A stretch of DNA of 44,791 nucleotides from an uncultured Candidatus Saccharibacteria bacterium. GTDB lineage: Bacteria > Patescibacteriota > Dojkabacteria > J137. Every line of letters begins with the position of its first letter. Positions within the stretch are counted from its first letter, which is position 1. Below the pieces are notes generated by a model, which was not told the DNA's origin, ran no database searches, and saw nothing but the letters and a program-made list of their open reading frames with translations. Below are positions 1 through 44,791 of the stretch, piece after piece. The stretch covers positions 1 through 44,791 of the forward strand of contig CAYUKX010000002.1 in the NCBI GenBank assembly GCA_964445405.1, written 5' to 3'. Made by a program: the position numbers and the translations under genes.

Positions 1-2
1 CT

Positions 3-641
3 GAGCACGTAAGAAATTTATTTGATATTTATGCAGCAAGGATAATAGTAGATTCTATCGAGGAATGCTATATGGTACTTGGACTTGTTCAGTCCAAATA
101 TGGAATTAAACCCGAAGAATTTAACGATTATATTTCTATGCCAAAGTCGAATGGATATAAATCTATACATTTGCTTTTAAACTACATGGGTACAACTCTT
201 GAGTTGCAAATTAGAACTAAAGAGATGCACGAATATAATGAATACGGACCAGCAAGCCACATTCTATACAAACTTAAGGCGAAAGGTGAAAACGGCAACT
301 TTACACTTACTGAAGATTTATTAAAGTGGCAAGAAAAAGGTAGCGAAAAATATAGAATAAAGTTATTTGCAGACAGCGTATTTGTATTTACGCCCAAAGG
401 GTTGGTAATTAGATTAGATAAAGGTTCTACTCCTATAGACTTTGCCTTTAGAATACATACCGATATAGGCTATAAGTATGTTGGAGCAAAGGTAAATGCC
501 AAAATGGTGAGTATGGACTATAAATTACAAACCGGTGATGTAGTAGAGATTATCATTCAAAAAAAGGACAATGTAACACTTGACTGGCTAAAGCATGCAT
601 TTATGACGGAAACTAAGGCTAGAATTCGAAGAAGAGTGTAG
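3..641 (+). CDS. RelA/SpoT-family (p)ppGpp synthetase, C-terminal part (5' end lies outside the window)
   Basis: The frame of ORF 72..641 stays open back to nt 3 (..DIYAARIIVDSIEECY..). Synthetase motifs YKSIHLL and ELQIRT are followed by a TGS-like segment (VFVFTPKG..IDFAFRIHTDIG..GAKVN). Confidence 0.85.
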   Translation, partial: EHVRNLFDIYAARIIVDSIEECYMVLGLVQSKYGIKPEEFNDYISMPKSNGYKSIHLLLNYMGTTLELQIRTKEMHEYNEYGPASHILYKLKAKGENGNFTLTEDLLKWQEKGSEKYRIKLFADSVFVFTPKGLVIRLDKGSTPIDFAFRIHTDIGYKYVGAKVNAKMVSMDYKLQTGDVVEIIIQKKDNVTLDWLKHAFMTETKARIRRRV

Positions 642-683
642 TAAAGTTAGGCATTCCTTACCTGTTAATAGTATAATGCTGCT

Positions 684-1604
684 ATGGAAATAAAAGCAGC
701 AAACCTAAGAAAAAGAACAAGATTAGATTCCTATATTGGTATTGTATACCCCACATTATCTAGGTCTACCGTTAAAAAACTGATTTTGAGTAGTGTAGTC
801 AAGGTTAATGGTGTTTTGCCAAAGTTCAATAAAATATTAGTTGAAGGGGATATCATTGATTTTGATGAAGAAGCCTTAAAAGAATATATAAAACAGACAA
901 GCATAACCGAAATTGAACCTGTAAAGCTAAACCTAGATATTTTGTTTGAAGATGAAGATATTATAGTATTGAATAAAGATGAAGGTGTTGTAGTACACCC
1001 ATCCTATAACCATTTAAATGATACTTTAATGAATGGTCTAGTTTATCATATTCAAAATAGTGGTAACCCATTCTCAAGAATTCGACCTGTTAATAGACTA
1101 GATAAGGAAACATCTGGAATTATACTTTTTAGTAAAAACCTAGAAAGTCATAACTTTTATTCCCGACAGTTTAAAAAAAGAGAGGTAACAAAGGAATATT
1201 GGGCTGTAGTAAAAGGTGATTTTAAGTATGAGCTAGGTGGACGGAGTTCAATTAAAATTAGTGGTTTTATAGGTAAAAGCCCAGAAGGCTTTAGATATAG
1301 AGTGGCTACAGATTCTTTGAAAAATGAATATGCCGAAACTGATATTTTTTTCCAAAAAAATCTTGAGAAAGATGAGTATGAATACAGCCAATTAAGAGTA
1401 ATTCCTCATACTGGTAGAACCCACCAAATTAGAGTTCACTTAGCTAGTTTAGGTTACCCTATTGTAGGTGATACTTTATATAATGGTATGCCATATTCAA
1501 GAGTTCTACTGCATTCACATACACTAAAGATTAAAAATCAAGAGGGGATTGAACAAGTCTTTAGCGCTCTTCCGAAAAATTGGTTTGAACAAAAAGAAGT
1601 TTAA
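684..1604 (+). CDS. rluD: RluA/RluD-family 23S rRNA pseudouridine synthase with N-terminal S4-like domain
   Basis: Catalytic motif VNRLDKETSGIILFSK and C-terminal GRTHQIRVHLASLGYPIVGD are present, with an S4-like N-terminus (LDSYI..LSRSTVKKLI..VKVNG). Confidence 0.85.
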   Translation: MEIKAANLRKRTRLDSYIGIVYPTLSRSTVKKLILSSVVKVNGVLPKFNKILVEGDIIDFDEEALKEYIKQTSITEIEPVKLNLDILFEDEDIIVLNKDEGVVVHPSYNHLNDTLMNGLVYHIQNSGNPFSRIRPVNRLDKETSGIILFSKNLESHNFYSRQFKKREVTKEYWAVVKGDFKYELGGRSSIKISGFIGKSPEGFRYRVATDSLKNEYAETDIFFQKNLEKDEYEYSQLRVIPHTGRTHQIRVHLASLGYPIVGDTLYNGMPYSRVLLHSHTLKIKNQEGIEQVFSALPKNWFEQKEV

Positions 1605-1606
1605 GC

Positions 1607-2872
1607 TTATTTTTGCTTAAGCTGATCTATTTCTTTTTTTAGTTCCATCATTCTGATTTCTCTATCCACCATTAATTTATTGAGTTTTTCGTATTCTGAG
1701 ATTTTTTCTGATAACTGGGAATTACGTTTTACAATATCTGTAATTTCAAATTCGGTAGCGATATAACCTATTAACTTTCCATCTTCGCTTAATGGTGAAA
1801 TATTCACACGAGCAATATATATTTCTCCGTTTTTTCTTCTGTTAACTATCTCTGATGTAAAAGATTTTTTATCATTTTTTATAGTATTCCACATCTCAAT
1901 ATAAAATTCTTTGGTCATAAGTCCGCCCCAAAGTCTAGGTGTGTAGCCAAGCATTTCTTTCAATTTAAATCCTGTTGCTTTTTCAGCAGCTGCATTTGCG
2001 TATAATATTCTACCTTCAGTATCCGTTAATGCTATGTGTGAAGAAAACATATCCGCAGCAAGTTTAAATAACGATTTATCATTTTGCTCATTTAGCAAAT
2101 TTATACGATCAATAAAAATTTGCTTGTGGGCTTTAAATTCATCCATCTGTATTTTATCTGGATTAATATTCTGTTTCTCAAGAATTGAATATACAGAATC
2201 AATCATATCTTCTGGTCCAGATAAATACCAAAGCGCATCGTTAATAGATATATCAAATTCCTCAAGGTTTTTTTCTATAAATCCCCAGTTAAGTTTTTCA
2301 CCTATTAGTTCGTATACTCTATGATTGGGATTTGACTTGACCATCTCTTGAATTTCGTCAGAGTAAACTCTTCGATCATTTGATGCATTGTTAACAAAAA
2401 GTAAGAACTTTCTTTGATTATTTGTATTTGCAGATTCTCTTAACATTGAGATGAATGGAGCAATGCCAACACCGCCTGCTATTAATACAGTTGGGACCAT
2501 AACTTCGGGTAATATAAAAAAGCCTCTTGGTCCGAAAATCGAAAGTTCATCATCCACTTTTAAACTCAAGAGAGTTTTTTTATATCCACTATCTGATTTT
2601 CTAAATACTATTGAAATATTCTTTTTATTATTTTCTCTAGATATAATTGAAAATGCTCTTAAATTGCCCCGCGGATCTTCTTCTATTAAATTCTCAAGTT
2701 CAACCCATAAATATTGGCCTGCTACAAATTCCATTTCTTGATCTAATTCAAGGTCATATTCAAATGTGTTTGGTACTATCTCCTTTATCTTTGTAATTTT
2801 CCCCTTAAAAGAAAGTAGAGCACTTTTATTTACATATTCAAAAACATCTAATTCTCTTAAATAGCTTTCCAT
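1607..2872 (-). CDS. Fusion protein: FNR-like FAD/NAD(P)-binding oxidoreductase module + PAS domain + C-terminal coiled coil
   Basis: The N-terminal half has the ferredoxin-reductase-type pattern (RAFSIIS = RxYS-like FAD motif; LIAGGVGIAPFISMLRE = NAD-binding GGxGxxP). Residues ~265-385 are PAS-like (TDTEGRILYANAAAEKATGFKLKEMLG..NRRKNGEIYIARVNISPL). The tail is K/E-rich and heptad-like. There is a 5-nt gap to the upstream kinase gene. Confidence 0.7.
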   Translation of the reverse strand: MESYLRELDVFEYVNKSALLSFKGKITKIKEIVPNTFEYDLELDQEMEFVAGQYLWVELENLIEEDPRGNLRAFSIISRENNKKNISIVFRKSDSGYKKTLLSLKVDDELSIFGPRGFFILPEVMVPTVLIAGGVGIAPFISMLRESANTNNQRKFLLFVNNASNDRRVYSDEIQEMVKSNPNHRVYELIGEKLNWGFIEKNLEEFDISINDALWYLSGPEDMIDSVYSILEKQNINPDKIQMDEFKAHKQIFIDRINLLNEQNDKSLFKLAADMFSSHIALTDTEGRILYANAAAEKATGFKLKEMLGYTPRLWGGLMTKEFYIEMWNTIKNDKKSFTSEIVNRRKNGEIYIARVNISPLSEDGKLIGYIATEFEITDIVKRNSQLSEKISEYEKLNKLMVDREIRMMELKKEIDQLKQK

Positions 2873-2877
2873 ATTGT

Positions 2878-4965
2878 TTATTTAATAGGTAACTTAATAG
2901 TAAATGTTGTACCCTTGCCTTCTGTAGAAACAAAAGACAATTCACCAGAATGTGCCTCTATAATAGATTTTGTAATATATAACCCAAGACCTGTCCCTTC
3001 TTGTGTCATTGCATTTTTAGCTCTGTAGAATCTTTCAAATATTCTGCTCTGTTCATTCTTAGGTATTCCAAGACCATCATCTGTAATCTCTATGTAAGCG
3101 TATTCATTATCTTTATGCAATTTTATGTTTACATTTCCACCTTCTTTAGAATATTTAATTGCATTAGTTACAACATTCGAAATAGCTTCGGAGATTTTAA
3201 AGTCATCAACTGGAATTTTGTAACTATCTTTTTTATTATATTCATAATTTACTTTGACTTCATCATTGCTAGCAAGCATCTTAGTACCTTCAATAATTTT
3301 TGCAATAAGTTCTACTAAATCATTTCCTTTCTTTTCAATTGTAAAGTTCCTGCCTGTATCAATTCTTGAAACATCTAAAAGTTCTGCAACCAGGTGTATT
3401 AATCTTTCACTTGCCTCGGAAATAAAATTTACACTTGGCAGTATTTCTTTTGGAAGCTCCTTTTTAAAGTCCTCCATTATTTCTGTATGCCATTTTATTG
3501 TAGTTAGTGGAGTTCTTAACTGATGGGAAGCAATCGAAACAAACTCATCTTTCATTTTTTCTATTTGTTTTGTTCTAGTTACATCTTTTATAACAATTAT
3601 GCACTTTTCAACATTACTGTTTTTATCTAAATACGGTGCGCTAGATATACTTACACTTATTTTTTCGTTTTCTTTAGTAAGTAAATAGTATTTGTTTTCT
3701 GAAACTACTACTTCACCTTTATATGTTTCGTCTAAATACTGGGTATAAGGTACTTCCTTTTTCTCCTCTATGATTTTTATTTTGGATGAATAAGCTTTTT
3801 CAAGCAGATCCTCTTGCTTATACTTTGTTAATTTAAGAGCAGCTTTATTAACAATTTTTATATGTTGATGCTTATCTAAAACAATAACTGCATCTGCAAT
3901 GTTTTCAAGTATTGTCTTTGTTTCTTCCTCGCCCTTAGTGGCAATCTTTTTTTGAATATCGATATCTTCAAGCATATTTACCATTGCTCGCTGGTTTAAT
4001 TCCATGTTTTCTTGTTGTTCAGCAAGGTTATTTAATGCCTCTCTAAGCTGGGATTCTGTTTGCTTTATTGGTGAGATATTTTTTGCAGCAAAACTTACTA
4101 ACGTTTGTTCGGATAACTTTATAGGTGAAAGGTTAACAATTACCCAGAATGTTTGGTTGTATGTATCAACTAGTTGCAGTTCCCTTTCTACTTCTACATT
4201 ATTATTAATTACTCTTTCAATATCATTAATAAAAACATTCCTGAACTCCTTGGAGATATACTTAATTATTGACTTTTCGACCAGATCTTTTAGGTATCCT
4301 TCGCCCCAAAAAGCAATTGCATAAGAATTACTAGCTTTAATCTGTAGTCTATTATCCAGCAGAAAATATATATCTTTTCCGGAATTTGCTATGGATATTA
4401 AATAATTTTGTAAAGATTCTAGATACTTGGATTGTTGAATTTGCCTGACTTGAATATAGTAAAGTAAGGCACAAGCAGATATATAAAAAATAACATTAAT
4501 TACTTGTGGTGCAGGTGTTAAAAGGAATGTAATTAAGTAAGTAAGTAAAGCGGTAATAATTATTGCAGCTATCCCTCTTTTTTTTCTAATAGGTAAAATT
4601 AAGAAAATAATAGCTACTAGGTTAATAAATGGTGCTTCAGTATTTTTAAATGAAGTATAAGATATTAATATCAAATTACTAAGGTAAATAAATGCTACAA
4701 GAATATAAAGAAAAGTCTTGAGCATGCTCGCAAAAAACTTATTCAGTAACGACGTAGTAAATACCGCAATGCCGAAAATTAATACAACATTCGCAAGTTT
4801 TAGAAAAACTTGATTAACTTCTGAAGGTTCAATAATTAGTGCCGATATAGCTACATACTGAAGTAAACATACAATTATTACTCCAATTCGAGTGTTGGAT
4901 ACTTCAGATTTAGTCGAAATTTTATAGCTCTTTTCTAAAAAGAAATTCTTTAAGTTATTATTCAT
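2878..4965 (-). CDS. Membrane sensor histidine kinase (multi-TM N-terminus, two PAS-like domains, HisKA, HATPase_c)
   Basis: The first ~175 aa hold about 6 hydrophobic helices. H-box is FVSIASHQLRTPLT. N/G boxes are NAIKYS, DDGLGIP and GTGLGLYITKSIIEAHSG. Confidence 0.85.
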   Translation of the reverse strand: MNNNLKNFFLEKSYKISTKSEVSNTRIGVIIVCLLQYVAISALIIEPSEVNQVFLKLANVVLIFGIAVFTTSLLNKFFASMLKTFLYILVAFIYLSNLILISYTSFKNTEAPFINLVAIIFLILPIRKKRGIAAIIITALLTYLITFLLTPAPQVINVIFYISACALLYYIQVRQIQQSKYLESLQNYLISIANSGKDIYFLLDNRLQIKASNSYAIAFWGEGYLKDLVEKSIIKYISKEFRNVFINDIERVINNNVEVERELQLVDTYNQTFWVIVNLSPIKLSEQTLVSFAAKNISPIKQTESQLREALNNLAEQQENMELNQRAMVNMLEDIDIQKKIATKGEEETKTILENIADAVIVLDKHQHIKIVNKAALKLTKYKQEDLLEKAYSSKIKIIEEKKEVPYTQYLDETYKGEVVVSENKYYLLTKENEKISVSISSAPYLDKNSNVEKCIIVIKDVTRTKQIEKMKDEFVSIASHQLRTPLTTIKWHTEIMEDFKKELPKEILPSVNFISEASERLIHLVAELLDVSRIDTGRNFTIEKKGNDLVELIAKIIEGTKMLASNDEVKVNYEYNKKDSYKIPVDDFKISEAISNVVTNAIKYSKEGGNVNIKLHKDNEYAYIEITDDGLGIPKNEQSRIFERFYRAKNAMTQEGTGLGLYITKSIIEAHSGELSFVSTEGKGTTFTIKLPIK

Positions 4966-5022
4966 ATGTTCGTACTATATCAATATAGAGTGTTTTTCAA
5001 CGAATTGGAATATTAATCTATG

Positions 5023-6135
5023 TTACTGACATTGAATTCCGTTAAGAGTAAAGTTGGAACTCAGTAATGGATTATTTGCTCCAGAATAACTCCCTTGGAA
5101 CCCGAAGGCTTGTGTTCCACCATTTGCCAGAATAATCTGGTTGTATACGGCATCATTTGCCGTTACTGCTGTTCCAGTTTGCGACCAAAGTGTATTCCAG
5201 GCATTAGTTATTACTTGGTTCCCAGTAAAATTCCATAATAAACTCCATGTACTAATATTATTTGCAGATATATTTGTAATTACAACATCGGCATTAAACC
5301 CATTCGCCCATTGACTAGTTATTGTGTAGTTAACTTGACAGTAATTTGAGTTTGGAACCCCTGGGTCTTCAATTACACCATCCAATATTGCGTCACAAGG
5401 GGAGCCATTAACTAAAATTATTGAATCCACAGGTGCATAATTATATCCTGTATAACTTGCTTCAAACCCAAACGTCTGAGACCCACCATCGGCAGCAATT
5501 AATGAATTATAGCCAAGATTAGTACCTGTAAATAAATTACCTGATTGTGACCAACCTGTATTCCATGCGTTCAATATTGTTTGATTCCCTGGAAAATTCC
5601 AAGTTATTGTCCAGCCATTAATATCAGTTGGAGTGTTGTTGGTAATAGTTACATCGGCTGTAAAGCCGTTTAAATATGCATTTGTAATTTTATATAACGC
5701 TGAACAATTCCCAGCTGTCATAATCTCAGGAACTTCGTCCCAAAGTGTGACTATCGTGGAGGGATTCACTGTTGAAATATGAGTATGAACTTTTCTAGTA
5801 ACATTTCTAACAGTGGAGGATGTGTTTATTTCCCGGTTAGTATTACCTGTACCAGTTATATTGTAAATAGTGCAGCTTTCTCCGCTAAAAGATAGAGTTT
5901 CGTTTCCTGTATAAGCAGTATTAAGTTTAAGTTTGTTTATGGCAATTTCGGCACAGCTATGTGCAAGGCTTCTGGCCTCTATAGAAGATAGTGAATTAAA
6001 GCTTGTTGTAAATGAATCATTCGAAACTAATATCGTAGAAGTAATAATCATTGCTGTAGCAATCATCAGTATTAAAACACTAGTTATAGTTGTAAAGCCT
6101 TTCTTTAATTTTTTATCTGAGTGTTGCTGTTGCAT
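5023..6135 (-). CDS. PilX/GspK-like minor pilin carrying two C-terminal CBM2 carbohydrate-binding modules
   Basis: The N-terminus KKGFTTITSVLILMIATAMIITS is a pilin-like hydrophobic helix without Glu5. Residues C144-C247 and C266-C369 each fit the CBM family 2 pattern (C..Y.I...W.NGF.ADV.ITN....I..W...WNF.GNQ.I.NAWN..WSQ.G..........YN..I...GG.Q.FGF..SY.G.N........NG..C). It is the last gene of the pilus operon and overlaps the preceding gene by 23 nt. Confidence 0.8.
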   Translation of the reverse strand: MQQQHSDKKLKKGFTTITSVLILMIATAMIITSTILVSNDSFTTSFNSLSSIEARSLAHSCAEIAINKLKLNTAYTGNETLSFSGESCTIYNITGTGNTNREINTSSTVRNVTRKVHTHISTVNPSTIVTLWDEVPEIMTAGNCSALYKITNAYLNGFTADVTITNNTPTDINGWTITWNFPGNQTILNAWNTGWSQSGNLFTGTNLGYNSLIAADGGSQTFGFEASYTGYNYAPVDSIILVNGSPCDAILDGVIEDPGVPNSNYCQVNYTITSQWANGFNADVVITNISANNISTWSLLWNFTGNQVITNAWNTLWSQTGTAVTANDAVYNQIILANGGTQAFGFQGSYSGANNPLLSSNFTLNGIQCQ

Positions 6136-6625
6136 AAAATGTTTGAGAATAATCCAGAGCTGGTTTCCCGGTTGTATTAATGTATGTTACTGTAATTTCT
6201 ATTCTTACTGACCCTACAGCAAAGTTTTCTGTTACATTTCTGAACGTAAGAGACGAAATAGTTACCCTATTAGAATTTAAAGTATTTGCAGGATTACTAC
6301 CTTCGGTAATGGTTATATTGCCTCCACTTAAAGCTATTCCTGTTGGACTGTTAGCCGCGCTAGCCATGACTAGTGATAGAGTACTTCCGCTATTCCCAAT
6401 TGTAGGTGTATTTACTGCACTTGCATTTCTAATGGTTTGAGTTAGTTTAGAAATTATAGATGTGGCTTCTGAACTAACAATCGACATAGCTTCGCCACGG
6501 TCTCGAGTATCGCTTGCTGTAACCCAAAGCATTGCAATCATTAATACTAGTACAGAAGTCAGTGACATATAAAGCAGAACTTCTATTAGTGTAAATGCTT
6601 TTTTTGTATTTATATTAGTTTTCAT
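6113..6625 (-). CDS. Minor (pseudo)pilin, PulJ/PilW-like, prepilin-type N-terminus
   Basis: N-terminus is MKTNINTKKAFTLIEVLLYMSLTSVLVLMIA (class III signal, Glu at +5). It has a 1-nt overlap with the upstream gene. Confidence 0.8.
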   Translation of the reverse strand: MKTNINTKKAFTLIEVLLYMSLTSVLVLMIAMLWVTASDTRDRGEAMSIVSSEATSIISKLTQTIRNASAVNTPTIGNSGSTLSLVMASAANSPTGIALSGGNITITEGSNPANTLNSNRVTISSLTFRNVTENFAVGSVRIEITVTYINTTGKPALDYSQTFYATATLR

Positions 6626-8022
6626 TAGTTTGGTTTGTAAATCATTACTTCTTGAGTATTATTGCTACCAACACCAAATACTCTGTCTAATAGAGGATTA
6701 TAGAAAACATCATTTAGGTTTCCGGTATAGGCCAAACTTCCAAATACTGTCGGGCTTGCAGCGTTCGTTGCATCATAAATTGTAAGTTGGGTAGAAGTAG
6801 CGTCTGCTTGAAAAATATATGGTAAAGAAACATCACCAGTTATTGATAAGCTTGTTGCTCCCACCGCAAATCCGGCACTATTTAATGCAGTTGGTGCAAG
6901 TGGATTAGTTATACTAGCTAAAGATATTGTTGTTCCCCTTTGCAATGCCACACCTAGAGAGTATCTAGCAATGTCCGCGGCATCTGTGTTCCCGGATAAA
7001 TCTAATCCACTTGCAAAAGCAGGTAGGGCGGGGTTAGATATATCGTATATGGTTAACTCAGCATTATTAGCCGAACTTGCAAGATACGCGTAGTTACCTT
7101 CAACCAAGAGTTTAAATATGTTTGCTGCTATTTGTGCGGATCCAAGCAGTGCAGGCGATGCAGGGTTTGTTAAATCGTAAATATATAATTCTGGATCTGT
7201 ACTTGTAGACCTTGTTAAATAGAGCCTATTGTTAAGAACAAAAACACCATTTGCATTGGCTGTTCCTGGCATGTTCACAGTTACAAGTGTTGGCGCAGTT
7301 GGAACAGTCACATCAACAATGTTTAGTTCATTCGTATTACTAGAAGATGCCAAATACACATAATTACCATAAGCTGCAATATCCGCTAAGGTCCCAGTTA
7401 TGCTTATTGTTCCTTGAATAACAGGTGCTGCTAAATTGCTAACATCAACAACAGTAAAATTACTTGCACTACCTGTTCTTGCAACAAATATTTTGTTCCC
7501 GAATTGAAGAACTTCAACAGCATCGGTTGTTCCTGAAAGGTCAATACCACTTTGCAAAGATACACTAGCCCAAGTTTCGTTTGTGGCTGTAGGTCGTTCC
7601 CAACTTGTAAGTTGAACAGTTGCATCTATTGCCCTAGAACTACTACTATTTTGCCAAGATACTGTAACGGTCACTTGTTTTGTATAGGCATCGATTGTCG
7701 ATATTTGTACCGCACGTGTAAAACCATCAACGGAGTCAGATGTTCCTACAAATGCCCAGGAACCAGCAGATAAACCTAAACCATATGTTCCATTAGTTAA
7801 ATTCGAATATGAATTATCTTTTATACTTGTAACTGCTTCTATTCCTTCCTCTAATAGAAAGTTGGCTTTGTTTTCTAAGTTCGCTTGTGATTGTGCAAAA
7901 ATACCATAAGAAAGTGAACCTGCAAGTGTAACAGCAATAATACTTATTAATGCCAATGCTAAAACTACTTCAACAGTAGAAAATCCTCTTAAGTTTTTAG
8001 AATGTAATTTGACCTTTAGCAT
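6625..8022 (-). CDS. Modular minor pilin: prepilin N-terminus fused to an LVIVD-repeat beta-propeller-like domain
   Basis: N-terminus LRGFSTVEVVLALALISIIAV has Gly -1, Phe +1 and Glu +5. The C-terminal ~315 aa contain repeated GNY(V/A)YLASS..NELNIVDV..P.AP / ELYIYDLTNPASP / ELTIYDISNPALP / QLTIYDATNAASP units, typical of LVIVD repeats (PF08309). Confidence 0.8.
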   Translation of the reverse strand: MLKVKLHSKNLRGFSTVEVVLALALISIIAVTLAGSLSYGIFAQSQANLENKANFLLEEGIEAVTSIKDNSYSNLTNGTYGLGLSAGSWAFVGTSDSVDGFTRAVQISTIDAYTKQVTVTVSWQNSSSSRAIDATVQLTSWERPTATNETWASVSLQSGIDLSGTTDAVEVLQFGNKIFVARTGSASNFTVVDVSNLAAPVIQGTISITGTLADIAAYGNYVYLASSSNTNELNIVDVTVPTAPTLVTVNMPGTANANGVFVLNNRLYLTRSTSTDPELYIYDLTNPASPALLGSAQIAANIFKLLVEGNYAYLASSANNAELTIYDISNPALPAFASGLDLSGNTDAADIARYSLGVALQRGTTISLASITNPLAPTALNSAGFAVGATSLSITGDVSLPYIFQADATSTQLTIYDATNAASPTVFGSLAYTGNLNDVFYNPLLDRVFGVGSNNTQEVMIYKPN

Positions 8023-8449
8023 TTACTGTTATTGTTTTTGTAATACCATTATTAGTTATATTTATAGCTCCAGTTGTATTTGGAGTACCGTGTAGTTTAT
8101 TAAAAACAACTTCAGTAACTCCTGTGACTGTAAAACGATTTCCAATACTCCATGCCCTATCAAATGTTGCATTTCGACCCGTAAAGCTACTGCCAGAAAA
8201 TACAATTACTTCATAGTTTGAAAAAGCTACACCCCAACTAGTATCATAAAACCCATCTTCAGAATAACTCTGTGCCATTTTTAAGCTTTTGTAGTAAATG
8301 TTTACTGCATCATCAATCTCACTTCTGTATAGAAAATTCTGGTACAAAGGGACACTCATGACGAATATTATCGCAATCAAAGACATTGACAATAATAATT
8401 CAAATAAGGTGAATGCTTTCTTTTTATTACTCAATCGGTTCATCATCAA
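7997..8449 (-). CDS. Minor pilin, GspH/FimT-like, prepilin-type N-terminus
   Basis: N-terminus is NKKKAFTLFELLLSMSLIAIIFVMSVPLY. It lies between pilC and the other minor pilins. Confidence 0.8.
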   Translation of the reverse strand: MMMNRLSNKKKAFTLFELLLSMSLIAIIFVMSVPLYQNFLYRSEIDDAVNIYYKSLKMAQSYSEDGFYDTSWGVAFSNYEVIVFSGSSFTGRNATFDRAWSIGNRFTVTGVTEVVFNKLHGTPNTTGAINITNNGITKTITVNAKGQITF

Positions 8450-9659
8450 TTATGATTAAATCTTGTTCAACTGTGGATGGAGTATCCTCAATTAAGTCAG
8501 GGTTATTTATAACATTTTCAGTTGGCGGCTGTTCTATAGATGCTGGTTGAATACCATCTGTCGTTAATGATGATATGTTACCTACAATATTATATAAAGG
8601 TAAAATAACTGCTACTGCAACAAATGCAATTCCCGCCCAAATTATAATTATTAGTATTGGTTCAAATATAACACCAGCGTCTTTCAAACTAACTTCATTT
8701 CTTTTTTCAAAGGTTTCACCTATCAATAAAAAGTTTTCTGGTAGTTTTCCAGTTTTTTCACCAACTATAACCATTTCTCTTGCATATAAAGGAAGCATTC
8801 TTCTAACTCGTTTATCGTTATAGAAGATCTCTGAGAATTTATAACCTTTATCTATTAAAATACCCATATCGGTATATAATTTTTTGTAGCTCCTAAAACT
8901 TGTAGCATTCGCAAGTAATAACAAAGACTCTGATGGCGAAATTCCCGTTTCAAACAAATTATTTAATAAATAACCAAATCTAGTAATTTCTGTTTCCATT
9001 AATACATTCTTCAGAATTGGAACTCTAAATAATATTGAATCACCTATATGTTTAGTTTTCTTATTTATGAATAGTGTATAAATTGTGAATAACAACAAGA
9101 ATATAAATAGTGGAACGGCAATAACGCCATACTTGTCAAAGAAATCGCCTACAGCAATCAATATTTTTGTGATGGTAGGTAATTCAACGTTTAAGCTTTT
9201 ATAAATTGTGGTTAATCTTGGTAATACAAAGCCAACCATTACCATAACTACAATTATTAGTAGAGTTAGTACAAAGCTAGGATACAAACTTGCAGATTTT
9301 ATTTTGTTAGAAAACTCATTATCCCTTTGCAGGTATTTAACAACGGTTTTTAAGTTCTTAGGTAGATTGCCGGTCTGTTCACCAATTTGAATTAATGCTA
9401 TTAAGTGATCACCAATATATTTTTCCTCTTTAAATATTTTCCATAATTGCTCTCCGTTTTCGACTCTAAGCCTTAACTTATTAATTAGTTTTTGAACGTT
9501 GGCAGATTTGGTTTCATGTTCAAGAGATTCAAGTATTGTATCTATATCAATACCTGCTGCAAGCATGTTTGCAATGTTTTCGAATAGGTAATTCTTATAC
9601 TTATTTACATTCAGCTCAATTGTAAAAAGCGAGTTTATTTTTTTTATTAATGAGTTCAT
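8427..9659 (-). CDS. pilC: Type IV pilus platform protein PilC (GspF family)
   Basis: It has two GspF-type half-domains, each with the conserved E.TG.LP motif (IGEQTGNLPKNL; VGEKTGKLPENF), and three hydrophobic helices. It shares an ATGA overlap with pilB. Confidence 0.9.
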   Translation of the reverse strand: MNSLIKKINSLFTIELNVNKYKNYLFENIANMLAAGIDIDTILESLEHETKSANVQKLINKLRLRVENGEQLWKIFKEEKYIGDHLIALIQIGEQTGNLPKNLKTVVKYLQRDNEFSNKIKSASLYPSFVLTLLIIVVMVMVGFVLPRLTTIYKSLNVELPTITKILIAVGDFFDKYGVIAVPLFIFLLLFTIYTLFINKKTKHIGDSILFRVPILKNVLMETEITRFGYLLNNLFETGISPSESLLLLANATSFRSYKKLYTDMGILIDKGYKFSEIFYNDKRVRRMLPLYAREMVIVGEKTGKLPENFLLIGETFEKRNEVSLKDAGVIFEPILIIIIWAGIAFVAVAVILPLYNIVGNISSLTTDGIQPASIEQPPTENVINNPDLIEDTPSTVEQDLIIIDDEPIE

Positions 9660-11347
9660 TTCTTATTTAACTTTCGTAAATTTTTATAAATCATCTTTTT
9701 TTCTATTGCTGGTGCAACTCTAAGTACTTCTTCAATTGTAGTTAGTCCCGCTCTAACTTTATCTAATCCGTCTTCAAAAAAAGATATTGCTCCATTTTCT
9801 TTTGCGACATTCCAAATTTCAGAACTTGAGCTTTTTGTTAGTATCAAACTTTGTAATTCGTCATTAATTTCAATTAATTCAAAGATTCCTATTCTTCCTC
9901 TATATCCTGTAAAATTACATTTCTGACACCCTTTACCAGAGTAAAGTCTTATCTTTTCATCTTTAAAATATTCTTTGCTGTACGGCATTAGCTCTTCTAG
10001 GTCATCATGAGTATATTCATGACTTACTTTACATGAATCGCATATTTTTCTAATAAGTCTTTGAGCAACAATTAGGTTTAAAGTTGATGCCAATAAAAAT
10101 GGCTCAATGCCCATATCAACAAGCCTTGGGATTGCGGTTGCCGCATCGTTAGCATGAAAAGTTGATAGTAATAAGTGTCCAGTTAACGCCGCGTTTACAG
10201 CTATTTCTGCTGTTTCTACATCTCGGATTTCTCCAACTAACATTACATTAGGGTCCTGTCTGACAATTGATCTTAGACCTCTTGCAAAAGTAATTTCGTT
10301 TTCTGCATTTACTTGTATCTGATTAATTCCTGGAATTCTAAACTCAACAGGATCTTCGATTGTAGTTATATTTATTTGGGGGTTTAAAAGAATTTTTATT
10401 ATAGAGTAGAGCGTTGTTGTTTTACCAGAACCTGTTGGGCCGGTTGTTAATATCATTCCGAAAGGTTTTTTATAAGCTTTTTCAAGTTTACTAAAGTTTG
10501 CTTCAGAGAACCCTAAATCCTTAATATTTAGGTTCTTTGTATAATTTGTCAGTATTCTAATTACAATTTTTTGTCCATCTAATACAGGAACAATAGATAC
10601 TCTTAAATCTACAGCGAATTTATCGTTTGAAAATCTAATAGCACCGTCCTGAGTTCTGTACCTTTGGTCAATTCTAATATTAGACATTACTTTTATTCTA
10701 TTTAGAATATTTTCGTAAAGCTGCACCGGAACTTCGCCAACTTCTCTAAGTAATCCATCAACTCTTATACGTAGTAATACTGTTTCTGATTGTGGTTCAA
10801 AATGAATATCTGAAGCTTTTAAATCGTATGCTTCACTAAATAATTCATCTAAAAATTTATTAGTAAAATCTGTCCCACTTTCAAAAATGGTATTAATTCT
10901 ATCCTGAAATGGATCTTTGAATCTTAATAAAATTTCATCAATATCTTCGGTTAGTGAGTAGAAAATTTCAACTTTATATTTTGGTATAACCGTTTCTAAT
11001 AGATCTTTTATTTCCTCAATCTGTTCAACTCTATCTGTGGTAACGCTTATTGAATAGTTATCGACTTTAAATGCTAAAACTCGATTTTCGTTAACTATAT
11101 CTTTTGGAATAATATTCAAAGTATCTTCTTTAATTTCACTTTTTTGAAGATTAAAGTAACCAACTTTAAATGTTTCTGCAATTGAATGCCCAATTATTTC
11201 TTTGCTGAAGAACCTTGCTCCAATTAAGTTATCAATGACTGTGCCTCTAGGGTAATCTGCCAGTGCCTTATTAGTATCTTCTTCGGAAATGTAATTATTA
11301 TCAAGTAGGGACTTAAGAATTTCTGTCTCTGATAGCGTACTTCTCAT
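9656..11347 (-). CDS. pilB: Type IV pilus assembly ATPase PilB (GspE family)
   Basis: Walker A is GPTGSGKTTTLYS. Asp/His boxes are VMLVGEIRD and LLLSTFHANDA. The tetracysteine motif is CDSC...CQKC. A GspE_N-like N-terminal domain is present. Confidence 0.93.
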   Translation of the reverse strand: MRSTLSETEILKSLLDNNYISEEDTNKALADYPRGTVIDNLIGARFFSKEIIGHSIAETFKVGYFNLQKSEIKEDTLNIIPKDIVNENRVLAFKVDNYSISVTTDRVEQIEEIKDLLETVIPKYKVEIFYSLTEDIDEILLRFKDPFQDRINTIFESGTDFTNKFLDELFSEAYDLKASDIHFEPQSETVLLRIRVDGLLREVGEVPVQLYENILNRIKVMSNIRIDQRYRTQDGAIRFSNDKFAVDLRVSIVPVLDGQKIVIRILTNYTKNLNIKDLGFSEANFSKLEKAYKKPFGMILTTGPTGSGKTTTLYSIIKILLNPQINITTIEDPVEFRIPGINQIQVNAENEITFARGLRSIVRQDPNVMLVGEIRDVETAEIAVNAALTGHLLLSTFHANDAATAIPRLVDMGIEPFLLASTLNLIVAQRLIRKICDSCKVSHEYTHDDLEELMPYSKEYFKDEKIRLYSGKGCQKCNFTGYRGRIGIFELIEINDELQSLILTKSSSSEIWNVAKENGAISFFEDGLDKVRAGLTTIEEVLRVAPAIEKKMIYKNLRKLNKK

Positions 11348-11871
11348 TTTTTATCAAAGTAATCTTTTAAAAATTCAACAATTTGTGAAAGTTGAAAATT
11401 TGATTTAATCCAGAAATCTATTGCACCTAAATCTTTTGTTTTTTCGATATCCTCTTCTTGGCTTAAATTAGAAAGTACAATTACTTCTGGAGGGTTCTTT
11501 AGTAGTTTTAGCTCTTTTAGGACTTCAAAACCATCTTTATTAGGCATTAAAAGATCTAATAGGATTAAATCATACTTATTCTCTTTAATCATTTTAATAA
11601 CCTCGTTGCCATCTCTAGCAATATCTATCTGAAACCCAGCGGCCCTTAGCTTTATGCTAAAAGCATTCGTAAGGGATTCTTCGTCTTCTGCAACAAGAAT
11701 TCTATAGGATTTCTTTAATGATTCTTCTTTCTTTTCATCATCTTTTATTTCCTTTTTTACTACAGGTTTCTCGTCAACTTCCACTTCCGGTTCGTTTTCA
11801 AGCATCTCTTTTATGCTTTTTCTAGGCTCTTCTTGTTTCTTTTTATTCTTCCCTAAGTCAGTGAATATCAT
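11344..11871 (-). CDS. Stand-alone CheY-like response-regulator receiver with K/E-rich N-terminal extension
   Basis: Sequence RILVAEDEE ... DLILLDLLMPNKDGFEVLKELK ... VIVLSN ... fits a receiver domain. There is no output domain. It is translationally coupled (ATGA) to pilB. Confidence 0.85.
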   Translation of the reverse strand: MIFTDLGKNKKKQEEPRKSIKEMLENEPEVEVDEKPVVKKEIKDDEKKEESLKKSYRILVAEDEESLTNAFSIKLRAAGFQIDIARDGNEVIKMIKENKYDLILLDLLMPNKDGFEVLKELKLLKNPPEVIVLSNLSQEEDIEKTKDLGAIDFWIKSNFQLSQIVEFLKDYFDKK

Positions 11872-11887
11872 CTTATTTATGTTGAAA

Positions 11888-11909
11888 GTCCTTTACGAAT
11901 GTAAAGGAC
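11888..11909 (-). terminator. Hairpin between major pilin genes and pilus assembly genes (likely partial terminator/attenuator)
   Basis: GTCCTTTAC-gaat-GTAAAGGAC forms a 9-bp perfect stem. It starts 24 nt after the pilin stop and is followed on the minus strand by TTTC. Confidence 0.6.
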
Positions 11910-11932
11910 AAACGTTCATTTATTATTTAAAA

Positions 11933-12388
11933 CTATCTACTAACACTTATTGTTGCTGACTCTGCGTTTGGTGCAGCTACTGTAACTCTGTTAGATGCCG
12001 CTAAACAAATAGTATATCCAGTGTTTGCAGCAGTCCCACCGGTTGGGTCTTTAGGTATTCCTACTACATAGGTTGGTACAAGCAGTGTTGATAAATCAAT
12101 ATAGTCAGGATCCACTGTCGTTCCAATAATTAGTACATCAGTTGTGCAGTTAGGAATTGTTCCAAAATCACCAATAAGGTTCCCTGATTGTGATGTATAT
12201 TGAGTAACCGCATTTAGAATTTGGGTTACATCAGATCTTCTTTGTGTATTTCTAGCATCCTGAAAATTCTTTGCAGGGTTAATTGCAATAATGGTAATGG
12301 CAGCTAAAAATCCAATTAAAGCAATTACTACAAGAACTTCGATTAATGTGAATGCTTTTTTTGTTTTGTTTGGTTTGTATTCCTTCAT
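11933..12388 (-). CDS. Type IV major pilin, paralog 2
   Basis: N-terminus is KTKKAFTLIEVLVVIALIGFLAAITIIAINP. It is 59 aa identical to the neighbouring paralog and shares the C-terminal ESATISVSR. Confidence 0.9.
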   Translation of the reverse strand: MKEYKPNKTKKAFTLIEVLVVIALIGFLAAITIIAINPAKNFQDARNTQRRSDVTQILNAVTQYTSQSGNLIGDFGTIPNCTTDVLIIGTTVDPDYIDLSTLLVPTYVVGIPKDPTGGTAANTGYTICLAASNRVTVAAPNAESATISVSR

Positions 12389-12406
12389 AATATATTAATA
12401 AATTAA

Positions 12407-12847
12407 TTATCTACTTACTGAAATTGTCGCACTTTCTCCACCAGGAGCCGATACAGTTACTCTTCCTCCAGTAGTTAAACATATATCGTAACCAGTATCT
12501 GTTACAGTACTTATACTTGGATCGTTAGGTATTGCAACAACATATGTTGGTACAAGGTTTGTTCCTAGATTCACCATACCGACTGCAGTTCCAATGTTTG
12601 TAGTCGTAGGGCAAGTTGCAATGGTTCCTAATCCCGATAGGGTGTTGCCTTGTTGAGTTGTATATTGAGTAACCGCATTTAGAATTTGGGTAACATCAGA
12701 TCTTCTTTGAGTATTTCTAGCATCCTGAAAGTTCTTCGCAGGGTTAATAGCAATAATAGTAATAGCAGCTAAAAATCCAATTAAAGCGATTACTACCAGA
12801 ACTTCGATCAGTGTAAATGCTTTTTTCGTTTTATTTCTGTTGTTCAC
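12407..12847 (-). CDS. Type IV major pilin, paralog 1 (GTG start)
   Basis: It has the same prepilin N-terminus and is the first gene of the pilus operon. The start codon at 12845-12847 reads GTG on the minus strand. Confidence 0.9.
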   Translation of the reverse strand: MNNRNKTKKAFTLIEVLVVIALIGFLAAITIIAINPAKNFQDARNTQRRSDVTQILNAVTQYTTQQGNTLSGLGTIATCPTTTNIGTAVGMVNLGTNLVPTYVVAIPNDPSISTVTDTGYDICLTTGGRVTVSAPGGESATISVSR

Positions 12848-12970
12848 ATTCTATATTTAAAATTTAATAATTCAATATTAGTCTATTCTTTTTAAAAATT
12901 CATTTCAAGTCTTGTGTGGTGTAAAAAAATAAGCTAATTTTGGTAGTTAATTTAATACTCAGTTTTAGCC

Positions 12971-14443
12971 ATGTTGCAAAAATTAATAATGTCTGATCCA
13001 AAATTTGCTACAAAATTATTAAATAGCAAAGGAAGGAGTGCTGCTTTAAAAGCGTTTAAAGATGCTGCAAAATTACCAGCTTACTTGGAACTTTTGAAAA
13101 CACATAATGTAAGTATTAATGATATTCATTCAGTAGCGGATTTTGTTAAATTACCAATTCTTGATAAAAAAAACTATATTAATGCGTTTCCATTGGAAGA
13201 TCGAATAAAGTTTAAGATGTATAAAAACTATACAATTGAGCGAAGTAGCGGGTATTCAGGTGAGCCAAACTATTGGGTAAGATTTAGCGGACAAGATGAC
13301 GCTACTGAAAAACGAATAGTTGAATTAATAGATAAGATTTTTGAAATAAAAACTAAAAAAACCTTAATGATTAATACTTTTGCAATGGGAACTTGGATTG
13401 CTGGCATTAAGTCGGCTAGATGGTTTTTGAATGCAGCAAACAATAAAGATTTAGATTTAACAGTTGTAAATGTTGGAATCAACCTCGAGGAATCCATTGA
13501 GATTTTCAAAAAGTTCTACAAGCACTACGATCAAACTATATTTATGGGCTACAATCCCTTTTTAAAACAAATTGTAGATAAGATCTCAGGACAATACGAC
13601 CAATCACATGTTGTACATCTTTTAATGGGTGGCGAAGGCTTTTCAGAAGATTGGCGAGACTATATTGCTAATAAATTAGGCTATAGAATTGAAGATTTTA
13701 AGGGGAAAGTAATATCAGGTTATGGTGCAGCGGATATGGGCAATGATATAGGAGTAGAGCAACCGTTTTCTATTATGTTGCGAAGGGCATTTACAAAGAA
13801 GCCTGAGTTAATGAAGAAATATATAGGAGAAGTTGGGGATTTTGTCCCACTAATGTTTCAATATTCTCCTACTAAAGTATTTGTGGAGACAAATGATGCA
13901 CAAGAGCTAATTTTTACTGCAAATAGTGGAGCACCTCTTGTCCGCTATAATTTGCACGATAAAGGCGGTACAATTAGTTATCTTGATGCTTTAAGTATTG
14001 TTGAGGAAGTTTATGGTAAGGATTATGTTAAAAATGTACTTAAGCCTATGCCACTTCCAGTTATCTTCTTGTACGGAAGATCAGACTCAACTATTCATGT
14101 AACTGGCGTTAATATTTATATGGAGCATATTAAGCAGTCAGTCAATAATAGAGATATTAGTGAATATACCACAGGACGATTCTATTGTTTTGTTGAAGAC
14201 GATGAAAATTATAATCAGAGATTTAATATGGTTATAGAAGCAAGAGACGTAAAATTAGCTGAAAACAAAAAATCTGTTATTCAAAAAAATATAACTACAA
14301 CAATAGCAAATCTAAACCAAGAATATAAACATTTATTAGAAACTAACTTCGAGTTGGCAAACCCAGTAATCAACTTCGTTTCAGAAGAGGAATTTGAAAA
14401 ATATAGTAGAAAAAGTATTAAAATAGTTTATAAAAAGAATTGA
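12971..14443 (+). CDS. Adenylate-forming enzyme, PaaK / coenzyme F390 synthetase-like (ANL superfamily)
   Basis: The N-terminal pattern (..DIHSVADFVKLPILDKKNYINAFPLEDR..) and the P-loop-like ERSSGYSGEPNYW at ~residue 90 resemble phenylacetate-CoA-ligase-family proteins (SSG[ST]TG.P). Size is ~490 aa. Confidence 0.55.
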   Translation: MLQKLIMSDPKFATKLLNSKGRSAALKAFKDAAKLPAYLELLKTHNVSINDIHSVADFVKLPILDKKNYINAFPLEDRIKFKMYKNYTIERSSGYSGEPNYWVRFSGQDDATEKRIVELIDKIFEIKTKKTLMINTFAMGTWIAGIKSARWFLNAANNKDLDLTVVNVGINLEESIEIFKKFYKHYDQTIFMGYNPFLKQIVDKISGQYDQSHVVHLLMGGEGFSEDWRDYIANKLGYRIEDFKGKVISGYGAADMGNDIGVEQPFSIMLRRAFTKKPELMKKYIGEVGDFVPLMFQYSPTKVFVETNDAQELIFTANSGAPLVRYNLHDKGGTISYLDALSIVEEVYGKDYVKNVLKPMPLPVIFLYGRSDSTIHVTGVNIYMEHIKQSVNNRDISEYTTGRFYCFVEDDENYNQRFNMVIEARDVKLAENKKSVIQKNITTTIANLNQEYKHLLETNFELANPVINFVSEEEFEKYSRKSIKIVYKKN

Positions 14444-14447
14444 AAAT

Positions 14448-15128
14448 ATGTGGAATATATACGCAAAAAACTACGATAGCGCTACTTTAAGTTTTACGGC
14501 ATATAAAGAACTAATGCAACTCGTTATTGAAAACCTTAAAGTTACAAATAAAGATTCAATATTAGACATGGGTTGTGGCACAGGAAATCTAGAGGATATA
14601 TTAGCAGAATCAGATACAGATTTTAGTTTAGTGGGACTTGATATTTCTAATGAAATGCTAAGAGTTGCCCAAAGAAAAGTCCGTGACGATACAAGATTCA
14701 ATTTTAAGAATTTTGATCTGAATATGGAACTTACATTTGAGAGTAATTCATTTAATAAGGTTGTAATGATTCATTCACTTTATACATTAAATAATTTAGA
14801 TTCAGTTTTACAGAATGTAAAAGGAGTTTTGGTAAATGGAGGTGAACTGCACATTGTTAATCCATTAAAAGATGCACAAATCAACAAGATGGTAAGTTAT
14901 GAGTTAAAAAAATCCGGAGTATTTGTATTTATAATTAAATTGCTACTTACAATACCCGCAAATATAATAAATAGACTAATCGCTAAAAAAGCAGATGCTA
15001 ATGAGTTTCATTTTTTAACGAACGAGGAATACATTCTGCTTTTAGAAAAAAATGGTTTTAGCGTAGTAGAAACATCCCTTGTGTATGCGAATCAATCAAC
15101 TTATATAATTTCTAAGATTACAAAATGA
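14448..15128 (+). CDS. Class I SAM-dependent methyltransferase
   Basis: Motif I is ILDMGCGTGNL, with post-I VGLDIS and a later VLVNGGEL. It overlaps the next gene by ATGA. Confidence 0.85.
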   Translation: MWNIYAKNYDSATLSFTAYKELMQLVIENLKVTNKDSILDMGCGTGNLEDILAESDTDFSLVGLDISNEMLRVAQRKVRDDTRFNFKNFDLNMELTFESNSFNKVVMIHSLYTLNNLDSVLQNVKGVLVNGGELHIVNPLKDAQINKMVSYELKKSGVFVFIIKLLLTIPANIINRLIAKKADANEFHFLTNEEYILLLEKNGFSVVETSLVYANQSTYIISKITK

Positions 15129-16771
15129 ACCCAACTTCCTATGAGTTTGTAAATTACTTTGTAGCAGTTACCTCGGCAGGAATTAGCTTTGCAATAGCTA
15201 TACTTTTCTTTATGGCTTTTAGAAGGCATAAAACTGAACATACAATCTTTAGAGCACTTGGTTTTGCTTTTATAGGTGAAGCATTTGGGTTTCACTTATT
15301 TGAAAGATCATTTCCAGAGCTTACAGTAGTTGCCTATGTATTTGAGTTAATAGGGTTGCTATTTTTATATTATTCACTGCTATTAAATAACGAAGAAGGT
15401 CAGGTATTTTTTACTGAAATTGTATTTGAAAATCGTCCAAAACCACTAAGAAAGTTACCTGAATTTTTAAGATTTATTGCAACTGCTTTTGTAATCTGTT
15501 GTGCATTTGCACTAATAATGAACCAGACAACTGGTAGTATAAACTTATTTACTCCTTCGCTTGCAATGTTCCTAGCTATACTTAGTTTCGAAGTTGCGTA
15601 TCTTAAATATAGTGAATTTAAAAATAAAACATTAAGCTCTAAATTAACTATCTTTGTAATATTAGGATTTATATTTTTTGGAATTAGGCATCTACTGAAT
15701 GTAATCTTCACTCTCCCAGCGGATGTTGATATTCCAAATAAAATCGAGCTTACATCGCTAATTGGACCAATGTGGCTTGCTATAAATATTATTACACTAA
15801 TGTCTTTTCTATTTTTAGCGATCTGGCAATGGGGATTCGTTAGAAAAAGATTTTTTATACGGGTTGTCGAAGTGTTACTTTCTGTGACAATACTTTTAGC
15901 AATTAGTAGTTCTGCCATAATTGGTGTACTTGGCAGTAACATTATTAAGGATACTAACCTTACGTTGGTTAAAAGAAACTCTGATTTGATTAAACTATTT
16001 TTTACTGAGAAGCTCGAACTGACAGCTAATATTGCAGATGCAGTGACTTCTAGACCAACACTGGTACAATCCATTGAAGATAGAGAAGGAGAATTAATTA
16101 AGATATTCCTAGCATTTTTTTCGGAACATTTAGATAATGCATCAAACTTTAGAATTTACGATAGATCCGAAACCGTAATCTTTAACCCTTATTTCCCAAG
16201 TGAACAAGGTCTTCAAGTTAAAGATAAATTCATTGAAAAAGTATTTGAAACAAAAAAGACAATTAATACGTTCGGAATTGTCCCAGGTACTAATATAATG
16301 GCGGGACGAAGTTTAAGTCCGTATATTGTAAATGGTGAAGTTGAGTTTGTTTGTGCAATTAATTTTTATTTTGACGATAATTTCTTAAAAGAAATTAAGA
16401 ATAATACTGATATAGATATTATTGTATATAAGCAAAATCAAATTAGCGCTTCTACAATCAATTCTAAAGATATCGAAAATACTTTGTCTGATACAGAAGT
16501 TATAGACACAGTACTTTCTCAGGGAAACCAAGTAGATAAAATTTCGCTTTTAGGAACAACAGAATATTTTACTGACTATAGTCCTATTAAAGACGTTAAT
16601 GGCGAAGTTACAGGAATTCTTGCTAGTCTAAGAAATCGAGATACGATCACTGACTATATTAGAAAGCAATTAAATATTACATTCGTTGTTATTACTAACA
16701 TTGCTTTCGGTGTTACAGTAATAGCGTATATAATTTTAAAGAGAGGTTATAAAAAGGATGTAGAAGAGTAG
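15125..16771 (+). CDS. Polytopic membrane protein with Cache-like extracytoplasmic domain and no cytoplasmic output domain
   Basis: About 8 N-terminal hydrophobic helices are followed by a ~245-aa soluble stretch and then one final helix (ITFVVITNIAFGVTVIAYIIL). Only ~12 residues follow that helix. The Cache assignment rests on overall pattern only. Confidence 0.45.
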   Translation: MNPTSYEFVNYFVAVTSAGISFAIAILFFMAFRRHKTEHTIFRALGFAFIGEAFGFHLFERSFPELTVVAYVFELIGLLFLYYSLLLNNEEGQVFFTEIVFENRPKPLRKLPEFLRFIATAFVICCAFALIMNQTTGSINLFTPSLAMFLAILSFEVAYLKYSEFKNKTLSSKLTIFVILGFIFFGIRHLLNVIFTLPADVDIPNKIELTSLIGPMWLAINIITLMSFLFLAIWQWGFVRKRFFIRVVEVLLSVTILLAISSSAIIGVLGSNIIKDTNLTLVKRNSDLIKLFFTEKLELTANIADAVTSRPTLVQSIEDREGELIKIFLAFFSEHLDNASNFRIYDRSETVIFNPYFPSEQGLQVKDKFIEKVFETKKTINTFGIVPGTNIMAGRSLSPYIVNGEVEFVCAINFYFDDNFLKEIKNNTDIDIIVYKQNQISASTINSKDIENTLSDTEVIDTVLSQGNQVDKISLLGTTEYFTDYSPIKDVNGEVTGILASLRNRDTITDYIRKQLNITFVVITNIAFGVTVIAYIILKRGYKKDVEE

Positions 16772-16774
16772 TAA

Positions 16775-17938
16775 TTACGAATCAATAATATTAACCAATT
16801 CTAAATCAACTATTGTTTCTAGGTCTTGGCCTTTATCTGTAAGCCAAATATTATTACTATTCATTTTAATTAGTTTCGCATCTCTAAGTTTATTAATATT
16901 TGTTCTAAAATTTTCAACAAAATTAATCGAGAAGTCATTATTCATTTTTACCAAATCAATTCCTTTTGTAGTTCTTAAATTCAGTAAGATTCTTTCGTTT
17001 AATAAATCATTAGAGGATAGCTGGCTTACGTTTTCTTTTACATCTTTGTTTGAACTAATTAATTCAATGTATTTTTCAAGGTTATTAATATTGTTGTATC
17101 TAATGCTTCCAAACCTAGAATGCGAAGATGCCCCAAATCCTATGTAATCTTGACCACTCCAGATATTTAAATTATGTTTGCATTCTTTTCCTTGCTTAGC
17201 AAAGTTTGAAATTTCGTATTGATTATATTTATTCGCTTTTAAAATCCTTTTTGCAACCTTATACATTTTCCTATCTAAATTTTCTTCCATTTTTTTAAAT
17301 CGACCACGTTTTTCTAGGTACCCAAATATAGAATCGGGATCTACTTCCAGTGAGTAAGTCGAAATATGTGCGGGTTCTAAATCAATTGTTTTCTGTAGAG
17401 TATCTTGCCATGTATTTAAAGTAAGGCCAGGAATTCCAAATATTAAATCTAAATTTATATTTTGAATTTCGGAAGATTTTACAATAGAGTATTTTTCTTT
17501 AAATTCACTAAAGGTATATAAGCGACCCATGAATTTAAGAATATTATCGTCGGTAGATTGTAATCCTATACTAATTCTATTTACCCCAACTTCTATGTAA
17601 TCATTTATTTTTTCTGATGATATTGTTTCTGGATTTGTTTCAATTGAAATTTCGCAATCTGAATCAACTGTGTAGTTTTCTTTAATAAGGTTTATAACTT
17701 CCACAATATAGGGCGAATCCACAAGCGATGGCGTCCCTCCGCCTACGTATATTGTTTTTACATTATAATTTTTAAGTTCTTCTTTGTAGTTTAAAATTTC
17801 TTTTTGAAGAGATTTAAAGTATTCTTCTAAACGCGATTTTCTACCTGGAATTACATAGAAACTGCAAAATCTACACTTAGCTTTGCAATAAGGAATGTGG
17901 AAGTATATGTTTAGGTCTTTCATGCTTGAATTATACAA
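16775..17938 (-). CDS. hemW: Radical SAM heme chaperone HemW / oxygen-independent coproporphyrinogen-III oxidase-like protein
   Basis: YFHIPYCKAKCRFCSF contains the CX3CX2C radical-SAM motif. YVGGGTPS and the HemN_C-like tail are also present. Confidence 0.85.
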   Translation of the reverse strand: MYNSSMKDLNIYFHIPYCKAKCRFCSFYVIPGRKSRLEEYFKSLQKEILNYKEELKNYNVKTIYVGGGTPSLVDSPYIVEVINLIKENYTVDSDCEISIETNPETISSEKINDYIEVGVNRISIGLQSTDDNILKFMGRLYTFSEFKEKYSIVKSSEIQNINLDLIFGIPGLTLNTWQDTLQKTIDLEPAHISTYSLEVDPDSIFGYLEKRGRFKKMEENLDRKMYKVAKRILKANKYNQYEISNFAKQGKECKHNLNIWSGQDYIGFGASSHSRFGSIRYNNINNLEKYIELISSNKDVKENVSQLSSNDLLNERILLNLRTTKGIDLVKMNNDFSINFVENFRTNINKLRDAKLIKMNSNNIWLTDKGQDLETIVDLELVNIIDS

Positions 17939-17985
17939 CTAAGGTTATAGATGTATAATGAATTTATAATTCTTAATTTTATATT

Positions 17986-18384
17986 ATGTCTAGAACTATA
18001 GATAACTTGATGAAGGCCGCGCAAGGTGAAGCATTTGCAAGATTAAAGTACATGGCATTTGCACAAAAAGCTATGCAAGATGGTCATCCTGAAGTGGCTC
18101 AATTATTCGAAGAAGCTGCCGGTGCCGAAACTATACATGGAATAAACCACCTATTTGCAATGGATTTTGTAAAACCCACTAAAGAAAACTTAGGTGCAGC
18201 AGCAGCGGGAGAGCAAGATGAAATTGATGAGATGTACCCTAGAATGGTAGAAGAAGCAAAGAACGATACAGAAATAACAGAAGAACAAAGAGTAAAAGCT
18301 ATTAAAGCTTTCGAGACAGCAATGCAAAGAGAGAAGGCTCACGATGCGATGTTTAAAGATGCTATGCAAAACTTTACTGAATAG
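17986..18384 (+). CDS. Rubrerythrin-family diiron protein (ferritin-like domain only, no rubredoxin domain)
   Basis: It has two E...EXXH half-sites (GEAFARLKY / GAETIHGINH; GEQDEIDEMYP / REKAHDAMF). At 132 aa it lacks the CxxC pairs. Confidence 0.8.
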   Translation: MSRTIDNLMKAAQGEAFARLKYMAFAQKAMQDGHPEVAQLFEEAAGAETIHGINHLFAMDFVKPTKENLGAAAAGEQDEIDEMYPRMVEEAKNDTEITEEQRVKAIKAFETAMQREKAHDAMFKDAMQNFTE

Positions 18385-18396
18385 TATTTAAGGTTT

Positions 18397-18413
18397 GGGG
18401 GCATTCTGCCCCC
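18397..18413. terminator. GC-rich hairpin between convergent rubrerythrin and island-1 ORF
   Basis: GGGGGCA-ttc-TGCCCCC lies 13 nt after the rubrerythrin stop and 6 nt before the minus-strand ORF stop. Confidence 0.65.
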
Positions 18414-18418
18414 ACCTA

Positions 18419-18685
18419 CTAATCTCGAGCGTCCCATTTTTGCCGTGCCCGCTCATTGGCTTTACGGACTGCGTTGTCCGCAATCATGAGGGGGCGGATC
18501 ATCAGCCACAATGCTGCGGCCCACCCATCAAACACTAAAAGGGTCAACTCGACACTTCCCCCTACAAAATTGTTTACAATCACGTAGGGGCCCATTGTAA
18601 GTAGCATTAGTTGTGGCAGGCTCGCGTAGAACCAACCTAGCACCACAGCTAATACGATCAAGAGCTTTACAGTTCTGCCAAGCAT
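18419..18685 (-). CDS. Small (88 aa) two-helix membrane protein encoded in G+C-rich island 1
   Basis: AGGAG sits 5 nt upstream of the ATG. Hydrophobic segments are KLLIVLAVVLGWFYASLPQLMLL and VELTLLVFDGWAAALWLMIRPLMI, with a charged tail. Codon usage (GCG, CGC, CTG, CCC) is unlike the neighbours. Confidence 0.55.
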   Translation of the reverse strand: MLGRTVKLLIVLAVVLGWFYASLPQLMLLTMGPYVIVNNFVGGSVELTLLVFDGWAAALWLMIRPLMIADNAVRKANERARQKWDARD

Positions 18686-18713
18686 TTTAGCTCCTAGACC
18701 TTTGCTTGCTTGA

Positions 18714-18722
18714 ATTATAACA
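18714..18722 (-). promoter_or_regulatory. Extended -10 promoter element for island-1 ORF
   Basis: The minus strand reads TGTTATAAT (TGnTATAAT), ~29 nt upstream of the ATG. There is no good -35. Confidence 0.4.
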
Positions 18723-18816
18723 TCTCTTATTCGATTGGCAGATATAGCTATTCTTTATTGACTTGAATAAGAATTAGTTTTAAACTCAGAATAACTTAAA
18801 TTATTAACTATAAAAC

Positions 18817-19323
18817 ATGAACGATGTAAAATCCTCAGAGCTTTTCCCAAAGCCTGTAGTTAAAACAGGATTCGTTTTTGGAGCAGCGTCAGCTGTATTG
18901 AGCCTATTAGGAGTAATTCCTATTTTAGGTATTTTCTTTGGCTTACTAAATTGGATTGTTGGCCTAGCTTCAGGTTATGTTGTAATAACTACTGTAGGTG
19001 GCAGTAAAGAAAAGCTACCAGAAGTACTAAAACATACTGTTGTCACAGGAGTAATTTCTGGATTAGTATCTGGATTTGGTGGAGGAGTAGCATCTGTTTT
19101 AAATGGATTGCTATTTGCTAGAGTAAGCTTCTTTGGAGTTTATTATACTCCTGGATTAGCTGATTTTATTAGTTGGTTTATAGGGGCATTTATATGGGGA
19201 GTAATTGGAATGGTAATCTGGAACTCAATCGGAGGTATTATTCAAGTTTACTACACACCAGATAAATTACCTGCATCTATAAGAACTCAATTAGATAAAG
19301 TTGTAGCATTCTTAAAAAAGTAA
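18817..19323 (+). CDS. Glycine-rich integral membrane protein, unknown function
   Basis: The 168-aa ORF has about 4 hydrophobic, Gly-rich helices. I recognise no motif. Confidence 0.6.
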   Translation: MNDVKSSELFPKPVVKTGFVFGAASAVLSLLGVIPILGIFFGLLNWIVGLASGYVVITTVGGSKEKLPEVLKHTVVTGVISGLVSGFGGGVASVLNGLLFARVSFFGVYYTPGLADFISWFIGAFIWGVIGMVIWNSIGGIIQVYYTPDKLPASIRTQLDKVVAFLKK

Positions 19324-19382
19324 GGTAAAAGTTTTGTAAGATTTTAAAGGTAGCATTAGTAAAGTAATTATTAAAAAACTTT

Positions 19383-21383
19383 ATGAAAGCTACCTTTCTT
19401 TTTGTCTTTATTGTTTTATTGTTTGGCTACAGTTCAAAAATACAAGCTGATACTAATTTAATAGTAAATGAGATTCTTCCTGATGCCACAGGTGCAGATT
19501 CGGGCAAGGAATATGTAGAACTGTATAATATTAGTGATACTGACATTAATCTAAATAATGCATATCTCATAAATACATCCCAGTCAGGTACATCTAAAAA
19601 AATACTATTACCATCAAGTAAAATATCCGCAAAATCTTATTTCGTTTTTTCTGAGGATCTAAGCTTATTACAAATTAGTAATGGGTTATCACTTGGTAGT
19701 GGAAAAATAGCTTTATACAACGACTTTGCAAAACTTGAACTTTATAATGAAAATGTAATTCTACATGCAGTTAATTACGGAGATTCTAAAGAGGGTATTT
19801 CGTGGGAACTTGATGGCCCAGTCTGTAATAATTTACAATATTCGCAACAAAACAGCGCTGGAGTTTTTAATTCGGTAGGTGCTCAAAATTGCTTTGAAGT
19901 TGTCGAATCTGTTGTTTCTTATCCTGAAGTAAGTATTGCACAACCACTCATAAAATTTTCTTTAGATGGAGTAGTCTGGAGTGATACTATTTCCACATTT
20001 ATTAATAGGGATGTTTATTTTAAATATATAACAGATACAAATTCAGTGCCAAATTCAGTTATATGGTCAGATGCTTATGGAAACGTTATTACATCCCCTT
20101 ATAAATTTAGTTCCGTTTATAACAAAGGGCTAAGTGTAGAAATTGACTACAATAGTCAGTCTGTACAAGCCAAGAGTTTTGATATAAATATTGAAAATAA
20201 TATTTCTAATAAAGTTTTAATAACTGAAGCTTATCCTAGTCCTGATACCGGAGATAGTGAATGGATAGAATTGTACAATAATGATGTTATGACAGTTGAT
20301 TTAGCAAACTATATTCTTGAAGAAAAAAGTTCTAGTGGAGTTACAAATAGACGAATACCAATTGGAAGTTTTTTGCTGGCACCGAAGTCCTATTATGTAA
20401 TTTATGAAGAGGATTTTAATATTAGCCTAAACAATTCAGGAGATGAAATTTACTTAATTGATATTAATAATAATCAAATTGATAAATTCATTTACAAGCA
20501 AGTTCCTAATTCACAATCAGTAGGGCGGAAACTTAACGAAGAGTCTTTCAGTAATGAAACATTTGAATCATTCAGTCCTACACCAAATAAGCCAAATGTA
20601 TTTGGTGAATCTTCAAAACCTGTTTTGACGTATCAATCCCTAGGCAACATTAGCTCGCTTGAAGTAGGGAGTGAGTTCTTATTTAATGTAAATATTGTTA
20701 GCTTTATTGATAGGTATATTTTTATTCAAGATAGTAGTGCAACAATTAAGGCTAAACTTACTGTTCCACTTGAGAGTGATCTTATAAACACATACGTACA
20801 GTTAACTGCAAAAGTAATTAACTTAAACGGTTCAATCAACTTAGAAATTAACCCAGAGAATATTAAGGTGCTTGATTACCTTAACCTTACTCCGTCAATT
20901 ATTTCTGAATTATTACCAACTACTGATTCAATTGGAAGATTAGTGAGTTTTACAGGTGTTATAGACCAAGTATACGACAATCGTGTTAAGGTAAAACTAC
21001 AAGACCAATTGTTTAATGTTTACTTTAATACTCCTGTAAATACTCTTATCATTAAAAAAGGTTCTACAATAAATGTTACAGGCGTTATTGATTACTACAG
21101 AGCATCATACAGAATCATTGCAAATGAATACACTATTCCTGAAGTATTATCAGAATCAATTAGTGTAAGTTATCCAGTATCGTATTTAACTAAAGCAAGC
21201 TCATTAATACCGCAAAGTTACCCTGAAGATAATTCTCGTATTTATTTAGTAGCCTTTGGATATGTTGCACTGCTCTTTATTTTTGTTATTGAAATAGTAA
21301 ATAATAGAAAGTATTTAATTAAAAGATTCAACAAGATAAAAAGTAAAATAAAAATATTTAACAGACCCATGATAAAATATTAG
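19383..21383 (+). CDS. Secreted protein with two lamin-tail domains (LTD), OB-fold-like C-terminal repeats and a C-terminal anchor
   Basis: Signal peptide is MKATFLFVFIVLLFGYSSKIQA. LTD signatures are LIVNEILPDATGADSGKEYVELYNISDTDINL and VLITEAYPSPDTGDSEWIELYNNDVMTVDL. The C-terminus reads IPQSYPEDN + TM + K/R tail. Confidence 0.75.
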   Translation: MKATFLFVFIVLLFGYSSKIQADTNLIVNEILPDATGADSGKEYVELYNISDTDINLNNAYLINTSQSGTSKKILLPSSKISAKSYFVFSEDLSLLQISNGLSLGSGKIALYNDFAKLELYNENVILHAVNYGDSKEGISWELDGPVCNNLQYSQQNSAGVFNSVGAQNCFEVVESVVSYPEVSIAQPLIKFSLDGVVWSDTISTFINRDVYFKYITDTNSVPNSVIWSDAYGNVITSPYKFSSVYNKGLSVEIDYNSQSVQAKSFDINIENNISNKVLITEAYPSPDTGDSEWIELYNNDVMTVDLANYILEEKSSSGVTNRRIPIGSFLLAPKSYYVIYEEDFNISLNNSGDEIYLIDINNNQIDKFIYKQVPNSQSVGRKLNEESFSNETFESFSPTPNKPNVFGESSKPVLTYQSLGNISSLEVGSEFLFNVNIVSFIDRYIFIQDSSATIKAKLTVPLESDLINTYVQLTAKVINLNGSINLEINPENIKVLDYLNLTPSIISELLPTTDSIGRLVSFTGVIDQVYDNRVKVKLQDQLFNVYFNTPVNTLIIKKGSTINVTGVIDYYRASYRIIANEYTIPEVLSESISVSYPVSYLTKASSLIPQSYPEDNSRIYLVAFGYVALLFIFVIEIVNNRKYLIKRFNKIKSKIKIFNRPMIKY

Positions 21384-21385
21384 CC

Positions 21386-21859
21386 ATGCAAGTATATATT
21401 CAATCAAAACAATTCGAAGTTGTAGTTTCACCAAAAAGGTTTGTAAAGGATAAGGTAGTAATGGGTACTTCAACAATAACTATTTTTCAAGCAGAAGATA
21501 GTAAAAAACATCCACGTACAATTTTAGAAGATTGGCTTAAAGAATATGCAAGAAAAGTAATCTCAGATCGTACAAAATTAATTGCTAAGGATCACGGCTT
21601 TGAATATAAAAAAATAAGTATTAGGGAACAGAGTACCCGTTGGGGAAGTTGTTCTAGTGAAAAGAATCTGAATTTTAATTGGAAGCTAATTCTTGCTCCA
21701 TCTAATATTTTAGATTATGTAATAATACACGAGCTTTCACATACAGTAGAAATGAACCATTCAAGATCATTCTGGAATGTAGTACAAAGAGTTATGCCAG
21801 ATTACTTGCAACATAGAAATTGGCTTAGAACAAATGGCGGCTCTCTTAAATTAGAGTAA
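21386..21859 (+). CDS. YgjP-like (DUF45 / M48-related) metal-dependent hydrolase
   Basis: RWGSCSSEKNLNFNWKL and the HEXXH motif in VIIHELSHTVEMNHS are present. Confidence 0.8.
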   Translation: MQVYIQSKQFEVVVSPKRFVKDKVVMGTSTITIFQAEDSKKHPRTILEDWLKEYARKVISDRTKLIAKDHGFEYKKISIREQSTRWGSCSSEKNLNFNWKLILAPSNILDYVIIHELSHTVEMNHSRSFWNVVQRVMPDYLQHRNWLRTNGGSLKLE

Positions 21860-21862
21860 AAA

Positions 21863-21886
21863 AAAGCCCTCCTTTCGGAGGGCTTT
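21863..21886. terminator. Bidirectional intrinsic terminator
   Basis: AAAGCCCTCC-tttc-GGAGGGCTTT is flanked by an A-run and a T-run. It lies between convergent genes. Confidence 0.8.
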
Positions 21887-21890
21887 AAAT

Positions 21891-24221
21891 TTATTTCTCA
21901 GCTTTTTCCTTTAACTTTTTCTCAGCTTTGTTTTCGTAGCTTGAAGTAAAGTTACTATACATATTAGTTAGGAAATTAGTTTTGCTACCTAATCCAAATT
22001 TCATTGAAAGGTAACCCCCTAATATAAACAATGTTCCTATTATTAGTAATCTTGCGTCATCTTCTAATGCTGTTTGTGGAATTACTGGAATTACACTACA
22101 ACCATTTGTACATGTTGATGCTGTACATCCATTCAAAATACACTTGTTTGCTGAACAACTATGATTATTAGGACATTCACTGTTTGTAGTACATGGTCCT
22201 CCACATAATGGAACACAACCGTTTGTACATGTAGAACCTGTACATCCATTTAGTACACACTTGTTACTTACACAACTATGGTTGTTAGGACACTGTGAAT
22301 TTGTTGTACAACTTGATCCGCAAACTGGAACTGTTGGTGTACATGTATTGTCTGAACAATTACCTGGTGTTAAGCAAGTATTCAATTTACACACATTTGC
22401 ATCACAAGTATGACCTTGTGGACATAAGTTATTAGTTGAATTACATGATGCTCCACAGGCAACTTCTACAGGACAAGCTCCACCAGATGCTGCAGCTTCG
22501 CAGTTAGAATTTGACGTCCAACCACTTGGGCAAGATGTTCCATTAAACTGTTGATTTTCACAAGCATTTGCATCTGTAGTGCCAACTGTACATCTGTAAC
22601 ACTGTATTGTTGGTTCAGTACAAGTTAATGTGTTTACAGTTAACGTATTAGTATATAAATTTGGTATTCCTAAGAATGCAACTCTAACGTAATAAGTTTT
22701 TGCAGGATCAATTGTATAAGGTGAACCGTTCATTGTAAATCCAGTAGGTGCTACAGTTTGGTTAGTTCCTAGTGCAATGAATTTTGTACCTCTGCTAGCT
22801 ACTGCAAAGTCATTTCTGTCACTTATATCAACTGCATAAGCATGTCCTGATGCATTATTTGCGTTTCCAGTTACAGTATTCCAGTTGATAGTTATTTGAT
22901 TACTATTTGCTACACATGCTGCAGCTCCACTTACTGTTGGGGTTTCAACTGGACAAACTCCACCTGTTGCAGCCGTTTCGCAACTTGAGTTATTAGTCCA
23001 ACCTGTTGGGCAAGATGTACCATCAAATTGTTGATTTTCACAAGCATTGCCATCTAGTGTTCCAGTAGTACATCTATAACAAGTTATCTTTGGTATTTCT
23101 ACTGCACAGGCACCACCAGTTGCAGCAGTTGAACATACAGAGTTTGTAGTCCAACCAGTTGGGCAAGACGTACCACTTACAGTTTGGCTAGTACATGTAT
23201 TACCATCGTTTGTTACATCAGTACATTTATAACAAGTTGTTTGTACAGTTAAATTACATAATTGTTGAAGTTGTGCTGGTGTAGGATTTTGACCATTTAG
23301 TAAAACATAACTATTGTATTGATCTCTATCAACGCACTTAGCAGTTGTTAATTGTGCAGCTCCTGCACCTGTAATTGGTGCACAGTATGTTGTATCACTT
23401 ACATTTGGTCTTGAGTTTGTACATGCTGGACCAACAATATATCTACATTCAGATTTACCATCAGCACATAAGCCTACACTTGCATTACATGTTTGACCGC
23501 AAGTTCTACCTGCTGAACAGTCGCAATTTGCACCAAAAATAGTTTTTCCAACAGGACAAAATACATTTGCACATTTCTTAACTCCACCACCTTCATCTCT
23601 ACAAACTACTGTTCCTCCGTTTGCAGCACCTTTACAATCAGCATCGCTATTACATGTTTCCCCGCATACTCTTTGAGTTGGTGCACATTGATTATTACAG
23701 TTTGAGCTTGTATAAGTTCCATTTGTATCATCTCTTACACAAGAATTACTACTACATTTATATTTAGGTGTTGCTTGGTTACAATCCCCAGTATAGTAAA
23801 CAATATAGTCTATTAGTCCACTATTATAGTCATTGCTATTGAATACGTCTATTTGAACAGTAACTCCACACTCACCTGTAGGAACGGATTCAGAAGTTGT
23901 GAATCCATTGTTTTCCCAGAATGGTGTAGCACCACCGCCTCCGCACTCATCATGTCTTCCAGTACACTTAAACATTTTTACAGAAGCTACACTATTACTA
24001 CAAGATGTTCCTGTACATTTACGAGCAGGACAAGTAGACCCACCACCCGAACAACCAATTCCTGTACCACAGCAGTTAGTAAATGCTGATCCAGTAAATG
24101 CACCTGTTTCTGTAGGCGCTTGGCTTTCTTGAAGCTTTACAGTTACGTAAATACTTACACCCGCAAGTATTACCGTAAGGAAAATTAATATTGCTAGGGT
24201 GATCTTTTTTCGGTTTGACAT
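21891..24221 (-). CDS. Large cysteine-rich modular surface protein (N-terminal signal-anchor, three 6-Cys modules, FN3-like insert, knottin-like C-terminal repeats, C-terminal anchor)
   Basis: N-terminal helix is ITLAILIFLTVILAGVSIYV. Three ~48-aa modules read TCY(K/R)CT....D.N.C..Q...GTSCP(T/S)GWT.NS.C..AA.GG.CPVE. The repeats CG.(S/P)CTTNS(Q/E)CPNNHSC..NKC(V/I)LNGCT.STCTNGC follow. The C-terminus is IPQTALEDD + TM. Confidence 0.85.
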   Translation of the reverse strand: MSNRKKITLAILIFLTVILAGVSIYVTVKLQESQAPTETGAFTGSAFTNCCGTGIGCSGGGSTCPARKCTGTSCSNSVASVKMFKCTGRHDECGGGGATPFWENNGFTTSESVPTGECGVTVQIDVFNSNDYNSGLIDYIVYYTGDCNQATPKYKCSSNSCVRDDTNGTYTSSNCNNQCAPTQRVCGETCNSDADCKGAANGGTVVCRDEGGGVKKCANVFCPVGKTIFGANCDCSAGRTCGQTCNASVGLCADGKSECRYIVGPACTNSRPNVSDTTYCAPITGAGAAQLTTAKCVDRDQYNSYVLLNGQNPTPAQLQQLCNLTVQTTCYKCTDVTNDGNTCTSQTVSGTSCPTGWTTNSVCSTAATGGACAVEIPKITCYRCTTGTLDGNACENQQFDGTSCPTGWTNNSSCETAATGGVCPVETPTVSGAAACVANSNQITINWNTVTGNANNASGHAYAVDISDRNDFAVASRGTKFIALGTNQTVAPTGFTMNGSPYTIDPAKTYYVRVAFLGIPNLYTNTLTVNTLTCTEPTIQCYRCTVGTTDANACENQQFNGTSCPSGWTSNSNCEAAASGGACPVEVACGASCNSTNNLCPQGHTCDANVCKLNTCLTPGNCSDNTCTPTVPVCGSSCTTNSQCPNNHSCVSNKCVLNGCTGSTCTNGCVPLCGGPCTTNSECPNNHSCSANKCILNGCTASTCTNGCSVIPVIPQTALEDDARLLIIGTLFILGGYLSMKFGLGSKTNFLTNMYSNFTSSYENKAEKKLKEKAEK
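22092..22322 (-). repeat. Two tandem ~38-aa eight-cysteine (knottin/EGF-like) units
   Basis: The units are CGSSCTTNSQCPNNHSCVSNKCVLNGCTGSTCTNGC and CGGPCTTNSECPNNHSCSANKCILNGCTASTCTNGC. Confidence 0.85.
22461..22604 (-). repeat. Third copy of the six-cysteine module, after the FN3-like insert
   Basis: Residues 540-587 read QCYRCTVGTTDANACENQQFNGTSCPSGWTSNSNCEAAASGGACPVE. Confidence 0.85.
22938..23237 (-). repeat. Two tandem ~50-aa six-cysteine modules (coding repeat)
   Basis: Residues 329-378 and 380-428 of the 776-aa protein align position for position. Confidence 0.85.
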
Positions 24222-24290
24222 ATATTAGTCCACTGTAAAGTAATTTATAGTTAGTATTTCAAAATTTGATGTACATGTCAATTTTATAGG

Positions 24291-25457
24291 TTAGTTTTTT
24301 CGTCGGTATTTAGTTCCTATTAAATTTGCGACTATATCTTCTCCTATTTGAAATCTAAAAGTGATTATTGCAATTAAAATAAATATAAATCCTATAAATA
24401 CCAACCCTATACCATCGCCTAACGCTGTGTTTGGTAGAGCGTTGTTATTAGTAGAATTTGCTGTATTTGATGTTGGTATTGCACAAGAGTGTTTTGATAA
24501 TAATGCAAATGTGTTGGTGTTGCCTGTGGTGTTGCTTGTATTATAAGTTACAGTTGTACTAGAATTTGTTCCATTCTGAAATGTAGATAATTTTTCTTTA
24601 GGAATTTTAAGTTCATAAGTAACTGTTTTAGTTTGATTCGCAGTATAAGTTCTAGCAGCCGAACTTTCTGCCCACGTAATTTTATTACCAGCAGTAGTAC
24701 CAGTGTTGCTTACATTTAAAGGGGTAATTCCATTCGTAACTAATGTATTGTCAAATGTTTCTTCAACTTTTGTTATAGTTCCACTAACGGTGCTTATATT
24801 TGTAATACTAATTGTATACTTTATTAATGCATCACCTGAAGTTTCGCATGTGGCTGCGTAAGAGTTAGTAATTCTAAATTGTGGCTCAGCTAGCTGAGTT
24901 GTACCATTATTCGTATTATTATTTGTCCCAGTATTATTACCGGTATTCGAGTTTGTGTTTCCAGTCTGTGGAAATGAAGCAGGGAATGAGGCAGGAAAAG
25001 ATACTGGCGCAGTTGTTCCTGTGCAAGCAGTATTAAATTTTTTTATTGTAGTTCCGCATGCTCCTAGGGAATTTACACCAGATGTTTCAAGCTCTAAATA
25101 CATTTGAACCGTACCGCAAGTGACACCACCTAAATAGCTATTAAGGTTAACTGATCCACCTGAAGCAACTGGACTAATTGGAATTTCGATTGGATTACTT
25201 GAAATACATTTTTCATTGTCACGCTTTAATTCATTACAAAAGTGAATGTAAACTTTTGATGGATTACATACCCCTGACGGTATTGTACATGTGTTAGTAG
25301 TATTATTGCAGTTTGCAAGTATTGGATTTGTTTGTGCTCCTGTTTGACTTTGTAGGTTATTGTTATTAATCACTGAGCTGATTAATATACTTACCCCAGC
25401 CAATACTACAGTGGCAATAATAAGAATTGCGATTAGCAGTTTTCTATTCTTAGTCAT
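24291..25457 (-). CDS. Surface protein paralogous at both termini to the 776-aa protein; N/T-rich linker and DUF11-like domain
   Basis: I prefer the start at Met15 of the tracked ORF because MTKNRKLLIAILIIATVVLAGVSI parallels MSNRKKITLAILIFLTVILAGVSI next door. A DUF11-like pattern is present (GDALIKYTISITN.S..SGTITKVEETFD...KITW). The C-terminus is LPNTALGDG + TM + basic tail. Confidence 0.75.
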   Translation of the reverse strand: MTKNRKLLIAILIIATVVLAGVSILISSVINNNNLQSQTGAQTNPILANCNNTTNTCTIPSGVCNPSKVYIHFCNELKRDNEKCISSNPIEIPISPVASGGSVNLNSYLGGVTCGTVQMYLELETSGVNSLGACGTTIKKFNTACTGTTAPVSFPASFPASFPQTGNTNSNTGNNTGTNNNTNNGTTQLAEPQFRITNSYAATCETSGDALIKYTISITNISTVSGTITKVEETFDNTLVTNGITPLNVSNTGTTAGNKITWAESSAARTYTANQTKTVTYELKIPKEKLSTFQNGTNSSTTVTYNTSNTTGNTNTFALLSKHSCAIPTSNTANSTNNNALPNTALGDGIGLVFIGFIFILIAIITFRFQIGEDIVANLIGTKYRRKN

Positions 25458-25619
25458 TATTTTATGTTTAAACTCAACATAGTATTGCAGAAATTGCATT
25501 GAGTGTCAAAGCTCATTAAATACTGCTACAAAGGATTACACAGCCTATTTCAAATCAAAATTTGTAAATTGGGCTAAAACCGTATTTATTGTTAAAATTA
25601 CTTAATTTAAGTAATCAAA

Positions 25620-26375
25620 ATGTTAAAAATAGAAAATTTAAAAGTAACTTTGGCAGATGGTAACAAAGAAATTATCCATGGATTAAACCTTGAAATTAAC
25701 CCGGGACAAGTTCATTTACTTAATGGTAATAACGGATCAGGTAAAAGTACCTTGGTTAATACTTTAATGGGGAATCCAATGTTTAATATAACTGCAGGCC
25801 AAATCTCCATAAGAGATGAAGTTTATACTGATTTTATATTGAGTAAAATTGATCCTGAATTTATTATGGGTAACGGATTTAATTTAACAGATATGGATGC
25901 TGATCAAAGATCATTATTAGGTATCTTTTTAGCAAACCAATATCCTGTAGAAATACCTGGAGTGGCTTTAACTAACTATTTAAGGTTAATTTTTAACTCT
26001 AGGTTGCCTAAGGAAGAGCAGATAAGTGTATTTAGATTTAAAAAACTACTAGAAGAAAAAGCCAACCTAATTAATTATCCTGTGCATTTACTTTCCAGAA
26101 ATTTAAATGAAGGATTTTCAGGTGGAGAAAAAAAGAAAACAGAAATATTACAAATGCTGTTATTAGAACCAAGGTACGTGCTTTTGGACGAAATTGACTC
26201 AGGTTTAGATAAGAATTCTGTAAAAGAGGTCTTTGAAGGTATTGCTAAATTTAAGCTAGCTAACCCTAAAAGTGCATTGGTAATTATTACGCATTACGAT
26301 AAAGTATTGGATTATTTATCTCCAGACTTTACTCACGAAATGCAGGGCGGGAACTTAATTAAATCAAATACTTGA
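25620..26375 (+). CDS. sufC: Fe-S cluster assembly ATPase SufC
   Basis: It has GNNGSGKSTL (Walker A), FLANQYPVEIPGV, NEGFSGGEKKKTEILQMLLLEP, LLDEIDSGLD and IITHY, which together make a typical SufC layout. Confidence 0.85.
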   Translation: MLKIENLKVTLADGNKEIIHGLNLEINPGQVHLLNGNNGSGKSTLVNTLMGNPMFNITAGQISIRDEVYTDFILSKIDPEFIMGNGFNLTDMDADQRSLLGIFLANQYPVEIPGVALTNYLRLIFNSRLPKEEQISVFRFKKLLEEKANLINYPVHLLSRNLNEGFSGGEKKKTEILQMLLLEPRYVLLDEIDSGLDKNSVKEVFEGIAKFKLANPKSALVIITHYDKVLDYLSPDFTHEMQGGNLIKSNT

Positions 26376-26469
26376 TTTGAGTATTAATGGACTCTATACT
26401 ATTTTTAGCACTTTAAGCTAAATGCTTACCCATAAAAATGGGAAATATTAATTTTTTTACTGTTTCTAT

Positions 26470-27786
26470 ATGATGGCACCTCGAAAGAAAGAAATGCCAA
26501 CCGGAGACTCTATGATAGAGGAGTCACCATTACTGGCATCAAGACCAGTACGATCAAGTACTGTAGACCCTGCAAAACTAGATAGGACTAGATTTACCGA
26601 AATCAGAGATATGGAAAATGAAGGTAACTCTCTAAGGATTATAATCTTTATTGCAGTTATTATTGTAATCGGAGTAGCAGCTGCATTGGTAGTTCGTAAT
26701 TCAGTTATGAATTCGAATTCAACTAGCAACGATACTGATACAACAGCCAATACAACTACAGAAACTAAGCCAAGCGCTTATGTAGTTTCGGTTGCTCCAT
26801 TATCAGATTCTTCAGCAGTTAATGTTGTAAAGAATGCTGATTACGTTGATTCAGCCATTGTTACATTGGGAGATTCAACTGCAACTGCAGAACAAACCTC
26901 CTTGGATAAGATCTCTTATTTAAGATATGCAACTTTTGCTAGATTAACATTTGATTTAAATACTTCAGATAAAAAATTACCTAAAACAACTGTTAATTTT
27001 GATTCTGTTGGAAACAAATTAACTGTAGCTTTCGAAACTTTAGGTAGTGTTGCTGATTCTTTAAAAGAAGATAAAACAATAGGAGATATTGTTTCAGAAG
27101 TTAGATATGTAAGTACAAATAATAGTTACGTTGTAATGTTTAAAGATGGAGTTAAGTATTCAGTTAAAAAAGATGGTGATAATTTAGTTTTTGACTTTAA
27201 AACAAATACTGAATTAGCTAAACCAGAAACAACTACTACTACCACCACACCAACAACAACTACTACAACTACACCAACAACAACTACTACAACTACAACA
27301 TCAACAGCTGATAAGCCAAAGGCTCCTCACTTTGATAATGAATTCTCACAGAATAAACAATATGTTGTAAGTTCAGTAACAGATAATAAACTTGCGCATA
27401 ATGTTTACTACTTTGATAACTACGGTAGCTCATATGAATTTTCATGGGCACAAACTGGAGTAATTGGAGATACTAATGTTCCAAACGCAGTAGCTTATTA
27501 CGATACAGCAACAGCAGGCAAAACATACTTAATTGTTGAAGTTTCTAACTTAACTCAAGAAGTTATGACTGCAAATAATAAAACTAGTCTTACACTAGAT
27601 GATATTGCTGCAAAAACTGGAGCAACAACAGCTGGTTCAACACTTGTTAAGATTGAGTTGCTATCATTTGAAAATGGCACAGCAAAATATAAGTTAGAGC
27701 TAAGCAAAAAAACAGATTATAAATTATGGGTTGATAAAACTCCTGATAATGCTACAGGTACAGTAAGTGTAACTATAAAGAACTAA
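26470..27786 (+). CDS. Membrane-anchored extracytoplasmic protein with Thr/Pro linker, unknown function
   Basis: A cytoplasmic N-terminus is followed by one TM (IIIFIAVIIVIGVAAALVV) and two soluble regions. The regions are joined by ETTTTTTTPTTTTTTTPTTTTTTTTST. Confidence 0.65.
   Translation: MMAPRKKEMPTGDSMIEESPLLASRPVRSSTVDPAKLDRTRFTEIRDMENEGNSLRIIIFIAVIIVIGVAAALVVRNSVMNSNSTSNDTDTTANTTTETKPSAYVVSVAPLSDSSAVNVVKNADYVDSAIVTLGDSTATAEQTSLDKISYLRYATFARLTFDLNTSDKKLPKTTVNFDSVGNKLTVAFETLGSVADSLKEDKTIGDIVSEVRYVSTNNSYVVMFKDGVKYSVKKDGDNLVFDFKTNTELAKPETTTTTTTPTTTTTTTPTTTTTTTTSTADKPKAPHFDNEFSQNKQYVVSSVTDNKLAHNVYYFDNYGSSYEFSWAQTGVIGDTNVPNAVAYYDTATAGKTYLIVEVSNLTQEVMTANNKTSLTLDDIAAKTGATTAGSTLVKIELLSFENGTAKYKLELSKKTDYKLWVDKTPDNATGTVSVTIKN
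27250..27297 (+). repeat. Perfect 24-nt tandem duplication inside the Thr/Pro linker
   Basis: CCAACAACAACTACTACAACTACA occurs twice back to back (27250-27273 and 27274-27297). Each copy encodes PTTTTTTT. Confidence 0.9.
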
Positions 27787-27802
27787 ACTTTATACAGATA
27801 TT

Positions 27803-27829
27803 AAAAAGGGGATCAATTGATCCCCTTTT
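27803..27829. terminator. Bidirectional intrinsic terminator (perfect palindrome)
   Basis: AAAAAGGGGATCAATTGATCCCCTTTT lies between convergent genes. Confidence 0.8.
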
Positions 27830-27847
27830 CTATATTAAGGTTTTGTA

Positions 27848-29794
27848 TTAATCGAATAACTTTGCGTGAAGTTCTTTAGCTTGAGTGTCGTTTAAATTTA
27901 CATAACTAACTCTTACCGTGTATTTAATATTAGTATCTGATTTAAACTGGTCAATTAAACTCCAAGCCCATAGGTTTAATCCAACTGGTTCAAGTTTATT
28001 AATTATAAAAGAATTAATATCTGCATTCTGATCCACAACTATATTTGAATCTAAAGTTACAATTTTTTGAGTTACCTCCATTGTAGAAGTTTTGACTTTA
28101 TTGTTTACAATTGAATCAATTAAATCAATATTTAATTCTGCAACTGAAGCTTCGGAGAACTCATTTGTATTAGTAATATAAATAACTCCTGCAATTGTAT
28201 TTTCAATTCTAATTTGCCAGCAAGTTAATGGGTGTGCCGATTTAGGAGCATCGCCATCTTTTACATACTCAATTTTGTCTATACCTAAATGTCTTAACAG
28301 GCTTTCGACTTTAGATTTAATGTAGTTAATATCTTTGTTGGCAATTAACATTCCTAATGAGTTTATTTCTGTGTACTGTTCTTCTTTTTTTCCAAAGATT
28401 TTCCCTATTTCAAATAATTCAATCGGATTTATATTATTTTTAATATATGTTTGTACTTGACCTAAAAGGCTTACTGCAATTGATTGTCTTAAGTAAGGTA
28501 CTTCTTCGTTTATTGAATTGGTAACCTTAACAGGTTGCCAGTTTATAAATCTAGTTAAATCATTACTTTTTTCGTCTACAAGTACCCACGATCTAACTTC
28601 GTCTAAGCCATTTGCTGCTAAGTATTCGGTAATATCTTCCATTAAGTAAATTCTTGATGGAGTTATGTCTTTAACTACTTGTGTAGTTAAATAATTTGAA
28701 GGAATATTATTAAAGCCCTTCATTCTTATAATTTCTTCAAATACATCTTGTTGAGATTCAATATCTAGTCTATTAATTGGTCTTAATACTGTAACCGAAT
28801 TATTTTGATCTTGTTTAATAACAAAACCTAAGTTTGTTAAATATTCTTTAGATTCTGTATAAGTTATTGGTATTCCAGCAACTTGTTGAACTTTATCAAG
28901 GTCAACATTAATTTCAATCTCTGGAGTAATTTGAATATATTCATCGAATAGTTCAGATTCAACAGTTCCACCACAGTTTTCCAGAATTAGGCTTACTAAC
29001 CATTCAAAAGCCTGAGGTAGAGAATTAGGATCCATGAATTTTTCTAATCTAGTTCCAGCTTCTGTAACTATTTTTAAGTCTCTAGAATTTCTTCTAACAA
29101 CTGTTCCATTGTAAACAGCCATTTCTAGTACAACCTTTTTTGTTGTGTTACTTACAGCGTCATCTTTACCACCTATAAAGCTTAAAGAAAGGGGTTTATG
29201 ACCGTCAGTAATTAGTAAGCTATCTTTTTTAAGCACAACTTCTTCCCCATTTAGGGTAGTCAGTTTTCTATATTTATCATTTGCTAACTCCCATACCAAA
29301 TTGTCACCAACCAATTCAGAATCAAATACATGAGATGCATGTCCAGTTTCTAGCATTACGTAGTTTGTTAAATCTACAATATTATTAATTGTGTTAATTC
29401 CGTATAACTCTAAATATTTTTTTAGCCATTCTGGAGATTCCTTGATTTCAAGGTCAATCATTTTAATTGCTTGAACGCGTTTTACAGCTTCTTTTGCTTG
29501 TATTGTAATTGGTAATTTATAAGTGTTGCCAACAAACTTAATATTATATTCTGGATACTTTAAAGGGATTTTGTAATAAGCCGATAGCTCTCTTGCCAAG
29601 CCTAATACGCCTAAAGAATCAGCTCTGTTTTGCCTTACTTCTAGGTCTAAAAAGTAATCTTTTTGTCCGTTATATTCAACCTCTATAAATTTATCCAACA
29701 TGAATCCAGTTAATGTAAATACATCAGCAACTTCTTTTGCTGTAGCTGTTAAACCTGGCAGGTACTTTCTTAACTGGGAGTAGAGAACTTTCAT
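27848..29794 (-). CDS. pheT: Phenylalanine--tRNA ligase beta subunit (short form lacking the N-terminal OB-fold tRNA-binding domain)
   Basis: MKVLYSQLRKYLPGL..AKEVADVFTLTGFMLD (B1) runs directly into DLEVRQNRADSLGVLGLARE. B3/4, B5 and FDX-ACB-like regions follow. The protein is 648 aa. Confidence 0.85.
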   Translation of the reverse strand: MKVLYSQLRKYLPGLTATAKEVADVFTLTGFMLDKFIEVEYNGQKDYFLDLEVRQNRADSLGVLGLARELSAYYKIPLKYPEYNIKFVGNTYKLPITIQAKEAVKRVQAIKMIDLEIKESPEWLKKYLELYGINTINNIVDLTNYVMLETGHASHVFDSELVGDNLVWELANDKYRKLTTLNGEEVVLKKDSLLITDGHKPLSLSFIGGKDDAVSNTTKKVVLEMAVYNGTVVRRNSRDLKIVTEAGTRLEKFMDPNSLPQAFEWLVSLILENCGGTVESELFDEYIQITPEIEINVDLDKVQQVAGIPITYTESKEYLTNLGFVIKQDQNNSVTVLRPINRLDIESQQDVFEEIIRMKGFNNIPSNYLTTQVVKDITPSRIYLMEDITEYLAANGLDEVRSWVLVDEKSNDLTRFINWQPVKVTNSINEEVPYLRQSIAVSLLGQVQTYIKNNINPIELFEIGKIFGKKEEQYTEINSLGMLIANKDINYIKSKVESLLRHLGIDKIEYVKDGDAPKSAHPLTCWQIRIENTIAGVIYITNTNEFSEASVAELNIDLIDSIVNNKVKTSTMEVTQKIVTLDSNIVVDQNADINSFIINKLEPVGLNLWAWSLIDQFKSDTNIKYTVRVSYVNLNDTQAKELHAKLFD

Positions 29795-29796
29795 AT

Positions 29797-30555
29797 TTAT
29801 TTATGTAATTTGCCAACTAAACTTAATATTATACCTTTTGATTTTAACCTTTGTTCAGTAATAATTTCAAACCAATCAAGGTTTATTTGTAACATTTTAA
29901 GTAATTCTTGGGTCTCCATTACAATATTGTTGCTACTTTGAATAGGATTTTCAATCAAATATTTTTGTCCCTTTGCAATCTTTGCCGATACTACTTCGCC
30001 AACAAGTTCAATATTTCGTGCAAGGTCTTCTTTTGCAATATAGCCAGCTAACTGATTACAGTAATAAATATTATCAGGGGTTAAAGGCTGACTAGTAAGG
30101 GCATTCGTATTGATTGATCCAATACTCCCTGTATGCCAAATCGCTTTTAAAAGGAATGCGTTTGTAGTTAGTAGTATATTTTCACTAAAATTACTTAGCG
30201 AATCAAAGAATATTGAATATAAATCTTTATCTTTATTATTTTCGTAGCAAAGTTTATCTATTACTTCACAAAATAACTGAATAATTAACATTCCCAAATT
30301 ATCTTTCTTCCATGGGATAAACTCGTTTATGGCTTTTATTTCGGTAATTATAGGTAACTGGTAGCCTTCAACAGCATTAATAAAAACCTGATTACATAGT
30401 TCAATTGAATGGGATTTTCGGCTGGTGCTTTTTTTAGCACCTTTAGCCAAAAATGTATTCTTTGAGCCCTCTAAATCAATAAGGTTAATGATTTTATCCG
30501 ATTGCCCAGAACTATAAATTCTATAGATTATTCCTTTAGTGTTATTTGAACGCAT
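29797..30555 (-). CDS. recO: DNA repair protein RecO
   Basis: The N-terminal OB-fold pattern is GIIYRIYSSGQSDKIINLIDLEGSKNTFLAKGAKKSTSRKS. Size and operon position are consistent. Sequence is divergent. Confidence 0.6.
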   Translation of the reverse strand: MRSNNTKGIIYRIYSSGQSDKIINLIDLEGSKNTFLAKGAKKSTSRKSHSIELCNQVFINAVEGYQLPIITEIKAINEFIPWKKDNLGMLIIQLFCEVIDKLCYENNKDKDLYSIFFDSLSNFSENILLTTNAFLLKAIWHTGSIGSINTNALTSQPLTPDNIYYCNQLAGYIAKEDLARNIELVGEVVSAKIAKGQKYLIENPIQSSNNIVMETQELLKMLQINLDWFEIITEQRLKSKGIILSLVGKLHK

Positions 30556-30649
30556 ATGCTTTTGATTCTAGCACCGATACTTAATTTTATAATGATTTAC
30601 TTTTTTGATAGATTAAATAATAATGTAATGTAATAAAGTTTTCAAAGTT

Positions 30650-31447
30650 ATGGATCAATTGCCTAGAAATATAGAAACCAAAACAAGTCCTTTTGCCTTG
30701 CCTAAATCGACGACAAATTCAATTCAGAATAAACGGGTTAAAACAATGGTTTATTCTACTAACAGGGAAAGTAACTTCTTTTATATTGCTGTAGGTATTT
30801 TTGTAATAGCGGCTACGGGAGCAATTATTTACGTTCTTATATCGCTTTCTCAGTTACAAAAGCAATCCAATGTTACAAATAATAATACAACTACACCTAT
30901 AGTGTCTTATCCTACAACTGTCGAAGTTAAAGATACAGAAACTATTCAAACGCCATGGGCTTTAAGGGAGGTTAAGATTAATAACAATGTTGCATGGAGT
31001 CTGCAACTTCCGTCTTCATTTATAGAAACTACAGCAGGTGTGGCTGATGGTGTAACTGAGTACTCTGGTTCCGAATCTGGTGCAGAATATAAATTACAAT
31101 TATCATTTCCATTATTCACTAATTACCCAGCAGGAGAGCCAGTAGATCTTAAGGCTTGGATTCAAAAAGAACTGGAATTTTTAAAACCTGAGGATTCACT
31201 AAATGTAAAATCCGAAAGCTTTACTTTAAGTAATAATGTTCAGGCAACTTTGCTTTTAAATATGAACGAAGTTACTGCAGATAGTGGTAATGCAAGGATC
31301 TTTGGGAGTAAGAAAAGTTTAGTGCTTTATATAAGTAAAACAAAAACAAGAAACTTTAGTAAGATAACACTTATTCCACAAGGCACTTACAGCGAAGAAA
31401 CTGCAATGGCAATAATGGAAAGAATTGCTTCGACAATTAAATTCTAG
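30650..31447 (+). CDS. Membrane-anchored hypothetical protein
   Basis: It has a single TM (FFYIAVGIFVIAATGAIIYVLISL) followed by a ~190-aa ectodomain. I recognise no motif. Confidence 0.55.
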   Translation: MDQLPRNIETKTSPFALPKSTTNSIQNKRVKTMVYSTNRESNFFYIAVGIFVIAATGAIIYVLISLSQLQKQSNVTNNNTTTPIVSYPTTVEVKDTETIQTPWALREVKINNNVAWSLQLPSSFIETTAGVADGVTEYSGSESGAEYKLQLSFPLFTNYPAGEPVDLKAWIQKELEFLKPEDSLNVKSESFTLSNNVQATLLLNMNEVTADSGNARIFGSKKSLVLYISKTKTRNFSKITLIPQGTYSEETAMAIMERIASTIKF

Positions 31448-31467
31448 GCAGTTTTTAAGCTGCCTAG
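31444..31467. terminator. Hairpin between convergent genes
   Basis: CTAGGCAG-(8 nt)-CTGCCTAG overlaps the TAG stop of the plus-strand gene. Confidence 0.55.
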
Positions 31468-31474
31468 AACAAAT

Positions 31475-31780
31475 TTAAACTTTAGGCATTACGTAAAAGT
31501 CTTCGGCATCTTCAATTTTATGAATTAGCTCAATACCTACTTTTGAATCAATTAAGCCATTTTTAATTTTATCTTCCACGATTTCTATTCGTGCTCTTCT
31601 AAAAGCATCAAGTAGTTCTGTTGATTCCACACCTAAATAGTCGGCTGCTTTTTCGATTGTATTTGTAGGGTTCTCTTGAGCCGCTACTGCGTAAAGTGGT
31701 AAAACTGATGATACTGCTGCAGTTGCTGCAACGGCTGTTGTTACGATAATTTGTCTTTTTCTCATATATTTAAAGTTCAA
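31475..31780 (-). CDS. Small secreted hypothetical protein
   Basis: A signal-peptide-like N-terminus (IIVTTAVAATAAVSSVLPLYAVAAQ) is present in a 101-aa protein. Confidence 0.5.
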   Translation of the reverse strand: MNFKYMRKRQIIVTTAVAATAAVSSVLPLYAVAAQENPTNTIEKAADYLGVESTELLDAFRRARIEIVEDKIKNGLIDSKVGIELIHKIEDAEDFYVMPKV

Positions 31781-31914
31781 AAATAAACTTTTTGGAAGGT
31801 AGCCTTTGTATTTTTACATTTAAGTAATTCCTGATAGTCTCAGGTAGAATAAAGTTACATTCTTCCATTAATTAAATATTAGGGAATTTCTGTGAAGAAT
31901 ATATGAAGATTCTA

Positions 31915-33021
31915 TTAAATTTCAAGAATAAAACTGACGCCTTTATGAGGATTATTTTTTGCTTCAATTTCCCCACCCAGAACTTCTACGATCTCCTTTA
32001 CAATAGCTAAACCCAAACCTAGCCCACCTGTTGTCCTGTTCCTTGATTTTTCAACTCTATAAAATCGCTCAAAAATCTTTTTTATATCTGCTTCGGGAAT
32101 GCCTACACCATTATCACTGATTGTTATTCGGTTATTATGATTGCTTACTAATATTTGGTTCCCTTTTGAGTATTTAATTGCATTGTCAATTATATTTATA
32201 AAAACCCTTTGTAATAAGTACTTATCGGTACTAATGGTTAATTGTTTATCTACGTTATTACTTAGTTTTATATTATTCTTAAAAGACTTTTGTTCCATGC
32301 TTTTAGTCACTTCTTCAATTAAATTATAAATATTTACATCTTCTATTTTTTTATCAGGCAGTTTGGTTCTTAATTTTGTATATTCATATAGCATATCTAT
32401 TAAGCTATTTAGTCTTTGAACCTCCTCAAGTGTACTATTTAGTCTTTTTTCATCTGCGTCAAACACACCGTCTATCATGCCTTGAATTTGCCCGTTTATT
32501 GATGTAATTGGTGTTTTAAGCTCATGTGCTACATCAGAAATTAAATCTTTACGTAATGTTTCTTGGTATTCCAATTCACCAGCTAGATCGTTAAATTCTT
32601 CGATTACTTGGTCAAATTCACTTTCTCCGGTTTTAATTAACTTATTTTTAAATTTGCTTCGCTTTAGATTTGCTATGCCTAATCTAAGTTCTCGTAAGGG
32701 TTGTGTAATAATTATAGAGAAAATGACTCCTGCAATTAAGGACATTAGTAGGCCTAAAGCTCCGGCAAAGAATAGAGTATTAAACAAAGAATCATTAAAT
32801 TGTTTTCTTATAACTTCTACCGGCGCAACTGGGGACTGTTTTACCAAAAAAAGATTTCCATCAATAAACCTTATTGTTGCGCTCTGAAACTCGCTCTGAG
32901 CGGTGGTAATTGCAAAAATGCTAATATAGGCAAGCACTATGCCAGTAATTAAAAAAATACCTGCAAATATTTTAACTGAGGTTTTAGAAGTAAATTTTTT
33001 AATACTTGATTTTATGTTCAT
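31915..33021 (-). CDS. Sensor histidine kinase (TM-ectoloop-TM, HAMP, HisKA, HATPase_c)
   Basis: H-box is SDVAHELKTPIT. N/G boxes are DNAIKYS, DNGVGIP and GGLGLGLAIVKEIVE. It overlaps the regulator gene by 4 nt. Confidence 0.88.
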   Translation of the reverse strand: MNIKSSIKKFTSKTSVKIFAGIFLITGIVLAYISIFAITTAQSEFQSATIRFIDGNLFLVKQSPVAPVEVIRKQFNDSLFNTLFFAGALGLLMSLIAGVIFSIIITQPLRELRLGIANLKRSKFKNKLIKTGESEFDQVIEEFNDLAGELEYQETLRKDLISDVAHELKTPITSINGQIQGMIDGVFDADEKRLNSTLEEVQRLNSLIDMLYEYTKLRTKLPDKKIEDVNIYNLIEEVTKSMEQKSFKNNIKLSNNVDKQLTISTDKYLLQRVFINIIDNAIKYSKGNQILVSNHNNRITISDNGVGIPEADIKKIFERFYRVEKSRNRTTGGLGLGLAIVKEIVEVLGGEIEAKNNPHKGVSFILEI

Positions 33022-33689
33022 AGGCTATCGTTGAATTTGTAACCTTTACCTATAACAGTAAGTATAAATTCAGGTAATTCATTATTGATTTTTAATTTCT
33101 TTCGAATATTTTTAATATGAACATCAACAGTTCTATCTAAAATATCTGAACTACCAAAGTCATTGTAAGCTTTTAAAATGATATTTTCTCTATCAAAAAC
33201 TTTCCCGGGATTTTTAAATAGTGTTACTAGTATATTAAATTCAGTTGTAGTTAACTCAATTGGTTTATCTAACACTTTTACTTGTTGTTTTTCTTCATCT
33301 ATTTGCATGTACTCATTAGAAAGTAATGCGCTATTTGTTCGTTTTATTAGTGCTTTAACTCTTGCAACCAATATTGCAGGATTAAATGGTTTTTTTAGAT
33401 AATCATCAGCACCACATTCAAGGCCAATCAGCTCATCTTGGTCTTCAATTCTTGCTGTTACCATTATTATTGGGATATTTGATTTTGCGCGAATCCTTTT
33501 GCAGACTGTAATTCCATCTATGTTTGGAATGTTAATATCTAGAACGACTAACTCAATATTGAGCTTTTCAAATAAGCTTAAAGCTTTTGCACCTGTTTCT
33601 GCTTCAAATATTGTAAATCCAGCTTTTTTTAAATAAGCTGTTTCTATTTCTCTGATTGAGTTTTCGTCTTCGACAACTAATATATTCAT
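33018..33689 (-). CDS. OmpR/PhoB-family response regulator
   Basis: The receiver reads MNILVVEDE..VVLDINIPNIDG..MVTA. The winged-helix output reads LTTTEFNILVTLFKNPGKVF..VDVHIKNIRKK..TVIGKGYKF. Confidence 0.92.
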   Translation of the reverse strand: MNILVVEDENSIREIETAYLKKAGFTIFEAETGAKALSLFEKLNIELVVLDINIPNIDGITVCKRIRAKSNIPIIMVTARIEDQDELIGLECGADDYLKKPFNPAILVARVKALIKRTNSALLSNEYMQIDEEKQQVKVLDKPIELTTTEFNILVTLFKNPGKVFDRENIILKAYNDFGSSDILDRTVDVHIKNIRKKLKINNELPEFILTVIGKGYKFNDSL

Positions 33690-33940
33690 TCAGAAATTGC
33701 CCCCATCTTTTGTTCAATAAGATTATTTAACAGTTTTATAAGATGCTTCATGCCATCTAGACTTTCTGGATCAAGCTCTAATTTATTTATTCCTGCTTCA
33801 AATTCATTTAGGGCAGTTTTTGCAAGAAATTGGTTTGTTGAACCTTGATTATCGTTAGTTTCTTCGGCTAACGCTTTGCCTACGGCACTCAAATTTTTAA
33901 TTCTTTTTTTTGTTTCCTCATCGGGATGAATTTGTGGCAT
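33686..33940 (-). CDS. Small hypothetical protein, first gene of the two-component operon
   Basis: The 84-aa ORF has a 4-nt overlap with the regulator gene. It looks helical and charged, with no recognisable motif. Confidence 0.45.
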   Translation of the reverse strand: MPQIHPDEETKKRIKNLSAVGKALAEETNDNQGSTNQFLAKTALNEFEAGINKLELDPESLDGMKHLIKLLNNLIEQKMGAISE

Positions 33941-33996
33941 AATCTTTTGTTAAAATTTATTTGTATTAATTGAGTATATCATTAAGGATTTGATTA

Positions 33997-34290
33997 ATGA
34001 AAAAGACTAACTTAAACCTAAAAATAGTGAACGACTTTTTGCCTCAGGCTACTTTTGACTATCATAATCTAGGCATATTAAATTCGTATGAAATTGAGAA
34101 ATATTTAAATGAATTTATTCAGGATTGTAGGTTTTTGGGTTATATACAAGTTCTTATTATAACTGGTAAAGGCCAAGTAGTAAGACCATTGGTAGGTAAG
34201 TTATTAAAGCAATCTAAAGAGGTATCAGAATATAAAACTGCTGGTTACTTTAATGGTCAAGAAGGGGCAATCGAAGTTACTTTAAAATAA
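33997..34290 (+). CDS. Smr-domain protein
   Basis: The pattern DYHNLG ... VLIITGKGQVVRPLVGKLLK fits an Smr domain in a 97-aa protein. Confidence 0.6.
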   Translation: MKKTNLNLKIVNDFLPQATFDYHNLGILNSYEIEKYLNEFIQDCRFLGYIQVLIITGKGQVVRPLVGKLLKQSKEVSEYKTAGYFNGQEGAIEVTLK

Positions 34291-34291
34291 A

Positions 34292-34315
34292 AAAGCTCCG
34301 GTTTCCCGGAGCTTT
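34292..34315. terminator. Bidirectional intrinsic terminator
   Basis: AAAGCTCCGG-tttc-CCGGAGCTTT lies between smr (+) and typA (-). Confidence 0.8.
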
Positions 34316-34333
34316 AAATTCTTTTGTGAGCTT

Positions 34334-36232
34334 TTAAGCTAATCCCATTTCTCGTTTAGCTACATCGTTTAGATTCTTTCTCTTGGACCAATCTCTTTGT
34401 GTTTTAGTTAAGAATTGTTTTCTTAGTCTTAAACTTTCTGGTGTTACTTCTAGTAATTCATCGTCGTTTAAGAATAGTAGAGCATATTCTAGTGTAATTT
34501 CTTTAATTGCTTTTAAAGAAGTTTGTGTAATTTCATCGTGCTTCATTCTAACTGCAGATTTTTGTCTTTCCTTAATTGGATTAACTTCTAAGTCTTGATC
34601 GAATTTATTTAAACCTAAAATCATACCTTCGTAAACTTTAGTACCAGGACCAACAAATAAGTCACCTCTTTCTTGTACTGTGTTTAATGAATAACCCATT
34701 GCAACACCATTTTCCATGGAAATTAACACACCTCTTCTATAGTTTGGCTCCATTTTCTGTACTGGAACATAATCTATTAAGTAGTTATTCATTACAATAT
34801 TTCCTTTTGTTTGGGTTAAAAGAGTGTTTCTTAAGCCTAATAGTTTTCTTGTAAGGATTTTGTAAGTGAACTTTACTTGTCCATTTTCCATTTCCATATC
34901 AACTAATTCAGCTTTTCTTTCACTTAAAGCAGACTGAACAGTTCCCTGGAATTCTGAAGGAACATCGATTGTTACTTCTTCTAGTGGTTCCATTTTTTGT
35001 CCATCTTTTTCAATAAAAATTACTTCTGGTTTTCTAATTTGAAATTCGTAACCTTCTCTTCGCATTGTCTCGATTAAAATAGCCAATTGAAGTTCTCCTC
35101 TTCCAGCAACGTAGTAACTACCTGCGTCTCCTTTTGTAATCTTTAAAGAGATATTAATTTCTGCTTCTTTTTCGATTCTTGATTGTAATTGTTTAGCTGT
35201 AACAAATTTGCCTTCTTTACCCATGAATGGAGAGGTATTTGCTTCGAATTTAATTTGAACAGATGGATTTGTAATTTTTATAGATGGTAAGCTTTCTACA
35301 TGGTTAGCAATGCATAATGTTCCACCAATCGCTGTAGATTCAACACCTGAAATTGCAACAATTTCGCCAGCGGAAGCACTTCTAATGTCTTCGTAAGCTA
35401 AGCCTTCTTTTACTTTTAAGCTCTTAACTCTTCCTGTGTCTTTGCCTGCATCAGCTGCATCACTGTGTAGAATCACTATTTGATCATCAATGTTTACTGT
35501 ACCTCTTTTGATTTTACCTACTAGTAATCTACCTAAATGAGCATCGTAGTCTAAACTTGTAACCAACATCTGTAACGGTTGGGTTTCGTCACCCTTAGGT
35601 GAAGGAATATAGTCTAAAATTGCATCTAAAATTGGAGCCATATCGCCGTCAATTGAATTTGCAACTGTTAAATCGCCTTCTGGTAATTGTTTAAATACTT
35701 TACCTTCTCTTCCGATTGCGTAAAATACAGGAAATTCTAATTGGCTATCATCTGTTGCTAAAAGTAAGAATAAATCTTGAACTTTATCTAGGACTTTTTG
35801 AGGATTTGAGAACTTCTTGTCAATTTTATTAATAATTAACATTGGCTTTAAACCCATTTCTAAAGCTTTTTTCAGTACAAATTTAGTTTGGGGTTTTGGT
35901 CCTTCTTGAGCATCCACTAATAAAATACAACCATCAGCCATATTTAGTGTTCTTTCAACTTCTCCTCCAAAATCGGCATGGCCTGGTGTATCAATAATGT
36001 TAATTTTATGACCTTTGTATCTTATAGAAATGTTTTTAGCTTTAATTGTAATACCTTTTTCTCTTTCTAAATCTCCTGAGTCTAAGATCATTTCTTGAGC
36101 CATTTCGTCTTGGTTATCTCTAAAAACATGAGTTTGTTTTAGAAATGCGTCTACTAGGGTAGTTTTACCGTGGTCAACATGTGCAATTATTGCTATGTTT
36201 CTTATCTTTGATTGTTCAGGCTTGGTATACAT
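34334..36232 (-). CDS. typA: Translational GTPase TypA/BipA
   Basis: IRNIAIIAHVDHGKTTLVD, DTPGHADFGGEVER and NKID are present, with EF-G-like domains throughout. I prefer the start at Met16 (MYTKPEQSKIRN); the tracked ORF extends to a TTG at 36277. Confidence 0.93.
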   Translation of the reverse strand: MYTKPEQSKIRNIAIIAHVDHGKTTLVDAFLKQTHVFRDNQDEMAQEMILDSGDLEREKGITIKAKNISIRYKGHKINIIDTPGHADFGGEVERTLNMADGCILLVDAQEGPKPQTKFVLKKALEMGLKPMLIINKIDKKFSNPQKVLDKVQDLFLLLATDDSQLEFPVFYAIGREGKVFKQLPEGDLTVANSIDGDMAPILDAILDYIPSPKGDETQPLQMLVTSLDYDAHLGRLLVGKIKRGTVNIDDQIVILHSDAADAGKDTGRVKSLKVKEGLAYEDIRSASAGEIVAISGVESTAIGGTLCIANHVESLPSIKITNPSVQIKFEANTSPFMGKEGKFVTAKQLQSRIEKEAEINISLKITKGDAGSYYVAGRGELQLAILIETMRREGYEFQIRKPEVIFIEKDGQKMEPLEEVTIDVPSEFQGTVQSALSERKAELVDMEMENGQVKFTYKILTRKLLGLRNTLLTQTKGNIVMNNYLIDYVPVQKMEPNYRRGVLISMENGVAMGYSLNTVQERGDLFVGPGTKVYEGMILGLNKFDQDLEVNPIKERQKSAVRMKHDEITQTSLKAIKEITLEYALLFLNDDELLEVTPESLRLRKQFLTKTQRDWSKRKNLNDVAKREMGLA

Positions 36233-36332
36233 AAAACTGTGTTTAAAAATGACTTGGAATTTTACCACAAAAAGCAAGTAATTTCTAATGTAGATAATTA
36301 AATTAGGTGATTAGTCAGTTGAACACTACGTG

Positions 36333-36361
36333 TTGAGAATTATATACTAATAATATATAAT
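36333..36361 (+). promoter_or_regulatory. Sigma-70-like promoter for island-2 ORF
   Basis: TTGAGA, a 17-nt spacer and TATAAT (perfect -10) lie ~27 nt upstream of the ATG. Confidence 0.5.
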
Positions 36362-36387
36362 CCAGTGTGCATATACGGAGGTGTTGG

Positions 36388-36807
36388 ATGAAAACCCGAG
36401 CTTTTAATTTGGTGGTTGCGGCAATTGCTGTTGACTTGCTACTAATATTAGTCGTAGTGGCAACGTCACCTTTGGTGAGTTCGGGCAGTTCGGACTGCGA
36501 TGTAGTGCGTCAGGCGGGGCCAATGATTTGGTCTCGCAACCTGGACGGGTTGACAGGACTGTTGGATGGTCAGGATGTCGACCATCTGCGCTCGGTCGCA
36601 CCTGATTGTGGATATCCGCAGTCGATGTGGCTTAGTACGCCGACTTACGGTCCGACGCCCACATTCAGCTGGAATTGCAGTGCCGAATCTGAGAGGATTA
36701 CGCGGAATCAGAGAAATCCGCGGGAGCTCGGCACAGCAGTCCGCAGGCTAAACCAATGTCGCGCGCAGCTCGCGGCGACTGCTACGGCAACATACCGTAG
36801 CCCCTAA
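36388..36807 (+). CDS. Small (139 aa) signal-anchored, 4-Cys protein encoded in G+C-rich island 2
   Basis: GGAGG at 36377-36381 lies 6 nt before ATG 36388. The N-terminal helix is FNLVVAAIAVDLLLILVVVATSPLV. A hairpin terminator follows directly. Coding status is uncertain because G+C-rich DNA yields spurious ORFs. Confidence 0.45.
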   Translation: MKTRAFNLVVAAIAVDLLLILVVVATSPLVSSGSSDCDVVRQAGPMIWSRNLDGLTGLLDGQDVDHLRSVAPDCGYPQSMWLSTPTYGPTPTFSWNCSAESERITRNQRNPRELGTAVRRLNQCRAQLAATATATYRSP

Positions 36808-36814
36808 CGTGCAA

Positions 36815-36837
36815 AGCGCCACCCAAAAGGTGGCGCT
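36815..36837. terminator. GC-rich hairpin after island-2 ORF
   Basis: AGCGCCACC-caaaa-GGTGGCGCT starts 8 nt after the stop codon. Confidence 0.7.
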
Positions 36838-36873
36838 AAAGTTTCTACTATATATTGTCAATCTTGAATCCTT

Positions 36874-37428
36874 CTATTTTATATATCTTGAAATATCTCT
36901 TTGGTGCTCTGGGTGCTTTTTTATATAAGCTAACGATACTGGATCTAAATAGTATCTGTTGTGTGCGACTTCTTCTTGAACCATTTTTGCAAAATATGCT
37001 ACAACAAAGGAGATTGTAATAAACGTGGTATCGTTTGCAAAAACTGTTTGAGATATTATGTATAAAGGAAAGAAGAACTCTAATAGATTTGGATAATATA
37101 TTAAATATTTTGAGTTTTTAGTCACTTCAAAAAATATACTGCCAATAATTCTTAGAACAAAATAAGCTACAAATAACCATAATAATTGGTAGTTTGTATA
37201 CCATACTGCAAGCACCATGTAGAAAACAAATAATAGATCTAGTACTTTATCTATCATCTGATAGGTTATATATCTAGCACCACTTCTGAGCGCGAACGAA
37301 TAATCAAAGGCATCTAAAACAAAAGTTATAAGCCATGCTAATAATGGTTGAGTTAAAAAAAGTGGGAAAATAAAAATTCGTATAAGTATTATTACTGAGT
37401 AAGCAAGTTTAAAGAACAATTTATACAT
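36874..37428 (-). CDS. Polytopic membrane protein, unknown function
   Basis: The 184-aa protein has about 5 hydrophobic helices and native AT-rich composition. It shows only a weak DxxD....DxxxD resemblance (LDAFDYSFALR..IDKVLD) to CDP-alcohol phosphatidyltransferases, which is not enough for a call. Confidence 0.55.
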   Translation of the reverse strand: MYKLFFKLAYSVIILIRIFIFPLFLTQPLLAWLITFVLDAFDYSFALRSGARYITYQMIDKVLDLLFVFYMVLAVWYTNYQLLWLFVAYFVLRIIGSIFFEVTKNSKYLIYYPNLLEFFFPLYIISQTVFANDTTFITISFVVAYFAKMVQEEVAHNRYYLDPVSLAYIKKHPEHQRDISRYIK

Positions 37429-37511
37429 ATATTTATTAGATTTGCTAATTAATTGTATATACTTTAGGTAAATCCAGCAGAGAAGTCAAATACAAGGAAA
37501 ACAGGTGAATA

Positions 37512-37540
37512 TTGACAAAAGTATATATTGGATATATACT
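37512..37540 (+). promoter_or_regulatory. Near-consensus sigma-70-like promoter for island-3 ORF
   Basis: TTGACA (perfect -35), a 17-nt spacer and TATACT lie ~40 nt upstream of the GTG start. Confidence 0.55.
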
Positions 37541-37579
37541 ATATATGTATTTAACAATCGAATTGATGGGGGTGTCAAG

Positions 37580-37912
37580 GTGTTGAAGTCATGGTATTTG
37601 CTGGGGTTGCTCACGTTCCTGGTTTCAGGAGCGATTGCCTCGGTTAATCCGCAGGCAGCGGCTATTTGGAGCGGTTTCGTGAGCATTCTCGCAATTTCTG
37701 CGGGATTAGGGTTTTCCTTAGGGGTAACCATCGTTTTTGCTGTGGCAAAGGGGATCGCCAATGGGTTTACTTTGTTTTTTAACCCGTTCGCGCGGATCGA
37801 CAACCGTGAAACGGACGAAAAAGTCCGTTACATCAACGTAGTCAACATCCTCTGCCTGTGCGCGCTTCTTTGCGTGCATGGGTACATCATCATTGCCGTC
37901 GCGCTCAAGTAG
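37580..37912 (+). CDS. Small (110 aa) membrane/secreted protein encoded in G+C-rich island 3
   Basis: GGGGG at 37568-37572 lies 7 nt before an in-frame GTG at 37580. A signal-like N-terminus (SWYLLGLLTFLVSGAIASVNPQAAA) is followed by two further hydrophobic segments. A strong terminator follows. The tracked ORF start at 37505 lies inside the promoter. Confidence 0.5.
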   Translation: MLKSWYLLGLLTFLVSGAIASVNPQAAAIWSGFVSILAISAGLGFSLGVTIVFAVAKGIANGFTLFFNPFARIDNRETDEKVRYINVVNILCLCALLCVHGYIIIAVALK

Positions 37913-37926
37913 CGTACGGCAAATAC

Positions 37927-37959
37927 AAAAAGGGCGGAATCTTCGGAAACCGCCCTTTT
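37927..37959 (+). terminator. Intrinsic terminator after island-3 ORF
   Basis: AAAAAGGGCGG ... CCGCCCTTTT has an inner TC/GA pair closing a TTCG loop and is followed by a T-run. Confidence 0.8.
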
Positions 37960-38047
37960 GCAGGTCTATTCGACAAACTCCATTTTTTTGCTTGCTCAAA
38001 ATCAACTTTCAAATTATTATATTCTAACTATTTCAAAGTAAATTTTT

Positions 38048-38503
38048 ATGGAAAACAAATCAATTGTAGCAGCGTTAATTGTAATAGTATTTTTAGTAGG
38101 TATATTATTTTTTACAAGCAAACCAGTGGAAAATTCACGAACACAAACAGCAACAGATACTCAATCTAATGCACAACTAACAGAATTAAAAAAGGAAACC
38201 CTAAAAGAGGGAACAGGTGACAGACAAGTTCAAACAGGTGATTTAATAAGCGTACATTACGTAGGTACACTGTTAAATGGTACAAAGTTTGATAGTTCAA
38301 GAGATAGAGGAACACCTTTTGAATTTACAGTAGGTAGCGGAGTCATTGAAGGTTGGAGTGAAGGTGTTGTAGGCATGAAGCAAGGCGAAACAATTAAACT
38401 TTCTATTCCTGCGGAATTAGGTTACGGTGCTCAGGCCGTTGGTTCTATTCCTGCAAATTCAGATCTATACTTTGAAATTGAATTAATGGAATTCAAAAAC
38501 TAA
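38048..38503 (+). CDS. Membrane-anchored FKBP-type peptidyl-prolyl cis-trans isomerase
   Basis: An N-terminal TM is followed by VHYVGTLLNGTKFDSSRDRGTPFEFTVGSGVIEGWSEGVVGMKQGE..IPAELGYG. Confidence 0.92.
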   Translation: MENKSIVAALIVIVFLVGILFFTSKPVENSRTQTATDTQSNAQLTELKKETLKEGTGDRQVQTGDLISVHYVGTLLNGTKFDSSRDRGTPFEFTVGSGVIEGWSEGVVGMKQGETIKLSIPAELGYGAQAVGSIPANSDLYFEIELMEFKN

Positions 38504-38521
38504 AATTTTTTAACGAAATTT

Positions 38522-38547
38522 AAGAGCACCACCAGGTGCTCTTTTTT
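38522..38547 (+). terminator. Intrinsic terminator after FKBP gene
   Basis: AAGAGCACC-acca-GGTGCTCTT is followed by TTTT. Confidence 0.8.
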
Positions 38548-38643
38548 GTTTACTACAAATTCATAATGCAGTAGTAATGTTGTATAGAATTGTAGAAATC
38601 TTTGTGATATTGTAAATAGATTAGCACTTTTAACCACTATTAA

Positions 38644-39258
38644 ATGGATGGGAATCCTTTCTTTGAAAAACCTGCATCTAAGCCACAAAATTGGTTTATT
38701 ATCATATTACAAACGCTTGTAATATTCACTTCTATAGGGATTATTATGTACCTTTTTGTAATATCACCTAACGAAGTTGACGGTCCATCAATGGAGCCAA
38801 ATTTTTACACTCATCAAATATATTTTGCGAATAGAGTAGTTCAGTGGCTAAATGGTACAGAGTTTGGTAAGGTCACAGGCTTTCAATATCAAAGAGGAGA
38901 CGTTGTTGTTTTACAAATTCCTAACTATCCATCTTTTATAAAAAGAATAGTTGCATTGCCAGGCGACAAGATCGCAATTCGCGATGGGAATGTATATATA
39001 AATGATAAGCAAATTTCTGAAGACTATTTGCCACCTGCATTGTATACTAAAGGCGGTGATTTTTTAGAAGACGGTGGTGAATCCCAAATTGTACCGCCTG
39101 GAGCAGTATTTGTTATGGGTGATAACAGAGCAGTTAGCTACGATTCAAGGTATTTAGGCTTTATTCGTAATGACTGGCTAAAAGGAAAAGTCTTCTTAAG
39201 AGTCTTTCCACTAGATGTATTTGGCCTAATTCCTACGGGAACAATAAATTACAATTGA
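38644..39258 (+). CDS. lepB: Signal peptidase I, paralog 1
   Basis: VDGPSMEPNF (catalytic Ser), IKRIVALPGD (Lys box) and GDNRAVSYDSRYLGFI are present. Confidence 0.92.
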   Translation: MDGNPFFEKPASKPQNWFIIILQTLVIFTSIGIIMYLFVISPNEVDGPSMEPNFYTHQIYFANRVVQWLNGTEFGKVTGFQYQRGDVVVLQIPNYPSFIKRIVALPGDKIAIRDGNVYINDKQISEDYLPPALYTKGGDFLEDGGESQIVPPGAVFVMGDNRAVSYDSRYLGFIRNDWLKGKVFLRVFPLDVFGLIPTGTINYN

Positions 39259-39923
39259 AAATGAAGAATCCATTTAAAAGAAATAACACTGAAACTAATT
39301 TCAGTGAAAAAAAAGAGAAGTCCGTCTTAATAGATTTTTTACAATCTGTTACTCTTGCAATTATTTTTTCGTTTATTATATTCAGCATAATTACTCCTAG
39401 CGAAGTAGATGGACCATCAATGGAACCAACCTTCTATAATACCGAAAGAGTTTACACAAACAGATTACCACAATGGTTTAGCACCACAGATATTGGTAAA
39501 GCTTTAGGTTTAGGCTATAACAGAGGTGATGTAATTGTCTTTTTTAAGCCAACAATGGGTAGTTCATTAATTAAAAGAATAGTGGGGTTACCGGGTGACA
39601 CAATTAAAATCGAAGAAGGTAAAGTATATGTAAACGGTCAATTAATTGTGGAAAATTATTTACCTGAAGACATTTATACAAAGCCTGGCAATTTAAGAGA
39701 AGGTCAGGAATATAAGGTACAACTTGAAGAAACAGATACGAATGGCAACCAGATTATTGATCAAGATGTATTTTTTGTAATGGGGGACAATCGAGCTGTA
39801 AGCAACGATTCAAGATACATTGGCTTTGTTAAAAGAGAGTGGATGCAAGGTAAAGTTATTTTTAGACTTTGGCCTTTAAATAAATTCGGAATAATTAATC
39901 CTGGTGACTACGAGTTAAAGTAA
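39255..39923 (+). CDS. lepB: Signal peptidase I, paralog 2
   Basis: VDGPSMEPTF, IKRIVGLPGD and GDNRAVSNDSRYIGFV are present. It has a 4-nt overlap with paralog 1. Confidence 0.92.
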   Translation: MKMKNPFKRNNTETNFSEKKEKSVLIDFLQSVTLAIIFSFIIFSIITPSEVDGPSMEPTFYNTERVYTNRLPQWFSTTDIGKALGLGYNRGDVIVFFKPTMGSSLIKRIVGLPGDTIKIEEGKVYVNGQLIVENYLPEDIYTKPGNLREGQEYKVQLEETDTNGNQIIDQDVFFVMGDNRAVSNDSRYIGFVKREWMQGKVIFRLWPLNKFGIINPGDYELK

Positions 39924-40006
39924 GGTAGGATAAGTAAATAAATTTCTTGGACAATAGTTCAACTTTCGAATAAACTTCTATAAGATTTAAATTTTAAAAC
40001 TAAGTT

Positions 40007-40696
40007 ATGAAGAGAATCCTTATTTTTGGTTGTATTGGTGCTCTGTTTTTGGCAGGAATCGTATCTACTACTATATTTGCCGTGCTTTACCTTAATTCTC
40101 AGAACGAAATAAAAGTAAAGAACGTAGAATTAGCTGCATGTTTGGCAAAACCAACAGAGAGTACAACAACTTGTCCCGATCTGACAGCTCCTACAACTGG
40201 ACCTACTGAATTGACATTTAAAGATGAGGGACAATCCATTGAAGTAGTTTACCCAAGCACATGGACTGGAACACTTAACACTAAACTAAGTGAAGACTTT
40301 GCTTACGAACCTGAATATGGAAAAGTGATTTCTAAATATGAATTTTTAGTAAAAAAAGGTGGAGCTACACTTAAATTTACTAGAATATTGGGTGGTGTAG
40401 ATGGCTTTGCTGATGGACTTAAAACTTCCACACACGATTGGAGCATTATAGCTGGGACAGATTTAATAAGAATATCTCAAAAAGGAGAGAATGATTGGAA
40501 GTATACACATACAGTTGATTGTTCAACTTTAGGTGATCCATTCTTTACTCCATCTGAAGTTGCTAGCTTTGATATTTGTGTAGGGTCTTTCTTTCCAGGT
40601 TTTGGAATTACAGGGGCTAGTACTGCAAATATAAAGACAGGAGATGCAACACTACTTGAAGAAGCTGATCAAATTGTAAAATCAACAATGAATTAA
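40007..40696 (+). CDS. Membrane-anchored/secreted hypothetical protein
   Basis: It has an N-terminal TM or signal (ILIFGCIGALFLAGIVSTTIFAVL) and a ~190-aa ectodomain with 4 Cys. Confidence 0.55.
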   Translation: MKRILIFGCIGALFLAGIVSTTIFAVLYLNSQNEIKVKNVELAACLAKPTESTTTCPDLTAPTTGPTELTFKDEGQSIEVVYPSTWTGTLNTKLSEDFAYEPEYGKVISKYEFLVKKGGATLKFTRILGGVDGFADGLKTSTHDWSIIAGTDLIRISQKGENDWKYTHTVDCSTLGDPFFTPSEVASFDICVGSFFPGFGITGASTANIKTGDATLLEEADQIVKSTMN

Positions 40697-40714
40697 GAAC
40701 AAACTATGTAAATT

Positions 40715-40739
40715 AAACCCTCCTTTCGGAGGGTTTTTT
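40715..40739. terminator. Bidirectional intrinsic terminator
   Basis: AAACCCTCC-tttc-GGAGGGTTT is followed by TTT. It lies between convergent genes and has nearly the same core as the 21863 terminator. Confidence 0.8.
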
Positions 40740-40740
40740 A

Positions 40741-41298
40741 TTATAATGGATTACTGTTCAAATGTTGTTGTAATAAGGCTAATGCTTTAGAACGCATTGA
40801 ATAGCTGTCCTTTTCGGAATCCTGCATTTCAGCAAATGTTTTATCTTGTCCTAAAGGAATAAATATTGTGTCCCAGCCAAAGCCATTCGTGCCTTTCTCT
40901 TCTGTAGATATATCACCTTCAACTTTTCCTTCGAACGTATGGATAGTATTTTCGTCTATAATTAAACAGAATGTTACTTGGGCCACAGCTCTTCTATTAT
41001 CAACTGCGGCTAGTAAATTTATTAACCCTTTATTGCCAAGCGCTTTTGCAAAGTCGTTAATATATGGTCCTGGCAGTCCATTTAAACCATTAAAACCTAA
41101 TGCAGTATCTTCAACAATTAGCGGTGTTTTCAATTCTCTAAAGTAAGCCTTCGCTTTTTCTTCAGCGACTTTTACAGGATTTAAAGACTGAATTTCATCA
41201 ATTTCTACAGAAGTTCCTTCAATTTCAAAACTATTGCCAAGCATTCTACTAACTTCGTTAATCTTATTCTGATTAGAAGTTGCAAAAATTAATTTCAT
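40741..41298 (-). CDS. rdgB: RdgB/HAM1-family non-canonical purine NTP pyrophosphatase
   Basis: MKLIFATSNQNKINE, EDTALGFNGLNGLPGPY, GFGWDTIF and SMRSKA are present. Confidence 0.88.
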   Translation of the reverse strand: MKLIFATSNQNKINEVSRMLGNSFEIEGTSVEIDEIQSLNPVKVAEEKAKAYFRELKTPLIVEDTALGFNGLNGLPGPYINDFAKALGNKGLINLLAAVDNRRAVAQVTFCLIIDENTIHTFEGKVEGDISTEEKGTNGFGWDTIFIPLGQDKTFAEMQDSEKDSYSMRSKALALLQQHLNSNPL

Positions 41299-41398
41299 TT
41301 TTTAAAAATAACAAATTAACATAATTAAAATACCATAGAATTTTGCATACACAAAGCAGACACTTGTACTTACCAAATTTTGTTCTATAATTAAGCAT

Positions 41399-42292
41399 AT
41401 GGCAAATACAGTAATTTCAATTAAAAGTTTTTATAAAGCATTCGGAACCAAAAAAGTAATTGAAGATTTATCCTTTGATGTATTTGAAGGTGAAATATTC
41501 GCATTCTTAGGTGCAAATGGTAGCGGAAAAACTACAACAATTAGAACACTACTCAATATTTATAAAGCTGATAAAGGAGAGCTAACAATTAATGGTAAAG
41601 TATACGACTCTACAATGGCATCATATTTAGGTTATTTACCTGAAGAACGAGGATTGTACTTAACTTCTAGAGTTTTAGAAACTCTAGTTTATTTTGGCCA
41701 GCTAAAAGGCTTAAGTAAATCAGAATCAACAAATAATGCCCAGGCTTACTTAGCAAAAGTTGGATTAGAAGATAAGGAAAAATCAGAATTAAAAAAATTG
41801 TCTTCAGGGCAACAACAAAAAATACAACTAGGAATAACTGTAATAAATAATCCCAAATTATTAATATTAGATGAACCGACCAAAGGATTAGATCCAGTTA
41901 ATCGAGAACTACTACTTTCTATACTAATGGATTTAAATAATTCAGGATCAACTATTATTTTTAGTACTCATCAAATGGAGGAAGTCGAAAAGATAGCTGA
42001 TCGATTACTAATGATTAAAGATGGTAAACGAGCTTTATATGGAACATTATCTGAAGTTAAGGCAAACTACAGCGATAACTCTATTAAATTAAGCTTTGAA
42101 GGTAGTTTGCCTAGTGAAACAGAGTTATTTACAGCAAATATTAATAAGAACATAGCAACAATATTGTTAAAGCCAGGTATAGCACAAAGTGATGTTATAA
42201 AGTATTTAGCAGATAAGGTAAAAATTAATAGACTCGAAGAAAATTCACCATCACTAAACGATATATTCATTAAAGTTATGAACAGCAAATGA
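41399..42292 (+). CDS. ABC transporter ATP-binding protein (ABC-2/NatA-like)
   Basis: Walker A is GANGSGKTTT, the signature is LSSGQQQK and Walker B is LLILDEPTKGLD. Confidence 0.9.
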   Translation: MANTVISIKSFYKAFGTKKVIEDLSFDVFEGEIFAFLGANGSGKTTTIRTLLNIYKADKGELTINGKVYDSTMASYLGYLPEERGLYLTSRVLETLVYFGQLKGLSKSESTNNAQAYLAKVGLEDKEKSELKKLSSGQQQKIQLGITVINNPKLLILDEPTKGLDPVNRELLLSILMDLNNSGSTIIFSTHQMEEVEKIADRLLMIKDGKRALYGTLSEVKANYSDNSIKLSFEGSLPSETELFTANINKNIATILLKPGIAQSDVIKYLADKVKINRLEENSPSLNDIFIKVMNSK

Positions 42293-43545
42293 AAAAAAGT
42301 TTTATTGTAGCAAAAAGAGAATATATAAAAGTTGTAAGAAAGCCTACATTTTGGTTATCGACTTTATTCCTTCCATTGTTTTTAGTTGTTATATCGTTTA
42401 TCTCGGGGTATTCATCAATGCAACTTGAAGAAAAGTTAAAAAGTGAAGCAGAAAATGCGAATAAAGTTTTAATAGTTGATAGTACAGGCTACATAAAACC
42501 AGAGATTTATTCTGAAAAAATTGTAAGCGCAACAGATGTAAATGCAGGTATTCAAGAAGTTATAAATGGTACAGCAGACGCACTTATATATTACCCTGCT
42601 GACATTGCCCAGAATAAAAAAATAGAGATATATTCACAAGATAAAGGTCTTTTGTTAAATGAATCCTACAATAACCTTGCATCTAACCTATTAAAGCAGA
42701 GCATAATTGTAGATTTAAACGATGCAAATAAAATTACTGTCTACAATGCTGATTTTGATTATCAGGTAAAAACATATAAAGAAGGCAAGGAAACTAACTT
42801 TAGTTTATCTGATTTATTGGTTCCAGGAATATCTTTAGTAATTTATTTTATGTTAACTACATTTGCAGTTAACTACTTGCTTTTAAGTGTTTCAGAAGAA
42901 AAAGAAAATAGAGTAATGGAGATTGTTTTATCTAGTATTTCATCAAAAGATTTAATTTTAGGCAAAATTGTAGGTTTAATTGGAGTAATCTTTACTCAGG
43001 TGTTGTTACTTACCGTATTGTCACTCGTCGGGTTAGTGGTCACATCGGCACTATTAGGTGGTTCAGGCTCAATGTTTGATTTAGGCTCGCTGTTAGGTTC
43101 ATTGAATATTTCAACAGGGCAACTAATTGGGCAAATTGTACTTGGTGTGGTATTTACATTCTCTGGATTCTTTATTCTAGCTTGCACAATGGTTGGTGTA
43201 GGAGCGGCAAGTCCAACGTATAAAGAAGCACAAAGCTTATCATCTATATTTGTATTGCTATCTATTTTCCCGATTTACTTTATTACTATAATAATATCTG
43301 ATCCATCAGGAGATCTAGCAAAGATATTTAGTTTTATACCTTTTACAGCAAGTTTTGTTTTATTGTTTAGAAATGCCTTAGGTGCATTAACGTTACCAGA
43401 AATTATTTTAGGCGTTGTTACACTATTGTTATATTGTGTCATCTTTGTTGTAATTGCTTTTAAACTGTTTGAGTATGGCGCATTAGAATATAGTAAAAGA
43501 ATTTCATTCAAAGAATTCTTCTCAACTTTCTACAGAAAATCTTGA
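42289..43545 (+). CDS. ABC-2 family permease (NatB-like, large extracytoplasmic loop after TM1)
   Basis: It has a 4-nt overlap with the ATPase gene. One N-terminal TM, a ~150-aa loop and about 5 C-terminal TMs make up the protein. Confidence 0.8.
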   Translation: MKKSFIVAKREYIKVVRKPTFWLSTLFLPLFLVVISFISGYSSMQLEEKLKSEAENANKVLIVDSTGYIKPEIYSEKIVSATDVNAGIQEVINGTADALIYYPADIAQNKKIEIYSQDKGLLLNESYNNLASNLLKQSIIVDLNDANKITVYNADFDYQVKTYKEGKETNFSLSDLLVPGISLVIYFMLTTFAVNYLLLSVSEEKENRVMEIVLSSISSKDLILGKIVGLIGVIFTQVLLLTVLSLVGLVVTSALLGGSGSMFDLGSLLGSLNISTGQLIGQIVLGVVFTFSGFFILACTMVGVGAASPTYKEAQSLSSIFVLLSIFPIYFITIIISDPSGDLAKIFSFIPFTASFVLLFRNALGALTLPEIILGVVTLLLYCVIFVVIAFKLFEYGALEYSKRISFKEFFSTFYRKS

Positions 43546-43600
43546 TATTTAGTCTTGTGCTGGTATACTATTAATTGTCACCAACTTTTAGAAATTTAAA

Positions 43601-44053
43601 ATGTTACCTAAAAAGAAAAGAAAGTTTGCCCTCAAAAGTTTTGCCATTGTAAGTGCTATTAGTTTATTTGTTGTTGCAGTATCTTTAGCTACTGGCATAT
43701 TAAGAATAGATATTGTTGCTTCTTCTGTATCAAAAGAAATTCCTGCTAATTATCAAAAACTTGAAGGTAATATTATGGATAAAATCCAAAACGGAAAAAA
43801 CTTTATATTCTTTACATCGAGCTGGTGTGGCCCTTGTCAAACAATGTCTAATATCTATAAATTATCTGCAGAAAAATATTCTGATATAAATTTTTACGAA
43901 GCAGACATAGAGGTAAATAGAGAATTAGCAAATAGTGTATCTGCTGCAAATGCTCCTGTAGTTTTGTTTATGCAAGATGGTAAAGTAATTGGCAATACCG
44001 AAGTAAACTTAAACGAAATTGAAAAGACAGTAGATAAATACGCATCACTTTAG
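43601..44053 (+). CDS. Membrane-anchored thioredoxin-like protein
   Basis: An N-terminal TM is followed by the WCGPCQ active site. Confidence 0.85.
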   Translation: MLPKKKRKFALKSFAIVSAISLFVVAVSLATGILRIDIVASSVSKEIPANYQKLEGNIMDKIQNGKNFIFFTSSWCGPCQTMSNIYKLSAEKYSDINFYEADIEVNRELANSVSAANAPVVLFMQDGKVIGNTEVNLNEIEKTVDKYASL

Positions 44054-44093
44054 TCCTCCAAATTCTGATAAAATGATTTGATTAGATAACTTT

Positions 44094-44738
44094 ATGTATC
44101 TGTTTCTTGCCATATTTATATTTCTTGTCATTACCCAAATTTTCATGGGTATATTTGCATCTTCCGTTAAACGTGGATTGAAAAAGAAGTACAGCTATTA
44201 CCTAGGTGAGCAAATTGAATTTAACAAGATATTGCAGACCTACCAAGAAGAACATCCAAACCTGAGTATATTAGCATCTGACGAAATAAACGACGTTTGT
44301 ATTGCAGAAAATAACTTAATAATTATTAGTAAAAAATCAATTTATGCAAAGGATTTATACAGTAATTTTTTGTTACTTTTCCATTTAAAATTAACAAATC
44401 CCTCACTTAAAGAAGTTCGAAATATATATAACTATCAATCAATTGTTTTTTTAGCGCAGTTATTTAGTCTTGCACTTTTTTTTATACTTAATGTAATTGC
44501 TGGAATTGTACTTGCTTTAGCTTATATATTATTGGCACTCAATATCTTTTTAGTGGTTTATGGTGTTCTTGCTTATTCCAAACTACTTAAGGAAGTTTTA
44601 ATAGACGCTAAGCCCATACTAAAATTAGATAAAGTAGAGGAAGCAAGAGCCGAAACACTAATGAACGAAATTAAATACGAAGTATTAACCTACCCTCTAG
44701 AAATACCTTGGCGATTGACAAGGTTTTGGAGTATATAA
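44094..44738 (+). CDS. Hypothetical membrane protein
   Basis: The 214-aa protein has one N-terminal and about two central hydrophobic helices. I recognise no motif. Confidence 0.5.
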   Translation: MYLFLAIFIFLVITQIFMGIFASSVKRGLKKKYSYYLGEQIEFNKILQTYQEEHPNLSILASDEINDVCIAENNLIIISKKSIYAKDLYSNFLLLFHLKLTNPSLKEVRNIYNYQSIVFLAQLFSLALFFILNVIAGIVLALAYILLALNIFLVVYGVLAYSKLLKEVLIDAKPILKLDKVEEARAETLMNEIKYEVLTYPLEIPWRLTRFWSI

Positions 44739-44791
44739 AACGGGGGTCCATCCATAAGCCGGATTCTGTTTAAAGAATCATTTATCTATTG

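Follow-up and report, generated by a model that had tools for sequence, protein, structure and literature searches.

Why should a small, sharply bounded island of G+C-rich DNA be present in the AT-rich genome of a member of the Dojkabacteria (Patescibacteria)? An island of this kind would be expected to be a non-coding RNA or foreign DNA; the one analyzed in this work appeared to be neither, but a lineage-specific protein gene. The average G+C content of the whole stretch of DNA analyzed (44,791 nucleotides, hereafter the window) was 32.8%, vs. 55.2% for the open reading frame at 36388-36807, which was the highest G+C peak of the 44.8 kb (z = 5.6 for 420-nt windows, sd 4.0); positions 36541-36600 contained 36 G+C of 60. 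The drop at the edges of the island was sharp (0.30 before 36350 and 0.22 after 36850), base composition was strongly atypical for the window at every codon position, and codon usage was non-native; arginine, for example, was mainly encoded by CGN, and by AGA in the native genes. The G+C count, the promoter, the GGAGG sequence, the reading frame and the hairpin described in the first-pass annotation were all in their places. On comparative sequence evidence, the island is very likely a real exported-protein gene from a lineage-restricted family that did not come recently from a high-G+C host. The locus comprised the following features:

34334 to 36232, minus strand: typA/bipA, divergent to the four-Cys gene and left anchor of the typA-X-FKBP slot (X being the four-Cys gene).
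36333 to 36361, plus strand: predicted sigma-70-type promoter, TTGAGA-17-TATAAT, with 11 of 12 consensus positions matched.
36377 to 36381, plus strand: predicted Shine-Dalgarno sequence GGAGG, 6 nt 5' of the ATG at 36388.
36388 to 36807 (stop codon included), plus strand: coding sequence of 139 aa, GC1/2/3 of 0.56/0.54/0.56, from an unannotated family restricted to Dojkabacteria.
36388 to 36465, plus strand: putative N-terminal export signal (residues 1-26), a positive start (MKTR) and then a hydrophobic stretch about 20 residues long.
36496 to 36759, plus strand: core of the predicted extracytoplasmic domain, between the four invariant Cys codons, with spacing conserved in all full-length members.
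36496-98, 36607-09, 36676-78 and 36757-59, plus strand: codons for C37, C74, C97 and C124 respectively, read from the sequence.
36815 to 36837, plus strand: 9-bp G+C-rich hairpin, AGCGCCACC-caaaa-GGTGGCGCT, 8 nt past the stop codon.
38048 to 38503, plus strand: membrane-anchored FKBP-type peptidyl-prolyl isomerase, right anchor of the slot; two signal peptidase I genes come next.

An abrupt change in composition at both edges may be the product of an assembly chimera, or of contaminating high-G+C DNA in an AT-rich contig. The probability of this is practically negligible: an independent ENA assembly (L071) contained the island and both AT-rich flanks at 99.5% identity, orthologs were present in eight other assemblies in the same or in a second conserved slot, and the AT-rich promoter and Shine-Dalgarno region ran continuously into the reading frame. 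Most copies occupied the typA-X-FKBP slot, which was common to the window and to loci L001, L004, L072-74, L077 and L078; the second slot (DHOdh-X) was common to L075, L076 and L079. The first-pass annotation had considered that a long-read assembly might lack the segment; independent assemblies contained it, namely L071 and, at the same position, L001, L004, L077 and L078. Not all copies were intact: that of L073 was 5'-truncated, that of L072 had an internal deletion, and L002 had no gene, only a promoter-like stub beside the retained neighboring cluster, which looks like a deletion.

In most genomes the four-Cys gene headed a conserved cluster: a membrane-anchored FKBP isomerase, two signal peptidases I and a membrane-anchored CGPC thioredoxin. 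The gene considered a native membrane-protein neighbor in the first-pass annotation was present (184 aa) but was not conserved, occurring among the fetched loci only in the window strain and L071. The absence of any visible integrase or repeat was confirmed: no integrase or transposase was detected among the neighboring genes, the repeats were short, of low identity and as expected by chance, the search of the flanks for insertion scars gave nothing convincing, and the scan of the window for tRNA and tmRNA genes detected none. Further small genes of high G+C content lay in the typA-FKBP slot: island 3, in both the window and L077, and in L003 an unrelated ORF of 106 aa.

About ten distinct relatives of the product were found among approximately 15 billion proteins (seven members by profile search and seven by an exhaustive HMMER search of 1.84 billion representatives, about ten distinct when combined), all of them on Dojkabacteria-type contigs of 31-36% GC. 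Common to these proteins, which were 125 to 167 aa long, were a hydrophobic anchor at the N-terminus, a Pro/Thr linker and four Cys that never varied. Two large matches from the exhaustive search (P0011 and P0012) were spurious: they were repetitive, and one had eukaryotic-looking zinc-finger arrays. No homologs were detected in viral contigs (profile search), phage and plasmid records (tblastn) or JGI metagenome contigs (profile search), and neither the family nor G+C-rich small genes in Dojkabacteria were found in the literature. The family is small, previously unannotated and restricted to Dojkabacteria (Patescibacteria). The sole match of a single-sequence, word-indexed protein search was a 99%-identical copy; the family came to light only after the syntenic loci were inspected, and this lineage-specific gene was exposed by synteny-guided comparison alone.

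The reading frame proposed in the first-pass annotation was conserved in the homologs, at the protein level. In-frame homologs were recovered by tblastn where blastn recovered none, and when the island was compared with 70 related loci by blastn, DNA similarity was confined to the hairpin. The four Cys and further positions were invariant across nine sequences (invariant residues of the family: G44, W48, D53, L67, R68, C74, G75, T90, T92, S94, C97 and C124), stop codons were absent from nine homologs, and the dN/dS values of the close pairs L004-L073 and L075-L076 were 0.10 and 0.12 respectively. Amino-acid conservation exceeded nucleotide conservation, a pattern by which the island is recognized as a protein-coding gene under purifying selection.

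Intergenic islands of high G+C content in AT-rich genomes are usually read as structured non-coding RNAs, and a structured non-coding or dual-function RNA, with an incidental reading frame, was a further candidate here. It agrees with the sharp bounds of the island, its promoter and its terminal hairpin, with the very stable folding (dinucleotide-shuffle z of -4.5 on the plus strand, that of the transcript, and -3.9 on the minus strand), with the near-identical copy that was all the single-sequence search initially gave, and with the absence of codon-position periodicity in the G+C of the window copy, which is atypical for coding sequence; this periodicity was seen in other family members (e.g. 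0.58/0.45/0.53 in L001). Such an RNA is nonetheless extremely unlikely, as the conservation among orthologs was solely of the protein, the strong and correctly spaced Shine-Dalgarno sequence was conserved, and the codon-based alignment (nucleotide identity 41-54%) had neither a consensus RNA structure nor a covariation signal (alifold z = -0.7). Rfam, proposed in the first-pass annotation as a way of excluding a non-coding RNA, gave no match at the gathering threshold in the whole window; in 36200-38100 nothing rose above sub-threshold noise, and the best of the matches that overlapped the island covered the hairpin only (Ysr49, 24.8 bits vs. a threshold of 95). A purely non-coding RNA is refuted by the protein-level conservation.

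The expression signals were conserved in position among the orthologs. The promoter at 36333-36361 was the joint best promoter-like site in 36000-38200, and the transcript was predicted to start near 36368, so that its 5' UTR would measure about 20 nt. Among the orthologous loci, L077 and L001 retained TTGAGAA...TATAAT, and L078, L004 and L072 likewise had the -10 element in the equivalent place (conserved in all six loci). A Shine-Dalgarno sequence (GGAGGTG, GAGGTG or AGGAGT) was at the equivalent position in each of the six aligned orthologous loci. The hairpin reported in the first-pass annotation was indeed present, with seven G-C pairs in its nine-pair stem, but was not followed by a good U-run: its tail (AAAGUUUCUAC) had a weak U-tract, and no terminator was called by the consensus terminator scan. 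A hairpin was found at the same position after the stop codon in every ortholog, with differing stem sequences; that of L001 was 94% identical over 34 nt, though the coding DNA was no longer alignable, and those of L004 and L073 were followed by clear T-runs (five T behind a short A-rich spacer). The hairpin at 36815-36837 is a probable terminator or 3'-end stabilizer. The predicted promoter, the Shine-Dalgarno sequence and the 3' hairpin support the interpretation of the island as an independently transcribed, monocistronic protein gene.

The description of the product as a signal-anchored or secreted four-Cys protein was also borne out, with one hydrophobic segment and Cys at 37, 74, 97 and 124. 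Residues 8-26 had a mean Kyte-Doolittle value of 2.96 (19-residue window) and formed the single, N-terminal hydrophobic segment. All seven family members tested had one such segment (19-residue means of 2.3-3.2), a positive N-terminus (preceding net charge of +1 to +4) and no second segment. The segment has the features expected for Sec export and would be a signal peptide, or else a signal anchor that is not cleaved; possible signal peptidase I sites, located by eye only, were between VVA and TS in the window copy and between VQS and FQS in L004. The AF2 model was helical and of moderate confidence (mean pLDDT 70, pTM 0.41), and it resembled no known fold. The fold search against the PDB with Foldseek gave a best E-value of 1.6 and the PDB sequence search one of 0.66; no Pfam, NCBIfam, PHROGs or PADLOC profile matched below E = 0.005, and no family was common to more than one member.

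With its positive N-terminus and single hydrophobic segment, the product would be exported by the Sec pathway, and a mostly helical domain of some 100 residues would come to lie beyond the membrane, to which it might stay anchored or from which it might be released. The four invariant Cys would probably form two disulfides, expected between C37 and C74 and between C97 and C124, flanking the Pro/Thr-rich linker (TPTYGPTPTF) located between the two Cys pairs. Judged by anatomy alone, the product would probably act at the cell surface or after secretion, as a disulfide-bonded factor. An anti-sigma factor was considered and dropped, since the cytoplasmic N-terminus would comprise just 3-16 residues.

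The four-Cys gene diverged much more than its neighbors. The identity of X was 34-50% between genomes with TypA identities of 84-90%; between the window and L077, it was 50% for X vs. 88% for TypA, 89% for FKBP and 91% for LepB. In close pairs, the dS of X was about 2 to 16 times that of the flanking genes. Between L075 and L076, about 120 nt in the 5' part of X were just ~55% identical, while the flanks were 95-100% identical; in this tract the hydrophobic segment varied freely and the DCLVIEQLG motif was preserved wholly via synonymous changes. Wholesale synonymous replacement, with differences that are not adenine-specific, implies the import of an allele, and the alignment identifies these two loci as a recombination mosaic of divergent alleles. 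The target of a diversity-generating retroelement was rejected for this tract on the same two grounds. By its low identity, its losses and truncations and its mosaicism, X is classed as an accessory, fast-evolving gene. An exposed surface or secreted factor facing a host, a competitor or a phage would fit such evolution.

One explanation of the composition is recent horizontal capture from a high-G+C donor followed by too little time to drift; capture had been put forward speculatively in the first-pass annotation, should the organism be an episymbiont, with an actinobacterial host as the example. It fits a gene with strongly atypical composition at all codon positions and non-native codon usage, patchy among close relatives (absent from L002) and self-contained, with its own promoter and hairpin. 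It is very unlikely, however, and the proposal is not upheld: among the ~15 billion proteins the homologs were confined to AT-rich Dojkabacteria-type contigs, with no donor homolog; viral, phage and plasmid collections contained none; an integrase gene, a tRNA gene and flanking repeats were all absent; the promoter and Shine-Dalgarno sequence were of native type and conserved; and the absence from L002 resembles a deletion. Inheritance was syntenic, with orthologs of 47-55% G+C in the same slot across saturated synonymous divergence. A recent acquisition would drift to the composition of its host; here the G+C persisted despite the saturation of the synonymous sites.

In every member examined, the G+C content of the gene was 47-55% vs. 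31-36% for the contig. GC3 was 0.42-0.56 in the family, compared with about 0.22 expected from native codon usage, and amino-acid composition accounted solely for an increase from 32% to about 41% G+C. Synonymous sites were saturated between distant orthologs (pS of at least 0.77). By these comparisons the G+C-richness is a long-maintained trait of the family, kept at synonymous sites against the AT bias of the genome, and not a relic of recent acquisition from elsewhere. Its probable cause is selection acting on the mRNA, biased gene conversion, or a combination of the two.

Selection on the mRNA is suggested by the excess folding energy. Against synonymous-codon shuffles, the z values of seven members were -3.0, -2.1, -0.6, -6.1, -3.3, -1.3 and -2.1 (L001 and L075 being individually non-significant), and the mean for 40 native genes was -0.44 (sd 1.05). 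The family folded more stably than the native genes (Mann-Whitney p = 7e-4, a value that overstates independence, as the family members are mutually related). Because no consensus structure was present in the codon alignment, the idea of a selected mRNA structure is based on general foldedness. The most likely cause of the maintained composition would be selection favoring an mRNA that folds stably and that might persist for long or be translated slowly, with GC-biased gene conversion at a recombining locus as a possible contributor. Taken alone, the mRNA-structure explanation has slightly less than an even chance of being correct.

The same secreted-protein gene might owe its G+C, instead of to selection on the mRNA, to repeated allele import or to a recombination hotspot with GC-biased gene conversion. 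The L075/L076 mosaic, the elevated dS of X relative to the flanking genes in close pairs, the further G+C-rich small genes of the typA-FKBP slot, and the near-equal increase at the three codon positions of the window copy, such as would result from a process indifferent to coding, are all consistent with this. Conversion tracts would be expected to spill over into the surroundings, but the enrichment ended sharply at the gene edges, the promoter and the downstream spacer being AT-rich, and conversion alone does not predict folding beyond that of synonymous-codon shuffles. A GC3 of ~0.5 vs. 0.2 is also far above the effects known for biased gene conversion in bacteria. Conversion or import as the explanation is rather unlikely.

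Selection on composition might also extend beyond one family. Tentatively, the lineage may keep a class of genes, small and self-contained and encoding exported or membrane proteins, at ~50-55% G+C in a ~33% genome, with non-native codon usage and excess mRNA folding under active maintenance and with a composition that is selected and functional, for example through nuclease-resistant, long-lived mRNAs or through deliberately slow translation for export; this generalization is somewhat doubtful. The proposed members were the four-Cys family, island 3, island 1 and the unrelated L003 ORF. The persistence of strongly non-native codon usage where synonymous sites are saturated, along with mRNAs that fold in excess, constitutes a compositional phenomenon. 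If the composition is selected, G+C-rich islands in AT-rich, reduced genomes should not by default be attributed to horizontal transfer or non-coding RNA. Patescibacteria are thought to live attached to other cells, and exported four-Cys proteins that are fast-evolving, recombining and dispensable are candidates for interaction with a partner or a phage.

Some known systems resemble the island in part. Like acquired genomic islets or phage moron cassettes, it is a self-contained unit of deviant composition and variable presence located between housekeeping genes; unlike them, it lacks a prophage or mobile context, an integrase and repeats, the PHROGs, phage, plasmid and viral searches were empty, and the gene is syntenic, long inherited and not drifted in composition toward the genome. 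G+C-rich islands in AT-rich genomes are the basis of GC-content-based discovery of non-coding RNAs, and the sharp bounds, promoter, terminal hairpin and strongly negative folding z are shared with these; the island differs in being conserved as a protein and not as an RNA, with no Rfam match and no consensus structure. As for the substrates of extracytoplasmic maturation enzymes, the product has an export signal, prolines and paired Cys; co-location with the cluster is the sole link, and the four-Cys gene is dispensable (lost in L002, where the cluster was kept) and occupied an unrelated slot in three genomes.

The product is also comparable to a functional class, not a homologous family: the small secreted cysteine-rich proteins that symbionts and pathogens produce, described mainly in eukaryotic filamentous pathogens. 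The four-Cys protein differs from them in belonging to a Patescibacteria bacterium and in having no sequence or fold similarity to a characterized member. It resembles them in being short (125-167 aa), with an export signal and an even, conserved number of Cys, and in its confinement to one lineage, fast evolution, variable presence and allelic mosaicism.

The details given for island 2 in the first-pass annotation were confirmed: 36 of the 60 nucleotides at 36541-36600 were G or C, a TTGAGA-17-TATAAT promoter was present at 36333-36361 (11 of 12 consensus positions, joint best in a 2.2-kb scan), GGAGG at 36377-36381 preceded the ATG at 36388 by 6 nt, the 139-codon open reading frame (ORF) ended at 36807, and the hairpin AGCGCCACC-caaaa-GGTGGCGCT occupied 36815-36837. 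This ORF, here the four-Cys gene, was the G+C-richest 420 nt (55.2%, z=5.6) of an AT-rich genome fragment (32.8% G+C for the whole window), and G+C dropped to 0.30 and 0.22 just outside its two edges. The -10 element and the Shine-Dalgarno site kept their position across orthologous loci, and the complete TTGAGAA...TATAAT promoter was common to the window and two relatives, L077 and L001. A hairpin lay directly 3' of the stop codon in every ortholog, with differing stem sequences, and was followed by a clear T-run in L004 and L073. The window and L001 hairpins were 94% identical over 34 nt; their coding sequences could not be aligned as DNA. The window hairpin probably acts as a terminator or stabilises the 3' end; its U-tract was poor, and a consensus terminator scan made no call there.

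A G+C-rich island in an AT-rich genome is by default expected to be a structured non-coding RNA, and several properties of island 2 agreed with this: folding of its transcript was far more stable than that of dinucleotide-shuffled controls (z = -4.5 for the forward and -3.9 for the reverse strand), G+C in the window copy lacked codon-position periodicity (0.56/0.54/0.56), and when the sequence alone was searched against 5.8 billion proteins, the sole match was a 99%-identical copy from a contig of 855 nt. Rfam, one of the checks proposed in the first-pass annotation, gave no match. The decisive evidence for coding came from synteny. TypA of the window was 84-90% identical to TypA of Candidatus Dojkabacteria/Patescibacteria assemblies; typA loci were taken from species-representative genomes and G+C was profiled upstream of typA, which revealed G+C-rich islands at the equivalent place in L001, L003 and L004. 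Blastn of the window island against these three gave no alignment except for the hairpin; once translated, the L001 and L004 islands were clear homologs (38-41% identity, full length, four invariant cysteines). The frame was conserved in homologs, with dN/dS (Nei-Gojobori) of 0.10 for L004/L073 and 0.12 for L075/L076, so that the earlier coding assignment was correct. In distant pairs pS was at least 0.77, and synonymous sites were thus saturated. Nucleotide identity in a codon-based alignment of orthologs was just 41-54%, and alifold did not find a shared RNA structure in it (z = -0.7 vs. column shuffles). Given the protein-level homologs, the low dN/dS and the lack of a consensus RNA, island 2 is a protein-coding gene under purifying selection, neither a non-coding RNA nor a chance ORF.

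Locus L001 (JACSRR010000189.1) was deposited under an Ignavibacteriaceae MAG; it was probably mis-binned, because its TypA was 89% identical to that of the window and its gene order was that of Dojkabacteria.

Seven family members were found by profile search and three more (P0008-P0010) when 1.84 billion representatives were searched exhaustively with HMMER. Two additional HMMER matches, both repetitive sequences, were dropped as spurious. Residues G44, W48, D53, L67, R68, C74, G75, T90, T92, S94, C97, C124 and the C-terminal Pro were invariant in a nine-sequence alignment, and C37 was kept in all full-length members. All seven full-length members tested had a positively charged N-terminus, a single hydrophobic segment (19-residue Kyte-Doolittle mean 2.3-3.2) with no second one, and a Pro/Thr-rich linker between two Cys pairs. 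Cysteine spacing was about C-x36-C-x22-C-x26-C in members next to typA, with a shorter first gap in those next to a dihydroorotate dehydrogenase gene (L075, L076, L079). The proteins were enriched in Arg, Ala and Pro and almost devoid of Lys (0.7-2.4% vs. 7.1% for native proteins). The AlphaFold2 model from the nine-sequence alignment was helical and of moderate confidence (pLDDT 70); Foldseek found no resemblance to it in the PDB (best E-value 1.6), and Pfam, NCBIfam, PHROGs, PADLOC and PDB sequences gave no match to the family. Sec export is predicted for the product, whose domain of ~100 residues would be either anchored or released and putatively stabilised by two disulfides.

The gene lay between typA and a run of genes for a membrane-anchored FKBP, signal peptidase I and signal peptidase I in the window, L001, L004, L072-L074, L077 and L078; three copies (L075, L076, L079) occupied the second slot, after the dihydroorotate dehydrogenase gene. 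Features of the neighbourhood were as follows:

36874-37428, reverse strand: AT-rich 184-aa ORF with multiple membrane segments
38048-39923, forward strand: membrane-anchored FKBP isomerase, then two tandem signal peptidase I genes
43601-44053, forward strand: CGPC-motif thioredoxin, membrane-anchored at its N-terminus
L002 3840-3960, viewed on the reverse strand: putative remnant of the four-Cys gene between typA and FKBP (promoter-like sequence and ~35-nt stub)

The extracytoplasmic protein-maturation cluster (FKBP, two signal peptidases I, CGPC thioredoxin) was conserved in related genomes, and the position of the four-Cys gene at its head is suggestive of a possible functional link. The gene is dispensable: promoter, start codon and signal segment were all lost in L073 and L074, L072 had an in-frame internal deletion of the C-terminal half, and in L002 (TypA 89% identical) only a promoter-like TTGAGA...TATATA and the G+C-richer stub remained, consistent with deletion, not original absence. 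The 184-aa ORF had been taken for a native membrane-protein gene, which was not borne out: it had no Pfam match and occurred, among the fetched loci, only in the window strain and the near-identical L071, and is thus itself an accessory insertion. It was absent from L001 and L077, where FKBP or island 3 directly followed the four-Cys gene.

Other G+C-rich small genes were detected in the window and in L003:

37512-37961, forward strand: island 3 cassette
37512-37540, forward strand: island 3 promoter, TTGACA-17-TATACT
37580-37912, forward strand: island 3 ORF, 110 aa, multiple membrane segments, GTG start at 37580 after GGGGGT
37928-37961, forward strand: island 3 hairpin with T-run
18395-18685, reverse strand: island 1, with an 88-aa ORF (18419-18685) containing a membrane segment
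L003 3519-3839, reverse strand: very hydrophobic 106-aa ORF, 53% G+C, unrelated to the four-Cys family

The island 3 ORF (51% G+C, GC3 0.64) had an ortholog in L077 (72% identical, same promoter) and only two further relatives among 5.8 billion proteins; its dS with respect to L077 was 0.65, lower than in flanking genes (1.3-1.6), which suggests synonymous-site constraint or recent exchange. Island 1 (51% G+C, GC3 0.56) had no family match, and a hairpin (GGGGGCA-ttc-TGCCCCC, about 18396-18415) lay between its ORF and a convergent rubrerythrin-like gene. The L003 ORF stood in place of the four-Cys gene between typA and FKBP, a slot in which G+C-rich genes for small membrane proteins appear to accumulate.

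The four-Cys gene evolves much faster than its neighbours: it was 50% identical between the window and L077 (88-91% for TypA, FKBP and LepB) and 34% identical between the window and L078 (vs. 77-90%). Both dN and dS were raised in close pairs, with dS of 0.95 vs. 0.51 for typA in L004/L073, and 0.66 vs. 0.04-0.21 for flanking genes in L075/L076. In this last pair the increase was due to a sharp recombination mosaic from a long-diverged allele: flanks were 95-100% identical, and ~120 nt of the gene (L075 6045-6165) merely ~55%. This tract included, besides the membrane segment, the first conserved motif, DCLVIEQLG, which was preserved, every nucleotide difference in it being synonymous. Behaviour of this sort (accessory, fast-evolving, recombining, exported) would be characteristic of exposed proteins that experience diversifying pressure.

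The high G+C had been attributed to capture from a high-G+C host, and atypical composition was indeed the one defining feature of a horizontally acquired island that the gene displayed. Capture was not supported: no homolog was found in other lineages among ~15 billion proteins or in viral, phage and plasmid collections, genes for an integrase or a tRNA were lacking, as were flanking repeats (as already noted for integrases and repeats in the first-pass annotation), and every relative found had a gene of 47-55% G+C in a contig of 31-36%. Amino-acid composition explained the step from 32% to about 41% G+C, and synonymous codon choice the remainder (GC3 0.43-0.56 vs. 0.22 expected under native usage; CGN codons for Arg vs. 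native AGA). As synonymous sites were saturated between orthologs, a composition acquired passively would have been eroded; the G+C-rich composition is being maintained.

Selection on the mRNA may be what maintains it. Compared with shuffles preserving protein and codon usage, seven coding sequences of the family gave folding z-scores of -3.0, -2.1, -0.6, -6.1, -3.3, -1.3 and -2.1, island 3 genes -3.4 and -3.0, island 1 -3.6 and the unrelated L003 ORF -0.1; 40 native genes averaged -0.44 (sd 1.05). The difference from native genes was significant for the family (Mann-Whitney p = 7e-4) and for all G+C-rich genes pooled (p = 1e-4), family members not being fully independent observations. GC-biased gene conversion at this recombining locus is also compatible with the data, and would fit the mosaic in L075/L076, the elevated dS and the near-equal GC1, GC2 and GC3 of the window copy. 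Selection on the mRNA is favoured over it, because the enrichment stopped at the gene edges and excess folding is not predicted by conversion.

The four-Cys gene is best classed as a new protein family, very narrow in distribution and familiar in kind, that belongs to no described protein or RNA family. Its composition, so unlike the native one, and its excess mRNA folding have been kept over long evolutionary spans; this is unusual and is the part most worth pursuing. The anatomy of the gene recalls a moron-like autonomous cassette, and its probable mode of working recalls the small, secreted, cysteine-rich proteins known from symbionts and pathogens.

Follow-up and report, generated by a model that had tools for sequence, protein, structure and literature searches.

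The three short GC-rich islands in the window (the whole stretch of DNA that was analysed, 44,791 nucleotides) are, on balance, best read as moron-like, fast-evolving accessory envelope genes, the composition of which would be held by selection on structured mRNAs that depend on a Shine-Dalgarno (SD) site. The island open reading frames (ORFs) are coding, the island families are confined to AT-rich relatives, and high GC at third codon positions (GC3) persists in them past synonymous saturation. What is selected appears to be RNA stability or SD-dependent translation, and the encoded proteins may have a role at the cell surface, where a host or phage would exert diversifying pressure; similar patterns would be expected if selection favored GC itself, rare codons, or resistance to nucleases. 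The relatives of the typA gene are found in Dojkabacteria MAGs, and the host sequence is a Candidatus Dojkabacteria chromosome. The neighbors of the islands encode a two-component system, Smr, TypA, FKBP, two S26 signal peptidases, a HemN-like radical SAM protein, and rubrerythrin; they include no mobility genes, and there is no lysin gene nearby.

The initial annotation described three GC-rich islands in an AT-rich window, and this description holds (51–55% GC versus 32.3±3.6% elsewhere). The GC content is 0.512 in island 1 (18390–18690), 0.553 in island 2 (36362–36840), and 0.509 in island 3 (37560–37960), compared to 0.322 for the window minus the islands, where 300-nt windows have a mean of 0.323 ± 0.036 and a maximum of 0.433. 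The GC3 values of the island ORFs are 0.56, 0.56, and 0.64, respectively, while the native reference, which consists of the 39 ORFs of at least 150 aa in the window, has a GC3 of 0.22 ± 0.03 (range 0.16–0.31), indicating that the compositional shift lies at synonymous sites. The edges of each island fall approximately 20–40 nt from the SD site on one side and from the hairpin on the other. Since the rise in GC begins at the SD site and stops at the hairpin, the composition tracks the transcript.

GC islands in AT-rich genomes can usually be traced to structural RNA genes, and a few GC islands in the relatives are RNase P RNA or tRNA genes. Such genes (RNase P, tmRNA, SRP) were ruled out as the source of the three islands, as Rfam covariance models run over the whole window returned no match at gathering score and only sub-threshold chance matches in E-value mode, and ARAGORN found no tRNA or tmRNA in the window. 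An assembly chimera was also ruled out, as the same arrangement is reproduced inside contigs of independent assemblies (L001, L002, and L075) with no breakpoints at the islands. Relatives do not have a native-like composition at the same loci either, which was another refuting outcome named in the initial annotation. The direct and inverted repeats that flank the islands are only short AT-rich chance matches, in agreement with the earlier remark that terminal repeats are lacking. Together with the lack of mobility genes among the neighbors, this distinguishes the islands from integron, transposon, and IS cassettes.

Each island is predicted to contain a sigma-70-like promoter, an SD site, one small ORF, and a GC hairpin. 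The initial annotation had proposed this common design with a hydrophobic product in every case; the promoter, SD site, single ORF, and hairpin are found in all three islands, but the product of island 2 is not hydrophobic. Island 1 lies on the reverse strand and comprises a promoter-like site with an extended −10 (CTGCCA-16-TG-TATAAT, 18714–18741, 10/12 matches), an SD site (AGGAGC, 18690–18695), a gene of 88 aa (18419–18685), and a GC hairpin (18392–18416, −17.1 kcal/mol, assigned to neither strand) that lies between the convergent rubrerythrin and island 1 genes and is a putative shared terminator. Island 2, on the forward strand, comprises a promoter-like site (TTGAGA-17-TATAAT, 36333–36361, 11/12 matches), an SD site located 4 nt upstream of the ATG (GGAGGTG, 36377–36383), a gene of 139 aa (36388–36807), and a hairpin with a weak U-tract as the putative terminator (36815–36837, −18.1 kcal/mol). 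Island 3, also on the forward strand, comprises a promoter-like site with a palindromic AT spacer (TTGACA-17-TATACT, 37512–37540, 11/12 matches), an SD site (GGGGGTG, 37568–37574), a gene of 110 aa with a GTG start (37580–37912), and a hairpin flanked by A- and T-runs that is a putative bidirectional terminator (37928–37959, arms 37928–37937 and 37950–37959, −19.2 kcal/mol). The three hairpins (−17 to −19 kcal/mol) directly follow the stop codons on the 3′ side; none was called by a terminator scanner because the U-tracts are either weak or part of the stem.

The SD sites form predicted anti-SD duplexes of −6.5 kcal/mol in island 1, −13.3 kcal/mol in island 2, and −12.2 kcal/mol in island 3. 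The native genes had been said to lack SD motifs, and 43 of 44 indeed have anti-SD duplexes weaker than −6 kcal/mol, with most near 0. The sole exception is the gene at 33018–33689 (−8.4 kcal/mol), the site of which falls within the upstream ORF.

The island mRNAs are predicted to be unusually structured. Folding z-scores, which are based on minimum free energy (MFE) predictions with 30–40 shuffles each, are −4.5, −8.0, and −4.5 for the three full island transcripts, and values of −3.5 and −4.8 were obtained for the island 1 mRNA. When only the ORFs were considered and synonymous codons were shuffled, 13 GC-rich cassette ORFs gave a mean z of −3.1 (11/13 at −2 or below), compared to −0.08 for 15 native ORFs (Mann-Whitney p = 5e-5). 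The two GC-rich ORFs with no excess structure are the island 2 gene of L005 and a 106-aa ORF of L007. The SD site is predicted to be paired in both the MFE and the consensus folds of islands 2 and 3. In the fold predicted for island 3, a distant segment is base-paired with the SD site, and the 5′ end is paired with a stretch immediately before the terminator. Covariation gives this particular fold thin support: the three sequences compared contain nine double changes and do not vary in the long-range pairs.

These features suggest a mechanism in which each island, with the four elements described above, would function as a self-contained monocistronic unit transcribed from a sigma-70-type promoter and would encode a lineage-restricted, fast-evolving accessory envelope protein of a Candidatus Dojkabacteria clade. 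Such units may be acquired, lost, or exchanged for others at sites where the flanking genes are direct neighbors in relatives, without recognizable mobility machinery. High GC would then be a stable, transcript-delimited trait kept by selection at synonymous sites, and not the footprint of a recent import. The likeliest target of this selection would be an unusually stable, highly folded mRNA, and in a genome of AU-rich, SD-less mRNAs such a folded message would depend on an SD site for ribosome recruitment. If this mechanism is correct, reduced, SD-poor genomes can maintain a few genes under post-transcriptional control of a separate kind.

There is a partial precedent in Bacteroidia, where rpsU and prfB are rare SD-bearing genes in SD-less genomes (PMC7797042, PMC9976891). 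Like these genes, the islands are a few strong-SD genes in an SD-poor genome, which suggests a separate translational regime; unlike them, the islands belong to another phylum, are accessory and not ribosomal genes, and combine the SD site with a GC-rich structured mRNA. By analogy, this Dojkabacteria lineage might possess a separate expression channel, a proposal to which a low probability is attached, in which orphan accessory genes would be kept GC-rich, hyper-structured, and SD-led, and in which their mRNAs would either persist unusually long or require an available anti-SD for translation. Composition would in that case encode regulation and not ancestry. The availability of the anti-SD is likened here to the situation in Flavobacteria ribosomes lacking bS21; neither the 16S gene nor the bS21 gene is located in the window.

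Island 2 provides evidence on age. Its product begins with an N-terminal transmembrane anchor, continues with a hydrophilic domain of approximately 100 aa that contains four conserved Cys, and ends in a Thr/Ala/Pro tail. In the AF2 model of the protein (pLDDT 68) this domain is all-alpha, and the product is probably an N-terminally anchored extracytoplasmic domain with disulfide bonds. An exhaustive HMMER search of 1.84e9 representative proteins gave only 8 matches, approximately 7 of which are true relatives; the match to P0009, an 881-aa tandem-repeat protein, was treated as spurious. The gene occupies the same place between typA and FKBP in several relatives with 37–46% identity, and these identities do not follow those of typA (83–91%). 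L005 and L078 both have a homologue of the promoter at the corresponding position, and the hairpin of L005 is nearly the same as that in the window.

The content of this locus varies among relatives. In L006 typA adjoins FKBP directly, and a degenerate remnant of the island 2 promoter is present, suggesting that the island was lost in L006. Only island 2 lies between typA and FKBP in L005, L008, and L078, while L003 has islands 2 and 3 and L007 has a different GC-rich ORF, encoding a 106-aa membrane protein, behind an island 3-type promoter. The AT-rich gene between islands 2 and 3 (36874–37428, reverse strand), which encodes a polytopic membrane protein of 184 aa, has native composition (GC3 0.24) and no SD site, and its start at 37428 is 84 nt from the island 3 −35 box at 37512, exactly as had been noted. 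Its description as a native gene does not hold, since it is absent from this locus in L003, L005, L006, L007, L008, and L078 and is better regarded as accessory; the protein has no matches in Pfam, PHROG, NCBIfam, or PADLOC. The adjacency of islands 2 and 3 in L003 prompted consideration of an obligatory bacteriocin and immunity pair, which was ruled out because island 2 occurs without island 3 in L005, L008, and L078, and an island 3-type cassette occurs without island 2 in L007.

In this organization the islands resemble phage morons. By the definition quoted in PMC4378225 of this concept, which goes back to Hendrix and Juhala, a moron is one ORF that carries its own promoter and factor-independent terminator, is inserted between two genes that adjoin each other in a related genome, and differs from its neighbors in nucleotide composition. 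Similarly, each island is a single ORF with its own predicted promoter (10–11/12 matches) and a GC hairpin, albeit with weak U-tracts; island 2 separates typA and FKBP, which are neighbors in L006; and the composition is unlike that of the surrounding genes (GC3 0.56–0.64 versus 0.22 ± 0.03), with no recombinase target or repeats. The products of morons are often membrane or accessory proteins, and the island products are envelope proteins. Unlike morons, which reside in phage or prophage genomes, the islands are surrounded by the housekeeping genes of a cellular CPR chromosome and have no PHROG matches and no relatives in IMG/VR. Moreover, island 2 is old and syntenic, with an odd composition maintained over saturated divergence and no donor found.

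Atypical GC is routinely taken as a sign of recent horizontal transfer, and the islands could be three recent acquisitions, taken up from a host bacterium, a mobile element, or some other donor of higher GC content, each with its own SD site and terminator and not yet ameliorated. Codon usage, SD sites, and hairpins unlike those of native genes, the variable content of the locus, and the fact that the only known relative of island 1 is a 99% identical copy (in L075) are all in keeping with such an origin. Nevertheless, recent acquisition appears unlikely for islands 2 and 3, while island 1 may be of recent origin. Island 2 shares its position in at least four genomes with saturated synonymous sites (typA dS >1.5, island 2 pS 0.74–0.98), and all of these orthologues are still GC-rich. 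Across seven loci, including two with another genomic context, the GC3 of the family is 0.43–0.56 while that of neighboring genes is approximately 0.2. These results argue against the three independent insertions and the host-derived gene capture proposed in the initial annotation. They are equally difficult to reconcile with a foreign donor, as the six relatives for which DNA was read (L003, L005, L008, L076, L077, and L078) all lie in AT-rich contexts and no viral or plasmid homologue of the islands was found in IMG/VR or PLSDB. The conservation in place of AT-rich promoters, including the L006 remnant, also counts against recent import. If the composition is instead maintained by selection, composition-based calls of horizontal transfer in CPR genomes can mislead.

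Island 3 reveals how the alleles diverge. The product is a small helical membrane protein with about 3–4 helices; the best AF2 model has a pLDDT of 83.5 and three long helices, while the other four models have values of 53–61. Third-position differences dominate the substitutions, and dN/dS is 0.27–0.42. Alleles are 72–73% identical, and the start codon, GTG in the window, is ATG in L003 and L004. The promoter is kept in L003 and L004, where it precedes the same gene, and it also fronts different ORFs in L007 and L188; the hairpin is 100% conserved in L002, L003, and L004. The L004 allele is a mosaic in which the flanks are 92–100% identical to the window and the tract 37687–37812 is only 56–62% identical. 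DGR-type hypermutation was ruled out as the source of this tract, since the changes between the window and L004 involve all base types (by eye) and the locus contains no template repeat.

Such mosaicism could reflect a recombination hotspot with GC-biased gene conversion, in which promoter and terminator serve as homology arms for allele swapping and repair raises the GC content of the ORF. The near-identical flanks of the L004 allele, the incongruence between island 2 and typA identities, and the flanks of island 3, which are more conserved than synonymous sites, all fit this explanation. It is considered improbable, however, because it explains neither why the ORFs fold more stably than their synonymous shuffles nor why SD sites co-occur, and because the shift in GC3 from 0.22 to 0.6 is too large; to our knowledge, a rise of this size far exceeds the effects of GC-biased gene conversion reported in bacteria. 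Island 1, of which a single further copy of 99% identity is known, gives no hint of allele swapping. The divergent alleles between conserved flanks, the mosaic recombination, and the differences in content between close strains are also reminiscent of hypervariable surface or immunity loci under frequency-dependent selection, for example envelope genes that vary by strain between conserved neighbors, but compositional anomaly, SD sites, and structured mRNAs are not features of those loci.

By hydropathy, the product of island 1 has two hydrophobic helices, which are followed by a basic tail at the C-terminus. A further possibility considered is that the islands encode toxic small membrane proteins comparable to type I toxins or holins, with a structured, stable mRNA and a sequestered SD site keeping translation off until triggered. 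The small, hydrophobic products of islands 1 and 3, the holin-like charge of the island 1 tail, and the predicted pairing of the island 3 SD site with a distant segment would suit this role, and the islands share with type I toxin mRNAs (hok, tisB, and aapA-like) a stand-alone promoter and terminator, a highly folded mRNA (z −3 to −8), and, in islands 2 and 3, a predicted paired SD site. This role is nonetheless doubtful. Type I toxins are typically shorter than the 88–139 aa of the island products, usually <60 aa. The 88-, 110-, and 139-aa products have no homology to these toxins, and that of island 2 is mostly a hydrophilic, anchored or secreted Cys domain. Soluble proteins are encoded under the same cassette design, as seen for the L188 ORF and the 117-aa ORF of L076. 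A promoter scan of the opposite strand identified no antisense promoter or small RNA gene inside or overlapping the island ORFs; a weak promoter-like site (9/12) is located at 38042–38013, downstream of the island 3 hairpin. Finally, there is no lysin nearby, and PADLOC and PHROG gave no matches.

The remaining suggestion of the initial annotation, that the islands are structured RNAs with fortuitous ORFs, is correct in so far as the mRNAs are unusually structured (strongly negative folding z-scores). Stop codons are naturally scarce in GC-rich DNA, and the islands contain several overlapping ORFs. A non-coding origin is otherwise very improbable, as the substitutions are codon-structured with pN<pS (for island 2, pN 0.34–0.47 versus pS 0.74–0.98 against L003, L005, and L008, with third-position differences dominating), the cysteines and motifs of the island 2 family are kept in homologues of 29–49% identity, start codons and SD sites are conserved, and no Rfam match reaches the gathering score or a meaningful E-value.

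The proposal that the islands form one family of small membrane proteins was also abandoned, since the three products are unrelated. Searches of Pfam, PHROGs, NCBIfam, PADLOC, the PDB (by sequence), and Foldseek returned nothing usable on the function of the island products. Judged from their sequences, the island genes encode orphan, fast-evolving envelope proteins of an uncultured and probably host-dependent bacterium, making them reasonable candidates for a role in host or phage interaction. A metagenome scan with the island 3-type promoter pattern was unspecific, giving at least 120 matches that are mostly generic AT-rich promoters; the informative loci among them are L097, which carries the same cassette as L007, and L188.

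Three GC-rich islands with a common design lie in the window, at 18390-18690 (GC 0.512), 36362-36840 (0.553) and 37560-37960 (0.509), compared with a window mean of 32%, a value of 0.322 outside the three islands and 0.323 ± 0.036 (maximum 0.433) in 300-nt windows outside them. The islands carry the genes I1 (88 residues; 18419..18685, minus strand), I2 (139 residues; 36388..36807, plus strand) and I3 (110 residues; 37580..37912, plus strand), whose GC3 values of 0.56, 0.56 and 0.64 contrast with 0.22 ± 0.03 in 39 native ORFs; the anomaly is at synonymous sites. In each island a strong predicted sigma-70-like promoter within AT-rich DNA is followed by a Shine-Dalgarno (SD) site, one small ORF and, immediately 3' of the stop codon, a GC hairpin (-17 to -19 kcal/mol) that was not called by the terminator scanner because its U-tract is weak. 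Duplex energies with the anti-SD are -13.3 (I2), -12.2 (I3) and -6.5 kcal/mol (I1), while 43 of 44 native genes are weaker than -6 kcal/mol and the majority are near 0. The GC boundaries lie no more than 20-40 nt from the SD site, where GC steps up, and from the hairpin, where it steps down; the shift follows the transcript, as bounded by predicted ends, rather than a broader DNA tract. The initial annotation had described these features, including SD-free native genes, the lack of direct or inverted terminal repeats (none flank the islands) and the 84 nt between the start of the 184-residue gene and the island-3 -35 box, and its observation stands; the single ORF per island was also found, but I2 is hydrophobic in its N-terminal helix only. 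Downstream of the native FKBP gene is a canonical bidirectional intrinsic terminator (38522-38543); hairpin terminators are thus used by native genes too and are no distinguishing mark of the islands. Broad, mild GC rises (0.36-0.41) inside long native ORFs at 5101-7800 and 22201-24300 are of another kind.

The folding of the messages has been probed computationally. Relative to dinucleotide shuffles, the full predicted transcripts have z-scores of -4.5, -8.0 and -4.5. In a stricter test, synonymous codons were shuffled among positions of the ORFs alone, with protein and codon counts fixed, for a cassette set made up of the three genes in the window, alleles and homologues of these, and two unrelated orphans with soluble products. 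The 13 GC-rich cassette ORFs have a mean z of -3.1, with 11 at z <= -2 and two without excess structure, whereas 15 native window ORFs have a mean of -0.08 and one at z <= -2 (Mann-Whitney p = 5e-5). One orphan, a 107-residue protein at L188:4123-4560 on an unrelated AT-rich contig (GC 0.34), has the same design (TTGACA-17-TATACT; SD AGAGGTG; GC3 0.55; GC hairpin); the other, of 117 residues, is at L076:5120-5590 (GC3 0.65). The cassette design is therefore not restricted to membrane proteins. In two different genomic contexts, a hairpin of ~22 bp lies just upstream of an I2-family SD (L076:561-616, L077:5921-5975), with three compensatory and two one-sided changes between loci; the non-coding flanks of these genes are also conserved, and the hairpin may be a 5' stabiliser or regulatory element. 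Given the excess folding, we favour selection for stably folded mRNA as what maintains GC, with thin evidence from covariation; GC-biased gene conversion at a recombination hotspot and selection for rare codons are possible alternatives. Under selection for folding, the SD site, which is base-paired in the predicted I2 and I3 folds, would be the means of initiation on a stably folded message, and the rest of the genome would rely on unstructured AU-rich leaders.

The proposal of three independent foreign insertions is partly borne out by the varied gap content among relatives, but sequence comparison indicates that I2 did not arrive recently. Orthologues of I2 occupy the same site with a homologous promoter upstream, and synonymous sites are saturated both among I2-bearing genomes (typA dS >1.5) and among I2 copies. 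No copy has ordinary composition: GC3 is 0.43-0.56 in all of them, including L076 and L077 in other genomic contexts, versus ~0.2 in neighbours. Over such divergence a foreign GC3 signal would be erased by mutation pressure alone, yet it persists, so that something maintains it. This persistence of a "foreign" composition, with excess mRNA structure, is surprising and testable. When 1.84 billion representatives were searched exhaustively with HMMER, I2 had eight matches in all, and the six relatives whose DNA was read (L003, L005, L008, L076, L077, L078) are all on AT-rich contigs. The match P0009 (881 residues, ~10 tandem repeats, partial I2-domain match, E=1.7e-11) looks like a translated tandem DNA repeat and was set aside as spurious. 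IMG/VR and PLSDB yielded no relatives of I1, I2 or I3.

The suggestion of structured RNAs with incidental ORFs holds insofar as the transcripts are predicted to be highly folded, but substitution patterns indicate that the ORFs are real genes (I2, pN 0.34-0.47 vs pS 0.74-0.98; I3, dN/dS 0.27-0.42), with differences in I2 and I3 chiefly at the third codon position. ARAGORN and Rfam found no match over the window, and RNA genes were rejected; some relatives' GC islands are RNase P RNA or tRNAs. An assembly artefact is ruled out, as the same junctions lie inside contigs of independent assemblies from other samples (L002, with typA, I2, the 184-residue gene and I3; L001, with I2; L075, with I1 and the rubrerythrin gene).

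The three products are mutually unrelated, contrary to the idea of one small membrane protein family, and match nothing in Pfam, PHROGs, NCBIfam, PADLOC, PDB sequences or PDB folds. An N-terminal anchor and four invariant cysteines are common to the I2 homologues, as are motifs including CG[YF]P..W and T.T[FY]S..C and a Thr/Ala/Pro tail with a final Pro; the AlphaFold model has an all-alpha domain beyond the anchor (pLDDT 68). Hydropathy suggests 3-4 membrane spans for I3, whose best model has three long helices (pLDDT 83.5; the remaining four, 53-61), and two hydrophobic helices with a basic tail for I1.

The closest known concept is the phage moron, a promoter/ORF/terminator unit of odd composition between genes adjacent in relatives, whose insertion mechanism is unknown (PMC4378225). 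Similarly, each island has one ORF with its own predicted promoter and terminator and differs in composition from neighbouring genes, and islands 2 and 3 lie between typA and FKBP, which are adjacent in relative L006; unlike morons, the islands are not resident in phage and I2, at least, is not a recent acquisition. Type I toxins also combine a structured mRNA with a small hydrophobic product, but the islands differ in product size and in that hydrophilic and soluble products share the cassette design; as for an antisense RNA, no promoter-like site was predicted on the opposite strand within the ORFs, and a weak one (9 of 12) lies at 38042-38013, downstream of the I3 hairpin. In Bacteroidia, whose ribosomes do not recognise SD sites, the rare genes that carry one are under special regulation (PMC7797042, PMC9976891); the few SD-bearing genes in this SD-poor genome may be analogous. 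Searches of the CPR literature found no description of such genes. We place the islands among moron-like accessory units, as a new variant that is chromosomal and long-lived and whose composition and translation signature appear to be selected; the initial interpretation is thus partly supported.

The typA|FKBP gap is a variable accessory locus, as its content differs among relatives. It is empty in L006 (typA 89% identical), contains an I2 homologue alone in L005, L008 and L078, and in L003 holds I2 and I3 alleles ~190 bp apart. L003 lacks the AT-rich 184-residue membrane-protein gene (36874..37428, minus strand), which is native in composition but is itself accessory. L006 still has a degraded version of the I2 promoter region (9870-9930), which suggests that I2 was lost there. 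In L007 an I3-type promoter precedes another GC-rich ORF, encoding a 106-residue polytopic membrane protein (9519-9915, adjoining typA; identical cassette in L097), and then a 354-residue gene; its promoter and 5' region are homologous to those of island 3 with no detectable protein similarity to I3, which leaves two readings: an I3 orthologue that has diverged extremely, or another ORF substituted behind a promoter that was conserved. This region of L007 also contains tRNA-Pro(CGG) (8384-8456), found ~7 kb upstream of typA at L065:2958-3030, which decodes a G-ending codon rare in native genes and common in GC-rich cassettes. L005 (JACSRR010000189.1), labelled an Ignavibacteriaceae MAG, has a Dojkabacteria-type typA|I2|FKBP locus (TypA 89% identity) and is probably mis-binned.

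I2 identities (37-46%) are out of step with those of typA (83-91%), and the closest typA pair (window/L078, 91%) is the most divergent I2 pair (37%). Compared with the window, the L004 I3 allele has 92-100% identity in flanks, promoter and both ORF ends, and 56-62% across 37687-37812; the predicted I3 promoter and terminator are conserved above synonymous sites. From these alignments, the pattern is what allele exchange, or long-standing polymorphism, produces where selection is diversifying, and would fit surface-exposed envelope proteins. TypA relatives identify the chromosome as Candidatus Dojkabacteria (WS6, Patescibacteria), and the surrounding genes have housekeeping roles: they encode a two-component system, Smr, TypA/BipA, an anchored FKBP isomerase, two S26 signal peptidases, a HemN-like radical SAM protein and rubrerythrin, with no mobility or phage genes among them. 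The variable locus borders on the genes (38048-39923) for the membrane-anchored FKBP isomerase and, in tandem, the two S26 signal peptidases; this secretion and protein-folding neighbourhood may be relevant to exported or membrane I2 and I3 products, or may be a coincidence.

What the first reader, a model, noticed from the sequence alone, without database searches (positions are those of the whole stretch)
37512..37959. G+C-rich island 3: near-consensus promoter, GGGGG SD, 110-aa hydrophobic protein, strong terminator
TTGACA-17-TATACT (37512-37540) lies in AT-rich DNA. Composition then switches: line 37621-37680 has 34/60 G+C. GGGGG (37568-37572) precedes an in-frame GTG (37580).

The product has a signal-like N-terminus ending ...ASVNPQAAA and two more hydrophobic helices. 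Its C-terminal helix is Cys-rich (LCLCALLCVHGYIIIAVAL). The cassette ends with a GGGCGG/CCGCCC terminator plus T-run.

The size and hydrophobicity are reminiscent of holins, bacteriocin-immunity proteins or small membrane toxins. I recognise no family.
Basis: partly seen in the sequence, partly recalled or inferred. Interest (0 to 1): 0.65.

Follow-up and report, generated by a model that had tools for sequence, protein, structure and literature searches.

The report
GC-rich small membrane-protein gene cassette
This is a real, self-contained gene for a small orphan membrane protein in an uncultivated ultra-small bacterium (Dojkabacteria). It is one of a few odd cassettes there that combine high G+C, a ribosome-binding site the rest of the genome lacks, and an unusually tightly folded mRNA.

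Summary
TTGACA-17-TATACT (37512-37540), GGGGG (37568-37572), GTG 37580 to TAG 37912 (110 aa) and a GC hairpin (37928-37959) are all present.

The ORF is a real gene. Two homologues (72-73% aa) are also exactly 110 aa, start with ATG at the same codon, have no indels, and give dN/dS 0.27-0.42. It is an orphan: only three alleles were found among about 15 billion proteins. Pfam, NCBIfam, PHROGs, PADLOC, PDB, Foldseek and Rfam gave nothing.

The host is a Dojkabacteria (CPR) genome. The cassette (about 37508-37985) lies in a variable slot between typA and an FKBP gene. That slot is empty in the closest complete genome.

It belongs to a local class with islands 1 and 2 and cassettes in relatives. 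Members share five traits:
- GC3 of 0.41-0.64 against about 0.2 for native genes.
- A strong Shine-Dalgarno, while native genes lack one (2 of 41 ORFs).
- For islands 2 and 3, the window's two best promoters.
- GC hairpin terminators.
- mRNAs folding far better than synonymous-codon permutations (z -2.8 to -4.4; native mean +0.2).

Sister cassettes sit at the same loci in diverged relatives (one of them saturated at synonymous sites) and stay GC-rich. I therefore infer that the G+C is maintained at the mRNA level rather than being a recent import scar. Protein function is unknown: a fast-evolving, recombining envelope protein, possibly toxin- or immunity-like.

The parts
37512..37540 (+). Sigma-70-type promoter, TTGACA (37512-37517), 17-nt spacer, TATACT (37535-37540). 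The spacer holds an AT palindrome, AGTATATAT-TGG-ATATATACT.
   Evidence: one of only two 11/12 matches in the window. It is conserved in L075/L001 and L002, where homology to the cassette begins a few bases before the -35.
37547..37579 (+). Predicted 5' leader. The TSS near G37547 is inferred. It contains the SD GGGGG (37568-37572), or GGGGGUG.
   Evidence: Read from the sequence. Homologues have GGGG or AGGG at the same place, followed by ATG. Native genes lack an SD.
37580..37912 (+). CDS, GTG start, 110 aa. Signal-like TM1 (about residues 4-21, with AIA|SV), a hydrophobic stretch 29-67, a charged loop 68-84 and a C-terminal TM at 85-109.
   Evidence: three alleles, all 110 aa, no indels, dN/dS 0.27-0.42. 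The AF2 model gives three long helices at pLDDT 83.5. Hydropathy.
37845..37852 (+). ACAUCCUC inside the CDS (codons N89-I90-L91). It is predicted to pair with the SD segment GGGGGUGU (37568-37575).
   Evidence: paired in the MFE of the window and L075 transcripts. These positions barely vary, so there is no covariation support. Inference only.
37921..37926 (+). AAAUAC in the 3' UTR, predicted to pair with the 5' end GUAUUU (37547-37552), closing the transcript 5' to 3'.
   Evidence: Invariant in all three alleles. Inference only.
37928..37959 (+). Terminator-type hairpin: a 10-bp A/U-extended GC stem and an inner 2-bp stem capped by a UUCG tetraloop. Potentially bidirectional.
   Evidence: About 58 nt around it are identical in all three alleles, while the CDS shows dS 0.5-1.0.
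37508..37985 (+). Extent of the cassette as a unit shared between different genomic contexts.
   Evidence: L075 has typA - island 2 - island 3 - FKBP without the 184-aa gene. Homology runs from about 37508 to the FKBP promoter.
36307..37990 (.). Variable slot between typA (34334-36277, minus strand) and the FKBP gene (38048-38503, plus strand). It holds island 2, an AT-rich 184-aa membrane ORF and island 3.
   Evidence: BroJett037 (L005) has only a 211-nt spacer here. Searches show different contents in relatives.
36333..36838 (+). Sister cassette, island 2: TTGAGA-17-TATAAT, GGAGG, ATG 36388 to TAA 36807 (139 aa, signal anchor plus 4-Cys exported domain), GC hairpin.
18395..18741 (-). Sister cassette, island 1: 88-aa protein with 3 TM segments and a charged tail (18419-18685), SD TAGGAG, hairpin GGGGGCAGAAUGCCCCC.
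   Evidence: An orthologue lies at the same locus in BroJett037.

Best explanation
Positions about 37508-37985 are a one-gene expression cassette. It runs from a strong promoter through a short SD-bearing leader and a 110-aa ORF to a UUCG-capped GC hairpin.

Shown:
- The ORF is a real gene under purifying selection.
- It encodes a polytopic, very hydrophobic small membrane protein with no detectable relatives outside one Dojkabacteria clade.
- It is accessory: absent from the closest complete genome and located in a slot whose content differs between relatives.
- Its alleles are recombination mosaics.
- It shares a five-part signature with other small envelope-protein cassettes of this lineage: high GC3, an SD in an otherwise SD-less genome, GC hairpins, mRNA folding energy far below synonymous-codon permutations and, for islands 2 and 3, the window's best promoters.

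Inferred:
- The G+C richness is kept by selection on the mRNA, giving a compact, stable, nuclease-resistant transcript.
- Because the initiation region is as buried as the rest of the transcript, translation needs an SD or standby-type entry and may be gated.
- The protein acts in the cell envelope as a fast-evolving accessory factor, such as membrane-level self-protection (immunity), a membrane-active toxin, or a determinant of phage or host interaction.
For: Coding status:
- Homologues P0002 and P0003 are 110 aa and start with ATG where the window has GTG.
- There are no indels, third-position changes dominate, and dN/dS is 0.27-0.42. No other frame stays open across all three alleles.

Orphan status:
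- The word-indexed search of 5.8e9 clusters found 3 proteins.
- HMMER against 1.84e9 representatives found no credible further hit.
- Pfam, NCBIfam, PHROGs, PADLOC, PDB, Foldseek, phages, plasmids, GTDB genomes and IMG/VR were all negative.

Host and slot:
- The host is Dojkabacteria.
- The typA-FKBP site is empty in BroJett037, and its content varies in relatives.

Composition:
- GC3 is 0.64 against 0.19-0.29 for native genes.
- The island-2 family occupies the same slot in 6 further contigs at 37-50% aa identity, with GC3 0.41-0.56 throughout.
- Between the window and L075, island 2 is saturated at synonymous sites.
- An island-1 orthologue in BroJett037 (53% aa identity) keeps its SD, its hairpin and GC3 0.44.
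- Third-position GC-to-AT and AT-to-GC differences between island-3 alleles are roughly symmetric.

SD: only 2 of 41 long ORFs have an SD core, whereas every cassette has one.

RNA structure:
- The transcript scores z -7.9 and the CDS z -5.2 against dinucleotide shuffles.
- Synonymous-codon permutation gives z -3.6, -3.3 and -2.8 for the three alleles. Island 1 gives -3.7 and -4.4, and island 2 gives -2.4 to -3.1 in 4 of 5 members.
- Native genes average +0.17 (sd 0.87, minimum -1.2, n=13).
- The consensus fold of the three CDSs is -83.4 kcal/mol against -59.9 +/- 5.0 for column shuffles (z -4.7). SCI is 0.66 against 0.56.
- 9 pairs carry double changes, against 4.2 +/- 1.7 in shuffles.

Mosaicism and flanks:
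- Window versus L002 gives dS 0.13 for residues 1-34 and 1.09 for residues 35-88.
- The UTRs are far more conserved than synonymous sites.
Against: - Only three alleles exist, so covariation power is low. The tested structure was derived from the same alignment.
- The SD/anti-SD and 5'-3' helices barely vary, so they carry no covariation evidence.
- The island-2 family shows no significant shared consensus structure at 53% nt identity (z -1.8).
- Two class members show no folding excess: L004 at -0.6 and the L006 106-aa ORF at +0.1.
- Island 3 has dS 0.65 against 1.3-1.6 for flanking genes. That fits constraint on synonymous sites, but it fits recent lateral exchange equally well.
- No transcript data exist, so the TSS, termination and expression level are all predicted.
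- Nothing bears directly on the protein's biochemical function.
Confidence: 0.55

Rival explanations
1. It is simply a recently imported foreign ORFan. A promoter-SD-gene-terminator unit came from an unsampled, moderately GC-rich, SD-using donor (a bacterium, plasmid or phage). Its composition and mRNA folding are leftovers with no function in this host.
For: - GC3 is foreign-looking and an SD is present in an SD-less genome.
- Distribution is patchy and the site is empty in BroJett037.
- dS is half that of the flanking genes, and the UTRs are near-identical between lineages whose housekeeping dS is about 1.4.
- The alleles are mosaics.
Against: - No donor or any outside homologue was found in about 15 billion proteins, GTDB genomes, IMG/VR, phages or plasmids.
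- The promoter region is AT-rich and resembles those of the other cassettes.
- Sister cassettes occupy the same loci across relatives diverged to 37-53% aa identity, one pair saturated at synonymous sites, yet remain GC-rich.
- Import does not explain folding excess over synonymous permutations in three diverged alleles.
Confidence: 0.25
2. It is a type I toxin-antitoxin-like module. The hydrophobic protein would be a membrane-damaging toxin. Its long-lived, compact mRNA would be translationally inert, through SD occlusion and 5'-3' closure, until processed. An unrecognised antisense or trans RNA would act as the antitoxin.
For: - A strong promoter drives a very hydrophobic product.
- The transcript folds at z -7.9, and P(unpaired) of the initiation region is 0.25-0.36, no higher than the transcript mean.
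- GUAUUU/AAAUAC closure and GGGGGUGU/ACAUCCUC pairing are predicted.
- The UTRs are invariant.
- The hairpin has the better U-run on the minus strand.
- mRNA folding of this kind is the known control principle of hok/Sok and aapA1/IsoA1 (PMC9841398, PMC5416894, PMC8594479).
Against: - At 110 aa with 3-4 TM segments, it is about twice the size of typical type I toxins.
- The N-terminus looks like a cleavable signal.
- No convincing antisense promoter lies within or next to the cassette.
- There are no extra copies.
- The class also includes an exported 4-Cys protein (island 2) that is not toxin-like.
Confidence: 0.12
3. It is a structured non-coding RNA, and the ORF is incidental.
For: - Folding z-scores are very low and a consensus structure is conserved.
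- No protein homologues exist outside the clade.
Against: - The ORF is kept at exactly 110 codons with no indel at 65-77% nt identity.
- The ATG/GTG start follows an SD, third-position changes dominate, and dN/dS is 0.27-0.42.
- The product has a coherent TM-segment pattern.
- Rfam gave no match at gathering score and only trivial hairpin hits at E up to 10.
Confidence: 0.05

Closest known systems
Phage 'morons' (Hendrix/Juhala concept, e.g. lambda bor and lom, HK97 gp15; from my own knowledge)
   Same: - A single gene with its own promoter and terminator.
- Nucleotide composition unlike its neighbours.
- Inserted between two genes that are adjacent in related genomes.
- Products are often small membrane or exported proteins.
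   Different: - It lies in a collinear bacterial chromosome, not a prophage.
- There are no phage homologues.
- Sister cassettes sit at the same loci in diverged relatives, which suggests vertical inheritance.
Type I toxin mRNAs (hok/Sok, aapA1/IsoA1; PMC9841398, PMC5416894, PMC8594479)
   Same: - A hydrophobic membrane product.
- A strong promoter.
- A compact, stable mRNA with predicted SD occlusion and 5'-3' end pairing.
- Conserved UTRs.
   Different: - The product is 110 aa and polytopic rather than under about 60 aa with one TM.
- No antitoxin RNA has been identified.
- Toxicity is untested.
Small polytopic immunity proteins of pore-forming bacteriocins and colicins (e.g. colicin E1 immunity protein, about 113 aa, 3 TM; from my own knowledge)
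   Same: - Similar size and a 3-4 TM architecture.
- Allelic hypervariability.
- In L075 it lies next to a gene for a small exported Cys-containing protein (island 2).
   Different: - No sequence or fold match.
- Not co-transcribed with island 2, since each has its own promoter and terminator.
- Island 2 occurs without island 3 in six contigs.
SD-bearing exception genes in SD-blind genomes (rpsU of Flavobacterium johnsoniae; PMC13000453, PMC7797042)
   Same: A handful of genes carry a strong SD in a genome whose genes otherwise lack one. This implies a distinct translation regime for them.
   Different: - A different phylum and different gene type.
- Whether this Dojkabacteria ribosome has a free, sequestered or missing anti-SD is unknown.

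Membership tests
Any Rfam RNA family | Covariance-model match at or above the gathering score | tested here: not met
   0 matches in the window; at E up to 10, only weak matches far below gathering scores, several of them on the terminator hairpins.
Holins (Pfam and PHROG holin families) | Profile match to a holin family | tested here: not met
   no Pfam or PHROG hit at E up to 1.
Holins | Lysis-cassette or phage context and a charged cytoplasmic C-terminal tail | tested here: not met
   Neighbours are typA, FKBP and signal peptidases, and the region is collinear with BroJett037. The protein ends ...IIIAVALK inside a TM segment.
Type I toxin-antitoxin | Small (usually under 60 aa) hydrophobic toxin | tested here: not met
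   110 aa with 3-4 hydrophobic segments.
Type I toxin-antitoxin | Highly folded toxin mRNA with an occluded ribosome-binding site | tested here: inconclusive
   In silico only. Transcript z is -7.9, P(unpaired) of the initiation region is 0.25-0.36, and SD pairing with 37845-37852 is predicted. The helices barely vary, so there is no covariation support.
Type I toxin-antitoxin | Antisense or trans RNA antitoxin | not testable with these tools
   No strong minus-strand promoter lies in or next to the cassette. The best is a 9/12 site at 38042-38013. Strand-specific RNA-seq is needed.
SMR / EmrE-type 4-TM transporters | PF00893 match and a membrane-embedded Glu in TM1 | tested here: not met
   No Pfam hit. 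TM1 (SWYLLGLLTFLVSGAIAS) has no acidic residue.
Moron-type autonomous cassette | Own promoter and terminator, deviant composition, inserted between genes that are adjacent in relatives | tested here: met
Moron-type autonomous cassette | Resides in a phage or prophage genome | tested here: not met
   The chromosomal context is collinear with BroJett037 over about 40 kb. No phage families were found among the proteins scanned.
Integron gene cassette | Promoterless ORF followed by an attC site, with an integrase nearby | tested here: not met
   The cassette has its own near-consensus promoter. No flanking repeats were found. The 3' element is a simple perfect hairpin. An integrase was not searched for exhaustively.
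Bacteriocin immunity protein | Genetic linkage and co-occurrence with a cognate bacteriocin gene | tested here: inconclusive
   Island 2 (an exported 4-Cys protein) is adjacent in L075 and nearby in the window. It also occurs without island 3 in L004, L007, L076, L077/L078 and L080.
Sec-type cleavable signal peptide | n-h-c regions with AxA at positions -3 and -1 | not testable with these tools
   K3, a hydrophobic core and an invariant GAIA|S/T are visible in all alleles. No signal-peptide predictor was available.

The most novel reading that the evidence does not exclude
Dojkabacteria may run a second, dedicated expression regime. A small set of fast-evolving envelope or toxin-like genes would be encoded on G+C-rich, hyper-structured, long-lived mRNAs that depend on a Shine-Dalgarno, in a genome whose other genes are AU-rich and SD-independent. 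Their translation could then be switched separately, for example by the availability of the anti-SD, as with bS21 and rpsU in Bacteroidia. Island 3 would be a large hok-like membrane effector of this class.
Probability: 0.2. Interest if true: 0.8.

Novelty: new variant of a known kind. Interest (0 to 1): 0.55.

Why it matters
CPR/Patescibacteria biology is mostly inferred from annotation, and their lineage-specific small envelope proteins are the likely mediators of the episymbiotic lifestyle.

This locus gives a concrete, testable case of compositional-outlier genes that are not simply foreign DNA. Sister cassettes stay G+C-rich at the same loci in diverged relatives. They alone carry an SD, and their mRNAs fold better than their own synonymous recodings.

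If confirmed, this would show selection on mRNA structure and composition overriding a strong AT mutational bias. It would also point to dual translation-initiation modes within one reduced genome. In addition, it gives a simple genome-scan signature (SD plus high GC3 plus small TM protein) for finding such genes in other AT-rich, SD-poor lineages.

Tried and rejected
Searches that found nothing:
- Rfam at gathering and at E up to 10 and tRNA/tmRNA.
- Pfam, NCBIfam, PHROGs and PADLOC.
- PDB by sequence. Foldseek against PDB and BFVD gave only non-significant helical-bundle matches, best E 0.7.
- tblastn against phages and plasmids.
- GTDB genomes and IMG/VR with the family alignment.
- Exact hairpin pattern in GTDB genomes and JGI metagenomes: no hit. 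The JGI contig L003 that carries the locus was not returned, so that collection does not include it.
- HMMER profile against 1.84e9 representatives: two E of about 5e-4 hits in long repetitive proteins, judged spurious.

Ideas rejected:
- A mobile element with terminal repeats or a target duplication: none found.
- An integron cassette: the unit has its own promoter and no attC-like site.
- DGR-type diversification: there is no template repeat, and the variation looks like a recombination mosaic.
- Amino-acid composition as the cause of the G+C: rejected because GC3 is the most elevated codon position.
- A shared consensus RNA structure for the island-2 family: not significant.
- The antisense ORFs 37486-37803 and 37718-38005: not conserved as open frames across the alleles.

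Not achieved: locating a 16S rRNA 3' end among the fetched loci, to check the anti-SD.

Full report
**1. Observation**

- TTGACA-17-TATACT (37512-37540) is an 11/12 match to the sigma-70 consensus.
- A scan of the whole window on both strands finds only two 11/12 sites. They lie immediately upstream of island 2 (36333-36361) and island 3.
- GGGGG (37568-37572) precedes GTG 37580 by 7 nt, and the ORF ends at TAG 37910-37912 (110 aa).
- 37621-37680 has 34/60 G+C.
- The hairpin spans 37928-37959. It has a 10-bp A/U-extended GC stem and an inner C(UUCG)G cap, and its 63-nt context folds at -19.4 kcal/mol.

Two caveats apply. The trailing T-run is only four T, so the consensus terminator scan did not call the site. 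The Cys-richness of the last helix is allele-specific, since only C94 and H100 are invariant.

**2. It is a gene**

A search of 5.8e9 protein clusters returned three proteins. One is the window's own product, called from the upstream in-frame GTG 37505. The other two are 110-aa homologues at 73% and 72% identity.
- Both homologues start with ATG exactly where the window has GTG 37580, behind GGGG or AGGG.
- The three CDSs align without a single indel at 65-77% nucleotide identity.
- Differences are concentrated at third codon positions, and dN/dS is 0.27-0.42.
- Only this frame stays open across all three alleles.
- Rfam finds nothing at gathering score in the window, and only weak matches far below gathering at E up to 10, several of them on the terminator hairpins.

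The non-coding reading is therefore very unlikely.

**3. The protein**

The product has GRAVY 1.1. Its segments are:
- A signal-like N-terminus: K3, a hydrophobic core and an invariant GAIA|S/T.
- An invariant NPQ turn.
- A 39-residue hydrophobic stretch (residues 29-67), which may be one long helix or two TM segments.
- A charged loop, NPFARIDNRETDEKVRY.
- A C-terminal TM that ends the protein.

AlphaFold2 on the three-sequence alignment gives three long helices (pLDDT 83.5 for the best model, 53-61 for the others).

Nothing informative matched:
- Foldseek against PDB and BFVD (best E 0.7).
- A PDB profile search.
- Pfam, NCBIfam, PHROGs and PADLOC.
- A full HMMER scan of 1.84e9 representatives, which added only two marginal hits in repetitive proteins.
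- Phage, plasmid, GTDB and IMG/VR searches.

It is an orphan family with three known alleles.

**4. Host and locus**

TypA next door is 89% identical to Patescibacteria BroJett037 and 84% identical to Dojkabacteria MAGs. The window is collinear with BroJett037 over about 40 kb.

In BroJett037, typA and the FKBP gene are separated by 211 nt. In the window they are separated by about 1.7 kb (36307-37990), which holds island 2, an AT-rich 184-aa membrane ORF and island 3.

Relatives fill this slot differently:

| Contig | Slot content |
|---|---|
| L004, L007, L076, L077/L078, L080 | island-2 homologue only |
| L075 (= L001) | island 2 then island 3, no 184-aa gene |
| L006 | an unrelated GC-rich 106-aa, very hydrophobic ORF |

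Homology between the window and L075 starts a few bases before the -35 and runs to the FKBP promoter. The promoter, leader, ORF and hairpin therefore travel as one unit. No flanking repeats were found.

**5. Why G+C-rich?**

Amino-acid composition is not the cause. GC3 is 0.64, and 0.56 for islands 1 and 2, against 0.19-0.29 for native genes.

A simple recent import is weakened by the sister cassettes:
- The island-2 family occupies the same slot in relatives at only 37-50% aa identity, yet GC3 is 0.41-0.56 in all eight members.
- Between the window and L075, island 2 is saturated at synonymous sites.
- BroJett037 keeps an island-1 orthologue (53% aa identity) at the same locus, with an SD, a GC hairpin and GC3 0.44.
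- Between island-3 alleles, third-position GC-to-AT and AT-to-GC differences are about symmetric.
- No outside donor exists in any database searched.

**6. Two further distinguishing traits**

First, native genes here are essentially SD-less. Only 2 of 41 long ORFs have GGAG, GAGG or AGGA at -20 to -4, and one of those two is island 2. In contrast, every GC-rich cassette has a strong SD. A combined filter of SD plus GC3 of at least 0.38 picks out the cassette ORFs, plus a few short ORFs I did not examine. It also picks up another small TM protein in a more distant genome, L064.

Second, the mRNAs are predicted to be unusually folded:
- The island-3 transcript has MFE -172.6 against -129.7 +/- 5.5 for dinucleotide shuffles (z -7.9). 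For the CDS alone, z is -5.2.
- Against permutations that keep the protein and codon usage but reshuffle synonymous codons, the three island-3 alleles score z -3.6, -3.3 and -2.8 (0 of 80 permutations as stable in each).
- Island 1 scores -3.7, and -4.4 in BroJett037. Four of five island-2 members score -2.4 to -3.1.
- Thirteen native genes average +0.17 (sd 0.87, minimum -1.2).
- The three island-3 CDSs share a consensus fold of -83.4 kcal/mol against -59.9 +/- 5.0 for column-shuffled alignments (z -4.7). SCI is 0.66 against 0.56 +/- 0.04.
- On the RNAalifold structure, 9 pairs show double changes against 4.2 +/- 1.7 in shuffles. That structure was derived from the same alignment.

In the folds, the SD segment GGGGGUGU pairs with ACAUCCUC (37845-37852), and the 5' end GUAUUU pairs with AAAUAC (37921-37926). 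These helices barely vary, so they are predictions only.

There are counter-examples. The L004 island-2 member and the L006 106-aa ORF show no folding excess. The island-2 family shows no significant common structure at 53% nucleotide identity.

**7. Evolutionary dynamics of island 3**

Between the window and L075:
- Flanking genes have dS 1.3-1.6 and dN/dS 0.04-0.06.
- Island 3 has dS 0.65, dN 0.18 and dN/dS 0.27.
- Its UTRs are nearly invariant.

Between the window and L002, which is otherwise a near-identical strain, residues 1-34 have dS 0.13 while residues 35-88 have dS 1.09 and dN 0.47. The alleles are therefore recombination mosaics with a hypervariable core. Either synonymous and UTR sites are constrained, or the cassette is exchanged among lineages, or both.

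**8. Interpretation**

The anatomy is that of a moron-type autonomous cassette located in a chromosome. The mRNA features recall type I toxin transcripts (PMC9841398, PMC5416894, PMC8594479). However, the product is too large for that family, and no antitoxin RNA is visible. The SD exception recalls rpsU in SD-blind Bacteroidia (PMC13000453, PMC7797042).

I commit to the following reading. This is a strongly expressed accessory gene for a small, fast-evolving polytopic membrane protein. Its G+C richness is maintained because the transcript must be compact and stable and needs an SD to be translated. The protein's role in the envelope (immunity-like, toxin-like, or phage or host interaction) remains inferred.

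Rivals, with confidence:
- Plain recent import: 0.25
- Type I TA-like module: 0.12
- Non-coding RNA: 0.05

**9. Verdict**

The gene is new as a family. The class signature (GC3, SD and folding) has not, to my knowledge, been described. I only searched full text for Shine-Dalgarno usage and highly expressed small proteins in these bacteria, and that turned up nothing relevant. Interest is moderate to high, limited by the lack of functional or transcript evidence and by the small number of alleles.

Noticed in passing
window, all long ORFs (e.g. 38048, 38644, 18817, 17986): Native genes have AU-rich upstream regions with no Shine-Dalgarno. Only 2 of 41 ORFs of at least 120 aa carry GGAG, GAGG or AGGA at -20 to -4. 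This Dojkabacteria genome appears to initiate translation largely without an SD.
   Followed up: partly
window 36333-36838 (CDS 36388-36807, + strand): Island 2 is a 139-aa protein with a signal anchor and four conserved Cys. It has GGAGG, an 11/12 promoter and a GC hairpin. Homologues at 37-50% identity occupy the same typA-FKBP slot in six other contigs, always as a GC-rich island.
   Followed up: yes
window 18395-18741 (CDS 18419-18685, - strand); L081 9233-9511: Island 1 is an 88-aa protein with 3 TM segments and a charged, holin-like tail. An orthologue (53% identity) lies at the same locus in BroJett037. Both have an SD, a GGGGG...CCCCC hairpin, raised GC3 and strong folding excess (z -3.7 and -4.4).
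   Followed up: partly
window 36874-37428 (- strand): A 184-aa, AT-rich multi-TM ORF with native-like GC3 (0.24) and no family hit. It lies between islands 2 and 3 in the window, L003 and L002 but is absent in L075. It is another accessory gene of the slot.
   Followed up: partly
L006 9516-9836 (- strand): A different GC-rich ORF (GC3 0.58) with an SD, encoding a 106-aa, extremely hydrophobic protein (GRAVY 1.9). It occupies the typA-proximal slot in Dojkabacteria BIN12. Its promoter resembles that of island 3, and it shows no folding excess.
   Followed up: partly
L079 5001-5504: A 167-aa distant island-2 homologue forms a GC-rich island (0.5-0.58) in a different AT-rich genome context, upstream of a YggT-family gene.
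   Followed up: no
L064 14630-14860 (- strand): In a more distant relative (TypA 73%, 30% GC) there is a 76-aa protein with a single TM and a charged tail. It has SD AAGGAGAGG and GC3 0.53, the same signature as the cassettes.
   Followed up: no
L075 2503-2835: The island-3 homologue on this ENA contig was not called as a gene by the source's gene caller, although the ORF is intact. Such cassettes may be under-annotated.
   Followed up: no
L004 (JACSRR010000189.1): This contig is labelled Ignavibacteriaceae, but it carries Dojkabacteria-type typA (89%), an island-2 homologue and the FKBP gene. It is probably mis-binned.
   Followed up: no
window 38644-39923: Two tandem signal peptidase I paralogues lie just downstream of the slot. 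Their synteny is conserved in relatives.
   Followed up: no
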